DNA from: Pachysolen tannophilus NRRL Y-2460
Taxonomy: Eukaryota
Reading direction: 5' to 3'
NCBI GenBank assembly: GCA_001661245.1
Contig: KV454017.1
Location: 62,001-126,000, forward strand
DNA length: 64,000 nucleotides
Within the stretch, counting starts at the first letter, position 1, and each line of letters starts with the position of its first letter. The position numbers and the translations under genes were made by a program. Shown here piece by piece: positions 1 to 64,000 of this stretch. The notes below the pieces were generated by a model. It made no database searches. It saw only the letters and a list, made by a program, of their open reading frames with translations, and had not been told where the DNA came from.

Positions 1-1
1 T

Positions 2-262
<261 letters not shown>

Positions 263-464
263 GTGTAATCAATATTATAGATCTTTTCTTTTATTCAAAT
301 ATATATATATATATATATATATATCTTTCTCTCTCTTTCTTTTTTACTATTCTTTTTCTTTTTTTTTATTTTTATTTATTTTATATTTGTTCTTTACATT
401 AGTTATTTTTATATTTTTATTCATAATTACGCTCTAATTAGTTTAATGGAAAGTTTGTTTTATG

Positions 465-2252
465 CTATACATTATATTCTACAATTTCGTTGCAAGTCTC
501 TTTTAAATCACTAGTATAATCCTGATCTAATTCATCTTTTAAATTGTTCAAGATCTTAGCACAATCATACTTGAGATTATTCAACAATGCATTATACCCT
601 GTTCTCTTGTTATTGTCATTGTCATTATCAGAGTTGGAATTTTTAAGAATAAGCCAAATGTTTTGTAAGAATTGGTTCAACTGGTTGATATTAAGGTTGA
701 AAAATTTTGTTATAATTTCTTTATTTGATAATAAAATACCTAAAGTTTTAACCTTTGCAAATAAATATTCAAATGGCACAGAAGAAGATAATTTTTTTTG
801 GGATTCATCAATGAAAACATATTTCAATAGGCAATTGATGTGTATATCATTTTCAATTTTAAAATCAGTCCTTATGTATATGGCATCTAAAGTCTTGTAT
901 ATCAACATCAAATTTTGATAAAAAAGTGATTCATGAGATTTAATATTCAGAGTATTTTCGTATTCATCAATAAATTTACAAATAATTTTGCTAAATAGTT
1001 GATAATAAAAATCATCATTGAGTAATTTGGACAAAAGAATATCATCAATATTATTTATAAATTTGTGTAAAAATTTAGACATCATGAGTGAAATTTCACC
1101 ATAATAAGTAAGTAATTCTTTATTTCCATAATAAAATTTAACTGATTCTAATAAATAATTATAATATTGATGATTTTCATCATGGAAAAAATGGTTTAAA
1201 CTAGGATCCCAAATTTGAATTAATAGATGAATACTTTGTAAATTTATAAAATCAATCTTATCACCTCTTTGCAGTTTCTGGATATAATTATACAAAAATT
1301 CAAAATCTTTCATAACTATGGTTTCATTTTTTGCAAGTAATTCCAATTTTTCCTTATCGTTATTAATGGAATTCCCAATAATGATAAAATTTGAAGCTAT
1401 AACGTATGGGTTTTCATAATTTTTAAGAATTTCAAAATTATCATTAATTTCTAACTTATTACTATTTTGTTCAAGAGCTGAAATTGATCCCATTATACTA
1501 AATATGATTTTGGAAAATTCAATTATCATTGGATTTTTCAAAAATAAAATTTCACTTAATTTTGAAAGATATAATTGTAGATGGAATTCAAATTCTTCTT
1601 TATCAGAAAATTCAAGTTTAAATTTGGATAAATTATTCAAAAGTAGAAAATAAGGTTCCAATTCTTGTTCAATTATCTGATTTTTAGAATTTATAATATT
1701 TAATAAATAACTTATATATTCCTGAAATTGAGAAATGGGAATTTTATAATCTTGAAAGTCTTCTTTTGTAAAATCTGTTAATAATTCAATAAGTTCCAAA
1801 TCTGTATTATCTTTTTCTCTTAATATACATTTAAGCAATACTTCAATTGCAATTTTAAATTGTGGTAATTTTTTTAATGATTTAAGAATTTGTTCATTAT
1901 CCATTATTAAATTTTGTAAAAAAATAATTGTTCTTTGCTGATAAACGTTATTAGGTAATATATCTGATAAAATCTTCCCCACCAACAACTTTTGTTCAAT
2001 TAATAACTCTCTATTGTAATCATTATCAGCAACATAGTTGATTAAAAACCGCAACTCTTCCAAAACCAAATCTTGTTCATCCAGAAGTAAAAAAATTTTA
2101 TCTGTTAACAATTGAAAATTCTTTCTAATATATTCATTATCCCTATTAATAGGATCTCTTAAGAAAACAGCCAACTCAGAAAAAGCTTCCTTCACTAATA
2201 AGCAGTTCCCACCAATTATCAAGTCCACATCTTGCTCTATACTGTTGGTCAT
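465..2252 (-). CDS. BEM4: Bem4-like ARM-repeat protein (Rho GTPase interactor)
   Basis: 595 aa; N-terminal LAVFLRDPINRD...ELRFLINYVADNDYNRELL resembles Bem4 LAVSLREPSNRD...IRCIANAIIDNDDNREIL (recalled). Confidence 0.65.
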   Translation of the reverse strand: MTNSIEQDVDLIIGGNCLLVKEAFSELAVFLRDPINRDNEYIRKNFQLLTDKIFLLLDEQDLVLEELRFLINYVADNDYNRELLIEQKLLVGKILSDILPNNVYQQRTIIFLQNLIMDNEQILKSLKKLPQFKIAIEVLLKCILREKDNTDLELIELLTDFTKEDFQDYKIPISQFQEYISYLLNIINSKNQIIEQELEPYFLLLNNLSKFKLEFSDKEEFEFHLQLYLSKLSEILFLKNPMIIEFSKIIFSIMGSISALEQNSNKLEINDNFEILKNYENPYVIASNFIIIGNSINNDKEKLELLAKNETIVMKDFEFLYNYIQKLQRGDKIDFINLQSIHLLIQIWDPSLNHFFHDENHQYYNYLLESVKFYYGNKELLTYYGEISLMMSKFLHKFINNIDDILLSKLLNDDFYYQLFSKIICKFIDEYENTLNIKSHESLFYQNLMLIYKTLDAIYIRTDFKIENDIHINCLLKYVFIDESQKKLSSSVPFEYLFAKVKTLGILLSNKEIITKFFNLNINQLNQFLQNIWLILKNSNSDNDNDNNKRTGYNALLNNLKYDCAKILNNLKDELDQDYTSDLKETCNEIVEYNV

Positions 2253-2763
2253 TGTTCTTATAATCTGGTATTAATCAATTTAAAGTTGTTAATTGATATT
2301 TTGTGGGGACGGACATAAACATTTTTTGAAAAATTTTTTGAAGTTTTCTACTCAAAGAGAAAAAGAACGGGAAAAAACCCAAAATCCCGCTTAAATTTCC
2401 CGCCTAATTTTTACTGGGACTCCTGCCTAAAAAAAAAACCATTTTTCCCGCCCAACTTTTTCAGCAGACCGGCTCCTCCAGCCTGTTTTCACCGCCCAAA
2501 AAAAGGCGGTGAATGGGAAGGCGGAGCAAGCACCAAAGCAGGTACCAAAGCAGCAGGAGCAAATGGTGATGGATAATGGATGAGCTTATTCTTTTCTTCT
2601 TTAAGTTGGTAGAGAACTTTCCAATTATAGGTTCGAATCTGTGCCAAAAGAGTATTTGGAATAAAGTTGAGAAAACCTATCTAACAGAAACTCTTTTTAT
2701 TATAATTTAAATAAATAAATCTATATTAAATATAAAGAATATATATATTAAAATGTTTTTTTT

Positions 2764-3681
2764 TTAAATATTTTTTTTAGTTATTTTTGAATCATCTTCA
2801 AAGATATGAACATCGGCAAGACTTTTCATATTAGGTTTCAATACCAATTGACCAAAAAATTTCCATTTCCAAATTAAATCATAATTATTTTCAAGACCTT
2901 CAAGATAAGTAACTAATATTTCCATATATAGGACAAAATTATATATTCCTAAACTTGTAAAAATATGCCACCAACCATGACCTTCAAGTAAAAAACCTAA
3001 TGGTATTCCAAATAAATTTCTTCTTAAATTTATTAAATGAATACAAAATTCATTATCTATATTCCATATGAAAAATCCAAATGCAAATAATGAAAATGAT
3101 TTAAATAATAATTTATATAAAAAAATTCTTTGTTTTTGATCTTTAACTTTTTTATTTGTTAATAATAATGATCTAATAATTATTGCAAAATTTAAAAATG
3201 CATAACAAATTTGATGTATTACTGGATCTTTATATATGAAACAATAAATAATAGTCATTACAAGCATCAGTGTGAAAACTAATATACATGTTAATTTCTT
3301 TATAAATACAGAATTACCATAACCAAATAAATAAGCAGAAGGAATTGCAGTAACATAAATCATTGGTAATTCATCCATTAATTGAAATTCATATTTTAAT
3401 GTCATATGGAAAAACCATGATCCTAAACCAACTACTCCCATTCCAATTGATACAAATATAAATAAATTACCCAACTTATTCTTCAATGCAGAATATAAAT
3501 GATACATCGATAAAATGAAAAATGATAAATTTGTTGTAGCATTAATAAATTCTGCGAAAAATGGTGAAATAACATAATTTTCTTCACACCAATCAATAGT
3601 AGCTGTAACTGGACCCCAATACCCAATAAAATCTAAAGGTTTAGGTTCGGGATATTCTCTAAACACAAATTCAAAACTCAT
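2764..3681 (-). CDS. YPC1: Alkaline ceramidase (Ypc1/Ydc1 family), copy A
   Basis: GYWGPVTATIDWCEENY, GSWFFHMTLKYEFQLMDELPM, LLEGHGWWHIFT motifs; first ATG at 3681 (track start is non-ATG). Confidence 0.9.
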   Translation of the reverse strand: MSFEFVFREYPEPKPLDFIGYWGPVTATIDWCEENYVISPFFAEFINATTNLSFFILSMYHLYSALKNKLGNLFIFVSIGMGVVGLGSWFFHMTLKYEFQLMDELPMIYVTAIPSAYLFGYGNSVFIKKLTCILVFTLMLVMTIIYCFIYKDPVIHQICYAFLNFAIIIRSLLLTNKKVKDQKQRIFLYKLLFKSFSLFAFGFFIWNIDNEFCIHLINLRRNLFGIPLGFLLEGHGWWHIFTSLGIYNFVLYMEILVTYLEGLENNYDLIWKWKFFGQLVLKPNMKSLADVHIFEDDSKITKKNI

Positions 3682-4067
3682 TTCACCTCTACCAACCAAA
3701 ATAAATATATAATTAAATAAATAAATTTTATAGTTATTTATAACGTTATTTTAAATGTGAAAACCTTTTCCGATTTGACCCTTAAAAAATAAAAATAAAA
3801 AAAATTTAAAATGAAAATTTAAATTGAGGCTTCAATTGGTTGAATTGAAGTCAAATCCGAGTTTACAACTAGTAATTGACTTGTATCGAGGTCTTTTAAA
3901 CCTTTAAAGAGAGATTGGAGATCTAGTTATTGGAGTATTTAGGGTATCTAGTTTTTGTTGTATATATGTATATAATCTCTATTTAAAAAAAAAAAAAGGG
4001 AAGAAGAAGAAGAAGAAAAAAAAACCCATAAAATCCAAAAATTTTTTTTTTTGATGGTTGGTATAAT

Positions 4068-5165
4068 CTAAGATGCTTTGACTTGAACAATAGGTTCTTT
4101 AGAAACAGCTGGAGCAGCAGCAGCTGATGTAGTAGTAGCAGAAACTTTTTCTTCTTGAGAGGAAGCTCTAGCTGAAGTTTTAGACAAATTTTTTGAATTC
4201 AAATTTGTTTCACCTTTTGCTTGTAATAAATTTTTTTCTGTTTTCTCAAAATCATCTTTACCATTTAAATTCAAGACATAATTCCCATTAAACTTATCCA
4301 AATAAGTTTTATCCCCATTTATTAATACCACTTCACCCAAGATTCCAAACCTATAAACCAATTTATAATCATTTTGTCTTTTTTCAAACCAAATTGACAA
4401 GATTTCATTATATAATATAAAATTATATATTCCTAAACTTGTAAAAATATGCCACCAACCATGACCTTCTAATAAAAAACCTAATGGTAATCCAAATAAA
4501 TTTCTTCTCCAAAAAATTAATTTTGAACAAAAAATTGTATCAAGATTCCAAAATAAAAAACCTAACATGAATTGTGATAATGCATTAAATACTTTCCAAT
4601 AAAGATATTTACGAATTTTTAAACTTGTTACATGTTTATTAACCAATAATAATGATTTAACAACTATTGAAATATTTAAAATTGCATAACTTGTTTGATG
4701 TAAAATTGGATTTGTGTAAACTGAACAATATACAAGTGTTAAAGTTAATATTATAATAAAAGTTCCCAAATAAACAATATAAAATTTAATAAAATTTGAT
4801 TTATCAATACCATGAATATAAGCAAATGGAATCAGACTGAAAAAAATCATTGGTAATTCATCTAATAATTGAAATTCATATTTTAATGTCATATGAAATA
4901 ACCATGATCCTAACCCAACAATCCCCATACCTATTGAAACTATCATAAATAATAACCCATGATTATTCTTATATGATGAATATAAATGATACATTGATAA
5001 AAAGAAAAATGATAAATTTGTTGTAGCATTAATAAATTCTGCGAAAAAGGGTGAAATAACATAATTTTCTTCACACCAATCAATAGTAGATGTTACCGGA
5101 CCCCAATACCCTTGATAACTCTCCATATTCAACGGATAATCTGTGAATAAAGGAAATGAACTCAT
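4068..5165 (-). CDS. YDC1: Alkaline ceramidase (Ypc1/Ydc1 family), copy B, with longer C-terminal tail
   Basis: Same ceramidase motifs as copy A; first ATG at 5165. YPC1 versus YDC1 naming is arbitrary here. Confidence 0.85.
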   Translation of the reverse strand: MSSFPLFTDYPLNMESYQGYWGPVTSTIDWCEENYVISPFFAEFINATTNLSFFFLSMYHLYSSYKNNHGLLFMIVSIGMGIVGLGSWLFHMTLKYEFQLLDELPMIFFSLIPFAYIHGIDKSNFIKFYIVYLGTFIIILTLTLVYCSVYTNPILHQTSYAILNISIVVKSLLLVNKHVTSLKIRKYLYWKVFNALSQFMLGFLFWNLDTIFCSKLIFWRRNLFGLPLGFLLEGHGWWHIFTSLGIYNFILYNEILSIWFEKRQNDYKLVYRFGILGEVVLINGDKTYLDKFNGNYVLNLNGKDDFEKTEKNLLQAKGETNLNSKNLSKTSARASSQEEKVSATTTSAAAAPAVSKEPIVQVKAS

Positions 5166-5365
5166 ATCCAAACACAAAATTAAAATCCTATAGTTTTTTC
5201 TTTCTTTTAATAAAATCAAATCAAATTATTAAAACTTGTTCTTATACCTCTTCTTGTACAGTACTATTGTTTTTTTTTGTTACTACTATACGTACGTATT
5301 GATAACACATAGTGAACCAAAAGGAAAGTGTGTGAAAACAAAACCCTCTGCTATCAGGAAACACG

Positions 5366-5452
5366 GGGTCGTTTAGTGACCCAATTTGTAAAAGTAACAA
5401 AAAAAAAAAAAGAATCCTTCTCAAAACCGAAATCTGGTTCACTAAACGACCC
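5366..5452. promoter_or_regulatory. 18-bp inverted repeat (17/18 match), each arm with TCGTTTAG (Upc2/Ecm22-type sterol/anaerobic element)
   Basis: GGGTCGTTTAGTGACCCA (5366-5383) and TGGTTCACTAAACGACCC (5435-5452), in the divergent ceramidase-B/SUR1 promoter. Confidence 0.6.
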
Positions 5453-6611
5453 TATTTTTTTTTTATTTGTTTTCGCTAGCGCAGGGACTTCTTTTTTTTT
5501 CCTTTTTTTTTTTACATTTTTTTCCTTTCCCAATAGAAAAGGTGAGTAAAACGTACAAAAAAAGAAACAAAAAAATTTAGGATGCATCAATTAAGTACCC
5601 AGTATTAAAATTAAATTTAAATTAAAATTAAAATTATTGTTTATTGTTTGCCCCTCCCCACTAATACCAATTATTATGCCTTTTTTGCCCTTTTATTTTT
5701 CCTTTCTAATACTTAAATCTCAGCAAGTGTAGCAAGCCCTGTAGGCGCAAAAATCAATGCAGAAACAGAAGCAGAAGCTGCTGCTGCAGCTAAAAAAAAC
5801 AAAAAAAACAAATTCACTGGTTATCTTTTTTTTTTTTTATTAAAGAATGTGCGGTGCATACACAAAAGCGGTTGGTGGAGGTACGTGTAAAAATCATACT
5901 GTGCCTGTTTTGTGCACATCTTTAATGCGCATTTGTGCTGCTTATCGTTTTACAACACCACTTTTTTTCGTTCTTTCTTTCTTTATTTGTTTCAATCAGT
6001 GAAATTTTTAAACTGTAAAAACCAAAAAACCAAAAAAAAAAAAAAAAAGGCTGTGTAAAAGAAAGAAAAATTGCATAATAAAAAAATGAAAATACAAGAT
6101 GGTAAGATATTATTAGATTAATTTTATTTTATTATCATTTGTATTATCATTCTTTTTTTAGATCATTAATCACTCTTTAAACAGATATATATATATATTT
6201 ATATATATCGATATATATTTATAATATATTATTAATTAACTTTTTTTTTTTTTTCAATTGTTGTTTGTTGTTGTTGTTGTTGTGTTTTTGTTTACTTTTT
6301 AAAAAAGAAATTTTCTTTTATTTTTTTTTTAGAATTGAAAACTCTTTTGTGGTGTTTTTAATACTTTAGTACTTTAGTACTATTAAATTTAATTAATTAA
6401 ATTTCTAGAAAACAAGGAGGAAAAGTTGTTTAAAAGTAAAGTCGGCTTCGCTTTAAAAGTCTGAAGATAAAATTTTTCAATTAAATTTTATTGATTCCAA
6501 CTAATTTACATTCATTTGATAAGTTTTAAAGTAACCGCTGTTGTGTTTGTTTTTCTTTTTTTCTTTCTTTGTTGGTTGTTTTTTTTTCTTTTTTAACAAC
6601 AATTATACATC

Positions 6612-7625
6612 ATGAGACTGGAAGTTCAATATTTTTTGCTTGTACACTTGGTGATTGTGATTATTCTGGTTTCTCAAACATTTGATTTGATGACATTGCT
6701 TTATGATGATTCGATTAAAGATTCATTTACAGATGAAGAATTATATAATTCATCATCATCACAATTACAATTGATTCCTAAAATTATACATCAAACTTAT
6801 AAGACTAGAGATATTCCTGAAGTATGGAAGCTGGGACAACAAGCTTGTATTGATTTACATCCAGATTATCAATATATTTTATGGACAGATGAAATGGCTA
6901 TGGAATTTATTGCTAGAGAATATCCTTGGTTTTTAGAAACTTTTAAAAATTATAAATTTCCAATAGAAAGAGCAGATCTGATTAGATATTTTGTATTGAG
7001 TCATTATGGAGGTGTTTATATTGATTTAGATGATGGTTGTAAAAAAAGATTGGATCCTTTATTAACTGCATCAGCTTTTTTAAGAAAAACAATTCCAACT
7101 GGTATTTCAAATGATTTAATGGGATCTGTTCCAAAACATCCTTTTTTCATAAAAGCAATAAATAATTTGAAAAAATATGATAGAAATTGGTTATCTCCAT
7201 ATATTACAGTAATGTATTCAACTGGTCCTTTATATTTAAGTGTTATTTGGAAACAATATAAAAGATGGGGAGTTGATAATCAATTTATTGTTAAAATTTT
7301 ACAACCAAATGCTTATAAAAAATCAGAAAATGCTTTTTTCAACATTTCAAAAGGTTCATCATGGCATAAAGATGATGCAAAATTTATGTTTTTAATGCTG
7401 CATCATATTCCATGGGCAATTGCAGGAGGTTTTTTATTAGCAGCTATAATCTTATTAATGGAATATTCATTATATAGATTCTTTGTTTCAGGAAAATTTA
7501 GATACTGGTGTTGCTGGAAACAAAATCAGTATTTTGATCTTGAACTGCGTGGTGGAAATAATAGTAGAGGAGAAAATCAAGATTCAGAAGAATTGGATTT
7601 ATTAGTTAAAACTAGAATTGATTAG
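6612..7625 (+). CDS. SUR1: Mannosylinositol phosphorylceramide synthase catalytic subunit (GT32)
   Basis: IPKIIHQTYKT, RYFVLSHYGGVYIDLDDGC (DxD), GISNDLMGSVPKHPFF, STGPLYLS; N- and C-terminal TM segments; next to YSY6, as CSH1 is in S. cerevisiae. Confidence 0.92.
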   Translation: MRLEVQYFLLVHLVIVIILVSQTFDLMTLLYDDSIKDSFTDEELYNSSSSQLQLIPKIIHQTYKTRDIPEVWKLGQQACIDLHPDYQYILWTDEMAMEFIAREYPWFLETFKNYKFPIERADLIRYFVLSHYGGVYIDLDDGCKKRLDPLLTASAFLRKTIPTGISNDLMGSVPKHPFFIKAINNLKKYDRNWLSPYITVMYSTGPLYLSVIWKQYKRWGVDNQFIVKILQPNAYKKSENAFFNISKGSSWHKDDAKFMFLMLHHIPWAIAGGFLLAAIILLMEYSLYRFFVSGKFRYWCCWKQNQYFDLELRGGNNSRGENQDSEELDLLVKTRID

Positions 7626-7744
7626 AAAAACAAAAAAAAAAAAAAAAAAAAGATTTTATTATTTTTTTATCTTATCATCACTTTACAAATGGGCGTCATT
7701 CTCTTATCTTTAATTATTATAGCCATTGTATATTAAGCATTCAG

Positions 7745-8165
7745 NNNNNNNNNNNNNNNNNNNNNNNNNNNNNNNNNNNNNNNNNNNNNNNNNNNNNNNN
7801 NNNNNNNNNNNNNNNNNNNNNNNNNNNNNNNNNNNNNNNNNNNNNNNNNNNNNNNNNNNNNNNNNNNNNNNNNNNNNNNNNNNNNNNNNNNNNNNNNNNN
7901 NNNNNNNNNNNNNNNNNNNNNNNNNNNNNNNNNNNNNNNNNNNNNNNNNNNNNNNNNNNNNNNNNNNNNNNNNNNNNNNNNNNNNNNNNNNNNNNNNNNN
8001 NNNNNNNNNNNNNNNNNNNNNNNNNNNNNNNNNNNNNNNNNNNNNNNNNNNNNNNNNNNNNNNNNNNNNNNNNNNNNNNNNNNNNNNNNNNNNNNNNNNN
8101 NNNNNNNNNNNNNNNNNNNNNNNNNNNNNNNNNNNNNNNNNNNNNNNNNNNNNNNNNNNNNNNNN
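7745..8165. other. Assembly gap (421 N)
   Basis: Run of N. Confidence 1.
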
Positions 8166-8437
8166 TTACTATATATAACTTACTTAATTTTTTTTTTTTT
8201 TGAAATATTATTATTTTTGAAGTTTCATTTATTTCTTTTTTTTTTTTTGATATTTTTGTTTTTTGGAATTTTTATTTTGAGGTTAATTGAACTTTTATGT
8301 TTTTGAAATTATAAAGTAAAAAAGTAGAAACTTAATAGTTTTATTAATATGATCTTAAAGTTGTAAAAAAAAAGAATTTTTTTTTCATATTTCCACTATA
8401 TAGTCCTGTAAAAAAGTAATCTTGCTAGTCTTAATAA

Positions 8438-8509
8438 AGCGCTTTGGCGCAGTGGAAGCGCGCAGGGCTCATAACCCTGATGTCCTAGGATCGAAACCTA
8501 GAAGCGCTA
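8438..8509 (+). tRNA. Initiator tRNA-Met (CAT)
   Basis: AGCGCTTTGGCGCAGTGGAAGCGCGCAGGGCTCATAACCCTGATGTCCTAGGATCGAAACCTAGAAGCGCTA: A1-U72 pair, GGG/CCC anticodon stem, GATC T-loop typical of eukaryotic initiator tRNA; T-runs downstream. Confidence 0.97.
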
Positions 8510-8640
8510 GTTTTATTAGACATTTTTTTTTTATTTATTTATTAACTTTCTATTTTTTTGCTTGTTATATCTTAGTTGTTCAATTTAAATTTTATAATTA
8601 TATATTCATTAGAATAATTATAGGAGATATATATTACAAG

Positions 8641-9038
8641 ATGGTAAGTTTTAATTTAGGATTTGTTTTCTTTTTTGGTAGATATCTTTTTTAAAAATTT
8701 AAGCTAACCGCTGTTTGATTTTTTTTTTCTTTTTAAAATAAAATAAGGCTCTTCAAACACCAAAACAACGATCTGCTAATGCCAAATTTGCTAAAAAATT
8801 GGAAAAACAAATGGGTAAACCAAAATCATCTTTTAAAAAAAAGAAAGAGTTACCAATCTCTAAAAGTTGGTTATGTAAGTATGGATTATAATTTAAGCGC
8901 TATTAAATAATTAGATATATTGATTAATTTATTATATACTAACTAATTTGGTTCTTGTTTTCTTTTGTTTTTAAAGTTTTACTTGCATTTTTAGTATGTG
9001 GTGGTGCCGTATTGGAACTTGTTCGCATGTTCTTCTAA
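8641..9038 (+). CDS. YSY6: Ysy6/RAMP4 (SERP1) ER tail-anchored protein; exons 8641-8643, 8748-8874, 8977-9038
   Basis: ATG|GTAAGT..GCTAAC..AAG and GTAAGT..TACTAAC..AAG introns; spliced product MALQTPKQRSANAKFAKK...LPISKSWLFLLAFLVCGGAVLELVRMFF. Absent from the ORF track. Confidence 0.92.
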
Positions 9039-9405
9039 GTTGAGAACAACATTAAATTTTATTATCAAGATATAAGATAGGTTTCATGATAATGTTGGTG
9101 TATTGACCTCCTTTGTATTTAACCGCCGTTGACGTTAACCGCCGTTTAAACTACATTTGTTGATTTTAATTCTGAAAGAAGAAGGGAGGTTTGCGGTCGT
9201 GTAAATTAAACTCAAAAAACACTTGTAAAAAAAAAAAAGTTAAAAAAATTACTTTTTTTTTTTGCCCTGGTTTAATACCATTTTTGTAGGATAAAAGATA
9301 TAAAAAAAAAACAAAATTAAGTAAGTAATATTTATTTTATTTTTTCATTTAAAAAAAGCAAGAACTTGTTCTTGTTCTTGTTAGTGTTGGTTCATCTATT
9401 TGACC

Positions 9406-12400
9406 ATGAAGTTTGCTCAGTATTTGAATGAGAATGCTGTTCCTGAATGGAAGGTGCAATATTTCGATTATAAACAGGGTAAAAAAAAATTGAAAAAATT
9501 TAATCTTGGTAAATCCCCAAGTATATCATTTCATTCATCTTCAATTACTGATACTCCATTATTAAGAGGAATTCATAAGAAAAATTCAAATACTCAAAAA
9601 TCACAACAAAATGATTCGGGTCGTCCTCATTGGAGAAGAGAAAGTGGTGATGGTGGCATTAGTTCTGGAAATGCTGATATTCCTTCTCCTATAGTTGAAT
9701 CTGCTCCTTCATCTCCAAACAATTCTATTCAAAGAAAAGCATCATTGATATCGTTTAATTTACCTCCTCCTGCATTAAGTCTTGATAGACGTCCTAGTGA
9801 AGAAATTCATCCTCATAATGAAAGAATAGATGATAACACTCTTGAAAATACAAATGATAAAACTCCATTATTATTACCCGGTAATGAACCCAAAATTAAT
9901 AATCAAACTCCAGCTTCTTCACCTATACCAATAACTGCCGAACAATTTTCTGATATTCAAACTTTGAAAAAAAGGCATACAGAAAATGGTTCCTTACCAA
10001 CAAGAACAAGAAGTAAATCTCTGATGGAAAATTTTTATAAAACAATAAGATCAAATTCATTTAGTTTCCCATCAACACCATTATCATCAGGTAATAATAA
10101 TAACCATAATAATCATAATCTTAATAATAATAATAATAACAATAATAATAATAATAATGAACATTATGAAAATTATCAATTACAATCATATCACGATTTT
10201 GCTAAACAAGAATTTATTCTTTGGATTGATAGCCAATTATTTAAGATTGAAAGTTTTTATAAAGAAAGAGAAGCACAAAGTTTAGAAAGATTTTTAATTT
10301 TACAAGATCAAATTTCACAATTAAGAGAACAAAGAACATATACTAAAAAAATTTTATTACAAGTACGTAGTAAAGGATTTATAGAAAATGAAAATGAAAA
10401 TGAAAATGAAGAAATTCGACAAAAAAATTTAGAAAATAATCATAATCATCATAATTTAATAGCAGATTTTAATTATTTGACTGCAACAACTAAAAATAAA
10501 ATGTTCAAGATTAACAAATTTGAATTACCCTCGTTACCAACACTTGATTGGTTTTGGGGGAAAGGAAGAGAAAAAGAATATTATGATGAAGGTTATGATG
10601 AAAATGAACAAAGTATGAATAATGAATCAGAAGATTTAAAAACTTCTGAGGACGAAGTATACGAAGAAGATGAAGGTTCAAGTAATTCCAATAATAATCA
10701 TCTTCATCAACAGCAGCAGCAACGTAAAAGTAATTTAAGAGATGATCCTAGATTTAATAAAAGAGATTATAGAAGAAAACAAGTACCAGAACATCTCGAA
10801 TTTAAAGTCCCATATTATATAGCCAGAAGACAATTGAAAACTGCTGTTTTTGAATTTTACAGATCTTTGGAATTATTGAAATCCTATCGTATATTAAACA
10901 GAACTGCTTTTAGAAAAATGTTGAAAAAATTTGACAAGACAACTAATAGTCATTATTTACCTGACTATATGGAAAAAATTGATAAATCTTACTTTGTGGA
11001 AAGTGAAATTTTAGATGAATTATTATCAAGTGTCGAAGATATGTATTCTCTGGCTTTTGAAAAAAAAAATAGAAAAATTGCTATAGCTAAATTGAGATCA
11101 AATGAAGTAGTTAAAACTTATTATGGCCCATTTTTCAGTTCAGGTCTTTTACTTGGTTTTGCTCTACCTTTATTTATATTAGCTCTATACAAAGGTGTAT
11201 CTGACACTGTAAGTAGAGTTTTACCAGAAGGTAGATACCTTTTGCAAATCTGGGGTGGATTTTTCATTGCAACATTGATGTCATTGTTATTCGGAGTAAA
11301 TTGTTTTATTTGGACCAAATTTAAAGTTAATTATAAATTCATCTTTGAGTTCAATACTAAAACTGCATTAGATTTTAAACAATTCTTCTTATTACCCTCA
11401 TTTTTCATGCTGATGTTATCACTTTTTGGATGGTTTAGTTTTAATAATTTTTGGCCTTATCATTTCCCTGGAAGAGATTGGCCTTGGTTTTTTGTTGGTT
11501 TTACCCTTGTAATTATTTTTTGTCCTTTTGAAATATTTTATTATCATTCGAGGAAATGGTTGTTAACCACTATATTAAGATTATTATTTAGTGGGTTTTA
11601 TCCCGTTGAATTTAGAGATTTTTTCATTGGTGACATATTCTGCTCTTTAACATATGCAGTAAGTAATATTAGTTTTTTCATATGTCTCTATGCAACTCAT
11701 TGGGATGGTCCATTAACAGGAGGAGATACAAGATGTGGATCTTCTCATTCTAGATTAATGGGATTTTTGGCAACACTTCCAAGTTTATGGAGATTTATGC
11801 AATGTCTTCGACGTTATGCAGATACAGGAGATTGGTTCCCGCACTTGGCAAATTGTTTGAAATATACCATTTCCACTATTTATTATGTTTTATTAAGTGT
11901 CTATCGTATTGACAGGTCATTACAAAATAGAATTGTTTTCATAATATTTGCAGCGATAAATTCTATATATAGTTCCATTTGGGATATATTCATGGATTGG
12001 TCATTAATGCAAGCTGGCTCAAAATATCCATTCTTAAGAAACGATTTGATTTTTAAAAATCCTATTTATTATTATTTAGCAATAATTTTTGATGTTTGCA
12101 TGAGATTTCAATGGATTTTTTACGCATTATTTGCTCAGCAGATTCAACAAAGTGCAGTTACAAGTTTTTTCATTGCACTTGCTGAAGTCTTACGAAGATT
12201 TGTTTGGATTTTTTTCCGTATGGAAAATGAACATTGTACCAATGTTCACTTATTTAGAGCCTCAAGAGATACCCCATTACCGTACCCTGTGGATAGACAA
12301 GCAGTAAGAAAGAAAGTCGAAGCTAAATTAGGTTCTCATCTAAGAGGCCCATTGGCCACCACCGCTTCCACTACTGCTGTTTCTCCAACTAGTTATCACA

Positions 12401-12786
12401 TTAGAACTGATGAAGAATCTGGACCAGAAGTTGAAGAAGGAACTGGTCGTAAGACTCCTTCGCAACCGTACATTTCTAAAACTCCAATGGTTGGTTCTAC
12501 AGGGGCTCTGCCACTGCCACTGATTACGAGAAGAGAATCATTATTACCTGCAGCATTTGAAAAAGTTAGTAAAGTTTTGAACAGTGCGCACATTAGAGAT
12601 TTCCAGAGAAGAAAAGTTAAGGAAAACTATAGTGATAAAGATAGCGATGGAGAAGACGATGATGAAGAAGAGGAAGAAAACGATATGAGAAGTGATTCAG
12701 AGTCAGAAAGTGAAAATATGAGGAGTGATGGAATTAGAAATAGAACTGGTGGGAGCATAGGCTCGAAACATTCTGGTCGTCATTAA
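9406..12786 (+). CDS. SYG1: SPX-EXS domain protein (Syg1/XPR1 phosphate exporter family)
   Basis: MKFAQYL..VPEW..YFDYKQGKK (SPX), LNRTAFRKMLKKFDK, EXS motifs VEFRDFFIGD, WRFMQCLRRY, RRFVWIFFRMENEH; adjacent to NEO1. Confidence 0.93.
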   Translation: MKFAQYLNENAVPEWKVQYFDYKQGKKKLKKFNLGKSPSISFHSSSITDTPLLRGIHKKNSNTQKSQQNDSGRPHWRRESGDGGISSGNADIPSPIVESAPSSPNNSIQRKASLISFNLPPPALSLDRRPSEEIHPHNERIDDNTLENTNDKTPLLLPGNEPKINNQTPASSPIPITAEQFSDIQTLKKRHTENGSLPTRTRSKSLMENFYKTIRSNSFSFPSTPLSSGNNNNHNNHNLNNNNNNNNNNNNEHYENYQLQSYHDFAKQEFILWIDSQLFKIESFYKEREAQSLERFLILQDQISQLREQRTYTKKILLQVRSKGFIENENENENEEIRQKNLENNHNHHNLIADFNYLTATTKNKMFKINKFELPSLPTLDWFWGKGREKEYYDEGYDENEQSMNNESEDLKTSEDEVYEEDEGSSNSNNNHLHQQQQQRKSNLRDDPRFNKRDYRRKQVPEHLEFKVPYYIARRQLKTAVFEFYRSLELLKSYRILNRTAFRKMLKKFDKTTNSHYLPDYMEKIDKSYFVESEILDELLSSVEDMYSLAFEKKNRKIAIAKLRSNEVVKTYYGPFFSSGLLLGFALPLFILALYKGVSDTVSRVLPEGRYLLQIWGGFFIATLMSLLFGVNCFIWTKFKVNYKFIFEFNTKTALDFKQFFLLPSFFMLMLSLFGWFSFNNFWPYHFPGRDWPWFFVGFTLVIIFCPFEIFYYHSRKWLLTTILRLLFSGFYPVEFRDFFIGDIFCSLTYAVSNISFFICLYATHWDGPLTGGDTRCGSSHSRLMGFLATLPSLWRFMQCLRRYADTGDWFPHLANCLKYTISTIYYVLLSVYRIDRSLQNRIVFIIFAAINSIYSSIWDIFMDWSLMQAGSKYPFLRNDLIFKNPIYYYLAIIFDVCMRFQWIFYALFAQQIQQSAVTSFFIALAEVLRRFVWIFFRMENEHCTNVHLFRASRDTPLPYPVDRQAVRKKVEAKLGSHLRGPLATTASTTAVSPTSYHIRTDEESGPEVEEGTGRKTPSQPYISKTPMVGSTGALPLPLITRRESLLPAAFEKVSKVLNSAHIRDFQRRKVKENYSDKDSDGEDDDEEEEENDMRSDSESESENMRSDGIRNRTGGSIGSKHSGRH

Positions 12787-13114
12787 ACAATTTATTTAGC
12801 ATTATTTATTTATTTAATTATTTTTCTAAAGAATGTATTATTATTATTTTTATTTTTTCTATGAAATGATTATAAATTGTAAAAACAAAATTTAAATTTA
12901 AAGACAGCTTGATGACATATTTAACAGTCAAAAACAGCAAAAGACTATACATAATAGCGTATGAAATTTAAGGAGATCCTCCTTTAAATAGATGCAAAAC
13001 TAAAAAAAATAAATAAAACTTTTCGTTTGTTCTTTTTATATATATATATATATGTTCTTTTCTGTTAACCCTCTTATATCTTAAATTCTATAAAAAAATA
13101 TCAATTCTTTTGAA

Positions 13115-16100
13115 TCAAGTCTGTTGAACTTTAGCATAGTTAGGAGGACGCAATTTTCTATTGATAGACTTAGTGGCCCAAACAGGAAATAAGGAAATAG
13201 CGATAATGCTTAAAGTCTGCCAAAAAAACTTGAGAGAAACAATAAATTTCAAGTCAAAATAGTCACTCAAAAGAGGTACAGAACCAATGTATATCAGTAA
13301 TGTAATTAATTCTGAAAAGAACATAGTCTTTGTCCAAGTGTTGATTGCAAGAGCAACCATTATTAATTCATTGAAAATCAAAGCAGAAAAACTAATGGCT
13401 ACCATTTTCGTGAATAAAGCCTCGTCCAAACCGGTGAATAACTGAGATAATCCTTGGATTACAATTCCTTGATATAAAGAGACAAGAACATAAATGAAAA
13501 AAGTCTTGTAAGAAAGTGACTTTGCCTCTGTCAACTCCTTATATAACTCTGGATACAAAGTTGCTAAGCTCTCATTCACATCAGTATCCAAAACCAATGA
13601 GAATACAGGGGCCATAGTATATAATGTGGCATAACCAACCATAAGCCACCCCTGATATAATGCTAAAGGTTCAAATTTAGATGAAATCGAATATACTGCT
13701 TGGCATACCGAAATAATCAAACCCCTATGAATGACGAATTGTGCAAGTTTAGCACTTCTCTTATAGGAGTTTCTTCCGTGCCAAAGCAATAATCTAGTTA
13801 AATGACAAAATTGAGTAATAGAAAAATCAGCAGCTAACGAAGCTTGCTTTCCTTCTTTTCCAACAATACCTACACCAACATCAGCACATTGGATCATACT
13901 GACATCGTTACCACCATCACCAATACAACAGACTCTTTTCTTGGTAAATTCACGGATTAATAAAGCTACATCTGCTTTTTGCTGAGGAGTACAACGACAA
14001 GCGATAACTGCAGGAAGTCGAATCACAATTTCAAAAAATTCTTGTTTATAAAATGTCATGAAAAGACCAAGCGACTCTCCATCTATTAGTAATGCAGCAT
14101 CTTTGTTTGTCTTTAAATACTCTATTGATCTTAATGCACCTTCTGCTCTTGCCAACTTTGTCACTGTATGAACATATTGACCTCTTGTAATTAATTTTGC
14201 ACTAACAGAAACACAACGTGCAGTTTCGACCTTATCACCTGTTAGCATCCAAATTTTAACACCTGCATTTCTTAATATTTCTATCGATGAGTTAACGTCC
14301 TGTTGCAATTTATCTTCAACACCAGTTAATCCTAATAATTGTAAATCATGTTCTAAATATTGGGCCAATACTTTTGCCATTTGCTTATCTCTATCTGTCA
14401 TTGATAAAGAAGCTTCTTGATATTTTTGCTTAAAAGTCTCATATAAATTTTTTGATAATTCTTTCCTTGCAACAACCAATGTTCTTAAACCTTCTCTGGC
14501 CATATTCCCAGTTTCTTCTTCTAACCAATCATTTTGTTGGACAATCTTAGACATAACAGTATCTGCACCTTTTTGCATGAACCATAATTCATCTTTTTTC
14601 TTGTCCAATACTACTACACCCATTCTCTTTGTATCTGAATTAAATGGGAAAACTTGTAATATATCATATTGTATCAGTTGATGAGTTGCTTCATGGACTA
14701 AAGTTAAAGAATGTCTATCTCTTGCATACAATGAAAGTCCTACACTTTCTGTAAATTTCACAATTGCCACTTCATCCGGTGATGCGGCTTGATAAGTTAA
14801 TTCTCCATCATCTACAGTTGGTGTAACGTTATGACATATAGCTAATGTAGTTACCAAATCTCTAACTCTATTACCTAAATCTCTTCTTGAGTTTTTAATA
14901 GAATGTTTAACATCTTGTCCATCTTTAACATAATCTGCAACTATATCCATTGTATCACCTGCATAAGAAACTGTTCCCAAATGTAATTTTTTCAATTCCA
15001 TATCATTTTGAGTCAATGTACCTGTTTTATCACTAAGTAAATATTCAATTCTTCCTAAATCTTCAGGTATTGTACTTGTTCTGACAACAGTTTCTGGTAT
15101 TGAACTATCACGTTCTATTTGATAAGCATAAACAGATTTACCTAAATCTAAATTAACTCTAAGTGAAACAGGAATAATTGTAGAGAATAAGATTAAAAAT
15201 CTCATTATATCAACATACCATTGATTTGTAAAACCTGTACATGCCACTAATATTATAGATAATCCAAAAACACAAATACATAATATTTTAGATAAACTAT
15301 TAATTTCCAATTCTAATAAACCAGTTTTTACACCAGTTTTAGTAGTATTCATTGCTTGTCTAGTATCACTTCCTGTATAAATTATAATACCTATTGCAGA
15401 ACCAGATGCTAATACTGTATTTGCCCACATTGTATTATCAACTGTTAATGGTGAAGTTCTATTATTATGAGTTAATTTACCTAAAAATGAATGAATAGAT
15501 TTTGAAGGTGGATTAGTTGTAATGATAACTTCTTTTAAATTATCCAAACTTAAATTTTGGGTTAAAGGTGATGCTATTCTTAATTTCCAATCTGTTTCAC
15601 CATCTAATTGATCTGTTTTGATAAAAATTTCTCCATTATTTTCACTTGATTGTAATAAAATCATATCCAGAGGAACTCTACAATCTTTATGAATTCTAAT
15701 TAAATCACCACATTTTAAATTTTTACTTGGTATTGGATCAATTAAACCTATTACTTCATATTTTTCATTATTTTGTTCTCTATCTCTTCTTCTTCTTTGT
15801 ATATCATCAATTGCTTCTTTTGACATTGTTACTATCAATACAAAAGCAAGAGGTACAATATAAGATGATAAATAACCTATTCTTAAAGGAGGTATAGCTT
15901 GTGAAAGAGCCACTAATAAGAAATATAAGTTGAAAAAAAATTTAAATTGTTCATATAATATGATTGGTATGAATGAAAATGCATTATACTTTGCATTAGA
16001 AATTGCATTTGAAGGGAATTCCAAAGTGTCCATTGAATGCCTTATAGTTCTTTGTTTAAAAGCTTCTTGTGATGTTATTCCTGTTCCCATATCTGCACCT

Positions 16101-16768
16101 TCTCTTTCTTCTTCGTATACAGGCAATTGTATTCTTTTATTATTAACATCATTATTGTTTGTTGTTATAGTCATTGCAGAATTTTTTAATAGTTGAATAC
16201 CTCTTGACCAAATACTTGATGAATTTTTTTTCATTAAATCATGATCATGATCATTATCATGTCCATGTATACGTTCACCAGTTGATTGATTATTTTCTAA
16301 TCCTGCTATTAGAGGTATATCATCTTCAAATTCTTCCAAATTACCATCATCTTCATCATCATCTTCATCATTACTATTATTGCTATTACGACGAAGGTGA
16401 TTTTTAATACGACTATGATCATTAACTGGTGACATTGTATGTAATGGTATACTTTTCATAGATTCTAATTTAAATTCTTTACTCAATGACGATGATGAAT
16501 TTAACGTCAGATTATTATTATTATTATTATTATTATTATCGTTACCACTTAAAATTTGTTGAATATTATTTTGATTAATATCTTCAATTGCAACGTCTAA
16601 TGAATTATCAAAATTTACATTGAATAAATTATTCAAATTATGGGGGCGTTCTTGGTAATCACTAGTATTAATATTACTAACTGAATTACTATTATCTTTC
16701 TCCCTATTTTTACTACTCTGTGTATTAATACTGGAAGTTGATGATGAATTCTTGATTGATTGGGACAT
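13115..16768 (-). CDS. NEO1: P4-ATPase phospholipid flippase Neo1
   Basis: DQLDGETDWKLR, DKTGTLTQN, YQAASPDE, WMLTGDK, CIGDGGNDVSMIQ. Confidence 0.96.
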   Translation of the reverse strand: MSQSIKNSSSTSSINTQSSKNREKDNSNSVSNINTSDYQERPHNLNNLFNVNFDNSLDVAIEDINQNNIQQILSGNDNNNNNNNNNLTLNSSSSLSKEFKLESMKSIPLHTMSPVNDHSRIKNHLRRNSNNSNDEDDDEDDGNLEEFEDDIPLIAGLENNQSTGERIHGHDNDHDHDLMKKNSSSIWSRGIQLLKNSAMTITTNNNDVNNKRIQLPVYEEEREGADMGTGITSQEAFKQRTIRHSMDTLEFPSNAISNAKYNAFSFIPIILYEQFKFFFNLYFLLVALSQAIPPLRIGYLSSYIVPLAFVLIVTMSKEAIDDIQRRRRDREQNNEKYEVIGLIDPIPSKNLKCGDLIRIHKDCRVPLDMILLQSSENNGEIFIKTDQLDGETDWKLRIASPLTQNLSLDNLKEVIITTNPPSKSIHSFLGKLTHNNRTSPLTVDNTMWANTVLASGSAIGIIIYTGSDTRQAMNTTKTGVKTGLLELEINSLSKILCICVFGLSIILVACTGFTNQWYVDIMRFLILFSTIIPVSLRVNLDLGKSVYAYQIERDSSIPETVVRTSTIPEDLGRIEYLLSDKTGTLTQNDMELKKLHLGTVSYAGDTMDIVADYVKDGQDVKHSIKNSRRDLGNRVRDLVTTLAICHNVTPTVDDGELTYQAASPDEVAIVKFTESVGLSLYARDRHSLTLVHEATHQLIQYDILQVFPFNSDTKRMGVVVLDKKKDELWFMQKGADTVMSKIVQQNDWLEEETGNMAREGLRTLVVARKELSKNLYETFKQKYQEASLSMTDRDKQMAKVLAQYLEHDLQLLGLTGVEDKLQQDVNSSIEILRNAGVKIWMLTGDKVETARCVSVSAKLITRGQYVHTVTKLARAEGALRSIEYLKTNKDAALLIDGESLGLFMTFYKQEFFEIVIRLPAVIACRCTPQQKADVALLIREFTKKRVCCIGDGGNDVSMIQCADVGVGIVGKEGKQASLAADFSITQFCHLTRLLLWHGRNSYKRSAKLAQFVIHRGLIISVCQAVYSISSKFEPLALYQGWLMVGYATLYTMAPVFSLVLDTDVNESLATLYPELYKELTEAKSLSYKTFFIYVLVSLYQGIVIQGLSQLFTGLDEALFTKMVAISFSALIFNELIMVALAINTWTKTMFFSELITLLIYIGSVPLLSDYFDLKFIVSLKFFWQTLSIIAISLFPVWATKSINRKLRPPNYAKVQQT

Positions 16769-17202
16769 ATAATTCGAAACTTGATCAATTAAAATATCAT
16801 TTAAAAGAATTGTAAATATTTAAATATGTATATATATGTAAAAATTCCCCTTATTCTAACAGCGTCAAGAGATTATAATATTTTTTTTTTCTAATAATCT
16901 AAAAAAAAAGAATTTAATATGACAATAATTATTATTGATTCGAATTTTTTAATTCTTTCTTTTCCTCCTCCCTTATACCAATAGAATAAATCAACAAGAT
17001 AATAATAATAATAATAATAATGATTTATATATATATATATATTTTAATAGATTTTAATTAATTATTTATTTACATCAAAAATACAATTTAAATCCAGTTG
17101 ATATTTACAACACGACTATAATTTTTCTTTATATAAAAGAGAGAGATATTGAATTGTCTATTAGAATAAGAATAAGAATAAGAATAAGAATGAAAAGAAG
17201 AT

Positions 17203-18096
17203 CTATACTCTGCAGTTTGATATTTCAAAGACCAAGATATCACTAGCGTCATTATCTTTCAATTTGTCCATGACTGTTCCTATATTTTTTTTCTCCACCA
17301 TTGCACTTACAGCTACCCACAGATCATCTTCTAGAGGAGATACAGTTGCAGCTCTTCTTCCTGGAGTAATTTCTAATACTCTTGATAAGTTTGCTCTTGG
17401 AGCATTATAATTACACAAGACATATTTTTGAGCTGCCATAACACCTTGAATTCTTGATTTAATTATTTCAACTAATTCTGGATGAGATGCATTTTTAGAA
17501 ACAATTAAATGAGCAGAAGTTGTTAATAAAGTATCAATAGATTTTAGTCCTGCTGCTCTCATTGTTTCACCACTTTCAACTAAATCTGCAATACCATCAG
17601 CAACACCTAATGCACATGAAGCTTCAACAGATCCACCAACAAATTTAATTTTTGTTTTTAAAGTTTCACCTGGTTTTTTATTTTCTAATTTTTCAAAATA
17701 TTGTCTTGTTAAATTAACAAAACTTGAAACAATTGTCTTTCCAATAAGTTGTTCTGGTTCAATATATGGTCCATTTTCTGGAACTTGAAGTTGAAGTTTA
17801 CAATTTCCAAAAAGTAAATTAATTGCTAATTCAACATCAACATCACTTTCTTTAACTTGATCAACACCTGTAATACCTATTGAACATCTACCTTCTCCAA
17901 CAAATGTAGGAATATCAGCCGCAGGAAGAAAAATTAACGCTATAGGTAAATTTGTAGATAATGCTATATCCAATCTATTTGATCTATTAAATTGAATATC
18001 ACAACCTTTTAATAATGAAACACAATTATCATATAACCTTCCTTTCTTAGGAACAGCAAATAATAACCTATCCGTTAAATGATTCACTAAATCCAT
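17203..18096 (-). CDS. HIS1: ATP phosphoribosyltransferase
   Basis: MDLVNHLTDRLLFAVPKKGRL...DLVESGETMRAAGL...ILVFEISNCRV. Confidence 0.97.
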   Translation of the reverse strand: MDLVNHLTDRLLFAVPKKGRLYDNCVSLLKGCDIQFNRSNRLDIALSTNLPIALIFLPAADIPTFVGEGRCSIGITGVDQVKESDVDVELAINLLFGNCKLQLQVPENGPYIEPEQLIGKTIVSSFVNLTRQYFEKLENKKPGETLKTKIKFVGGSVEASCALGVADGIADLVESGETMRAAGLKSIDTLLTTSAHLIVSKNASHPELVEIIKSRIQGVMAAQKYVLCNYNAPRANLSRVLEITPGRRAATVSPLEDDLWVAVSAMVEKKNIGTVMDKLKDNDASDILVFEISNCRV

Positions 18097-18702
18097 ACCT
18101 AATCAATATCAAACTTTTTCTATTTTTCTATTCCTTAAAAGAATCTATCAATATATATATATATATATATATAAATATATAAAAATATATATAAATTGTT
18201 TTTTTTTTAATCCGCTATTATAAACCTATTTTAAACATAAGATGATGACCATAAAATGGTTTTTTTTTCTTTTTTTTCTTGAACAAAATTTTTTTTACCA
18301 TACAAAAAACTGAAAAAATTGAAAAAAAAAAACATTTTTCAGTATTAATTTACACTACTGTTTTAAAGTTCCGCCTTTGTGTTGCAATAATGCGTGCGCT
18401 TTAGTGTACTGCAATTACCTAAGACAACTGTGTACCACATAATAGTACGCATTCATTGACTTAAATGTGTGCTCTTCCATTTTAAGCTTTTTGTGCTGTT
18501 CATAAACTACTAAATTAAAAACGTAGTGTCTGTAAACTACATTTAACTGTTTTAGTCACTCTTGGTATATTTATGTACTACCTCCGTTTTTTCTTTTTTT
18601 TTTTTTTTTTTTTTGTTTATGGTAGTGCATTTAAGTGATTACCGAATTCTTCCTAATCCGGTAATTTCTTTTTTTTAGTCGTGTACACGTTTATTAACAA
18701 TT

Positions 18703-18710
18703 TTACCCGG
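18703..18710 (+). promoter_or_regulatory. Reb1-type site TTACCCGG upstream of RPS28
   Basis: Exact consensus ~165 bp upstream of the ATG, flanked by poly(dT). Confidence 0.5.
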
Positions 18711-18874
18711 ATTTGACGCATTTTTTCAAATTTTTTTAAATTTTTTTTTCTTCGTTTTCTCTTCTCTAAAAAATTTTTCAGTTTTTAAAAAAAAAACCTT
18801 TAATTTTTAACCCATTTTTATTTAATACCTTAAAATTATTATTATCATATAATTGTTGAAAATATTTATTGAAA

Positions 18875-19240
18875 ATGGTATGTGAAAAGTTCTAATGGAG
18901 GATATAATGGATATGGTGAAGAAGACGGTAATTTGTCTTTTTTTCTTTCTTCCCCCCGTTATCATAGTCTCTTTTGTCTTTGAAAACTGAGCTTTATACT
19001 AACTTTATTTTTTTTAATTTTTTTAATTTTTGGCTTTAGGATACTAAAACTCCAGTTACTCTTGCTAAAGTTATTAAAGTCTTGGGAAGAACCGGTTCCC
19101 GTGGAGGTGTCACTCAAGTTAGAGTTGAATTTATCGATGATGCTTCAAGAACAATTGTTAGAAACGTAAAAGGTCCAGTTAGAGAAAATGATATTTTATG
19201 TTTAATGGAATCAGAAAGAGAAGCCAGACGTTTACGTTAA
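18875..19240 (+). CDS. RPS28: 40S ribosomal protein eS28; exons 18875-18877 and 19040-19240
   Basis: ATG|GTATGT..TACTAAC..TAG; spliced [32 protein letters not shown]...[10 protein letters not shown]. Absent from the ORF track. Confidence 0.96.
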
Positions 19241-19632
19241 TAAAGAGGAAATTTAAACAAAAATTAACACAACAACAAAAAAATAAAAAAATTGAAAAAA
19301 AAGATTTTGGTTCTGGTATTATTATTATTATTATTAATATACGATTGATTTTAATAAATTCTTTCTTTATAGTAATCTTATTAAAGGTAATTTTTATCTT
19401 TTTATAATTGTAACTTATATATTGCATTAGGTTAATAAAAGAATAAATAAAAATTCTTGTTTAAGTCATCTATTATTAAAAAATGAATAAAACGTTAAAT
19501 TAATCATATAGTAGTAGTGTTGTAGCAAAAAGAAAGTAAAAAAAAAGATTAGATTAGATTAAGCTATGAAAAAGTTCAAAGAGTAATGAATGAATATGAC
19601 TTTTAAAAAAAAAATAAAAAATGGATATTAAC

Positions 19633-20011
19633 TTAACCTTGGTTCTGGAAATTTGTGGAATTCTTACTGCTACTACTACTTCCTTCATTTATATGCTGTT
19701 GTTGTTGCTCTTGTTGTTGTTGACGTTGAGCTTGAATCTGAGCCGCTTGAGATTTCATCTGTTCCCTTTTCCAAAATTTCACCAACAAATCTCCGTATTT
19801 GACCATTTCTTCTAATTGAATCATTAATCTAAAATCTAATAATAATAAAAATTGTAATTCCAAATGGTTTAACTCTTCAAGAGGTAACCCACCAACTTTA
19901 GCATAACGTGAATTCTTATAAAAAACATCACTAAAAAATTTAGATGCAACTGTAACACCTGATATTATTAATCTATGAATATTATAAGAATCCATAACGA
20001 AAAGTTGTTCC

Positions 20012-20046
<35 letters not shown>

Positions 20047-21537
20047 TCCTTCATGATGATCATCATCTTCTTTTATATCATCTAATTCTTCATTATTATT
20101 ATTATTTTTATTCCTTAATTTATTAAAATCTCCAGCATTTGCCTTTTTAGCAATTCTATCAAAATAAACTAATAAACTTAAAAAGACATCATTTGTAACT
20201 GGACAATATTTTAAAATTCTTGTTAAATATGCATTTAAACTTATTGCAGGTACATTTCTACCATGAAATGCTAATACATTTGCAGTATATTTATTTTGAG
20301 ATTGTGAATGATGATTTTGATCTTGCGAAGCATGATTATAATGTCCAGGATGTAATAAATCATTTGCATCTATAATTTTTTGTAACAATGCAGAAAGCAT
20401 AATTAATAAATCTTGTGTTGGATGTTCTGCTATATTCAAATGTTCACCTTCTTGCATCAATACTGATGATGAAATACTTGCCTTACTTCCAAATATTCCT
20501 CCATGACTTAAAGATGAAGAAGGAGGTTGAGGTTGATACTGATATGGTATATTTGAATTAGGTCCAAGATTCTCGGGTATTCCTTGTTGTTGTTGTTGTT
20601 GTTGTTGTTTTTGTTGATCCAGGATACTTGAAGTTGACGATGAACTAAATGCATTATCTTTTGAAATATTTGTTGTTGTAATTGGGGGCAGTGGATGTGG
20701 TTGTTGGAAATTAAAACTATTATCATAAGATCTTGTTGATACAGACATATTTACAAATCCATTCCCACTATTATTGCTTGCCATCATTGTTGGATGATTT
20801 CCTACTGAAGAATATGACGCACTTACCGCTGTAGGAGTATTATGGAAAGGTGTATGAGGGTTTGAAGCGGATAAATTACTTTGAAATTGATTTGAACTTA
20901 TTGGAATCTGGTATCCTCTATCAGCATTGTAATTGCTATTAAAACTTTCAGAATAACTTCCACGATGTGGCGAAGAATTGGGATTTCCAATACTTCCTGC
21001 ATCAACACTAGTACTTGTAGGTGCCGCACTATGTTGTTGTTGCTGCTGTTGCTGCTGCTGCTGTTGTTGTTGTTGCTGTTGTTGTTGTTGCTGAGGGAAA
21101 TTCAATCTATTAGCAGAAAGTGGTGATTGTGAATACGATCCACTCTGTTGCTGCTGTAAATTCTTGGTCAATAAACTTTGTCTTGAAGTTATTTGATTCA
21201 TTGGGTTTATATTATTTTGGAAAAAAGTAGTACCTGTACTTGCACTTGCACCAGACATATTATTATCTTCTAAGTTATTATCCTTGTAATTATTTCTTAC
21301 ATCTCCTAAAGAACTTCTTGTTTGAAAATTTGGTGGATTTATATTATCATTAGTACCATTAAATTTAATAAAATTCGATGGAGAAGTTGTAAATGATCCA
21401 GATTGGAAATTATTATCAGTATTATGCAATGATGATGATGGTTGAAACTCGGGTTTATTGCTATTATTATTATTATTACTGCTATTACTATTATCGAGGA
21501 TCGGTACCTGCTGATGACCAGTAAAACTTGGATCCAT
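19633..21537 (-). CDS. PCL7: Pho85 cyclin, Pcl6/Pcl7 family, with Q/N-rich N-terminus
   Basis: FHGRNVPAISLNAYLTRILKYC, NIHRLIISGVTVASKFFSDVFYKNSRYAKVGGLPLEELNHLELQFL; syntenic with PET117/HMF1/RPL34. Confidence 0.88.
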
Positions 21538-21674
21538 CTTTGAAGAAGAAGAAAGAAAAAAAAAAAAAAAAAAAAGAAAACAAGTTCTCTTCGCCTAAAT
21601 TAAAAAAAAAATGCTTATTATTAGTATACTTGAAATAAAACTTGGAAACCGTGAAACTAATACAATATTGATAT

Positions 21675-21723
21675 ACGTATAACGTATAACGTATAACGTA
21701 TAACGTATAACGTATAACGTATA
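21675..21723. repeat. Perfect heptamer tandem repeat (ACGTATA)x7 in the PCL promoter
   Basis: Read directly; followed by (AT)n and (GT)n. Confidence 0.9.
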
Positions 21724-22132
21724 TATATATGTGTGTGTGTCCGTGTGTGTCTGTGTGAACAACTTATTGTAACTTTTGTAAAACCTATATTATATAAAAT
21801 TCATTGAATTGGTAACCTGCTGATACCTTAATATGTTCTTTAGGCAAAAAACAAGTATTTTGCACAATTTGAATTTATACATCAACAACAACAAGACCAA
21901 CCAAAATCTTTAAATATAAAAATTTATAAATTTGTAAAAATAAAATACAAGTAATTCACCTTATCACACTAAATAAATATATATACTTACAATTTTCTTT
22001 AATATATGAACTGAATAAATTATTTTATTCTTCTATACTATAACTTTTATGATTAATTTAATGTGGTTTTATTTATTATGGGTATGTAATTAAGAAAAGT
22101 TATTTGGACCTTTGACAGAAAGTGGAGCGCAT

Positions 22133-22140
22133 CCGGGTAA
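22133..22140 (-). promoter_or_regulatory. Reb1-type site (CCGGGTAA) upstream of PET117
   Basis: Exact consensus ~130 bp upstream of the ATG. Confidence 0.5.
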
Positions 22141-22207
22141 AAACCTACAAAATTAAATAGATTAAATATATATTGTTGAAGTTGAAGTTGAAGTTGAAGT
22201 TTAGATA

Positions 22208-22240
<33 letters not shown>

Positions 22241-22269
22241 GTGATAGAGTTATTTATCAAGTTGTTAAG

Positions 22270-22619
22270 ATGTCAAGAGCTTCAAAGTTGACATTTGCCT
22301 TTAGTACAACATTTGCAGTTGCAACTACTGTAGGTGTTTATTATCTTCAACAATTTGAAAGAGATGTAAGTTAATAATAAATGATAATATTAAAAAATTT
22401 CTTTTTTTTTTTTTTAATTAAAACTAACATTTTGGTTTATTATTTGATTTGAAAAAGGCATTGAAATTAGGACCAGAGAAAGATGCTAAACGTGTAGCAC
22501 AATATAATTCAAAACAACTGGCAAATTTAAAAGATTTTGAATTACAGAAAAAATTAAAACAAGAATTTGAAACTCATCAACCATTAACAGGTGAAATAGT
22601 TCAAGGCCAAGATAAATAA
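22270..22619 (+). CDS. PET117: Cytochrome c oxidase assembly factor Pet117; exons 22270-22365 and 22458-22619
   Basis: MSRASKLTFAFS...QQFERD|ALKLGPEKDAKR; GTAAGT..AACTAAC..AAG intron; synteny PCL6-PET117-HMF1. Absent from the ORF track. Confidence 0.9.
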
Positions 22620-22775
22620 GTTAATAGTGGAGAACTAAGAAAAAAAAAAACTTGTTTATAGCAACTGTATATATGAATAGATATATTAACAATGATTATT
22701 ATGAATTATAACTTGTAGATAAATAGATAAATAGGTATTTGTTTTAATTATTTAGACGGAATTTGACTTTCCCAG

Positions 22776-22818
22776 GTCCCAAGGGGGAAGTCCCAAGGGG
22801 GAAGTCCCAAGGAAGTCC
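22776..22818. repeat. 14-bp tandem repeat GTCCCAAGGGGGAA (two full copies plus a partial), containing STRE-like AGGGG
   Basis: Read directly; upstream of MMF1/HMF1. Confidence 0.8.
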
Positions 22819-22974
22819 ACCTGTAACTGGGGCTATTTCTGGCGGAGATTTTAACCAAGATTCCGGTCAAGATTCCGGGCCGACTTTATAGTGAGAGAGA
22901 AAAAATTAAAAAGATAGAGAAAAATAATAAATATTATATTTAACTAATATAAATATATATTAGTTAAAATAAAT

Positions 22975-23525
22975 ATGTTTAAATCAATTGGATTATCTAA
23001 AAATTTTATTAGAATGTCATCTACTTTAACTCCAGTAAGTTTAATTGAGGATAAATAGAATTTTTTTTTAATTTTTTTTAATTTTTTTTAATCAATGAAA
23101 AAGAAGAAGAAAAATTCAATTGAGATTAGAAAAAAAAATACTAATTAATTATATTTTAATAGGTTATTGCTAAAAATGCACCACCAGCTGCTGCATCATA
23201 TTCTCATGCAATTAAAGCAAATGGATTTATTTATGTTTCTGGACAAATTCCATATACTATAGAAAATAAACCAGTTCAAGGTCCATTTCAAGATAAAGCA
23301 GAACAAGTAATTAATAATGTTTTAAATATTTTAAAAGAATCAAATTCTTCATTAGAAAAAATTGTTAAAGTTAATATTTTTTTAACTGATATGAATAATT
23401 TTAGTGATTTTAACAATGTTTATTCAAAATTTTTTAATTCTCATAAACCCGCTAGATCATGTGTTGCTGTAAAAGAATTACCATTAGGAGTTGATCTAGA
23501 AATGGAAGTTATCGCTGTTGAATGA
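22975..23525 (+). CDS. MMF1: RidA/YjgF-family enamine deaminase Mmf1/Hmf1; exons 22975-23034 and 23163-23525; second in-frame ATG at 23014
   Basis: ..TLTP|VIAKNAPPAAASYSHAIKANGFIYVSGQIP...HKPARSCVAVKELPLGVDLEMEVIAVE; GTAAGT..TACTAAT..TAG intron. Absent from the ORF track. Confidence 0.93.
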
Positions 23526-23744
23526 AAAAAAGAGCGATCAAAATGCGTTGCGCTTTCCATACGCTCTACGCTCTTTATACGCTCTACGCTCTTTATAGGC
23601 ACTCCACAATTAACTATTTAAACTGCGTGTAGTGTGTATAAATAACAAAATAAAATTAAAATAAAAAAAAAAAGGTTACATCATAGTAGTGTGCTTCAAA
23701 CAGATTTTGTAATTTTGTTTTTTAAATTTTTTCTTTCTCTCCTG

Positions 23745-23826
23745 TTAGGGTTTCTAGCCCTTTTCAACTGATTTTACATTTTACTTTTTCTTGTACTGCT
23801 TTCGCAGTCACAAAGTGTTTTACCCG
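23745..23826 (+). promoter_or_regulatory. RPL34 promoter: Tbf1-like TTAGGG..TAGCCCT (23745-23761), Homol-D CAGTCACA (23805-23812), Reb1-like TTACCCG (23820-23826)
   Basis: Motif matches read directly 280-360 bp upstream of a ribosomal protein gene. Confidence 0.5.
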
Positions 23827-24103
23827 ATTAACTGCCAATTTCTTTGATGTGTTTATATTTTTATTTTTTTTTTTTTTGGCAGATTGTCTCTTTAAAGTCT
23901 TTAAAGAAAAATTGGTGTTATTGACACGCTTTTTCATTGGAGAAACTTTTTTTTTAAATTTTTTTTTTAGTAAAATGAAAAAATTTCAAATTTCAATAGT
24001 TTTTTTCTTTTTTAAAAAAAATTACTATACAAATTTTTTAATATTATCTTTAATAGTAATTAATTGTATATTCATTTTTTTTTAACAATAATTCAAAGTA
24101 AAA

Positions 24104-24704
24104 ATGGCTCAAAGAATTACTTTTAGAAGAAGAAATCCATGTATGTGATGATTGATTGCAGTTTGCAAAAGAAATAGAAATGGAAATTGAAATGGAATGA
24201 TGGGGTTCTATATATGATGAATTTATCAAATAATTATTAAAATGGAACTTCATTATTATAATATTATTTTATTTCATTTCTTTATTTTTTATTTATTTAT
24301 TTTACACCTAGTTATATGTTGATACTAACGTTTAAATTTTCTTTTTTCTTTCTTTCTTTTCTTTAGACAACACCAAGTCAAACCAAATTAAGGTTGTTAA
24401 GACCCCAGGTGGTATTTTAAGAGCTCAACATGTTAAGAAACAAGGTACTAGACCAAAATGTGGTGACTGTGGTATTGCTTTACCAGGTATCTCTGCTTTA
24501 AGACCAAGACAATATGCTCAAGTTTCAAGAACTCACAAGACTGTTTCAAGATCTTATGGTGGTTCTAGATGTGCAAACTGTGTTAAGGAAAGAATTGTTA
24601 GAGCTTTCTTGATTGAAGAACAAAAAATTGTTAAAAAAGTTTTAAAAGATCAAGCTGAAAAGGAAAAAAAAGCTGAAAAGAAAACAAGTAAATCAAAGAA
24701 ATAA
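24104..24704 (+). CDS. RPL34: 60S ribosomal protein eL34; exons 24104-24140 and 24367-24704
   Basis: MAQRITFRRRNPY|NTKSNQIKVVKTPGG...PKCGDCG...SYGGSRCANCVKERIVRAFL; GTATGT..TACTAAC..TAG intron. Absent from the ORF track. Confidence 0.96.
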
Positions 24705-24923
24705 GTATGTCTTTATATATATTTGTAATTTGGAGGTAATGTAAAAACTTTTTATTAATTATTATTATTATTATTATTAAAGAGAAATTAAAAATTAGAA
24801 AAATTCAAGTAGTTTATAAATTGGATAAAAATCTTTAAATATTTTTAATCTTTTAGTAAATTTTATATATTTATTACTATTTATATTTATATAAATATAA
24901 ATATAAATATAAATATAAAATAT

Positions 24924-25493
24924 ATGGAAATGAATTCAGTTGAAAAACGATTATTAAAAGAATATAAAAATTTATCTAATGATGAAAATTCATTAAGAGA
25001 AAATGGAATTTTAAATTTGAATCCTATATCCGAAAATAATTTATTTAAATGGAGTTGTAATATAACAACAACACTGGAAAATTCTTTATATAAAAATTGT
25101 ATATGGGATTTAGAAATTGATATACCTCAAGATTATCCTATACAACCACCAAATGTAAAATTTTCAAATAAAAAAAATTTATTTAAAAAAGATAGTTCTA
25201 GTTTAAAAAATAATGAAATTTTATTTTATCATATGATTGGAATTGTACCAGTACATCCAAATATTAATTTTAAAAATGGTGAAATTTGTTTGGATATATT
25301 GAAAACAAAATGGACACCAGCATGGACATTAGAGTCAACAATTATTGCTATAAAGTTATTATTGGATGATCCAGAACCTTTATCACCATTAAACGTTGAT
25401 CTGGCAAATTTAATAAGGTGTAACGATTTAAAAGGTTATAAAGATCTTATAAATTATTATACTAAAAAATATGGTAAATTAGAATATAGATAA
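24924..25493 (+). CDS. PEX4: Ubiquitin-conjugating enzyme, Pex4-like
   Basis: KRLLKEY, YPIQPP, HPNINFKNGEICLDILKTKWTPAWTL, PEPLSPLNVD; near CAF130 as in S. cerevisiae. Confidence 0.8.
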   Translation: MEMNSVEKRLLKEYKNLSNDENSLRENGILNLNPISENNLFKWSCNITTTLENSLYKNCIWDLEIDIPQDYPIQPPNVKFSNKKNLFKKDSSSLKNNEILFYHMIGIVPVHPNINFKNGEICLDILKTKWTPAWTLESTIIAIKLLLDDPEPLSPLNVDLANLIRCNDLKGYKDLINYYTKKYGKLEYR

Positions 25494-25600
25494 AATAAAC
25501 CCAAATAAAAAAATATACTTTAATTTATTTATATATATGAAAATAACAAAATGAAGAAACAAACCATAAGAATAAAACTCTATTTTATGCTTAATTATTA

Positions 25601-26632
25601 TTATTTATCTTTAAAACCGAAAAATTCTTCAATATCAAAAATTGTACCTTTCTCCCTTTTAGCCTTTTCCTTTGCAATGTTTTCTCTTTCTTCAATTTCA
25701 ATTTTATTTACCACAATCAAATCATCACGATAAAATTCATCTCCTGGTTTATTAATTAATTGAAAAGGTTTTAATTTTTCTAAATAATTTAGAGGTAAAT
25801 TAAACATTTCTAAATTATGTTGTTGAGTATTTAAAGCTGTATTACAAAAAATTGAATTATATGGAAGTTTAACATTTTGTTTATTTAAATAAACATTATA
25901 ATAATTGGTATGAGTTTTTTTTTCCATTAATATTTGTTTTTTGGATTCTTTAAATTTTGCTAAATTATTTAATACTGAAGAATTTTTAGAAGATTTTAAT
26001 TTTTTCAATTTTGTTGATTCTGAATGATTTTTCACAACTGGTGATAATAATGGCATATGATTATTGATAAGTAAATCATTAAAAAGTGTACTATGACTTA
26101 TATTTGAAGTCGATGGTACCCTTGGTAATGAATTTAAATTATAACGAGCTTTTACTTTAATTATATTTTTTCCACCTTGTTTATCTAATCCATCAGCAGC
26201 AGTAGTAGTAGTACAAGCAGTATGGGCGGCAGGGGCGGCAGGGGCGGCGGTAGGAGTAGCGGCCGCAGCGGTAGGATTAGAAGTAGAGGTAAAACTCCCT
26301 CTACTCAGTGCACTACCGGGAGCGCAGCCGGGAGAATTACTGGCAACCAGTCCACGCTCCCCGCCATTACCACTACTTTTGTTACCGCTACCTCCGCAGC
26401 TACTACTGCTATTTTTTTGCCCTTCATTAACACCAACATTCAACTTTAACTTCTTATGATCCATCTGTGGCTCTATCTTATTATTATTATCACTGGTATC
26501 AGTACTACCATTGGCATTACTCGGAGTATCCGCGCTAGTTTCATTTGCATTATTCTCAGGGCTTAAAGTAGAAGAATATCTACTCCAAACTACTCGCCTC
26601 ACAACTGACCCACGTAAAGATAATTTAATCAT
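25601..26632 (-). CDS. Probable mitochondrial Pet20/Sue1-family protein with low-complexity GC-rich insert
   Basis: Arg/Ser-rich presequence-like N-terminus (MIKLSLRGSVVRRVVWSRYSST); YNLNSLPRVPSTSNI..DLLINNHMPL resembles the Pet20 motif (recalled, unverified). Confidence 0.5.
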   Translation of the reverse strand: MIKLSLRGSVVRRVVWSRYSSTLSPENNANETSADTPSNANGSTDTSDNNNKIEPQMDHKKLKLNVGVNEGQKNSSSSCGGSGNKSSGNGGERGLVASNSPGCAPGSALSRGSFTSTSNPTAAAATPTAAPAAPAAHTACTTTTAADGLDKQGGKNIIKVKARYNLNSLPRVPSTSNISHSTLFNDLLINNHMPLLSPVVKNHSESTKLKKLKSSKNSSVLNNLAKFKESKKQILMEKKTHTNYYNVYLNKQNVKLPYNSIFCNTALNTQQHNLEMFNLPLNYLEKLKPFQLINKPGDEFYRDDLIVVNKIEIEERENIAKEKAKREKGTIFDIEEFFGFKDK

Positions 26633-27388
26633 ATCCTAAATATATATATATATATATTATTCAAATAAATAATTTAATGAATTCAAATTTTTTTATAATA
26701 AATTATAATATATTAAATTAAAACTTGTTTATATATGACTCAACTTTTATATTATTATTAATAATAATAATAATAATAAAGATGAAATCATATAATATTT
26801 ATATATATATTGGCTGGCTGCTATCTTTAATGTGCGGAAGCATGCAAGTCAAATTTGGGGCGCTTAAGGAAATCTCTAATTTTAATTTTTTCTTTTTAAT
26901 ATCCGATAAAAGGAGATTTAAGGGCTGAACGCCACTTTTTTCCTTTTTTTTTTGCTTTTTTTGTTTTTTCTTTTTCTTTTCCTTTTCCCGGGGCAAAAAA
27001 GGAGAAAAAGAAAAAACAAGGGTGTATTAGTAGTTATGTGCACTACTTAAAAATGATGATAGATAAATATAAAAAGTAGTGTTAAATCCACTCAAATGAA
27101 CAAGTCGTGTGTTTGATAGATAAGTTTTCCGTTTTTAATGATTTTGTGTTTTTTAGCACTACGGTTTGTTTTCATTTTTAATTTTTATTGTGTTGATGAA
27201 TAATAAGTGAAAAAGTTATAGTTTTAGTATTAAATGGTTGAGCCTTTATTATATAAATATATATATATATTTAAATTTAAGTTTAAATTTTGTTTTTAGT
27301 TGTTGAGTTGAATTTTCAAAAAAAAAAAATAGTCAAACTGATTACGATAAATGGTACAAAAGACGTTCACCTGCAGCGCCTTGCTTTA

Positions 27389-29962
27389 ATGGCTGCTTGG
27401 GGTGCTCTGTCAGGCGGTATTGCTCATAATGATTTGAAAATAGATGAGCAATCAGATTATAATGATTTATCAAAAGATTTAGAGAATGGGAAGGAAAAAG
27501 AATTTGTATTTGATTTGGATTTCCCATCACGAAATGATCTTGAAGAAGATCCGAATCAAAATGAAGACTTTATACATGATCGTCTTCTGGATCTACTGAA
27601 TATTAAAATGAATTTTTCAAAAGATGATGATAATAATAATAATAATAATAATGATGATGATGATGATGATTATGATGACTCCAATAATAGTAATAATAAG
27701 AATTTAAATTTTTTTGCAAAACATGAAGTTTTATTTAAATTTTTAAAAATTTTACCTGAACCAAATTTTGATAATTTTAATGATAAATTTATTTATCAAC
27801 TTTTTTCATCTCTTGCAGCATTATGTGATCCACTTACTCAACCTTCAGAAACAGGTGAGAATAATGAATTTATCCTATCATTAGATATGGTTTCTGATTT
27901 GGTTATACTGTTGAATTTACCAAAACAATTGGAAAATAAATCTCCATTACCATTTTTTGATATGAGCTTACAATTATCAATAATTGTTGAAAAAATTTTA
28001 TTTAAATTAAATTGTCTTGATGAAATTTTACTTTCAAAAATTGAAAATGATGAAGAAAATTGGTTAAATAATTTAAAATATTGGATCCCAGATAATACTT
28101 TATCTTCTCCTTCAAACTTATCAAATAATTATCATGATTTAAAATTATTATATTCAATAACTTGTGTTTCATTATTATGTATTTATAAATTAACTAATAA
28201 AAATTTATGTTTAAATCCATTTTTATCATTTTTTTTAAAAATATGGAAATTACAAACTTTAGTAGTATTATTAGGTTTGGAAATTGATAGAAGAGATGAA
28301 AAGGAAAATTTAAGAGGTTATCCATTAATAATAAGATATGTTGTTAAAGGTTCATCTGCTATAAGAAATGTTTGTGCTATGATCTTAAATAATGATTTGG
28401 ATACTAGAATACATGATATAAAACATGAATCTTTAAATAATTTTATGTCACCTTGGGGTAGAAAAGCAGGAAATGGTTCACTTTTTGCAGATATGAGACT
28501 TTACGTTGCAGCAATGTTAGCTTTAGGTGGTGAATTGATTGATGTCACAAGTTTATTAATCGATTTAGAACCTGATGATAAACTTGATGAAGATATTAAA
28601 TATATGTTTGATTATGAATTTGAAGATCAGGATAGTACAGAAGCAATTGAAAATGGACCTCTAGATGAAGATGGAGAATATGATTTGCATCCAGATTGTA
28701 ATTGTGAATTTGAAGAAAGTGAATATCGTGATTGCGATTATGAAGATCAAGATGATGAAAATGAGTATCTACATGAATATGATAATAATGATAAACTGCT
28801 AGATTTTTTACCACAATCAAATGGATTAATAACCAAAATTGTTGATAAAAATGGTAAAGTTTTTTTAAAATTTCTTGATAAAGATAATAATGAATTTATA
28901 TATGATCCTGAAAATGGAGATTTAATGGACAACAAAAATAAAGAAAAAATTAATCAAGAAGAATTATTGATTAAAAGTAATCCTATCATGAATAGAAATA
29001 ATTTCCCTACTGCTTTTAGATCCAAAATTGAAGAACTGGATGATAATGATGATTCGGATGGTAAAGATTGGAGAGATGTTCCAAGAGGTGATAATATTTT
29101 TTTCACAGATGAATTTGTAAACATAATAGAGAAAGATGATGATGATGGAAAAATATTAATTAAAAACTGGTCCGATATGAAGTCAATTTTTATTGAAATG
29201 ACGAAAAAATCTATTTCTGAAGAAAAGGGGAAAACTTTGATTTTAAGCGTTGCCAATGTTGTCAAGCAAGAATTTGATGAACAAATGAAACTAGCAAGGC
29301 TCGGATCTGAAGCAAGATTAAAACATGAACAAAAAATAGCACAACAGAAAAAAGGAGAGAATATATGTAGCCCGGATACTATATACGAGTTTCTATCATC
29401 TAATTGGACTTTTGAATCAATGATCAATTTTAATCCAGCAATATCTTTTTGCATAATAGATGAGTTATTGATGGCTCATGGTTACAGGAGAGTATTAATC
29501 TGGTTTTTAACTCATTTAGAATTGAGTCATTGGTTGATTAATTATATTCATGAATTACTTGTTGGAATTAGAGGAAATACTGGAAATTCTCTGTTCCCAT
29601 TTTCAAGAAAAGGTCCTTTAGTTTTATCCAAAGTGGAAAAATCAATGTTGTTGCATGAATTTATAAGCAATGCAGTAGTTTTCATTGCAAGAGGTTCAGG
29701 ACTAGAGACAGATTTATTACAAGAAAACTATGATAATGAACAGGAAGAAGATGTATCTGTTTTTGGTTCTCACTATAGAACCATTGCAAAGCCATCTCAA
29801 GCTAGAAAGTTGCTGAAGATAATTTGTTTAATGATAAAGTCGTTGTATGATAAAAAAATATTAATAGAAAAAGATGAAGAATATAGGCCAGAATTACAAA
29901 CTCTTTTGATACAATGGGTATGTATTTTACCAGAAGCTAAACAACTATTTATGAGGTGTTAA
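27389..29962 (+). CDS. CAF130: CCR4-NOT associated subunit Caf130-like
   Basis: DPLTQP, GLEIDRRDE, HDIKHESLNNFMSPWGRK, EDIKYMFDYE, GKDWRDVPRG, GYRRVLIWFLTHL motifs; PEX4 synteny. Start taken as first in-frame ATG. Confidence 0.7.
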   Translation: MAAWGALSGGIAHNDLKIDEQSDYNDLSKDLENGKEKEFVFDLDFPSRNDLEEDPNQNEDFIHDRLLDLLNIKMNFSKDDDNNNNNNNDDDDDDYDDSNNSNNKNLNFFAKHEVLFKFLKILPEPNFDNFNDKFIYQLFSSLAALCDPLTQPSETGENNEFILSLDMVSDLVILLNLPKQLENKSPLPFFDMSLQLSIIVEKILFKLNCLDEILLSKIENDEENWLNNLKYWIPDNTLSSPSNLSNNYHDLKLLYSITCVSLLCIYKLTNKNLCLNPFLSFFLKIWKLQTLVVLLGLEIDRRDEKENLRGYPLIIRYVVKGSSAIRNVCAMILNNDLDTRIHDIKHESLNNFMSPWGRKAGNGSLFADMRLYVAAMLALGGELIDVTSLLIDLEPDDKLDEDIKYMFDYEFEDQDSTEAIENGPLDEDGEYDLHPDCNCEFEESEYRDCDYEDQDDENEYLHEYDNNDKLLDFLPQSNGLITKIVDKNGKVFLKFLDKDNNEFIYDPENGDLMDNKNKEKINQEELLIKSNPIMNRNNFPTAFRSKIEELDDNDDSDGKDWRDVPRGDNIFFTDEFVNIIEKDDDDGKILIKNWSDMKSIFIEMTKKSISEEKGKTLILSVANVVKQEFDEQMKLARLGSEARLKHEQKIAQQKKGENICSPDTIYEFLSSNWTFESMINFNPAISFCIIDELLMAHGYRRVLIWFLTHLELSHWLINYIHELLVGIRGNTGNSLFPFSRKGPLVLSKVEKSMLLHEFISNAVVFIARGSGLETDLLQENYDNEQEEDVSVFGSHYRTIAKPSQARKLLKIICLMIKSLYDKKILIEKDEEYRPELQTLLIQWVCILPEAKQLFMRC

Positions 29963-30135
29963 AAAGAAATGGAGGAGATTTTATATAGATAAATAAATAT
30001 ATGTATATATATATATATATCTATATATATGATATAATATGATAGTAATAATAATAAAAAATAATAAAGAAAAAAAAAAAATAAAAACCGGTTAGAATAT
30101 ATATAGATATAAATATATACATATTTGTATATCGT

Positions 30136-31482
30136 TTATCTTTTAAAACGTAATCTTTCAAAGAAATTCTTGGTATTCTTTTCTGGAGGTTGATTGTTTT
30201 CATTACCCAGCTGGTATGAACTAGTTTCAGTTACTTGTTTATCTTCATTATCATTATCATTATCATTGTCATCGTCATTATTTGCTTCTTTTTCTTCATC
30301 TACAAACGATTTGTCAATTTTCGATTTTTTAAGCGATGCGCTAACAGGAATAGTAGAATGTCTTCCATCAAACATAAAACCTGGGTAGAATGGAACAAAT
30401 ATTGTGGTGGCAATTGACATCATTAATGCATCTAATATAATGAAATAAGTTTCATGAGTCATTAAAAATCCTGACCAGCCTTCAGCCAATTCAACCACTC
30501 TATAAATACATCTAACAAAAACAAATAATGTAGCAATTGTTACAGCAAAGTTAAAATATTTAAATAAAGGGCGAGCTCTAATATAAGCATACTTTGGATT
30601 ATACAATGATTCCAAAGGTTCATCTGGAGAAGGTAAATCTTTTTTAGCTCTAATATAAACCGCATGTAAGAAATCAAACATAAAACACAAGAATATAGCC
30701 ATTGAAAAGACTTGTAAAGCTAAACCTCCAACAAAAACATGAGTACCAGTAGTATTGGATTCATCATTGGCAGTTGCTGTACCAGCAATACCACCACCTA
30801 ATGCTTGAATAACTAGAGAAAGTATATCACATGAAACAAATACATAACTATAATAAATTGGTTTCAATCTTGAAAAATGTTCTCCATATACTGCTCCTAA
30901 TTTCAGTAATTGATAATAAATCCCACCCATGGTGAAAACAGGAGCAATTGTTAAACAAATAAATTGAATAAGGAAATCATTCATATTATTAGTAGCACTA
31001 TGTGATAAAGTTCTTCCAATATAACCTAACATTTCTAAGAAAGTTGCAATCACAAAAGCTGTACCAAACCAATATTGTCTATAAATGGCAAATGTAATTA
31101 AATTAAATAATAATAATATACCAAAGATAATGGCCATTGCTAAATTAAAAGCATAATTTGGAACCATTCCTGAATAAAAACTTTCTTCTAAATATAAAGA
31201 CAGTAAAGCTTGAGATGCAGATAATACACCTTGAGTAGCAGAAGCCAATACCGTTTGATCCGTAGCAGTTGCTGCCATAACTTCATTAGATAAATATTCT
31301 ATGGAATAAGAAGCACCAGCTGCAAGATTTGATAACGAATATAAATCCACATGTTTAGTAGCAGTTGCCAGCACTGAAGTAGCTGATTCATAAACAGAAT
31401 TAAGCGAAGTTATCTCAGATAAATAACGAGACACAGACAGCGTAGGAATCTTTGAAATAGTTGAAGCTATTGTAGTAGTCAT
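30136..31482 (-). CDS. RSB1: Rta1/Rsb1-family 7-TM lipid-translocating exporter
   Basis: LEMLGYIGR, QFICLTIAPVFTMGGIYYQL, DILSLVIQALGGG, RCIYRVVELAEGWSG..HETYFIILDALM. Confidence 0.85.
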   Translation of the reverse strand: MTTTIASTISKIPTLSVSRYLSEITSLNSVYESATSVLATATKHVDLYSLSNLAAGASYSIEYLSNEVMAATATDQTVLASATQGVLSASQALLSLYLEESFYSGMVPNYAFNLAMAIIFGILLLFNLITFAIYRQYWFGTAFVIATFLEMLGYIGRTLSHSATNNMNDFLIQFICLTIAPVFTMGGIYYQLLKLGAVYGEHFSRLKPIYYSYVFVSCDILSLVIQALGGGIAGTATANDESNTTGTHVFVGGLALQVFSMAIFLCFMFDFLHAVYIRAKKDLPSPDEPLESLYNPKYAYIRARPLFKYFNFAVTIATLFVFVRCIYRVVELAEGWSGFLMTHETYFIILDALMMSIATTIFVPFYPGFMFDGRHSTIPVSASLKKSKIDKSFVDEEKEANNDDDNDNDNDNEDKQVTETSSYQLGNENNQPPEKNTKNFFERLRFKR

Positions 31483-31985
31483 ATTGATGAGTAAATAAAG
31501 TTGAACTATACTATTATTGTCTTTACTTTCTAATTAATACCACACATACACCAAACCTCTAATAACCACATGCAATTAAGGAAAACCTTTACATTTATAT
31601 AGACATTTGAAGAAAAGATAAAAATAACTTAAGGCCATCAGAAATGTCAAAAAAAAAAAGAAAATTTAAAAAATTTAAAAAAAATAAAAAAAATAAAAAA
31701 AAAAGAAGAAAAAAGAGAAAAAGAAAACAAAAAACCTTTATTACCGAGAACGAAAGCGATACCGAAATCGAATACTTTTAATGAAAAATACATCAAATAT
31801 TCAAGTAACAAGCTAAATAATTTCGGATTAGATTCATCAACTCTTCAGATCTAATATTATCTTATCAGATAAGTCTCGGATCTCATAATAATTTTTTTAT
31901 AAAGCAAATTTCGGAAAATCTTTATTTCCGAATGAAAACTGCTTGCTATTAATTCAATCAAATTGAGATAAAAAAATAAAACAAA

Positions 31986-32107
31986 GTGGTGCAGGGCGTG
32001 ATGTTACCGTGGTGTGATGTGTAAAGTTTATGGTGTAGGGTGTGGATAAGTTTGTGGTGTAAGGTGTTAGATGTTGTGCGGGATGTTTTATGTGGTGTGA
32101 GGTGTTG
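31986..32107 (+). repeat. Strand-biased TG-rich degenerate repeat with seven GGTGT cores
   Basis: gtggtgtgatgtg..tggtgtagggtgtgg..tgtggtgtaaggtgtt..tgtggtgtgaggtgttg. Confidence 0.6.
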
Positions 32108-32292
32108 AAAAGACAAGTGTAAACAAAAGAAGTTTACTGTAATTAGAACCTTCGTGTAATATATAATTCAGAATACAGAATATAAATTATAAATTAAATT
32201 ATTAATTCAGTGGATATCATTCGGAGGATATAGCAGATTGCAGATCAAAATAGATTGGTTTCTAATTTATTAGGTAGAGGGTATATAGGAAC

Positions 32293-34269
32293 ATGGGCTT
32301 GGGGATTTTAGAGCCGAAGGTCCATAGAGACCAAATCACTGGAACGATTATTATGCTACGTCATGAAGAGGAAGATACTGAAGATGCTGTTTCACAACAG
32401 GAGACGGAGAAAAATGATGATGCTGATGATATCGATTCTAATTCCGAAGCTAAATTTGGAAGTTATGGTCCTGGAAATGCTCGTAGAAATAGTACTGCAA
32501 GTGCAGCAACTTTGAAAACTACAAAAGATGGTATAATATTAAATCCACAACCTCATGATAATCCAAATGACCCTTTGAATCTGCCGATTTGGAGAAGAGA
32601 TTTGGCACTTTTGGTTATTGGATTTCATTCATTTGTTGGAGGAGGTCAAACACCTATATTGGCAGCTGGGTTGTCATCGATAGAATCTGAATTTGATGTT
32701 AGCAGTTCAACTGGTTCTTATTTGGTTGGTGCTTTTATGTTAGCTCTTGGATTTGGCTCTTTGTTTGCTTCACCAACTGCACTTTTATATGGGAAAAGAG
32801 TTGTTTATTTGGTTGGGATTATTATCGCTATAGGAGGTGCCATATGGGCCGCTTGTGCAAAAAGTTTTGGCTCTCTTATGGGTTCAAGAGTATTAATGGG
32901 TATAGGATTTTCTCCTACAGAATCTTTACCTTCAGCTACTATTGCTGAAATTTATTTTGCTCATGAAAGAGCTTACAGATTAGGTATATACACTTTTTTA
33001 CTTTTGGGTGGTAAAAATCTTGTACCAATGTTAAGTGCATTTGTTTTTCAAAATTTATCCAGGCACTGGTTGTTTTGGATTTTAACTATTTTCTTGGGAT
33101 TCAACTTAACAGCAACTTTCTTATTTGTACCAGAAACTTTTTGGGATAGAACACCAATTCCAGATAAACGTTCTCAGGAGGAAACAAGAGCAGCAAAAGA
33201 ATACGAAGAAGCACATTTAAAAGAATCGGGTGAAGAACATCCACGTCATAGACCAAATTCATTTGCTATTATTAATGAAAATGGTAGTAACAGAGACCTT
33301 GATCATGACCATAGTTTTAGCCGTATTAACGATGTTAGTGCTATTAATGAGACGGTTTCTGTTATTCCTTCTTTAGAATCGTCGTTACTGAATAATGATG
33401 ATATTGCACCAAAGCAATATGTTTTGCCTAATAATGCTGAAAAAATTGAAGAAAATAATTTAGCTACAGACTTTTCACAACCAATCAAACGTAAATCATA
33501 CCTGGAAACTTTAAACATATTATCAGGTCGCCATACTGTTGATAAATGGTGGATGGTTTTTTTACGTCCATTTGTATTATATTTGTACCCTTCAGTTTTA
33601 TTTGGTGCTTTAGTGTATTCGTTTGCCATTGTATGGTTAATTTTAATTTCAGAAACAATTTCTAAATTGTTCAGTGAATCTCCTTATGACTACTCACAAA
33701 TTATTATTGGTCTTTTTTACGTTTCTCCATTTATCGGCTGTGCGTTGGGATCAATTGTTGCTGGAAAGTTTTCTGACTTTTTAGTTAGAAAGTTGGTTGC
33801 TAAAAATAATGGTACTTATGAACCGGAATTTAGACTAGTCATGATTATTCCAGTAGTGATTTCCATATGTATTGGATTAATGGGGTTTGGATGGTCAATT
33901 CAGAACAAAGACTTATGGATTGTTCCAGTAATTTTCTTTGGTGTCTTGGGTTTTGGAAGTTCATTAGCTTCTACAACTGCAATTACTTATACCGTGGATA
34001 GTTATAGAATTTTTGCTACAGAAGCGTTGGTTTCTTTAAATTTTTCCAAGAATCTCTTGGGTTTTATCTTTTCTTTATTCAACACATCTTTTGTTCTGGC
34101 AAGAGGTGTTAGAACTGCATTCTTAACGTTTGGTGGAGTACAAATCTTCATTTGCTTATTTGCAATACCGTTGTACATACACGGTAAACGTTGTAGAGCA
34201 TGGACAGATGATAGGGAGTTTATGAAATGGCTTTATGTGAGATATAAACCGAATAACACCAAAAAATAA
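32293..34269 (+). CDS. MFS transporter, Hol1-like (DHA1-related)
   Basis: PQPHDNPNDPLN, YGKRVVYL, IAEIYFAHERAYRLGIY, FVPETFW, NNGTYEPEFRL; about 12 hydrophobic segments. Confidence 0.85.
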   Translation: MGLGILEPKVHRDQITGTIIMLRHEEEDTEDAVSQQETEKNDDADDIDSNSEAKFGSYGPGNARRNSTASAATLKTTKDGIILNPQPHDNPNDPLNLPIWRRDLALLVIGFHSFVGGGQTPILAAGLSSIESEFDVSSSTGSYLVGAFMLALGFGSLFASPTALLYGKRVVYLVGIIIAIGGAIWAACAKSFGSLMGSRVLMGIGFSPTESLPSATIAEIYFAHERAYRLGIYTFLLLGGKNLVPMLSAFVFQNLSRHWLFWILTIFLGFNLTATFLFVPETFWDRTPIPDKRSQEETRAAKEYEEAHLKESGEEHPRHRPNSFAIINENGSNRDLDHDHSFSRINDVSAINETVSVIPSLESSLLNNDDIAPKQYVLPNNAEKIEENNLATDFSQPIKRKSYLETLNILSGRHTVDKWWMVFLRPFVLYLYPSVLFGALVYSFAIVWLILISETISKLFSESPYDYSQIIIGLFYVSPFIGCALGSIVAGKFSDFLVRKLVAKNNGTYEPEFRLVMIIPVVISICIGLMGFGWSIQNKDLWIVPVIFFGVLGFGSSLASTTAITYTVDSYRIFATEALVSLNFSKNLLGFIFSLFNTSFVLARGVRTAFLTFGGVQIFICLFAIPLYIHGKRCRAWTDDREFMKWLYVRYKPNNTKK

Positions 34270-34482
34270 GGTAACCTGAAAAATGAAGATGAAGCTGGTC
34301 TTGTCATCGCCATTGTCGTTGTCGTCGCCATTGTCGGTGTCGGTGTCGTCGTTGTATATTTTTGTAATTTTTCCACTACCAATTAGTACCTTTTTAAGCT
34401 AAAATGAAATAATTTTTTATAAATTCTTTTTATCTGTGTACGAGAGTAGAGATATTTAGTTTCCATAGCATATAATAGAGCA

Positions 34483-36069
34483 ATGTCAGAAAGGGAGCCA
34501 TTAATGGTTTCTGAGAACCCTTTTGAAAACGAGCTCACAGGGACACTTAGTCGTGTTTCCAAGAAGAGTGGTAATAATAACGGTAGTGGTAGTAATGGTG
34601 GAAGCAACGTCAATAAAGCCACACAACAACAGACAAAAAATTTCAAGACGAAAACTTTTGATAATAAATTAGCAGGACCACAAAGAAGAACCACTCAGAA
34701 GTTGAAATTATTACCAACAGAAAGTCATGGAACTAATAGTGATGATTTGGAGAGTCACATGGGGAATAATATTCATGAAAACTCTGTTTATTCTCAAGTT
34801 GGAAGAATAAAAGAAACTCCTGCTAGAAAAGATGCTGAGAGATTAGGTAAGAAACATAGATCATTATTACCAAGAGTTACTGCATATTGTACATGTGGTT
34901 CTTACAAGATGAAGGACTTAGTAAGGTGGTTGAAAGATAGAAAGAGAATCCATGGTACTTCACCAAAATTATTTGATGAATGTTTATACACACCTTTTAC
35001 CTATAAAGATTGGAGGAACAATAATAACAATAACAACACTGGTAGCAGAAGCAATAGTAATGATCACCTTGGCTCTCAGAAAAGGACAAGGACAAGTTCT
35101 AATTCAATTATAGATAAAAGTAGTACTTCAGATGAGGCTAATAATGAATTCATTAGATTAGATGACGAAGGAGGAGAAATAGACGTTGGTTCAAGAAACT
35201 CCGATGCATTCATATTTGATTATGGAGTTGTAGTACTATGGGGTTTCACTGTAAAAGAAGAAAAATCTTTTTTATTAGAGTTGGAAAGATTTGAAAATGA
35301 AAAATTAGCTGATGAAGATATTCAAATTGAAGAGTTTAATTATTATGTTACTAAAAGTTATCAACCTAGAATTTATAATGATTTTATTACTTTGAGAGAC
35401 GATTCAAATTATATGTTGAAGTTATCTATATCTCATGCCGCCGCTCAATCAGTTAAAATATCTTTATTCGAAGAATTAGTAGATAATACTATTGAAGATA
35501 CCCTGGATATTCCTCAAGAAATTGCATACTCGGGGAAAGTTGGAATGACCAGAGAAGAGATTATGAAAAGTATTGGAGAGTTATTTATTTTGAGAATTAA
35601 TATCAATTTGCATGGTTCTGTTTTAGATTTACCAGAGTTAATGTGGGCAGAGCCTCATTTAGAACCGATTTATCAAGCTACAAGGGGTTACCTTGAAATA
35701 AATCAAAGAGTAGCTTTGCTTAACCAAAGATTAGAAGTCATATCTGATTTATTGCAAATGTTGAAGGAGCAATTGGGACATACAAATGGTGAGTATTTAT
35801 TCAACGTGACAACAACAGATGGAAAACTAGTCAAAAGAAGAAATTTACTAACCTTTATTTTTTTTTTTTCTCTGTACCTTTAGATGAGCATCTTGAATTC
35901 ATAGTGATTGTTTTAATTGGAGTCGAAGTCATAGTTTCTATTATTAATGTAAGTATTTATCATTTCAATTAAGAAAATTTTGTTGGTTTTGAAGATCAAA
36001 TGTTTTTGACATACTAACATACAATTTTTTACAATGAAGATTGTTGTGGATATTATTGCTGATGTTTAA
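34483..36069 (+). CDS. RMD1: Rmd1 (DUF155) protein; exons 34483-35788, 35884-35948, 36040-36069
   Basis: GPQRRTTQKLKLLP, LPRVTAYCT, FDYGVVVLWGF, YLEINQRVALLNQRL; two 3' introns restore the C-terminal GHTNDEHLEFIVIVLIGVEVIVSIINIVVDIIADV. Confidence 0.92.
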
Positions 36070-36331
36070 CTTTTCGGATGATTTCTAATTTAATATCTTA
36101 CGATATGAAAAGGGATTTTTCGTTATTTTTGCTTTCTCTATTCAAGAAATTTATTTGTAAAGGAAATAAAATTAAATTTTTGTCAACTACATTTGTAAAT
36201 ATTATAATAAACGTATATAATACCCTGCTTTATTTTTAATTAAAGTTATAAACTAATATACAATTCGAAAGACCCCATTCATACATAAATTCTTGAAATT
36301 TTTTGTTTTTTGTAAGAATTTGATACTCAAC

Positions 36332-36727
36332 TTATAATTCTTGGGAAGCCTTAACTTTACCAGATTTCTTTGGTAATAAGTTTTGGTGAATGTTTGGTAA
36401 GACACCACCTTGAGCAATGGTGACATGACCTAACAATTTGTTTAATTCTTCATCATTTCTGATGGCTAATTGCAAGTGTCTTGGGATAATTCTAGATTTC
36501 TTGTTATCTCTAGCAGCATTACCAGCTAATTCTAAAATTTCAGCAGCTAAATATTCCAAAACTGAAGTTAAGTAAACTGGAGCACCAGAACCAATTCTTT
36601 GAGCATAGTTACCCTTTCTCAATAATCTATGAACTCTACCGACTGGGAATGTTAAACCAGCTTTGGCCGATCTTGAAGTTGAAGCTTTGGCTGATGAACC
36701 GGCTTTACCACCTTTACCACCTGACAT
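36332..36727 (-). CDS. HTA2: Histone H2A (SQEL C-terminus)
   Basis: [27 protein letters not shown]...KASQEL; divergent from H2B. Confidence 0.98.
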
Positions 36728-36994
36728 TTTTAATAGTGTATAGTATTTATATGTTAATTTAAAAAACTAAGAATAGTTATGAAGAAAAAACAATACAAAA
36801 AAAGAAAAAAAAGGAAAGAAAAAAAGGGAAAAAAAAGAAGAAAAGGAAATTACCACCATCCACACTGACCAGGAAATCCAAATCCATTTATACAAACACC
36901 AATCACCATTGCTTCGATGTCATTATAATAGTTCTGTAACTGAAAAATTAATGTGTGTAAATTTGAGAATGTCAACAAAAACAATGCATAAATC

Positions 36995-37001
36995 TTTCGC
37001 G
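36995..37001 (-). promoter_or_regulatory. SCB-like element (CGCGAAA) in the divergent histone promoter
   Basis: TTTCGCG on + strand, midway between the H2A and H2B starts. Confidence 0.35.
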
Positions 37002-37238
37002 TTTTTTTATGTTTTTGTATGTTTTCTAGTATTGAGCCGCAGTGTAAATTCCAGTATATGTCAACAAACAGCGACAACAACAACAATATCAGCAAAACAC
37101 GGTGAATAATCTTGGAAAGCATATAAGAATGAAGATATCCTTCGGCAGTTTAGGTAACCTTTTTGTATTTTCTTTTACCTTTTTGTTTATTTTGTTATCA
37201 AATTTAACTAATTTTAACTTACAAATAATCAATTAACA

Positions 37239-37619
37239 ATGGCACCAAAAGCTGAAAAGAAACCTGCTTCAAAAGCACCAGCCGCTAAGAAGACTGCTGC
37301 ATCTTCTGAACCAAAAAAGAGAAACAAGGCTAGAAAGGAGACTTACTCTTCTTACATTTACAAAGTCTTGAAACAAACTCACCCAGATACCGGTATCTCC
37401 CAAAAAGCTATGTCAATCATGAACTCTTTTGTTAACGATATCTTTGAAAGAATTGCTTCAGAAGCTTCTAAATTAGCTGCTTACAACAAGAAATCAACCA
37501 TCTCAGCTAGAGAAATTCAAACTGCCGTCAGATTAATCTTACCAGGTGAATTAGCTAAACATGCTGTCTCAGAAGGTACTCGTGCTGTTACTAAATACTC
37601 ATCTTCCACTTCTGCTTAA
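37239..37619 (+). CDS. HTB2: Histone H2B
   Basis: [42 protein letters not shown]...[18 protein letters not shown]. Confidence 0.98.
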
Positions 37620-40600
37620 GTTTTATAAGATGATAATTTAGGTGCAATTTAAGGGGTATATTTCTGTTGTGTATATTAGAATTTTATATAATGAAGGTTT
37701 GAATATTTGAAAAACAAACTTAGTAGATTAAAGGACCGACTCTCCCAATAAACAGTAGATTCGTTGTAGTCTGTAATGCAATTACCTTTCTTCATTATAT
37801 ATACACACTTACAAGTATATACATATATAAAGGTAGTGCAAAATATCTTTATTATCTCATATGCATATTTTAAGATCAATCTTAAACTAATATTGTGCAT
37901 ATAAAAACATACAATAGCTCTTTTCAACCGCAAGATCATTATTCAGTTTATTTGCCATTAACAAAAAGAACCGAAAACTTCTAAGAACCAATTGACATCT
38001 TTGAAAGTTTCTCTTACTTTACCTCAATAGCCAAACCTTTCTACTTTTTAGTTTGAAACTTTCAAACGACTTTTTTTTTTTTTAACTGTAATTAATATTT
38101 TATCTATCTTTTCTCTTATACATCTTTTTCTTCTTTGACTAATTTCAAAATCACCTCTGCAAGCTATAAATGAACATATTTGAGGAGTAAATGTAAACTC
38201 ATTTTCGAAAATATTTTCTAAACATTTGGATACTTCTCTAAATCCTTTGGAAAGGAAAGAATTTTAGTTATTAGGATTTTTGAAAAGAAGCACATTATAG
38301 ATTGTATAAAACTGAACTTTAGGGAATATTCTCCTAACTTTAATTCGACTCGCTGATTCTTAAACAAAATTGGATATCTATCGATTTCACAATTAGTTAA
38401 ATTACCTCAATCTTCTTTCTCGACATCAATGCCTTCTGTATCGATGAGACACAGTAGAAGTAATAACTTTTTTTTTTTATTATCACTATAATCAATCCAT
38501 TACACAAACTACATAACTTCTTCCTGATTATTTCATAGGAGAGGCATTTTAAGAAGTATAGATTCCAATCCACTTTTACTTCTTCAAATACAAATCCACA
38601 TCTACCGCAAGAAAGTTTTTCAAATAAAATTGCTTCATGCAACATTATTTTCATTAAAAGCAATATAACAATAAAGTACTAAAGTTTAACTTTTGTGCAA
38701 CTTTTAGATTTCTATATCAAAATTGTTAAAGGTCCAGTAGAATACTACCAATATTTCGTTTAGCGTATACCCCACCTTCTTGATAAACCTATGAATAAAC
38801 TTATAGACGGCACCACTTAGATTACTAGCATTGTTACAAGGAGAGAAACCACTTAGTACTTTCAAGTTATATATGCTCATTTAAAACAATTACTTCGTAA
38901 ATTTTCGAACTTAAGTCTTACAACTAATTACAACTAAATACCTTAAAAACAGCATCATCAACTTATTTCTATATTTCCTCTTGCAACAAAATCCACTCAA
39001 TGCAATTGAAAGCTTACAATCTTTTTGCTGGGAAAAGGAAAAATCTCTGAGCATCAGGAACTAAACGAATACAATTAGTTTTAGTTGTGAAACTGGAACT
39101 TTGTCATTTAGGATTATCTAAGTTTATTTTTCTTTTTTTTAAAAAAAGACAAGAATACAAATGAAATAAACCGAAAACAATTCTTAGATAACTAATATGT
39201 TTTCTTCGATTTCTGCTTTGTATTTTGTTTCTAAATAATGATAACTGTTAAGTGTAATTGAGACAACCACTAAACCACAAAAGACGAATTTTGCTAATTA
39301 TTTTTATCTATTTTAACCTTTGCTTCTAACCCTTTTCCCAAACCCAAGTAGTGTAATTCTAGACAAAAGACATAATATTTTAATTAAAGTATTCACGCAT
39401 CATGTTTGATAACTATTTGAGGAGGTTGCATCTCGAATATTTTCAAAATCTAATATATATTGAAATATAACAAATTGTTAGTCAAATTTAACTACTACTA
39501 CTACATGCGTAGGTGAATTTTTTTTAAATGAATCAGTAACCTACAGATAAATTCTATTTGTCTGATAAGAAAAATCCTTTTGAAGGTTAAATCTTTAATT
39601 TCCAAAAACCAAAACAAAAGTAGACTTATAAAATCAGTTATAATCAACCGAAAGTTTTTCAAATAATGGACTAATATATATATCTCCACCGTATTTGCTT
39701 TGCTTCAACTGTTAATCCGCATTAATTCTCAGATTTGAATATAATCATGTTTATCTTAATTGTATGGAGAAAAATTTCTTTTCAATGAATGCCAGACTCA
39801 TAAAATCATTATTATACATTTATAACGTTCAAAAACAAGTGACTTTCACTTTTTTAAAATCCACTTTAAACAGAAGGCTAAAGTTGGACAAGCGTATATT
39901 TCACTTTTCGTTACAATTCTCTCCTACAATCAACCTTCGATAGGTAACAGTTAAATAGTTACTGTTTCTAAAGATTCTTTATTCTATTTTTCTTATTCTC
40001 CATTTTTGTTCATAGATAACAGAACTTGCGTATAAAAGAACCCAGTTACTAGTCATTCATTCATCATATCTTGACTATCAGCTAACTGGAATCCTTCATG
40101 ATTACTATCTAGACTAAAAATTCGTCTTCACTGGTTTACGAAAAAAGATATTAGTTTACACATTAGCTTTGTCAAGGGGTGTTTTTCGTTTCACTTCCCA
40201 AATAATTCAAAAGATAATAACTTTTAAGAATAAGCAATGCAGCCATATAAAACAAGAATATAAAATGAAATTAAGCGTAAACTTATAGTTGATTAAGGTA
40301 AACTCATGCATTTAATAATTTTCTCTTCTGACATGGAAGGGGTTTCTTTGATTTTTCTATAGCGTGATACCGTTTCTCTCAACATCCTAGTTTTTCCAGT
40401 ACTGAAATATCAATAACTAAAAATAATATTATAAAAGAAAAACACACATTATACTAGTATCTGTAGTTAAGGATTAAAATTCAGGAACTTTGTTATGCAT
40501 CACCTCAACTATTCTACAATTAGAATGTACCTTGTCAATCAAAAATAGTTTAGGAAAAAATCAGACATAGATTACCGATAATTCAATTTTAATTTCTATT

Positions 40601-43600
40601 TTGCTGATTACCGAGCATTTAGCTACTGTTACAATCAGTTTCAGACTATTTAATATGAGATGATACCAGAAACATCTACCTAAGCAAATCGTGACAGTTG
40701 TTTTGAAATCGTTTGTCGAGGAATATAGACTTATAACTTATAGTTACCGACTTCGTTGGTTTTCACTTGTCAAATGGTTCAACTTATTATTAGTATTCTT
40801 TTTTTTTTTTTCTAAAAACGAAGTTAAGAGTTGATGAATTTTTAATCTTTGTCCGCTGCAGCAGGTCCAAAGAGAAAAACTTTGTCAATCATTTTCTGAA
40901 GCCAGATATATACATATATATGTATAAAGTTTTGAAAATTAAATCTCCTTTTGCCAGACAACACTACTAACCTGTAAGACAGTCCAAAAACAATCCATAT
41001 TTAGCATGAATATTAAATGCTAAAGTGATATTAAAATGTACTCCATTTTCAAAAGTAAGGTTGAAGTCTTACCTTGCAACTACAGCTTGCAATTGCAAAA
41101 AAAGGAAACCGAGCGAAGCAATAATGTGATGTTCACCTCCAAGACAAACATAAAACTCTTCAATTCTAAGACTGAAGAGACACGATCTTACTAGTTGACT
41201 CTCGAAATTGTGTGATGTGGTAATGTAGAATTTGTCACTAAAGGTCAGTTTAAGAACTTATTTTTTGGATTGCCGATGTAGGTTAATTCCATCCCACTAT
41301 TGAAACACGAAAATAAATTTGTAATTACAATTTAATGAGCTTTAATTGACATCAAACTAAATTATATAAAAATCATGACAAAAGAAATTATGCTGGAATA
41401 ATTGTTAGGAAACCGCTTTAGCCGCCATCACTTATAAAAGACACAACTCTGGAAACATTGATTGCAGCGATCTCGTACATGGCATTTCAGAGTACAAAGG
41501 TTGAGTTTAGTTATCTGTTATAATTTTTTAGGAAGGCATAATTCACAACTGGTTAGGTGCACATACATTTCGAAAAAAATGAACTTAAAAAAAAGTAAAA
41601 CTATAATAAATACTGTAGGAAAATCTTTGCACAAGCAGCTGTTTGATACATTTAAGAACTTCACACAAGCTCTCTTACGTTTTCTGAATAGCAGCAGTCT
41701 TTCTTTTAATTTTAATTGTATTGAAATAACTTTAACAAACGGAATTAGTTATTTTGCGAAATGAAATATCTTGAGTTTGCACTGCTTTTATCCCACTTCT
41801 GTAATATTCTATCACACTTCTTTAAGGAAGATTTAAAAATAAAATATCTCAATCTTAATACAGATTTAGTTTCCTTAAGTATTGTTCTCCGGAAGTTTTT
41901 ATGTTATTATGCGGTATCTTATGCAGTGCAACCGTTCAATCGTATGAAGCAGGACAAACTTCTGAATTTACATTGAATAGCAAGATTCGAAGGTGATTAA
42001 CTTGTACGCTATCAAGTAATTTGAACATCTAAATTTTTGCTCGTGCAGTCAGTATACCCCTTTTCCAACTGAAACGTTAAAAGAAAGAATAGAAAGCATC
42101 TAAGGCCTTGCTGATATTAGTGTCTGTTTTTTGCCAAATAGTAGTTGTTGCAGGTACATCCTTTTAGAGAAATAATCCACAGGTCAGAGTATAAATTATA
42201 TACGATTAAACGCCATCTAAGGGAACAATAAACCGTTCCATAAATGGATACCGATTTGTTTTTATGTCAGTATTTGAGTAATACTGTTAGAAAAACTTAG
42301 CTCAACTCAATCCTCCTTATTTCAAATGATGAAATGAAAAGAATTAAATAATAGTTCTGTAACCCCTGGGCTGCAATTCAAGAATTGAAAGTATTGGATC
42401 TTCAGATGAGAAGAAGCACTTATTTCTCCTTGCAGAAGAAATTTATTTTAAGAGAATATAAAGACGATTAAAATAATATGCTTTTTTATAATAAACAACA
42501 TGTATATGGGCTCCTAACCACTAATGATTATTTTATTGTTGTTCATCATTAAGTGTTATACAGACCTATTATTAAAATTGTGTTTCAGTCATTCTTGGAA
42601 GTTCAAAAGCAGGAGATTCTGAAATCTTTTTGTCAGATATTTGTTGTAAAATCTTTTGAAGCAAAACCAGGTTGCAGTTCATTAGATAAATGCTGAACAT
42701 ACATTTTTTTCCTGGAAACTCATCCTACTTCTGAGGTTGGAGTTCGTTGTATAAAAAGCTTAAGAAATATTCATCACCTGGATGATCAACTAATTTCTTA
42801 AAAAATAAACCAGATAAGATTGAAGGGCTACAGAGATCAGTTATGATCTTAAATTAGCATTTGAAAAAAGGGAAAAAGATTTGGAAACATGTAATGTTGA
42901 TGATTCCTTAACGTTATTTTGATGACACCTCGTTTTACCCCGTTATTGAAAACTGTATAGCTTTGAAAATGAATTAAAAACATGTTGAACTCTATATCGT
43001 AATTAAGTGTAAATTTATCAAGAGAAAGATAGTGTTTAATCAAGTAAGGACATTACTAGTAAATACTTTTAAGTTTGATGTAGTAAGAATTATATTGTTT
43101 TGTAAAATCATACCCCTTTTGTTTGAGCCTCGTACCTTATGTCATGGGTTTAATGAAAGGCTATTTAAATTTCCTATAAGTATTTTGATTCAATAAAATG
43201 GAAGGAGATTAATTATCCAAAGACAAAACCACAGCAAATGTTTTAAAAAAAAGATTTTTATCTTTACGCATCGTAGGTCACTAAAGTTTTAACTGAATGA
43301 TGCATATTTGGCATTTTTCTATAACAAAGTAATCAGAACTAAAATTGTAAGTATAAGGAGAAAAACTTAATTTGGAGCTTTAAGTATCTTTTCTGTTTTT
43401 GAAGAGTCAGATCTTGTATTAAAGAGTCTTAATGATAAATATCACACTATGATGTCAAGAAACTCAAAAGCTATTAACACCAAAAGGCTTCAAAAAGGGA
43501 GAGTTTTGTTTAGGATTACCAGCTTGTAAAGAATTTTAAAGACTTTTGTTTAAAAGATATTGAATTTTTAGTTAAATTTCGAATATAGTGAACAGCTAAA

Positions 43601-45249
43601 TGCAAGGCAGTCAAAGAACGTTTACTTCTGTTATAATGATTCAAATAAAGGGGTGCAGATTAATTGTTTTCACAAAAAATCTATACGAGTCAATTAGTTT
43701 TATTGATAACCTCAAAATTGAGTAACCGTAAGAAATAGCCATAAGTCGATAAAGGACTAAGCCAACTGATTGCACTTTCGAAAGTATTTCAGTTGACATT
43801 GATTAGAATTTCAGTAATTAGGGATTCTCAATTTAAACTTTTTGGGATTGAGAATTATTACAAGTATAATAGGGTCCTGTGTCTCTCTTTACTTGGATAT
43901 AAATGTATACAAATATCTACCCAAATTTGAAAAGCATATTTTAAATTTTACGAGAAATCCATCACGTCAAAAATCAATGTTGTTACTCAGTCAGTCCTGT
44001 TTCCCTGTTAAGTAAAACCAGATTACAAAATATTATGCATCACTGATATAAATGAACTTTTAACCTTGCAATTACTAGAAATTTTTTTCTCTTCTATGAG
44101 AGAAAGCTAAATCATTTGAATTAAAAGATTAAATAATTTATTATTAAAATTGACAACAACAAACTGTTGTATGAATCGAAGTCATTATTTGTTTCTTAGA
44201 AGTTAGATAATACCCTCTTTTAGGATTCAAATTTATATTAAGGTTATTCGTTTCCTAAGATTAATATAGGTTTGAATTTGGAATTCTTATTTTTAAGTTC
44301 TATCATTTCTATATTTGCATGTAAGATATCTTTATGGTTAACTAGATTTTATTAAAAGAATTTATTAAGAACCATTCTAATGCTTACCTCCCCATTCTGT
44401 AATTTTAGGACATTTAAGTAATACTTTCGAAGTTCTGTCGACTATTGGATTAGAAACTTGCTACTATGAATGATTTTTTAATGTGATAAATACCGCACCA
44501 ATGTTAACAGTTGCTGTCGTCTCATTTCCCTTAAAATTAATATTTTAAAAACAAATTTAGTATCGAAGGAAGAAGTGAGTACATTTCAAAATAGGCGACT
44601 TAAGAACTGTTTTGCAAGGACGGTTGGACTTTTCATAACTAATGGTGCTGGGGTTGTATGCCAATAGAGAACCACTAAATCTATATGTAAAGTAAAAGAT
44701 TCCAAAAATATCAGGGTCTAAGGTAAAAACGGCCCCATAAATTGCGGCTGTTTTGAGTAAACCCCTATTCAATACGAATTTAGTTTTGAAAGATGGAACA
44801 AAAAAAACCCTTTATCAAGTTCTGACCACTATTAGTTTTTAATTGCATTAAAAAAAAGATATAATACTACTAATAGTGATCTAGCGATTTTAAAATTGTG
44901 ATTTTAAAATTTCGGTTCTCTTGTTCAAGTTCATCGGTACACTTTCCCCAATTGTAGTAGTATAAGCTATAACGTACTTGGAGATTATGGTGCAAGCTCT
45001 TGGCATTTTACTTCAATCGAATTTGTTTACAGTGTTCCTGGTATTCTTTGATTTAGTTTGTGATAAAACATTTATGACTACTACCAGTTCTTTAAAAATA
45101 TGGGAGTTCTTTTTCATTCTGTATCGCTCGATTTGTATATATAGTTATAATAAACAATAACCAAGAGATCAATTTATAACTGTAAAATCTAGTAAACTTA
45201 CAATTTCCTATACTTCTATATAATCATAATCAATTAACTGAAAACATTT
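37620..45249. other. ~7.6 kb gene-free block; candidate regional centromere
   Basis: No ORF over 100 aa and none recognisable; lies between two converging 3' ends; other intergenic spacers in the window are at most ~1.5 kb; flanked by orthologues of centromere-adjacent genes. Confidence 0.65.
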
Positions 45250-46595
45250 CTAACTGTACACTTTATTCAAAAATTCTAGCATTGGCAGTCCAACTTTATC
45301 ATGAACATCATCAGCCCATAAGACATCTAAATGGGCATAGTTATCAAGATGTACGGCTTCGAATTTTTTGTATTTGGGTTCATAAATGTTTAAATGTTCC
45401 ATCAATTTTTGTCCATCCACAAGCTTATCGAGTTCTGCAATAACTAGTAACATTGGCGGGGTATTCTCATTAAACCAGTTAACCTCGTGATTGAAAATTG
45501 ATTTGGAATCTACAAATCCATCGCTACTTAGCCACCATTTCATCAATTGTGAACTAACATATACTGGGGAAAATAGAAAATGTATGCTTCTGAGACTAGG
45601 ATCCCATAACAGATCACTCCAACCAAATAAATAACTAAACATTGCATAACTTAAAAACCCAAAAATTCTTCGTTTATATATCAAATTTCTAAAATCCATC
45701 ATAATGGGCATAAACGAATTGATACCGAAAAATAGCTTATAGCAGGTAGGTGTTAACTTATTAATGAACTTGATGAAAAATTTTTCATTTAATAAGCGAC
45801 CACCGTACACAGCAGGAGCTAAAGCAATAAAACTTTCCACTTTATCTTCGAAATGTCTACTATGTTTTGGAGAGAGTGCAATAAATGCTTGTGTACTACC
45901 CTGTGAATGACAACATAATGAAACTTTAGAATAATGAACATTAATCTTTAGAATGTTATCAATCATGCAGGGTAAGTCCTTTGTTGCCATATCCACAAGA
46001 TCCCAAGACCACATTGCGGGATCATTTGGTGATAAAAATCTATGTTCCGGGTTGAATCCACATCTATTATTCCCTAACCATACATCATATCCTTTTTCAA
46101 ATAATAAGAAGCTAAGACTTTTAACTCCACTAGTTACAAATGAACCTGATGATTGTAATAATCCATGCAAAAGTAAGATTGGTGGTTTTTGGACAGTATC
46201 ATTTTCCTTTGGATCAACTAAGCGTTGTAGTATAATATAAAACCCATCTTCAGTTAAAAGCTTATATTGTTGTAATTCCAATCCCAAGAGATTGACATAG
46301 TACCTTAAGTCTTTAACTAACTTTATTTTATTTATGCTCGTATGTGGATATGCTTCTTGATGATTTTTTAAAGGTTCAATTCTAGTTCCTGACTGTTTCA
46401 ATTTTGGAAATAATTGATGAAAGATAGCCATTATAAACAATACAGTTAAAAAAAAAAAGTACAAATTCCTGAAGTCATCTTATAAAAATAACTTTTCATC
46501 ATTGGTGCCTTTTCATGTTTTTTTGATTGTATATTAGACACAAATGAATCAATAGTATGTATACTATTATTATCAATATGATCTGTACTTCTCAT
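45250..46595 (-). CDS. YEH2: Steryl ester hydrolase (Yeh1/Yeh2 family); N-terminus interrupted by a 1-nt frame break at the T11 run (46448-46458)
   Basis: LLTEDGF, PILLLHGLLQSSGSF, GYDVWLGNNR, HSQGS, YAHLDVLWA; syntenic with IRC25-SDO1-IZH3. Start uncertain (46595 or 46431). Confidence 0.82.
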
Positions 46596-46894
46596 GATTC
46601 AATTGAATTAATTCTAAACAAAAAAGCAGTTCAATTATCGTCCACGGCTACTCATTTGATAAATGATTCAATAAAACTTTCAACTTCTTTTGAAACCTCT
46701 GTTCATTCAATAAATAAATAAATATATTTATATATATATAAATTACATATATATATATATATATTTATTTATTTATTTAATACACACGTAAACAAATTTT
46801 TTTTAAATAATTTTTATTTTTCAATATATAAAAAATAAGGAAAGAATTAACATTTTTACAAATTAAAATAGCAGAATAAGAGAGAGTAGATGAA

Positions 46895-47317
46895 ATGGAA
46901 GTATCAGAAGGTTTTAATGCTAAAAGCTTAATGAAAAGTTATGATAGTGAAAGAGAATTTTTGTTTCAGGTGATATATTTTACCAATAAGACAATACTAC
47001 AAATACATTTGAATGGTGAAATTGATTACACAATAGATTTACAGCTTCCCAAATTGGCAAATACTCTGGTATATGAAGATCAACAGATTGAATCAATGAT
47101 AGGGACGAATTATATAATTGGGAATAATGATAATTATAAAATTTTGATAATGTCTACACAAATTGGGAAATTATTTGTCAAGTTAGGTAAAATTGAAGTT
47201 GATTTGGTTATAAGTACAAGTTCTAAAATTTTTGGTAATAAGATTAATTCAGAGATTGGAGATGATGATTTTAATTTAATGATGTTTATATTAGAAGCTA
47301 TAAAAAAATTGTTATAA
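46895..47317 (+). CDS. IRC25: Probable proteasome assembly chaperone Irc25/Poc3 (PAC3-like)
   Basis: 140 aa; FTNKTILQIHLNGEID..IG...KILIMSTQIGKL..LVISTSSKIFG; position between YEH2 and SDO1 matches S. cerevisiae YLR020C-YLR021W-YLR022C. Confidence 0.7.
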   Translation: MEVSEGFNAKSLMKSYDSEREFLFQVIYFTNKTILQIHLNGEIDYTIDLQLPKLANTLVYEDQQIESMIGTNYIIGNNDNYKILIMSTQIGKLFVKLGKIEVDLVISTSSKIFGNKINSEIGDDDFNLMMFILEAIKKLL

Positions 47318-48130
47318 ATTTTTATCACCTTCTTCAATTACGGCCATATCAAGTACTTCTATATGAGAGTTTTTATTATTTTTTAATAATTCAACAATCT
47401 CTCTATAAAATACTGGATCAATAAATGAAATACATTCATAATTATTCCCATTATAATCTTCATCATCTATTTCTGTTAATAAAAGTTTAAGTTTATCGTT
47501 TAATTTTTTTTGATCTTTTGAATCCATAGTTAATTTAATTTTCATCTTTGCTCTAGCAATTGGTATAATTTGTCTTTCAGTTAAAATTTTAATTGCATCT
47601 AATGCTTGAATTTTTGCAGTTTTAGTTGGAACAATATTAAATTTTAATTCATTTAAAGCTTTTGAAATCATTGTTGGAGGATACCTTTTTTTCGTCTTTG
47701 GATTTACACATTTTGTACTAATCAATTGTAAAATTTCATTATGTACTTGTTGAGTATTTGCTTGTCTTTCCTTTTCACTTAATTGAATTTCACCTTTAGA
47801 AAGAATTTCCATAACAATTTTATTTGTATCAGTTGTACCAAAAGCTTTTTCTAAATCATCATTAGGAGCAACAGAACCTTTAGATACATTAAGAAAAACT
47901 TGAGGTATTTGCAATACTTCATCCAAATCTTTTTCTCTAATAAAAATGTTAATATTACCATATAAATAATATCAAATAAAATGCAAAAAATGAAAAACTT
48001 ACACATTAGACCTCCAATCTTGGACTTTATTCTGATAACAGGCAATTTCAAACCTCTTTTTACCTCTTTTCATCCTAACAACAGAAACATTGGTCAACTT
48101 GATTTGATTCGAAGGCTGATTGATTGGCAT
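47312..48130 (-). CDS. SDO1: Ribosome maturation factor Sdo1 (SBDS); exons 48130-48003 and 47936-47312
   Basis: [63 protein letters not shown]; 66-nt intron GTAAGT..TATTAAC..TAG gives a 250-aa protein. Confidence 0.95.
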
Positions 48131-48393
48131 TTTCTGAATTTATTGATACAACCAGAATAACATCAGGTAAACTAATTCACTAACTAACTAACTTTTAAGA
48201 CTTTTCTTTATTTTCTTTTCACCTTCTTTTACCGCTCTCTTTTTCTCTTTTTCTCTTTTTCTCTTCTCTTCTCTTCTCTCAGCGGAAAAGGAGAAGAAAA
48301 AACCAAAAAATATCTCCAGTTTTTTTGTTTCTGTTCTCCGTTTGGGAGAAGAACACGAAAAAAATTTTTTTTTTAAAAAAATTTTGAAAAAAG

Positions 48394-48424
<31 letters not shown>

Positions 48425-49054
48425 CGAAATTTCCTCTCCAGCCTGAAACCTTCTCCATTTTCAGGGATCTTGCCTATCTAGTTTCCTACATGGAAGAGAC
48501 ACATGCACCTCAATCACCCTATTTCTTAGTGTAGTCTTGAAATTACGCTTAAAAAATATTCAGAATCAGAATATATTATAAAAAAAAAGAAAAAAAAAAC
48601 GTTTCTTCCGGAACGGAGAAAAGACGTTGTGGTATGTCAAATATTAACTCGGAAATTTTAAGTGGTTCATATCGAAAGAGTATGAACATGAGCATAGAAT
48701 GGGAATGGAACATAATGTTTTATTATTATTATTATTATTATTATATTATTATTATTAAATTAATTAATTAACCATTCTTTCTTTTATAAATTATAATATA
48801 TTATAATTTTTTTTTTTCAAAAAAAAAAAAAAAACAAAAATTTAAAAGGTATTGAATTACCTAATATAAGATAAATTTATAAACTATTATTCTTCTAATT
48901 GTTGTTGTTGTTGTTTTCAATTTGAAGTTAAAGAAACTAGCTTTCCACTCATTTTTTTTTTTATTTTTCTTATTTTTTTTTTCAAGAGTACAATCTTTTC
49001 ATAAAACACGTTAAACACGTTATATTCATTTAAAAGGTTAAAAGGGGAAAGAAA

Positions 49055-50581
49055 ATGTCTGCTGCATATTCATCTGGCCGTTATCATCATCAAAATAGTA
49101 CGAGTACAGTGACTATAAATAATGGATTAGACGGTGATATTCAATTGTTTGAAAGAATTAGGAAATCTGTCAGTCCGACACCTTCCGAGATATCATCATC
49201 GGCAGAGTCATTAGAAATGGATCTGATGTTGAGTGATAAATTAAATGAGTTTATTTCTTCTACTTTGAAAAAATTCTTTAGTGTTGGTGATAATTTAAAT
49301 ATTGATCTTACAAAATATGATAGTATTTATATGTCTCTTGATAAATTGAAATCATCAAATGAGGATAAAAAAATTGAAATATTGAGTAAAATTTTAGATG
49401 ATCATTATTCTGAAATTTTTGGTAAAAGTGTTTATTGTTCTTCTCTTAATGAAAAATTATTATTAGGTTTGAATTTTTTGGAAGCAAAAATTCAAATAAT
49501 GTTACAACATAATAATTTTGCTGAAATTAGAACTACAGAATCAGATAAACGTGAAATTGTTAGTAAGGCATTCCAAAATTTAAATATTCAATTCCATAAT
49601 TATGAAAAACTGATTGAATATGGAGAAAATGGATTATTACATTATTGGGAATTACCATTTCCTTGGAGAGAAAATAAATTTATTGTTTTTGGTTATAGAT
49701 TTAACAATAAATTTTCAGATTGTGTTAGATCAATTTTTGCTATACATAATGAAACAGGTAATATTTGGACACATATAATTGGATTAATTATTATAATGTA
49801 TTTGGCATTTATTCATTTCCCATCAACAAATGTTTTCCATTCTTTTGATATGACAGAAATTATAATCATATATTGTTTTTTGATTTCTTCAATCAAATGT
49901 TTAACTTCATCAGTTTGTTGGCATACTTTTAATTCAACTTCAGTGTTACCTGTTAGATCTAGATTTGCCTGTGTTGACTATGCCGGCATTACAGTTTTAA
50001 TTACGGCTTCTATTATCACCACAGAACATTGTGCATTATACTATTATCCAAAACCAAGACATCTTATCATGTTGGTATCATTAATTGCAGGAATATCTGG
50101 TTTTGGATTCATATGGTCTCCTACATTCGATACTCCAAGGGCAAGACCCTTTCGCATTTTTTTCTTTGTATCGTTAGCAACAATGGGTCTGGCATCTTTT
50201 ATAATTTTATCATTCTTTAAAGGTTTTACAAATACTTTTATTTACTACTCACCTTTAGTGAAAAGTTTGGCTTCATACATTATAGGTGTCATCTTTTATG
50301 GCTTATTAATCCCAGAAAGATTCAGAAAAGACGTTATTGTTGATGATTTTGATATATGTGATGAAATTTTAAATGAGTTAAATACAAAAGATGATTTAGA
50401 AAATCATTTTAAAGTACCAGATAAGATTGAAAATCATGATAAATTCTCCTCTCTTTATTGGGTTGATTATGCTTTTTCCTCGCATAATATCTGGCATACA
50501 TTTGTGGTTGGTGGTATAGTGGGCCACTATTTTGCCATTTTGGAAATGTTTAACAATATTAATGTCAATAAACCAATATAA
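49055..50581 (+). CDS. IZH3: PAQR-family membrane protein, Izh3-like
   Basis: LPFPWRENKFIVFGYRF, HNETGNIWTH, SVCWHTF, DYAGITVLI, PERFR, SSHNIWH. Confidence 0.88.
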   Translation: MSAAYSSGRYHHQNSTSTVTINNGLDGDIQLFERIRKSVSPTPSEISSSAESLEMDLMLSDKLNEFISSTLKKFFSVGDNLNIDLTKYDSIYMSLDKLKSSNEDKKIEILSKILDDHYSEIFGKSVYCSSLNEKLLLGLNFLEAKIQIMLQHNNFAEIRTTESDKREIVSKAFQNLNIQFHNYEKLIEYGENGLLHYWELPFPWRENKFIVFGYRFNNKFSDCVRSIFAIHNETGNIWTHIIGLIIIMYLAFIHFPSTNVFHSFDMTEIIIIYCFLISSIKCLTSSVCWHTFNSTSVLPVRSRFACVDYAGITVLITASIITTEHCALYYYPKPRHLIMLVSLIAGISGFGFIWSPTFDTPRARPFRIFFFVSLATMGLASFIILSFFKGFTNTFIYYSPLVKSLASYIIGVIFYGLLIPERFRKDVIVDDFDICDEILNELNTKDDLENHFKVPDKIENHDKFSSLYWVDYAFSSHNIWHTFVVGGIVGHYFAILEMFNNINVNKPI

Positions 50582-51308
50582 GAGTTACTTTAAACAAAAG
50601 TGTCTTTTATTTTTTTTTTAAATTTTTTCATATATTTTATTTTCAAAGTCTTTAAATCTTTGATATGGGTGGTGTTTGGTTTGAACTGTAAATTTTCTTT
50701 TTTTTTTTTTCTTTTTGTATATTGGGATTCCTTTAGAATTTAAAAGTTTGATTTTGATTTTGATTTTGATTTTTGTTGATTTATATATATTACATTTATT
50801 TTACTAGTGGTCAGAAAGATGTTAGTCCTTCTGTTTTTCAGAAGAGTATTTTTTTTTTTTTTTTATTTTATTTATTTATACAATATCTTTTGATACAAAA
50901 GTACAATTAAGAGATTTTACTTATTCCTTCGTTCTTCTATTTCAAATGAATATAAATTCCTCTAGTTGTGTCATCCATTACCTTCTTTAAAATGAAAAAA
51001 CCAGCCATTTTGGAGGTAGTGCGCATCTTTAATAAAGGTGGTGTACAAATTGTTGAGATCTTAAAGCATTTCTGCTAAAATTTTGTATCTTTAATTTATA
51101 TCACTGGTATAGCTAGCCAAACTAGTAGTAATAGTAGTAGAAGAAGAAGAAGAAGAAGAAGAAGAAGAAGAAGAAGAGGAAGAAAAAGAAAAGGAAAAGG
51201 AAAAGGAAAAGGATTCAGATTTTTTTCAAAACTGATTGTTTTCCTACTAGTAAAGAACTTTAGTGTTTCGAATCACTCACTTTAGTATTTAATAAATCAC
51301 AAGGCGAA

Positions 51309-54300
51309 ATGGTTAATTATCCATGGGCAAAATTGTCCTTGGATTATCCAATTTATGGATCTAAGTTTTTAAATGATGATACTCTTTTAGTGACAGGTGG
51401 AGGTGGTGAAGCTGATAATAGTGTTCCGAACAAATTGACTGCTGTTACTATTGATTTCACAAGGCGTAAAATTATAAAGAGATTTAGAGAATTATCACTT
51501 GCAGAAGATGAAGATGCGCCAACATGTATTGATACAAATGGTAGCGTTATACTTCTTTCCTGTAATCAAAATTCATTTGCCATTAAAAATGGTCAAAATC
51601 AACATTTGAGGAAATATGGTTATATAAAAGAACATCTTCGATTTTTACAATCGCTGCAAATTAGTGAAAGTATAAATCCTTTAGAATATATTAAAAGTTG
51701 TTGTGTTTCACCTGATGGTTCAATTGGATGTTTAAGTACGTCTACTGATGAGGCAGACATATTTGTCGTTGATACTAGTAACTTGGAGGTTAAATTTCAC
51801 ATAAATACAAAGACAACTGTAAAAGATTTATGTGTTTCACCAGATGGTAAAATAATTAGTTATGCAACTCCATCTTCAATTGAATTTATATCAACAGTAA
51901 CTGGAAATTTAATTCTGAGCAAAAATTTACAAGATTATTTAGTGAGTAAGATAAAATTTAATAATGATAATACAATCATTATTGTCGCTACACAAAAAAA
52001 GGTAAGTGGTATTTTCCTTTTAGAATTTTCCATTTCCAAAAATTCATTGACAAGAAACAAGTTAATCAATAATAAAATTAAAAGTATAACTGCAATGTCA
52101 TACCATAATGGATTAATTGCCTTATCAGGGAATGATGCTTCAATATTGTTGATAAAAGAATCGAATTTCAAAGTTTTGAAAATTTTCCCAAAAGTTCATG
52201 GATTTGCCATCACTTCAATTCAAATTTCTCCAAATAACCAATATTTATCGTCAACTTCCGCTGATAACACAATCAATGTTTTTAAGTTGCCTCCAAACCT
52301 TGCAAACCATACTCCATTTATCGTTTTATTATTCAAAAGGTTAATGGGATTGATTGCTATTATCTTACTAGCGATTTTCCTTCAATTTTTAATTAAGCAT
52401 GATGCTTTTACAAAAGTATACTCTTACTGTAGTAAGCACTATTCTTTAGATTCATCATCTTATTTCACAATTCAGCCAGTAAAAGAGTCTGAGGTTTTTA
52501 ACAGTGGTACTCCATTAACAACAACTTACATACCACAGTCACACGAAGAAGCAACAACTTTAATACAATCAATTGTAAAACCAACAGAGATTTTATCAGA
52601 GGTAATGTCCTCAACATTAACAACAGAGAGAGAAATTTCAAAAATTTTACAAGAAGAGTCATTGGAAAAAACTGAGTTTTCCACTCCCACTATTGTATCT
52701 CCTAAAGCTTCTACAACTTCTATCGTTGAAAAGAGTACAGAAGATAACGAAAACGCCAGCTCTATTGCTTCTCATATTCAAATTGAAACCAGTTTAAGCT
52801 CACTTGTAGAACCATCAACAACTTCAGCGGGTGTACAACAGCAAGATGAGAAACCAGAAATGTTAAATGAAAGAGATGTAAATAGCCACAGTTCGGTAAC
52901 GCAATCAGTTGAAACAACACATACTATTAAAAACTCAGTCCAGAGTACATCTGAAGTTTCGACTGAAGCTGTCACAACGACTTTTTCATTGAATATATCT
53001 GAGGAGATTCCGGAAGCAATCAACAACGGCGATAATAAAACGAGAATAGATGAGGAAAATTTGAAAACTCATCAACTTCAACAAATACTGGAAGACGTAA
53101 TTATTGAAGATTTCAACGCCACTAAGACTGCAATATCTTCATCACTGGATTCAACCACAGAATCTCAAACGCTTTTCACATCGTCTAAACTAGAAACATC
53201 GTCGAATGTCATGGATTTACCAACTACCCTAAGCTCTCTAGATTCTCCAGCAAAGCTGTCTCTTGAAGGTAAAATTTTGGAAATTGTTTCTTCTGCTTCA
53301 ACTTCGGGCATCCCACTGAAATCGGAAGCGGTCAAGAAATCCGAAATTTCAGAAGCTTCAGATTTTCTGCTTAGTCAAAAGACAACATTGACCGCTACTT
53401 CAAAGGAAGTCACAAAAACTGATACATTGGGACCAGATGATCTGTCAAAAGCAGCTTTAACAGAGAGAAGTTCACTGCCTGCTTTCACTATTTCTTCAGG
53501 GCCTACTTCGACAGCTGTTTTTGCAACTTCAAGTTCAACATTCTTTTCTGTTGTTAAAGATTCTATTTCGGAGACATCAGAAGCTGTGGAAACCACAGAA
53601 CTAAAAGAATCGTCATTAGCTGATACTGCTACTGCAACCTTGCCAATTTCTGTATTTTCGTTCGAGAAAATGAACAATTTGGAAGAATTGACATCTTTGG
53701 AAGTGCCAGTTGAGAGATCTTCTTCAACAGTTTCAACACCAGAAGTATCTAAAAGTATCGTTTCTGTAATAACTTCAAAAACATTAAATACTCCAGATTC
53801 TCCAATTGTCCAAAGTTCATCAATTCTCCTGAGCAGTGATTCTCAAGAAAGTTCTATCTTATCAACGCAGACGTCATCCTCATCCAGTGCAATTTCGTCC
53901 GTTACAAAAGAAATTTTGTTATCAACCTCAGAGGCCAATTTAGAAGCATCAGAAATAAGCCAAAGTTCACATCCAATAACTGCAACTCAACCAGAGTCAA
54001 CAGTTAGTGTCGATTCACATCCTGAATCGGTAGTCTCTAACACTTTTGTGGATGCACTGAAAGTTTCCTATTCTAAGGAAACGGGAATTCCAGAAACCAA
54101 TGGAGTTTCTTCAGTTTCAACTGATGGTGAGACATCATCTGCTGGAGTTGTTCCAGAAGCTACACAATCCTCAATAAATGAGCCTTCGGTTATATCAACA
54201 GCTTCACCTTCTGAAGTTGTAAGTGAAACTTCAGGGGATAAACAAGAAATTGTTTCTAAGACTGTATATGATGGTTCTGAGACTCAAAAGGATCTGAGTA

Positions 54301-54353
54301 GTGTTTCTTCAGTGAGTCAAAGTTCAACAACATATCTCAAAGATGAACTTTAG
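51309..54353 (+). CDS. SEC12: Sec12/Sed4 Sar1 GEF: WD40 propeller, one TM, long Ser/Thr-rich luminal tail ending KDEL
   Basis: YPIYGSKFLNDDTLLVTGGGGE..VPNKLT, NQHLRKY, VHGFAITS; adjacent to RAD18 as SED4 is in S. cerevisiae. Confidence 0.88.
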   Translation: MVNYPWAKLSLDYPIYGSKFLNDDTLLVTGGGGEADNSVPNKLTAVTIDFTRRKIIKRFRELSLAEDEDAPTCIDTNGSVILLSCNQNSFAIKNGQNQHLRKYGYIKEHLRFLQSLQISESINPLEYIKSCCVSPDGSIGCLSTSTDEADIFVVDTSNLEVKFHINTKTTVKDLCVSPDGKIISYATPSSIEFISTVTGNLILSKNLQDYLVSKIKFNNDNTIIIVATQKKVSGIFLLEFSISKNSLTRNKLINNKIKSITAMSYHNGLIALSGNDASILLIKESNFKVLKIFPKVHGFAITSIQISPNNQYLSSTSADNTINVFKLPPNLANHTPFIVLLFKRLMGLIAIILLAIFLQFLIKHDAFTKVYSYCSKHYSLDSSSYFTIQPVKESEVFNSGTPLTTTYIPQSHEEATTLIQSIVKPTEILSEVMSSTLTTEREISKILQEESLEKTEFSTPTIVSPKASTTSIVEKSTEDNENASSIASHIQIETSLSSLVEPSTTSAGVQQQDEKPEMLNERDVNSHSSVTQSVETTHTIKNSVQSTSEVSTEAVTTTFSLNISEEIPEAINNGDNKTRIDEENLKTHQLQQILEDVIIEDFNATKTAISSSLDSTTESQTLFTSSKLETSSNVMDLPTTLSSLDSPAKLSLEGKILEIVSSASTSGIPLKSEAVKKSEISEASDFLLSQKTTLTATSKEVTKTDTLGPDDLSKAALTERSSLPAFTISSGPTSTAVFATSSSTFFSVVKDSISETSEAVETTELKESSLADTATATLPISVFSFEKMNNLEELTSLEVPVERSSSTVSTPEVSKSIVSVITSKTLNTPDSPIVQSSSILLSSDSQESSILSTQTSSSSSAISSVTKEILLSTSEANLEASEISQSSHPITATQPESTVSVDSHPESVVSNTFVDALKVSYSKETGIPETNGVSSVSTDGETSSAGVVPEATQSSINEPSVISTASPSEVVSETSGDKQEIVSKTVYDGSETQKDLSSVSSVSQSSTTYLKDEL

Positions 54354-54612
54354 GGTTGAACGAAAGAGCTAGAATTATTTGATCGATCGCGCATAGCTTA
54401 CGAATTTCTATATTCTTTTGCTGATAAAAAAATGTATATAATTTGTAATAAATAATTTATAATGGTCATTAGTTAATATGTATTTCACACCTTTATATAA
54501 ATAATAATTACACAGCAAAGAACAGAAAAAAAAATAAAATAAAAATAATAGTCAAAATGAATATATATAACATACACCATGATTAACAAATTTCTATAAT
54601 GTAATAATAATA

Positions 54613-56061
54613 CTACTCTTTCCCGTTATCAGTTGGAATTTGATCTTGCGACTCGCCAAAAGGAGTACTGATTTCTGTATTTTCATCTGTTATTTCTTTC
54701 GTGACTGTCCTCTGATTTTTGTTGGTATTTTTTGCTACCTCACCATTTTGATCCAGTTTTTTTATATTCCCAGCTTTTGCCAATTTAGTCAATTTATTGA
54801 AATTGTTATTGTGTTCACTAGACCAGCTTTTCCTGTCAAAAGATTTGTTTCTTTCATTTTCATGATCATTGGTGAAAAGCACTTTATTTTTCATCATATT
54901 GTCATCTAAATTGTTATTTAAAAATTCCCATTGAGTTAAATCTCTTTTCAATATTTTTTCTGAAACTGGATTTAAAGAATCCAAGTTTGAATTAAATAAT
55001 ATGGAATATTGATTATATCTAAGTTCCAATTGTTGCCTTGTCCCCACTGTAGATAATGATAATGTGGATAACTTCTCCTTCAATTTCGAAGTTGATAATG
55101 AATTAAAATCTAATTTCATTAATTTTTTAAGATTTTTAGAATTTTTTTGAATTTGATATTTGTTGTCTCTATCAATTTGCGTATTAGAAGCTGAAGCAGT
55201 ATCCTGATCACTTGATGCATCTGAATTTTTAGAAGACAAGAATGACGATAAAGTTTTTAGTTTCCCAGAAGAAGAAGAAAAAGAAGAAGTAGAAGAAGGA
55301 TCTCCATTTATTGAATACTTTTTTGATGACTTCATTAAATAAGTTTTTGGTATATTCTGTGTTATCTTTCTTGGAGACAGAGACTCTGACAGAGACTCTG
55401 ACAGGGACTGTGGTAACAGTTGTAATTTTGTTACATTCTTTGGATTATCCTTACTTAGGCAAAAATCGATATGTTCACCTTCTAATTTGGTTACTGCCAT
55501 AAATTCGTGACATATAGGACACTCTACTATTGGCTCTCTTTGTCTCAACTGTTCAGTCACTGATGGGGGTTGTGATTTCTTTTGCTTCTTCCTAGATGAG
55601 TACTTTATGCTTTGATTAAAAATTTTTCTTTTTTCTCTATTATTAATATTATTATTGCTATTAGAATCTTCGTCTGAATCCAAGCTTATAACATCAGGTT
55701 CTTTTGAATCTAATTCCACAATATCATCCTTGCTTATATCAGAAGATAGCTCTTCATCTTTGGTTAACATTTTCTGAAGATCTTTCGTATGGTTTTTGAA
55801 AAATTTTATAACTTGATCCAATAGCAAATTCTTTCTTAATCTGCTTTCAATTTGCTCCTCATTACACAATGGACATTTACCATTATACAATATAGCTGAC
55901 CTAATACAAAAAGAACAAAATGAATGTCCACATCCTGTCAAAACTGGGGCATTCATAAACTCCTTACATATATAACATCGTAACATCGAATCCAACTGAT
56001 AGATTTCTGGTAATTTTGTCTGCAACCAATCCGATGGATCAGAAAGTGGTACTTCCTCCAT
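54613..56061 (-). CDS. RAD18: E3 ubiquitin ligase Rad18 (RING, UBZ, SAP)
   Basis: DPSDW..LDSMLRCYICKEFMNAPVLTGCGHSFCSFCIR..CPLC; VECPIC..HIDFC; LKEKLSTLSLSTVGTRQQLELRY..FNSNLDS. Confidence 0.93.
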   Translation of the reverse strand: MEEVPLSDPSDWLQTKLPEIYQLDSMLRCYICKEFMNAPVLTGCGHSFCSFCIRSAILYNGKCPLCNEEQIESRLRKNLLLDQVIKFFKNHTKDLQKMLTKDEELSSDISKDDIVELDSKEPDVISLDSDEDSNSNNNINNREKRKIFNQSIKYSSRKKQKKSQPPSVTEQLRQREPIVECPICHEFMAVTKLEGEHIDFCLSKDNPKNVTKLQLLPQSLSESLSESLSPRKITQNIPKTYLMKSSKKYSINGDPSSTSSFSSSSGKLKTLSSFLSSKNSDASSDQDTASASNTQIDRDNKYQIQKNSKNLKKLMKLDFNSLSTSKLKEKLSTLSLSTVGTRQQLELRYNQYSILFNSNLDSLNPVSEKILKRDLTQWEFLNNNLDDNMMKNKVLFTNDHENERNKSFDRKSWSSEHNNNFNKLTKLAKAGNIKKLDQNGEVAKNTNKNQRTVTKEITDENTEISTPFGESQDQIPTDNGKE

Positions 56062-56310
56062 TCTAACTAACTATTCCTCCAACTCAAACCTGTACCCAAA
56101 CAACCTAAACCTTATTTAAAGTCACAACTCAAAAAAACTAGAGAAGGAAACCACCGATTCTTTTTCTTTTATTTCAACTTTCTACAAACTCTGATCTATT
56201 TGAATCATTCAAAAACAATACACGTTAAAATTGTGATCAAATTCACTTTTGATATTTTTTCTTTGCTTCTAAGCAAAATCTCCCGAAAACTGAGCTCGCC
56301 CGCAACCGAC

Positions 56311-56382
56311 GGTTGTATAGTGTAGTGGTTATCACAGTTGGTTTTGATCCAATTAACCCCGGTTCGAATCCGGGTACGACCT
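56311..56382 (+). tRNA. tRNA-Gln (TTG)
   Basis: GGTTGTATAGTGTAGTGGTTATCACAGTTGGTTTTGATCCAATTAACCCCGGTTCGAATCCGGGTACGACCT; cloverleaf, GGTTCGAATCC B-box, T-run terminator. Confidence 0.96.
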
Positions 56383-56591
56383 ACTTTTTTTTTGTTTTAT
56401 TTTTTTTTATTTTTATTCTCTTCTTGTTTTATATAGAGATGGAATAGGTTCTGTTAGTTACGACGAAAATGATTGGAAATGATGATTTCAAATAAAATTC
56501 TAGATTAGAATGATGTGTTTGTATATATATAAGAGTTAAAAAATGGCAAAAAAAAAAAAAAAAAAAATAAAAAACTTTTCATTTAACGAAG

Positions 56592-59500
56592 TTACCAAAA
56601 GCTATCATTATTATTATTATTATTTGTTTTTTTAATGCTTCTGCCTGCTGTTTCGTTATTGTTGTGATTATTATCTGTAATGCTATTATGATTGGGGTTG
56701 AAACTATGCCCAAAATTGTCGCTGCCAACACTATCGCCACTATTACCACCTGGAATACCAGTAGAGACAGAAATAGGTTTACTTGAAGCGTTTTTAGAAT
56801 AATTTGTTTCTGAAAAATCTGGGACAGCGCTACTACCATGACTATTGTGCAATTGATTGCTTTTATTAGTAATATTGCTAGTGGATGCCTTTGTTGCCTT
56901 AGATGTTTTTGTTGCCTGTGCTCCTTGTGTTCCTTGTGTTCCCTCATTGTACTGGTTACCTCTGAAAATACGTATTGAGCCATACCCATCGGTATCTGTA
57001 TCGGTGTTATTATTGTCTTCATCATTTTCATCGGTAATTAACAAACCTCTCCGCTCATCCAAGATTTCTGATTCAAAACTTTTATTTCTTCCTAAAAAGA
57101 AAATCAAAAAACATGATGTAACAAAGAAAATTATCAAGATTCCTAAGAGTGCACCAATACCCATTGCTACACCTGGTAATTTTATATGTGGAATACTCGA
57201 AGAAGGTTGATTTAACCAATCTGGAGAAATTGGTCTATCTATTAAAAAGATACATGATTTAACATCACCATCATAATAAGTTTTTGAAGTACAACCTTTA
57301 CTTAAAATTCTAACTTCTTTATCTTTACCTTCAGCAATTTGTAACATATAATTACCTGTTGATAACTCCCTACATGATAAGTTGGAATTGTTTAATAAAG
57401 TTGGAATTTTTGATTCACAATTTAATAAACTTTCCACAGATGTTGAAGGTAAAATGTGTAATCTTAAAAATTCAGACATAAACTCTGGATCTGTGAAAAG
57501 TGTAATATTTTCCAATAATAAAGATCTCGGTGTTGGTAAAATTAAAGAATACCCATTATCGAAAACTTCGTTAGAAAGATTAAATAAATCTAAAAATTTT
57601 AAAAATTCAAACGATTTTGTTGTTTCAACCAAATTTTGTAAAGTAATATCCAAAGATTTCGGGAAAATAACATCTTCCAAAACATGAACTACACCTTGAT
57701 TAAATAAAATATCCGAATTTTTAACAATTTGAAATTCAGTTCCATTTAAAGACATTAATTGATTTTTATCATCTGGTGTAGATGAATTTGAAGAAATAAC
57801 TATTGGATCACCAGTTAAAGTTGTAGAAGTTATTTCACCAGTGAAATCACTATAAATTAAATCTTCAATAATATTATTTTCCATTAATATTGCTAATGCA
57901 GTTTTATTTTGAGTTAAATATTCCCAAGTTAATTCTAAATTTTCCCAAGCTTCATGACAAGGTAAAAATAAAGTATATCCCTTTTTATTGTTGGGTAATA
58001 TAATTAATCCCAATTCATCTAAATAACTCATAGATTTAGAACATGAGAAATATGGTCCAGTGGCAACATCTAATCTTGGAGGAGGTGTTAAATTATCATC
58101 CATTAAATAGATATATGTATTTCCAACTTCTATCTTTGGTATATCTTCATTTATATAAACATGATTATTCAACAAAATTTTTTCATTCAATTTTGTAATT
58201 TTAATTTTTTGACAATTATCTCCTAATTTTTTATAACAAAGTTTACTATCAACTAATTTACTTGAATTTAAATCAATTTTACCTTGAACAAATTGATATA
58301 AATCTCCATCTTTATGACTATCTGAGATAGACAGGAAATCTTCATCTGATGATGAACTAGTGACAAACAAAGTTTGTTCCAATTCATTATCATCGATGAG
58401 ATAATTTAAATGTTTAAAATCTAATTCTTCCACAAAGATAGAATTGTTTAAACCTAATAAATATTTTCTAGGTGTGAAAACTATTGGATCTACCATAAAA
58501 CTATCATTTTGGAAAAAATGTAAGATTCCATCAGATGCTAATACGTTTGAAATGTTTGATTTATAGAGTTCATCAATCAATACAGTATGACCATGATTTT
58601 GTGAAGTTATATTATGCAAATTGTTGTTGAGATCAGCAACAACCATAACATTAGAATTGCAATTTGAAGTTGAAGTTGAAGTTGATGTTAAGGTTGTTCC
58701 TAATGACAATGGTTGTGAATCGCTAACGTTGCCACCAACATATCCATTTGTGAAATGACCATTTATATATTTCAATCTATCAGTTTCACTAATTATTGAA
58801 GAAAATGTTAAATAATTTAATTCAATTTCATTAAAAGTTATTGCCAGATCAAGAGGAATAAAACCAGTTACATTTGTTAATTTTCCACAAGTTTCTTTAT
58901 CTTTAATTAATTTTTGAAAAATTAAAATAGTTTTAGAAGAATTTAAATTGTTCATTAATTGATTACAAATATTATCATGTTCTTTGTATAATGAAGAAAT
59001 TCCATGAACTATTGAATTTTGTGATGTAGCAAACAAATCTGGTTCCACAACTTCTGAATCTTCGAAAAAAACAGTTTCATAATCATAATCATAAAATGAT
59101 AAAATTGGATATTGTTTTTTGTTTTTAAAAGTTTTAGAAATTAAAGTTCCTTTTAATTTAATATCATCAGTTGTAATATAGGAATCCAATATATATCTTT
59201 TAATATCATTCTCTAATTTCATCGATAAAGAATCAAATCCATCTTCAATAACAAAAGCAGAATTAATAGGAGCTAATAATGTTATATTTTCCAACAGATT
59301 TAAATATGGTACCATACCAATCTGTTGAATTGCCCTTAAAAATGAACTAAATTCAACATCACCAGATAAAACATCAATCACCGTCCTGGTCACTTGTGGA
59401 TCACCATCTTCCCCATTATCTTGCTTACCTTGATCTTGCATCGTCCCAATGGGCACCCCATTAGCATACCCAACCACATACGCTATAAGTAACAGCGCTA

Positions 59501-59608
59501 AACCCACTACTTTGAAAATGCCTGTACCGCTTGCTGCTCCTGCTGTACTCCCCCGGTAAAACTTCCACCCACAACCGCAGAATTCGATTCTTTCTGTTCT
59601 TCAGACAT
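56592..59608 (-). CDS. Fasciclin (FAS1)-repeat type I membrane protein, YLR001C-like; true start unresolved
   Basis: TVIDVLSGDVEFSSFLRAIQ..YLN..NITLLAPINSAF, repeated FAS1 motifs (DGILH, QGVVHVL), C-terminal TM. No in-frame ATG precedes the signal peptide; ATG at 59608 is 1 nt out of frame. Confidence 0.78.
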
Positions 59609-60260
59609 TTCAATCCAAAACAAAAAAAAAAAAGAAAGAAAAAAGAAATAAAAATTTCTCAGATAATCACAACAAAACTATCAGTCTTATTACTTTTCGG
59701 TGATCGTTAATCCAGCTAATAAATATCTAATAGTATTTTCCCTAATTAAAGTAAATACCCATACTAAATTTAATTTTTTTTTTGCAAAATTTCTTCATAG
59801 TTGAAAAGTGAAAAAAAACAAAAAACAAAAAAAAAAATCAAAAATTGTGGTCGTGCGATTTAAAATCAATTTTTACGTTTTTGGATATTTGATTTTTAAA
59901 AAACTACATTTTAAAAAATTATTTCCTTTTTTGGAGTTCTAAACTTTTCAGACACTACTTTTTATAATTTTTCCGTATTTGGAAATTTTTGAGATTTGAA
60001 AACTACTTTTTGATTTATTTGATATTTTTTTTTTTTTTGAAGATACGTTTTTCTGTGTGTCCCCCTTTTCGTTAAAACAAAGGGTAACAAAGCAGAATTT
60101 TGTTTATATTAAAACAAACAACAATTGATTGATCTGGTTATTGATATTGTTTGTTTGTTTTTTTTTTTTTAGCGCGAGTTTATTTGATTTAATTTTAATT
60201 TGATTTTGTTTTGCTTGGTTTGGTTTTGGTTTGGTTTAGTTTATCAATATTTGTATTTTT

Positions 60261-60975
60261 ATGTCTGGTTCAAGCAGTACATCAAGTAGTAAATCAAGAA
60301 CATAATGGCAATGAGAATCAGGAAGATGTTGATGATGCTGAATTGAAGGCGATGAAGGAAAGGATGGCTGAGATGGAGAGGGAAGCTGCAAAGTTGCGGG
60401 AGTTACAATCGAATTTGGAGAATAATGCGAGCGGCCAATCTGAGATAGGGACGAGGACGGGATTTTTACCAGGAACGGCGGGGGCCATGGATGCTGGTTC
60501 AAGGTCGACTGGCACTGGTGCTGGAACTGGGTCTGGAATTGGAGCTGGAACTGGAACATCAGCTATAGAAGATAAGGACGATGTGGACTCGAGAAGTGTT
60601 TATGTTGGTAATGTGGATTATGGTTCAACTCCAGAGGAATTACAGAAACATTTTCAAAGTTGTGGAACGATAAATAGAGTGACGATATTGTTGGACAAGT
60701 TTACTGGACACCCAAAAGGGTTTGCATATATAGAGTTTTCTGATCCTGCTTATGTTGGACAGGCATTGGTCTTGAGTGATTCGTTGTTCCGTGGAAGAAA
60801 TTTAAAAGTTGTACCAAAGAGGACCAACGTTCCAGGTCTTAGTGCTGGTGGTAGAGGAAGCTTTAGAGGTGGATTTAGAGGAAGAGGTGGGTTCAGAGGA
60901 AGAGGTGGCTTTAGAGGAAGAGGCGGTTTTAGAGGTGCTGGGTTCAGAGGAAGAGGCCGTTTTGTTCCATACTAA
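60261..60975 (+). CDS. SGN1: PABPN1/Pab2-like RRM protein Sgn1 with coiled coil and RGG tail; start unresolved
   Basis: [52 protein letters not shown], (GGFRGR)n, final F.PY. First in-frame ATG 60352; ATG 60261 is 1 nt out of frame. Confidence 0.85.
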
Positions 60976-61250
60976 AAATAATGTCAACCTAACTTTGTTT
61001 TTTCCATTTTTTCAATTTACTTTCTTTCTTTTCCTCTTTTTTTCTTTTAAAAAATTTGTTACTACTACTATACTATCCGTTAATTAGATAACTTTTCAAT
61101 TAATAGATTATACTTGAGAAATTTTTTTTTTTTTAAAAAATTAAAATAAAAAATCTACAACAGACCTTGACGATAAACGTATGTATATAAATCTCTATAT
61201 ATATCTATGAATATATATATATATATATATATGCTCAAATGTATGTTCAT

Positions 61251-63038
61251 TTATAAGGCAACAGCAGCATAGGTTCCAAAAACTGCTAAAATGGCACTTG
61301 TGGTGATAACAATCCAACAAATAATTCTTTCTCTAATTGTTGTATTGCATAATTTCATATAAAATAAACATGGTAAAATCAAGCATACTGTAAAACAAAT
61401 ACTTGAACCCATAACACCTATAATTCTATCAAATTCAGGGAAAACAATTGATATACTAACAAATGCTAAATTTACCAATACTCTATTAAATAATCTTAAA
61501 AATTTAACTTTAAATTTTGATTTTTTAGCTAAATCAAAATTGTTATAATTAACATCACAAATTAAATCTAACATTGATACAATTGGTAATGCATTTAATG
61601 GAGTCTTGGATAAAGGAACTAATGAAATAAAACATGAAATTAAAATATAGACAAATGGAGGATAACCTGCAGTTGTTAAAATGCTCTTGGTAACTTCATC
61701 TTTAACTGTTGCACCAAACATTAAAAATCCAATAATTGCCATTGTTGAATCTGCTAAAAATGTAATAGCATATGTGACTTTTAAATTTGTTGCAAATCTT
61801 TGAGGATGTCTCATATCAACTCTTAAATTGGGGAAAATAGAATGACCTCCAAAAGGTGATAATATAATACCAATTGAAATCAATATACCTGAAAAAGATT
61901 CCGGATAAATATTAGTTGGCATAATTTCTAATAATGAACCTGGCAGATGACTTTTAGTTAATCCTAATGAAATTACGGTTATAATAACTGAAATTGTTGA
62001 CATTACCCCTAAGAGACTAAACATACTTAATACTCTTAAGGGCATGAATGTAAAAGGTGTTAATATTAAAAATGCAACGAATTTAAATCTTAAAACAGAA
62101 ATGGATGGGAATAATGCATTTAAAGAATCTGCAAATAAAATTATCAATGATACACCACATGCCAATAAATCTATTGAAAATAAAAATGAAATTAAAATTC
62201 TTGCATTTACTCCAAATGCAGCGTAACCAATATCGGCATATGTCATTAACGTTGCATCGGTATCCATACATTTCGATAATAATTCAGCTGTTTGGAAAGT
62301 TGAAAATGCACATAATGATAAAAATGGAAGTCCAAACATCCAACCAGCATGTCTCAAACCTAAAGGTAATGCCAATAATCCAATTCCAATCATAATATTA
62401 ACAGAATTGAAAACTGTTTGAGGTAAAGTTGATTCCCCTGCAATAACTGTAATATTTTTACCATTAGAATCTTCAATAGTCTTGAGAAAAGTAGAATCAT
62501 TTGGTGGCTTAATACCAGTACTTAATAAACTTGTTCTGCTCGTTATTGGATTCAATCTAGAACCAAATGAATACATAGACCCAGTTCTACCTCTAACTCT
62601 ATTTGGAGGATAGCTGTAAACAGATAAATCATCAGCAATAGCATGCTCATTATTACCGCCGGTGCCGGTACCGGCACCAGTACCATTGCCATTTCCAGCA
62701 CCAGCACCAGTCTCAAACTCTCCAAATGAAGTTAAATTTGGTTTAAAAATAGTAGATATCTTACTACCAAGTCTACTTGGAACAAAAGTTTCTGGATCTA
62801 CCAATTCTTCTCCATCTTCATCAAAATATGCTCTATCACCTGCTAATTTCGATTCAAATATCTTATTCCCATGGAAATTGACACTTCGACTATAAGAATC
62901 AGCAAACCTAGTCAAAGAATTAACACCTCTGAAAGAACCTATAGGATTATCAAATATCGATTCTCTTCTCCGTGTATTTGGAATGGCCATATAAGCACCT
63001 GTTGGAGGTGTACTATTAGAATTCGAAGAGTTATCCAT
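61251..63038 (-). CDS. AVT1: Vacuolar amino acid transporter Avt1 (AAAP family)
   Basis: STLPQTVFNSVNIMIGIGLLALPLGL..AGW, LMTYADIGYAAFG, GGHSIFPNL..DMRHP; next to MPP10. Confidence 0.88.
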   Translation of the reverse strand: MDNSSNSNSTPPTGAYMAIPNTRRRESIFDNPIGSFRGVNSLTRFADSYSRSVNFHGNKIFESKLAGDRAYFDEDGEELVDPETFVPSRLGSKISTIFKPNLTSFGEFETGAGAGNGNGTGAGTGTGGNNEHAIADDLSVYSYPPNRVRGRTGSMYSFGSRLNPITSRTSLLSTGIKPPNDSTFLKTIEDSNGKNITVIAGESTLPQTVFNSVNIMIGIGLLALPLGLRHAGWMFGLPFLSLCAFSTFQTAELLSKCMDTDATLMTYADIGYAAFGVNARILISFLFSIDLLACGVSLIILFADSLNALFPSISVLRFKFVAFLILTPFTFMPLRVLSMFSLLGVMSTISVIITVISLGLTKSHLPGSLLEIMPTNIYPESFSGILISIGIILSPFGGHSIFPNLRVDMRHPQRFATNLKVTYAITFLADSTMAIIGFLMFGATVKDEVTKSILTTAGYPPFVYILISCFISLVPLSKTPLNALPIVSMLDLICDVNYNNFDLAKKSKFKVKFLRLFNRVLVNLAFVSISIVFPEFDRIIGVMGSSICFTVCLILPCLFYMKLCNTTIRERIICWIVITTSAILAVFGTYAAVAL

Positions 63039-63381
63039 TATTATATATCAATGCAAAAATGTAAAAACAAAAAACAAAACAGAAAAACACACAACACACA
63101 CAAAATAAAACGTTACAAGAAACTCTTATCCAATCCAATCCAGTCCAATCCAACTACTACCCACTATCCTGAACTGATTCCTGATTTAATAAAGAATTAT
63201 CTTGATGATCAAAAATTAAGCATTTATTTATTTATTTATTTATTTATTTTACTGATAGAGAGATAAAACATTTACTGACACGATAATAGACAAGATGAAG
63301 TTGAACTATTAATACGAGATGATCTTGTACTGAATTGATGATTATATCTCTATATCTATCTATATATCTATCTATCTATTA

Positions 63382-63999
63382 TCATAGCTTGAAGGAGACA
63401 CTATCAGTTTTAGCTTTGTCTACTTTTAAATTCCCCTTCATGTCTCTTTTTTCACCTTTATTACTTATAACTGTAACGTTATTGGCATTGGATAAAGTAT
63501 CAGCAACACTTTCTTTCTTGCTTTTTTTAGCCGACAGTTGATTAACAAAAGCCTTGCTCTTCTTTCTCTTTTCAGCTCTACGTAATCTTTGTTTTTCTTC
63601 TCTTGTAAGTTCATCTTTAGCCATTGTTAGACCAGATTTAAGTGTAACTTCATTTTTATGTACTCCTGTTTTATTTTTGTAGATTTCTTGTGGAGCTAAA
63701 GTTGAAGATGTTGATAAAGTTAATGGCTGTGAATCTTCCATAGATATAGCTGAAGTATCGACTTTTATATCTAATGATTTTTGTGCAGGTTTTGGTGTAA
63801 AATGTGCTGAACATAAAGAGTCTAATTTATGAGTTAATGATTGAAACATTTGTTTAATTTCATTATGAGTTTTTATTAATTCTTCATTTGCAACTGAATT
63901 TGAATCAACTTGATTAAACTCATCTTCGTATAAATCTGCTAAAGATTTAGATGATTTAGTTTCATCTAATACAATTTTTCTTGAAGGTTTGAAATTTGT
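63382..63999 (-). CDS. MPP10: 3' part of U3 snoRNP protein Mpp10; truncated by window end
   Basis: KSKSLADLYEDEF, LDSLCSAHFTPKP, AISMEDSQP..LAPQEIY, ELTREEKQRLRRAEKRK. Confidence 0.9.
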   Translation of the reverse strand, partial: TNFKPSRKIVLDETKSSKSLADLYEDEFNQVDSNSVANEELIKTHNEIKQMFQSLTHKLDSLCSAHFTPKPAQKSLDIKVDTSAISMEDSQPLTLSTSSTLAPQEIYKNKTGVHKNEVTLKSGLTMAKDELTREEKQRLRRAEKRKKSKAFVNQLSAKKSKKESVADTLSNANNVTVISNKGEKRDMKGNLKVDKAKTDSVSFKL

Positions 64000-64000
64000 A

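Follow-up and report, generated by a model that had tools for sequence, protein, structure and literature searches.

The centromeres of Candida albicans are stretches free of genes, 4-18 kb in length, of which 3-5 kb are bound by Cse4 (PMC12711049). They are long intergenic regions in which the GC skew passes from negative to positive values and the GC content is above that of other non-coding DNA; in their signature the AT skew and the GC skew also have opposite signs (Koren et al. 2010, PMC2924309). Ty5-cluster centromeres are 4-100 kb in size and occupy conserved positions (Supplementary Data 3 of PMC13017519).

The idea that a centromere lies beside the histone H2A-H2B pair is already in print for yeasts from the Pichiomycetes to the Saccharomycetes. 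When these two groups were compared, the H2A-H2B cluster showed strongly conserved gene order at centromeres (PMC13017519), and in two species of Phaffomycetales CEN3 is located between PCL1 and HTB2 (PMC12711049). YLR001C immediately adjoins a centromere in S. cerevisiae, and the gene order in Ambrosiozyma is YLR001C, IZH3, a gene-free region of 11-19 kb, MATalpha and EFM5 (PMC6692504). The order Alaninales, the CUG-Ala clade, is stated to have Ty5-cluster centromeres in PMC13017519, the excerpted text of which names no species. The Alaninales genera Pachysolen, Nakazawaea and Peterozyma are absent from Supplementary Data 3 and 7 and from the other searched supplements of that paper, as far as these were accessible; the excerpts of Coughlan et al. 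2016 (PMC5010909) and of the 'snail plots' paper (PMC13232491) contain nothing on synteny or centromeres of the CUG-Ala clade, and no mapped centromere for this order was found in the accessible literature on Pachysolen and CUG-Ala centromeres. The last result agrees with the first-pass annotation of the locus described below, which took this clade to have no mapped centromere; its claim of novelty is diminished by the published centromeres beside H2A-H2B and by the Ty5-cluster statement on Alaninales.

Here we describe a block of 7,630 bp (positions 37620..45249, no strand) in a 64-kb window of Pachysolen tannophilus DNA, the window being the whole stretch that was analysed. The block is free of genes and repeats and is a candidate regional centromere. 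Like the centromeres of C. albicans, it is several kb long, gene-free and, within the window, of unique sequence that would require no repeat, its GC skew goes from negative to positive, and its GC content is above that of other non-coding DNA. Unlike them, it comes from another order (Alaninales), its AT skew is nil and the GC skew of its right arm is weak. With moderate confidence, and judging from sequence, we read the block as a repeat-free regional centromere of its chromosome, standing at an ancestral position in a CUG-Ala yeast.

Gene and repeat content of the block

A survey of the whole 64-kb window identified 32 ATG-initiated open reading frames (ORFs) of at least 100 aa, none of which falls in 37620-45249. 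The longest ATG-ORFs within the block are 87, 85, 71 and 61 aa, and its longest stop-to-stop frame, located at 41462-41764, is 100 aa. When the six frames of the block were searched with stops read through, no Pfam family was found; at E<=0.1 there was a single sub-threshold chance match, to NRG2_N (14.1 bits, the cut-off being 27). A Pfam search with 32 ORF pieces of the block gave nothing above the curated cut-off (best E 0.0057), an Rfam search gave no family at E up to 1, and no tRNA was found in the block. Codon periodicity is likewise absent: the period-3 signal was 0.5-2.6 in seven segments of the block, compared with 3.4-30.7 in 25 coding segments and 0.2-1.9 in four spacer segments.

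The window contains 29 spacers when PET117, RidA/L-PSP, RPL34 and two tRNA genes are counted besides the ORFs of at least 100 aa. In this ranking the block (7,630 bp) is followed by a spacer of 1,536 bp, giving a ratio of 4.97, and the mean length of the other 28 spacers is 581 bp. By ORFs of at least 100 aa alone, the runner-up would be a gap of 3,386 bp at 21538-24923; since this gap is filled by three small genes, namely PET117, the RidA/L-PSP gene and RPL34, the block exceeds the next real spacer in length by a factor of 5.0, which agrees with its earlier description as an ORF-free block about five times longer than any other spacer. The six-frame read-through search detected all three of these genes, and therefore the gap serves as a positive control for the empty block. 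The block 37620-45249 is the sole true gene desert in the 64-kb window.

The repeat search detected only chance-sized direct and inverted matches of 20-40 nt in the block. The best block-internal match obtained by blastn with word size 7 was 65 nt long with 69% identity (E 0.077), and the longest inverted pair with both arms in the block was 29 nt, 76% complementary. When the left and right halves were locally aligned with each other, the observed score was reached by 19 of 40 shuffles in direct orientation and by 8 of 40 in inverted orientation. The idea that the antisymmetric skew described below stems from an ancient inverted repeat was rejected, the similarity between the halves being at chance level. 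No LTR-sized or terminal repeats were revealed in the block by the repeat search, blastn or half-versus-half alignment, and no relics of gag/pol, reverse transcriptase or integrase were found by Pfam in the six read-through frames. The first-pass annotation had seen no kb-scale inverted repeat, LTR or gag/pol ORF, and these searches confirmed that impression.

The block is gene-free and comparable in size to the Ty5-cluster centromeres of Ogataea polymorpha, Scheffersomyces stipitis, Cyberlindnera, Saccharomycopsis and Pichia terricola, but it was rejected as a member of this type, as it carries neither Ty5-like coding relics (reverse transcriptase, integrase or gag) nor LTR-sized repeats. The absence of any Ty5 trace is contrary to the above-mentioned statement on Alaninales. 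Gene-free DNA of a few kb to tens of kb with antisymmetric halves is also seen in the inverted-repeat centromeres of Komagataella phaffii, Pichia kudriavzevii, Candida tropicalis and C. parapsilosis; the block, unlike these, has halves without detectable inverted similarity and no inverted pair longer than the 29-nt one, and this type was rejected as well.

A point centromere consists of CDEI, a core of 70-200 bp with at least 85% AT, and then the CCGAA core of CDEIII. The CDEI-CDEII-CDEIII set had no match on either strand of the whole window, and a point centromere in the window was rejected on this ground.

Base composition and GC skew

The GC content is 0.291 in the block, 0.247 in the other spacers (16.5 kb) and 0.303 in coding sequences. 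The leave-one-out 4-mer score was 0.038 for the block (n=15), -0.126 for spacer (n=19) and 0.125 for coding DNA (n=64), and the block differed from spacer and coding DNA with Mann-Whitney p values of 5e-6 and 1e-5, respectively. The composition of the block is neither that of coding DNA nor that of ordinary spacer, and its 4-mer make-up is intermediate. Its GC content in 200-bp windows stays within 0.23-0.36, and the composition is smooth over both borders. There are 9 poly(A/T) runs of at least 8 nt in the block, that is 1.18 per kb, compared with 2.2-10.4 per kb in every other spacer of at least 460 bp; these counts bear out the scarcity of long poly(A/T) and (AT)n tracts that the first-pass annotation had noticed. 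Only one (AT)5+ tract and only 3 AT-only runs of at least 18 nt are present.

Three short words are enriched in the block (Bonferroni p 2e-4 to 2e-3). Their counts in the block and in the remaining 56 kb are, respectively, 6 and 1 for AAGGGGT, 9 and 6 for TTCGAAA, and 4 and 0 for ACTTTCG. Since their contexts have nothing in common, the words were not read as a motif family, and this candidate was rejected.

By GC skew the block is divided into a C-rich left arm with negative skew (37620..41202, no strand) and a weakly G-rich right arm with positive skew (41203..45249, no strand), the cumulative minimum being at 41203. Positions 37620-41000 contain 402 G and 552 C (skew -0.157), and the skew of the left arm in 500-bp windows ranges from -0.06 to -0.35; positions 41001-45249 contain 661 G and 606 C (skew +0.043). 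Of 5000 label shuffles, 4 gave a V statistic at least as high as that of this pattern. There is virtually no AT skew (-0.011 and +0.011), and no local GC dip was found at the turning point near 41.2 kb. The block shows the C. albicans skew signature only in part. The turning point may mark the position of a replication origin or the centre of the candidate. Since the sense strand is G-rich in 22 of 25 ORFs of the window, the V-shaped skew could also reflect very old divergent genes or divergent transcription.

Flanking genes, synteny and host

On its left side the block adjoins the 3' end of the histone H2B gene (37239..37619, + strand; Pfam Histone 6.5e-21), which is divergent from the histone H2A gene (36332..36727, - strand; Histone_H2A_C 5.3e-21 and Histone 5.2e-16); no ECM15-type gene was found between H2B and the block by six-frame Pfam. 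On its right side it adjoins the 3' end of a gene for a YEH-type sterol-ester/lipid hydrolase (45250..46431, - strand; Abhydro_lipase 2e-15 and Abhydrolase_1). Beyond this lie an IRC25-like proteasome chaperone gene of the POC3/POC4 family (46895..47317, + strand; POC3_POC4 2.7e-15), the 3' exon of the SBDS/SDO1 gene, with domain II and the C-terminal domain only (47312..47812, - strand; SBDS_domain_II 9.8e-26 and SBDS_C 4.7e-13), an IZH-family (HlyIII) gene 3.8 kb from the block (49055..50581, + strand; HlyIII 6.1e-47), and, at a distance of 11.3 kb, a YLR001C-like Fasciclin-domain gene (56592..59441, - strand; Fasciclin 2.3e-24), which is the presumed orthologue of YLR001C. The first-pass annotation had placed the block between two converging 3' ends, those of HTB2 and YEH2. 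The convergence was verified, with H2B on the + strand and the lipase gene on the - strand both facing the block, and it follows that the block is not promoter DNA; the two names were assigned from family and synteny, and the orthology of the flanking genes likewise by family and neighbourhood. Metagenome contigs scanned with the lipase protein yielded two distant loci only, with 31% identity and no synteny value.

Genes that are centromere-linked elsewhere, as identified by family and neighbourhood, flank the block on both sides: H2A-H2B on the left, and the IZH and YLR001C-like genes on the right. This arrangement suggests that the block lies at a conserved centromere-linked synteny position. 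The candidate directly adjoins the H2A-H2B pair, as do Anc_CEN3 (Hession et al. 2025) and the H2A-H2B example of Haase et al. 2026. In the published H2A-H2B-linked cases the far side is PCL1 (Phaffomycetales) or the NTH1-UGA2 region, whereas here it is formed by the YEH-like, POC3/4, SDO1, IZH and YLR001C-like genes; furthermore, the structure in the published cases is a point, inverted-repeat or Ty5-cluster centromere, and the block is none of them. The right side resembles the IZH3-side gene-free region of Ambrosiozyma ambrosiae and A. philentoma (Pichiales; Krassowski et al. 2019), in that a large gene-free block lies near YLR001C and IZH3. The far side of the Ambrosiozyma region is occupied by the MATalpha genes and EFM5 and that of the Pachysolen block by H2B-H2A, both regions being putative centromeres. 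Each flank corresponds to a different ancestral centromere neighbourhood, which calls for an arm exchange or for an ancestral order that was different.

The host decodes CUG as alanine and belongs to the CUG-Ala clade (Alaninales), as the first-pass annotation had assumed. In its public copy, the SUR1-like protein departs from the standard translation at the 6 CTG codons and nowhere else, all changes being from Leu to Ala, and at two of the CTG positions the homologues carry Ala in 12 of 17 (position 123) and 9 of 17 cases (position 263). CTG 367 of the NEO1 homologue falls, in the alignment with S. cerevisiae Neo1, on the Ala in the ...IPAD... motif. It was these SUR1 and NEO1 positions that decided the code, the CTG codon of PEX4, which aligns with Met/Ser, and one ceramidase CTG codon, which aligns with Ile, being uninformative.

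The centromere reading and its alternatives

The block might be functionless old DNA, in which genes or a mobile element have decayed past recognition and which has nothing to do with segregation. Its GC content near that of coding DNA, the coding-ward lean of its 4-mer make-up and the skews of its arms, which have the sign expected of sense strands directed outward from the middle, agree with such an origin. We nevertheless regard it as unlikely, as codon periodicity is absent, the six-frame Pfam search was empty although the same method found the three small genes in the control gap, and there are no LTR-like or terminal repeats. Moreover, old DNA that has lost all traces should have reached the composition of spacers, with their low GC and frequent A/T tracts, and the block has not; decay would also leave unexplained why genes on both flanks are centromere-linked elsewhere. 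That the block is a former centromere, an inert relic at the ancestral H2A-H2B-linked site from which the active centromere has moved, seems distinctly unlikely to us, given that one would expect a compact genome to have lost 7.6 kb of DNA without function, that the block is still unlike ordinary spacers in composition, and that the 64 kb contain no second desert and no point-centromere-like motif set. Relocation does have precedents in the centromere that arose newly at MAT in Barnettozyma californica and a shift of CEN3 by 60 kb in C. sargentensis (PMC12711049) and in the polymorphic centromere locations of C. parapsilosis (PMC7263194), and a recently abandoned site would give identical positional and compositional evidence.

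The turning point of the skew, in view of the G-rich sense strands of most ORFs in the window, could also be a bidirectional promoter, and the block could then consist of one or two lncRNAs divergent from about 41.2 kb; another non-coding role would be that of a chromatin buffer serving the histone pair, which is highly expressed. Few A/T tracts are typical of transcribed bodies too. Such non-coding units are quite improbable in our opinion, for no Rfam match was obtained and a length of 7.6 kb is extraordinary where the other spacers are so short; low-level centromere transcription would, besides, be compatible with the centromere reading. An assembly artefact, either a chimeric join or a collapsed region, is extremely improbable. 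The assembly is a scaffold, as indicated by the one N run in the window, but this run is located at 7745-8165, 30 kb away from the block. In addition, 5 runs from 2 studies, one of them possibly the source, have 0.98 of the sampled 31-mers of 36301-46300 in their contigs, and both borders are compositionally smooth.

The reading that we prefer is that of a regional centromere. The first-pass proposal of a unique-sequence centromere is partly supported, namely by the gene desert, the lack of relics and of inverted repeats, the distinct composition, the turn of the GC skew and the synteny. In the mechanism that we propose, a domain of Cse4/CENP-A nucleosomes a few kb in length would be kept epigenetically on unique DNA free of genes and repeats. 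No defined motif, inverted repeat or Ty5 cluster would be involved, so that the block would work as a small regional centromere of the C. albicans type. The scarcity of poly(dA:dT) would fit DNA that stays wrapped in nucleosomes and has no promoter role, and the turn of the GC skew near 41.2 kb, together with the raised GC content, may be the mutational footprint of a constitutively firing origin located centrally in the centromere. The site would be inherited and not new, corresponding to the H2A-H2B-linked ancestral position, which Hession et al. number Anc_CEN3; it may have been joined to an arm with IZH3 and YLR001C, genes that are linked elsewhere to another centromere or centromere-like desert.

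The centromere claim is a testable prediction within an existing framework and opens no new question. If the block is a centromere, the CUG-Ala order would have a first concrete candidate, and repeat-free regional centromeres would be known from a second lineage. This would also widen the recent finding that centromeres of budding yeasts hold their position while their structure turns over, and the 7.6-kb fragment might be tried as a plasmid stabiliser in this group of xylose- and glycerol-fermenting yeasts. We propose more tentatively, as a possibility that falls somewhat short of probable, that the centromeres of Alaninales are of the C. albicans type (unique, free of repeats and Ty5, epigenetic, with a central constitutive origin) and that this one occupies an H2A-H2B-linked site which was already a centromere before the split between Pichiomycetes and Saccharomycetes. 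If this were true, the 'naked' regional centromere would have arisen independently of Serinales, by loss in situ of an ancestral Ty5 cluster, and the site would be a natural example of a centromere identity that has outlived all its DNA.

A gene-free block between the H2B and lipase genes

The candidate block occupies positions 37620-45249 (7,630 bp), between the stop codons of a histone H2B gene on the left (37239-37619, + strand), which forms a divergent pair with a histone H2A gene (36332-36727, - strand), and of a YEH-type lipase gene on the right (45250-46431, - strand). None of the 32 ATG-initiated ORFs of at least 100 aa in the window lies within it; the longest inside are of 87, 85, 71 and 61 aa, and the longest stop-to-stop frame is of 100 aa. 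No tRNA gene was found in the block, the two of the window being located at 8438 and 56311, and Rfam gave no family over 36000-47000 at E values up to 1. When 32 ORF pieces of the block were compared with Pfam, no match above the curated cut-off was obtained, and the sole listing from the six frames read through stops was NRG2_N, which scored 14.1 bits where the cut-off is 27. With small genes and tRNAs counted, the block is 4.97 times as long as the next of the 29 spacers of the window (1,536 bp), and the 28 others have a mean length of 581 bp.

If only ORFs of at least 100 aa are counted, a second apparent gap of 3,386 bp is seen at 21538-24923. Six-frame reading of this region revealed PET117 in two exons (about 22198-22619), an L-PSP/RidA (MMF1/HMF1-like) gene (23163-23525) and RPL34, encoding ribosomal protein L34e (24336-24704), all dropped from the ORF lists by the 100-aa floor and some of them spliced. 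The only competitor of the block was thus removed, and the detection of these genes serves as a positive control for the six-frame method, which came back empty-handed from the block. The SBDS/SDO1 ORF (47312-47812) holds domain II and the C-terminal domain only, so the N-terminal domain must be encoded by an upstream exon in the 1.2-kb 'spacer' 47813-49054, and the real spacer is therefore shorter than listed.

The gene order in 9406-25493 is SYG1-like, NEO1, HIS1, PCL-type cyclin, PET117, MMF1/HMF1-like and RPL34, which we take to resemble two paired blocks of S. cerevisiae, YIL047C-YIL052C and YER055C-YER059W. The cyclin (19633-21537) carries very long Q and N runs in its N-terminal half, one of about 20 Q. 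Two tandem alkaline-ceramidase genes of the YPC1/YDC1 family on the same strand (2764-3681 and 4068-5165), with 59% identity over 286 residues, are a local duplication.

Composition and GC skew of the block

The period-3 signal ranged from 0.5 to 2.6 in the seven 1-kb segments of the block, compared with 3.4-30.7 in coding DNA (25 segments) and 0.2-1.9 in spacer (four); the block is neither coding nor recently coding. It is also unlike ordinary spacer. Its GC content is 0.291 (0.23-0.36 per 200-bp window throughout), against 0.247 in the other spacer (16.5 kb) and 0.303 in coding DNA, and poly(A/T) runs of at least 8 occur at 1.18/kb, against 2.2-10.4/kb in all other spacers of at least 460 bp; AT-only runs of at least 18 nt number only three. 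By a leave-one-out 4-mer score, the block (0.038, n=15) is intermediate between spacer (-0.126, n=19) and coding DNA (0.125, n=64) and significantly apart from both (Mann-Whitney p 5e-6 and 1e-5).

The block is free of repeats. The repeat search returned matches of 20-40 nt only, the best blastn match inside the block spanned 65 nt with 69% identity (E 0.077), and alignments of one half against the other did not exceed chance, the observed score being reached by 19 of 40 shuffles in direct and 8 of 40 in inverted orientation. The first-pass annotation had described an ORF-free block about five times longer than any other spacer, lying between converging 3' ends, poor in A/T tracts and lacking a kb-scale inverted repeat, LTR or gag/pol ORF; every particular of this description was confirmed.

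Some words are over-represented in the block, in contexts without anything in common: AAGGGGT/ACCCCTT has 6 copies here and one in the remaining 56 kb, and TTCGAAA, which contains a palindrome, has 9 and 6. CpG observed/expected is slightly higher in the block (0.67 vs 0.55).

The left part of the block (37620-41000) has 402 G and 552 C (skew -0.157) and the right part (41001-45249) 661 G and 606 C (+0.043), with the cumulative skew lowest at 41203; a V as deep was seen in 4 of 5000 shuffles of G/C labels. According to Koren et al. 2010 (PMC2924309), C. albicans centromeres are long intergenic regions in which GC skew turns from negative to positive and GC is raised over other non-coding DNA, both being ascribed to a constitutive, earliest-firing origin. 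The block shares the direction of the turn and the GC above other spacer, but differs in that its AT skew is close to zero (-0.011 and +0.011), its right-arm skew weak and a GC dip at the turn lacking. The match is partial.

Flanking genes and genetic code

Names such as HTB2 and YEH2 are given here by family and synteny. HTB2 of S. cerevisiae lies two genes from CEN2. In Haase et al. 2026 (PMC13017519), the H2A-H2B cluster serves as an example of centromeric gene order that has been strongly conserved from Pichiomycetes to Saccharomycetes. Hession et al. 2025 (PMC12711049) locate the ancestral CEN3 of Starmera quercuum and Wickerhamomyces anomalus in the interval from PCL1 to HTB2. The right flank consists, in order, of the YEH-like lipase, a POC3/4 chaperone, SBDS/SDO1 and an IZH protein, followed farther right by a RAD18-like RING-SAP protein and a YLR001C-like fasciclin protein. 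In S. cerevisiae, YEH2, IRC25, SDO1 and IZH3 are YLR020C-YLR023C. The H. uvarum gene table (PMC13017519) lists IZH3 as g003050, YEH2 as g003055 and SDO1 as g003057, which, if the numbering follows position, suggests that the three genes also lie close together in that species. Krassowski et al. 2019 (PMC6692504) describe the order YLR001C-IZH3, 11-19 kb without genes, MATalpha-EFM5 for two Ambrosiozyma species, and remark that YLR001C of S. cerevisiae directly adjoins a centromere. From the linkage of H2A-H2B and of IZH3/YLR001C elsewhere, both flanks appear to be made up of genes that in other orders adjoin centromeres or a desert resembling one. The left and right sets belong to separate ancestral neighbourhoods, so that an arm exchange of a kind described for Barnettozyma (PMC12711049), or else a different ancestral order, is needed.

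The host had been placed in the CUG-Ala clade (Alaninales), and its genes agree with this. The public copy of the SUR1/CSH1-like protein (6612-7625) departs from the standard translation at its six CTG codons only, each of them giving Ala in place of Leu, which indicates that the host decodes CUG as alanine. When the protein was aligned with 17 homologues, 12 of them had Ala at CTG position 123 and 9 at CTG position 263, and one CTG of the NEO1 homologue falls opposite the Ala in the IPAD motif of Neo1 from S. cerevisiae. CTG makes up 74 of 12,573 codons in 25 ORFs of the window.

A candidate centromere in the CUG-Ala clade

The block falls outside three known centromere types, because the defining features of each were sought and not found: it has no coding relic or LTR-sized repeats (Ty5-cluster type), its repeats and inverted half-against-half alignment are at chance level (inverted-repeat type), and CDEI/AT-rich/CCGAA, the point-centromere motif arrangement used as query, occurs nowhere in the window.

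Three main rivals compete with the centromere reading: the block may be an ancestral centromere site that has since been abandoned, old DNA with no function, or a long non-coding transcription unit. The V-shaped skew could have been left by very old divergent genes or by divergent transcription, since the sense strand is G-rich in 22 of the 25 ORFs of the window. An artefact of assembly is unlikely; of the words sampled from 36301-46300, 0.98 are present in contigs from five runs of two studies, of which one may itself be where this DNA comes from, and the sole N run of the window (421 bases, 7745-8165, just upstream of a tRNA-Met gene at 8438-8509, a scaffold gap or masked) is far from the block. 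A unique-sequence regional centromere at an inherited position is the best-supported explanation, and we consider it moderately probable. The proposal of the first-pass annotation, a unique-sequence centromere, is a reasonable one, and as a candidate the block is now supported independently by its anatomy, its composition and its position.

Ty5-cluster centromeres are reported to occur in Alaninales (PMC13017519). Such centromeres would not fit the candidate block. To our knowledge, no species in the Ty5-cluster and assembly lists of that study belongs to an Alaninales genus. Pachysolen, Nakazawaea and Peterozyma have no entry in its Supplementary Data 3 (Ty5-cluster positions) or 7 (assemblies), and are absent by word search from eight of its supplementary files (PMC13017519). 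The means of silencing at the Pachysolen MAT locus was called unclear by Krassowski et al. (PMC6692504), which suggests that there was no Pachysolen centromere map in 2019, and no mapped centromere of the clade was found in those parts of the literature on Pachysolen and CUG-Ala centromeres, chromosomes, assemblies and telomeres that were searched. The key idea, that centromeres remain beside the H2A-H2B pair as their structure changes, has already been published; the block would be the first concrete, structurally 'naked' centromere candidate in the CUG-Ala order.
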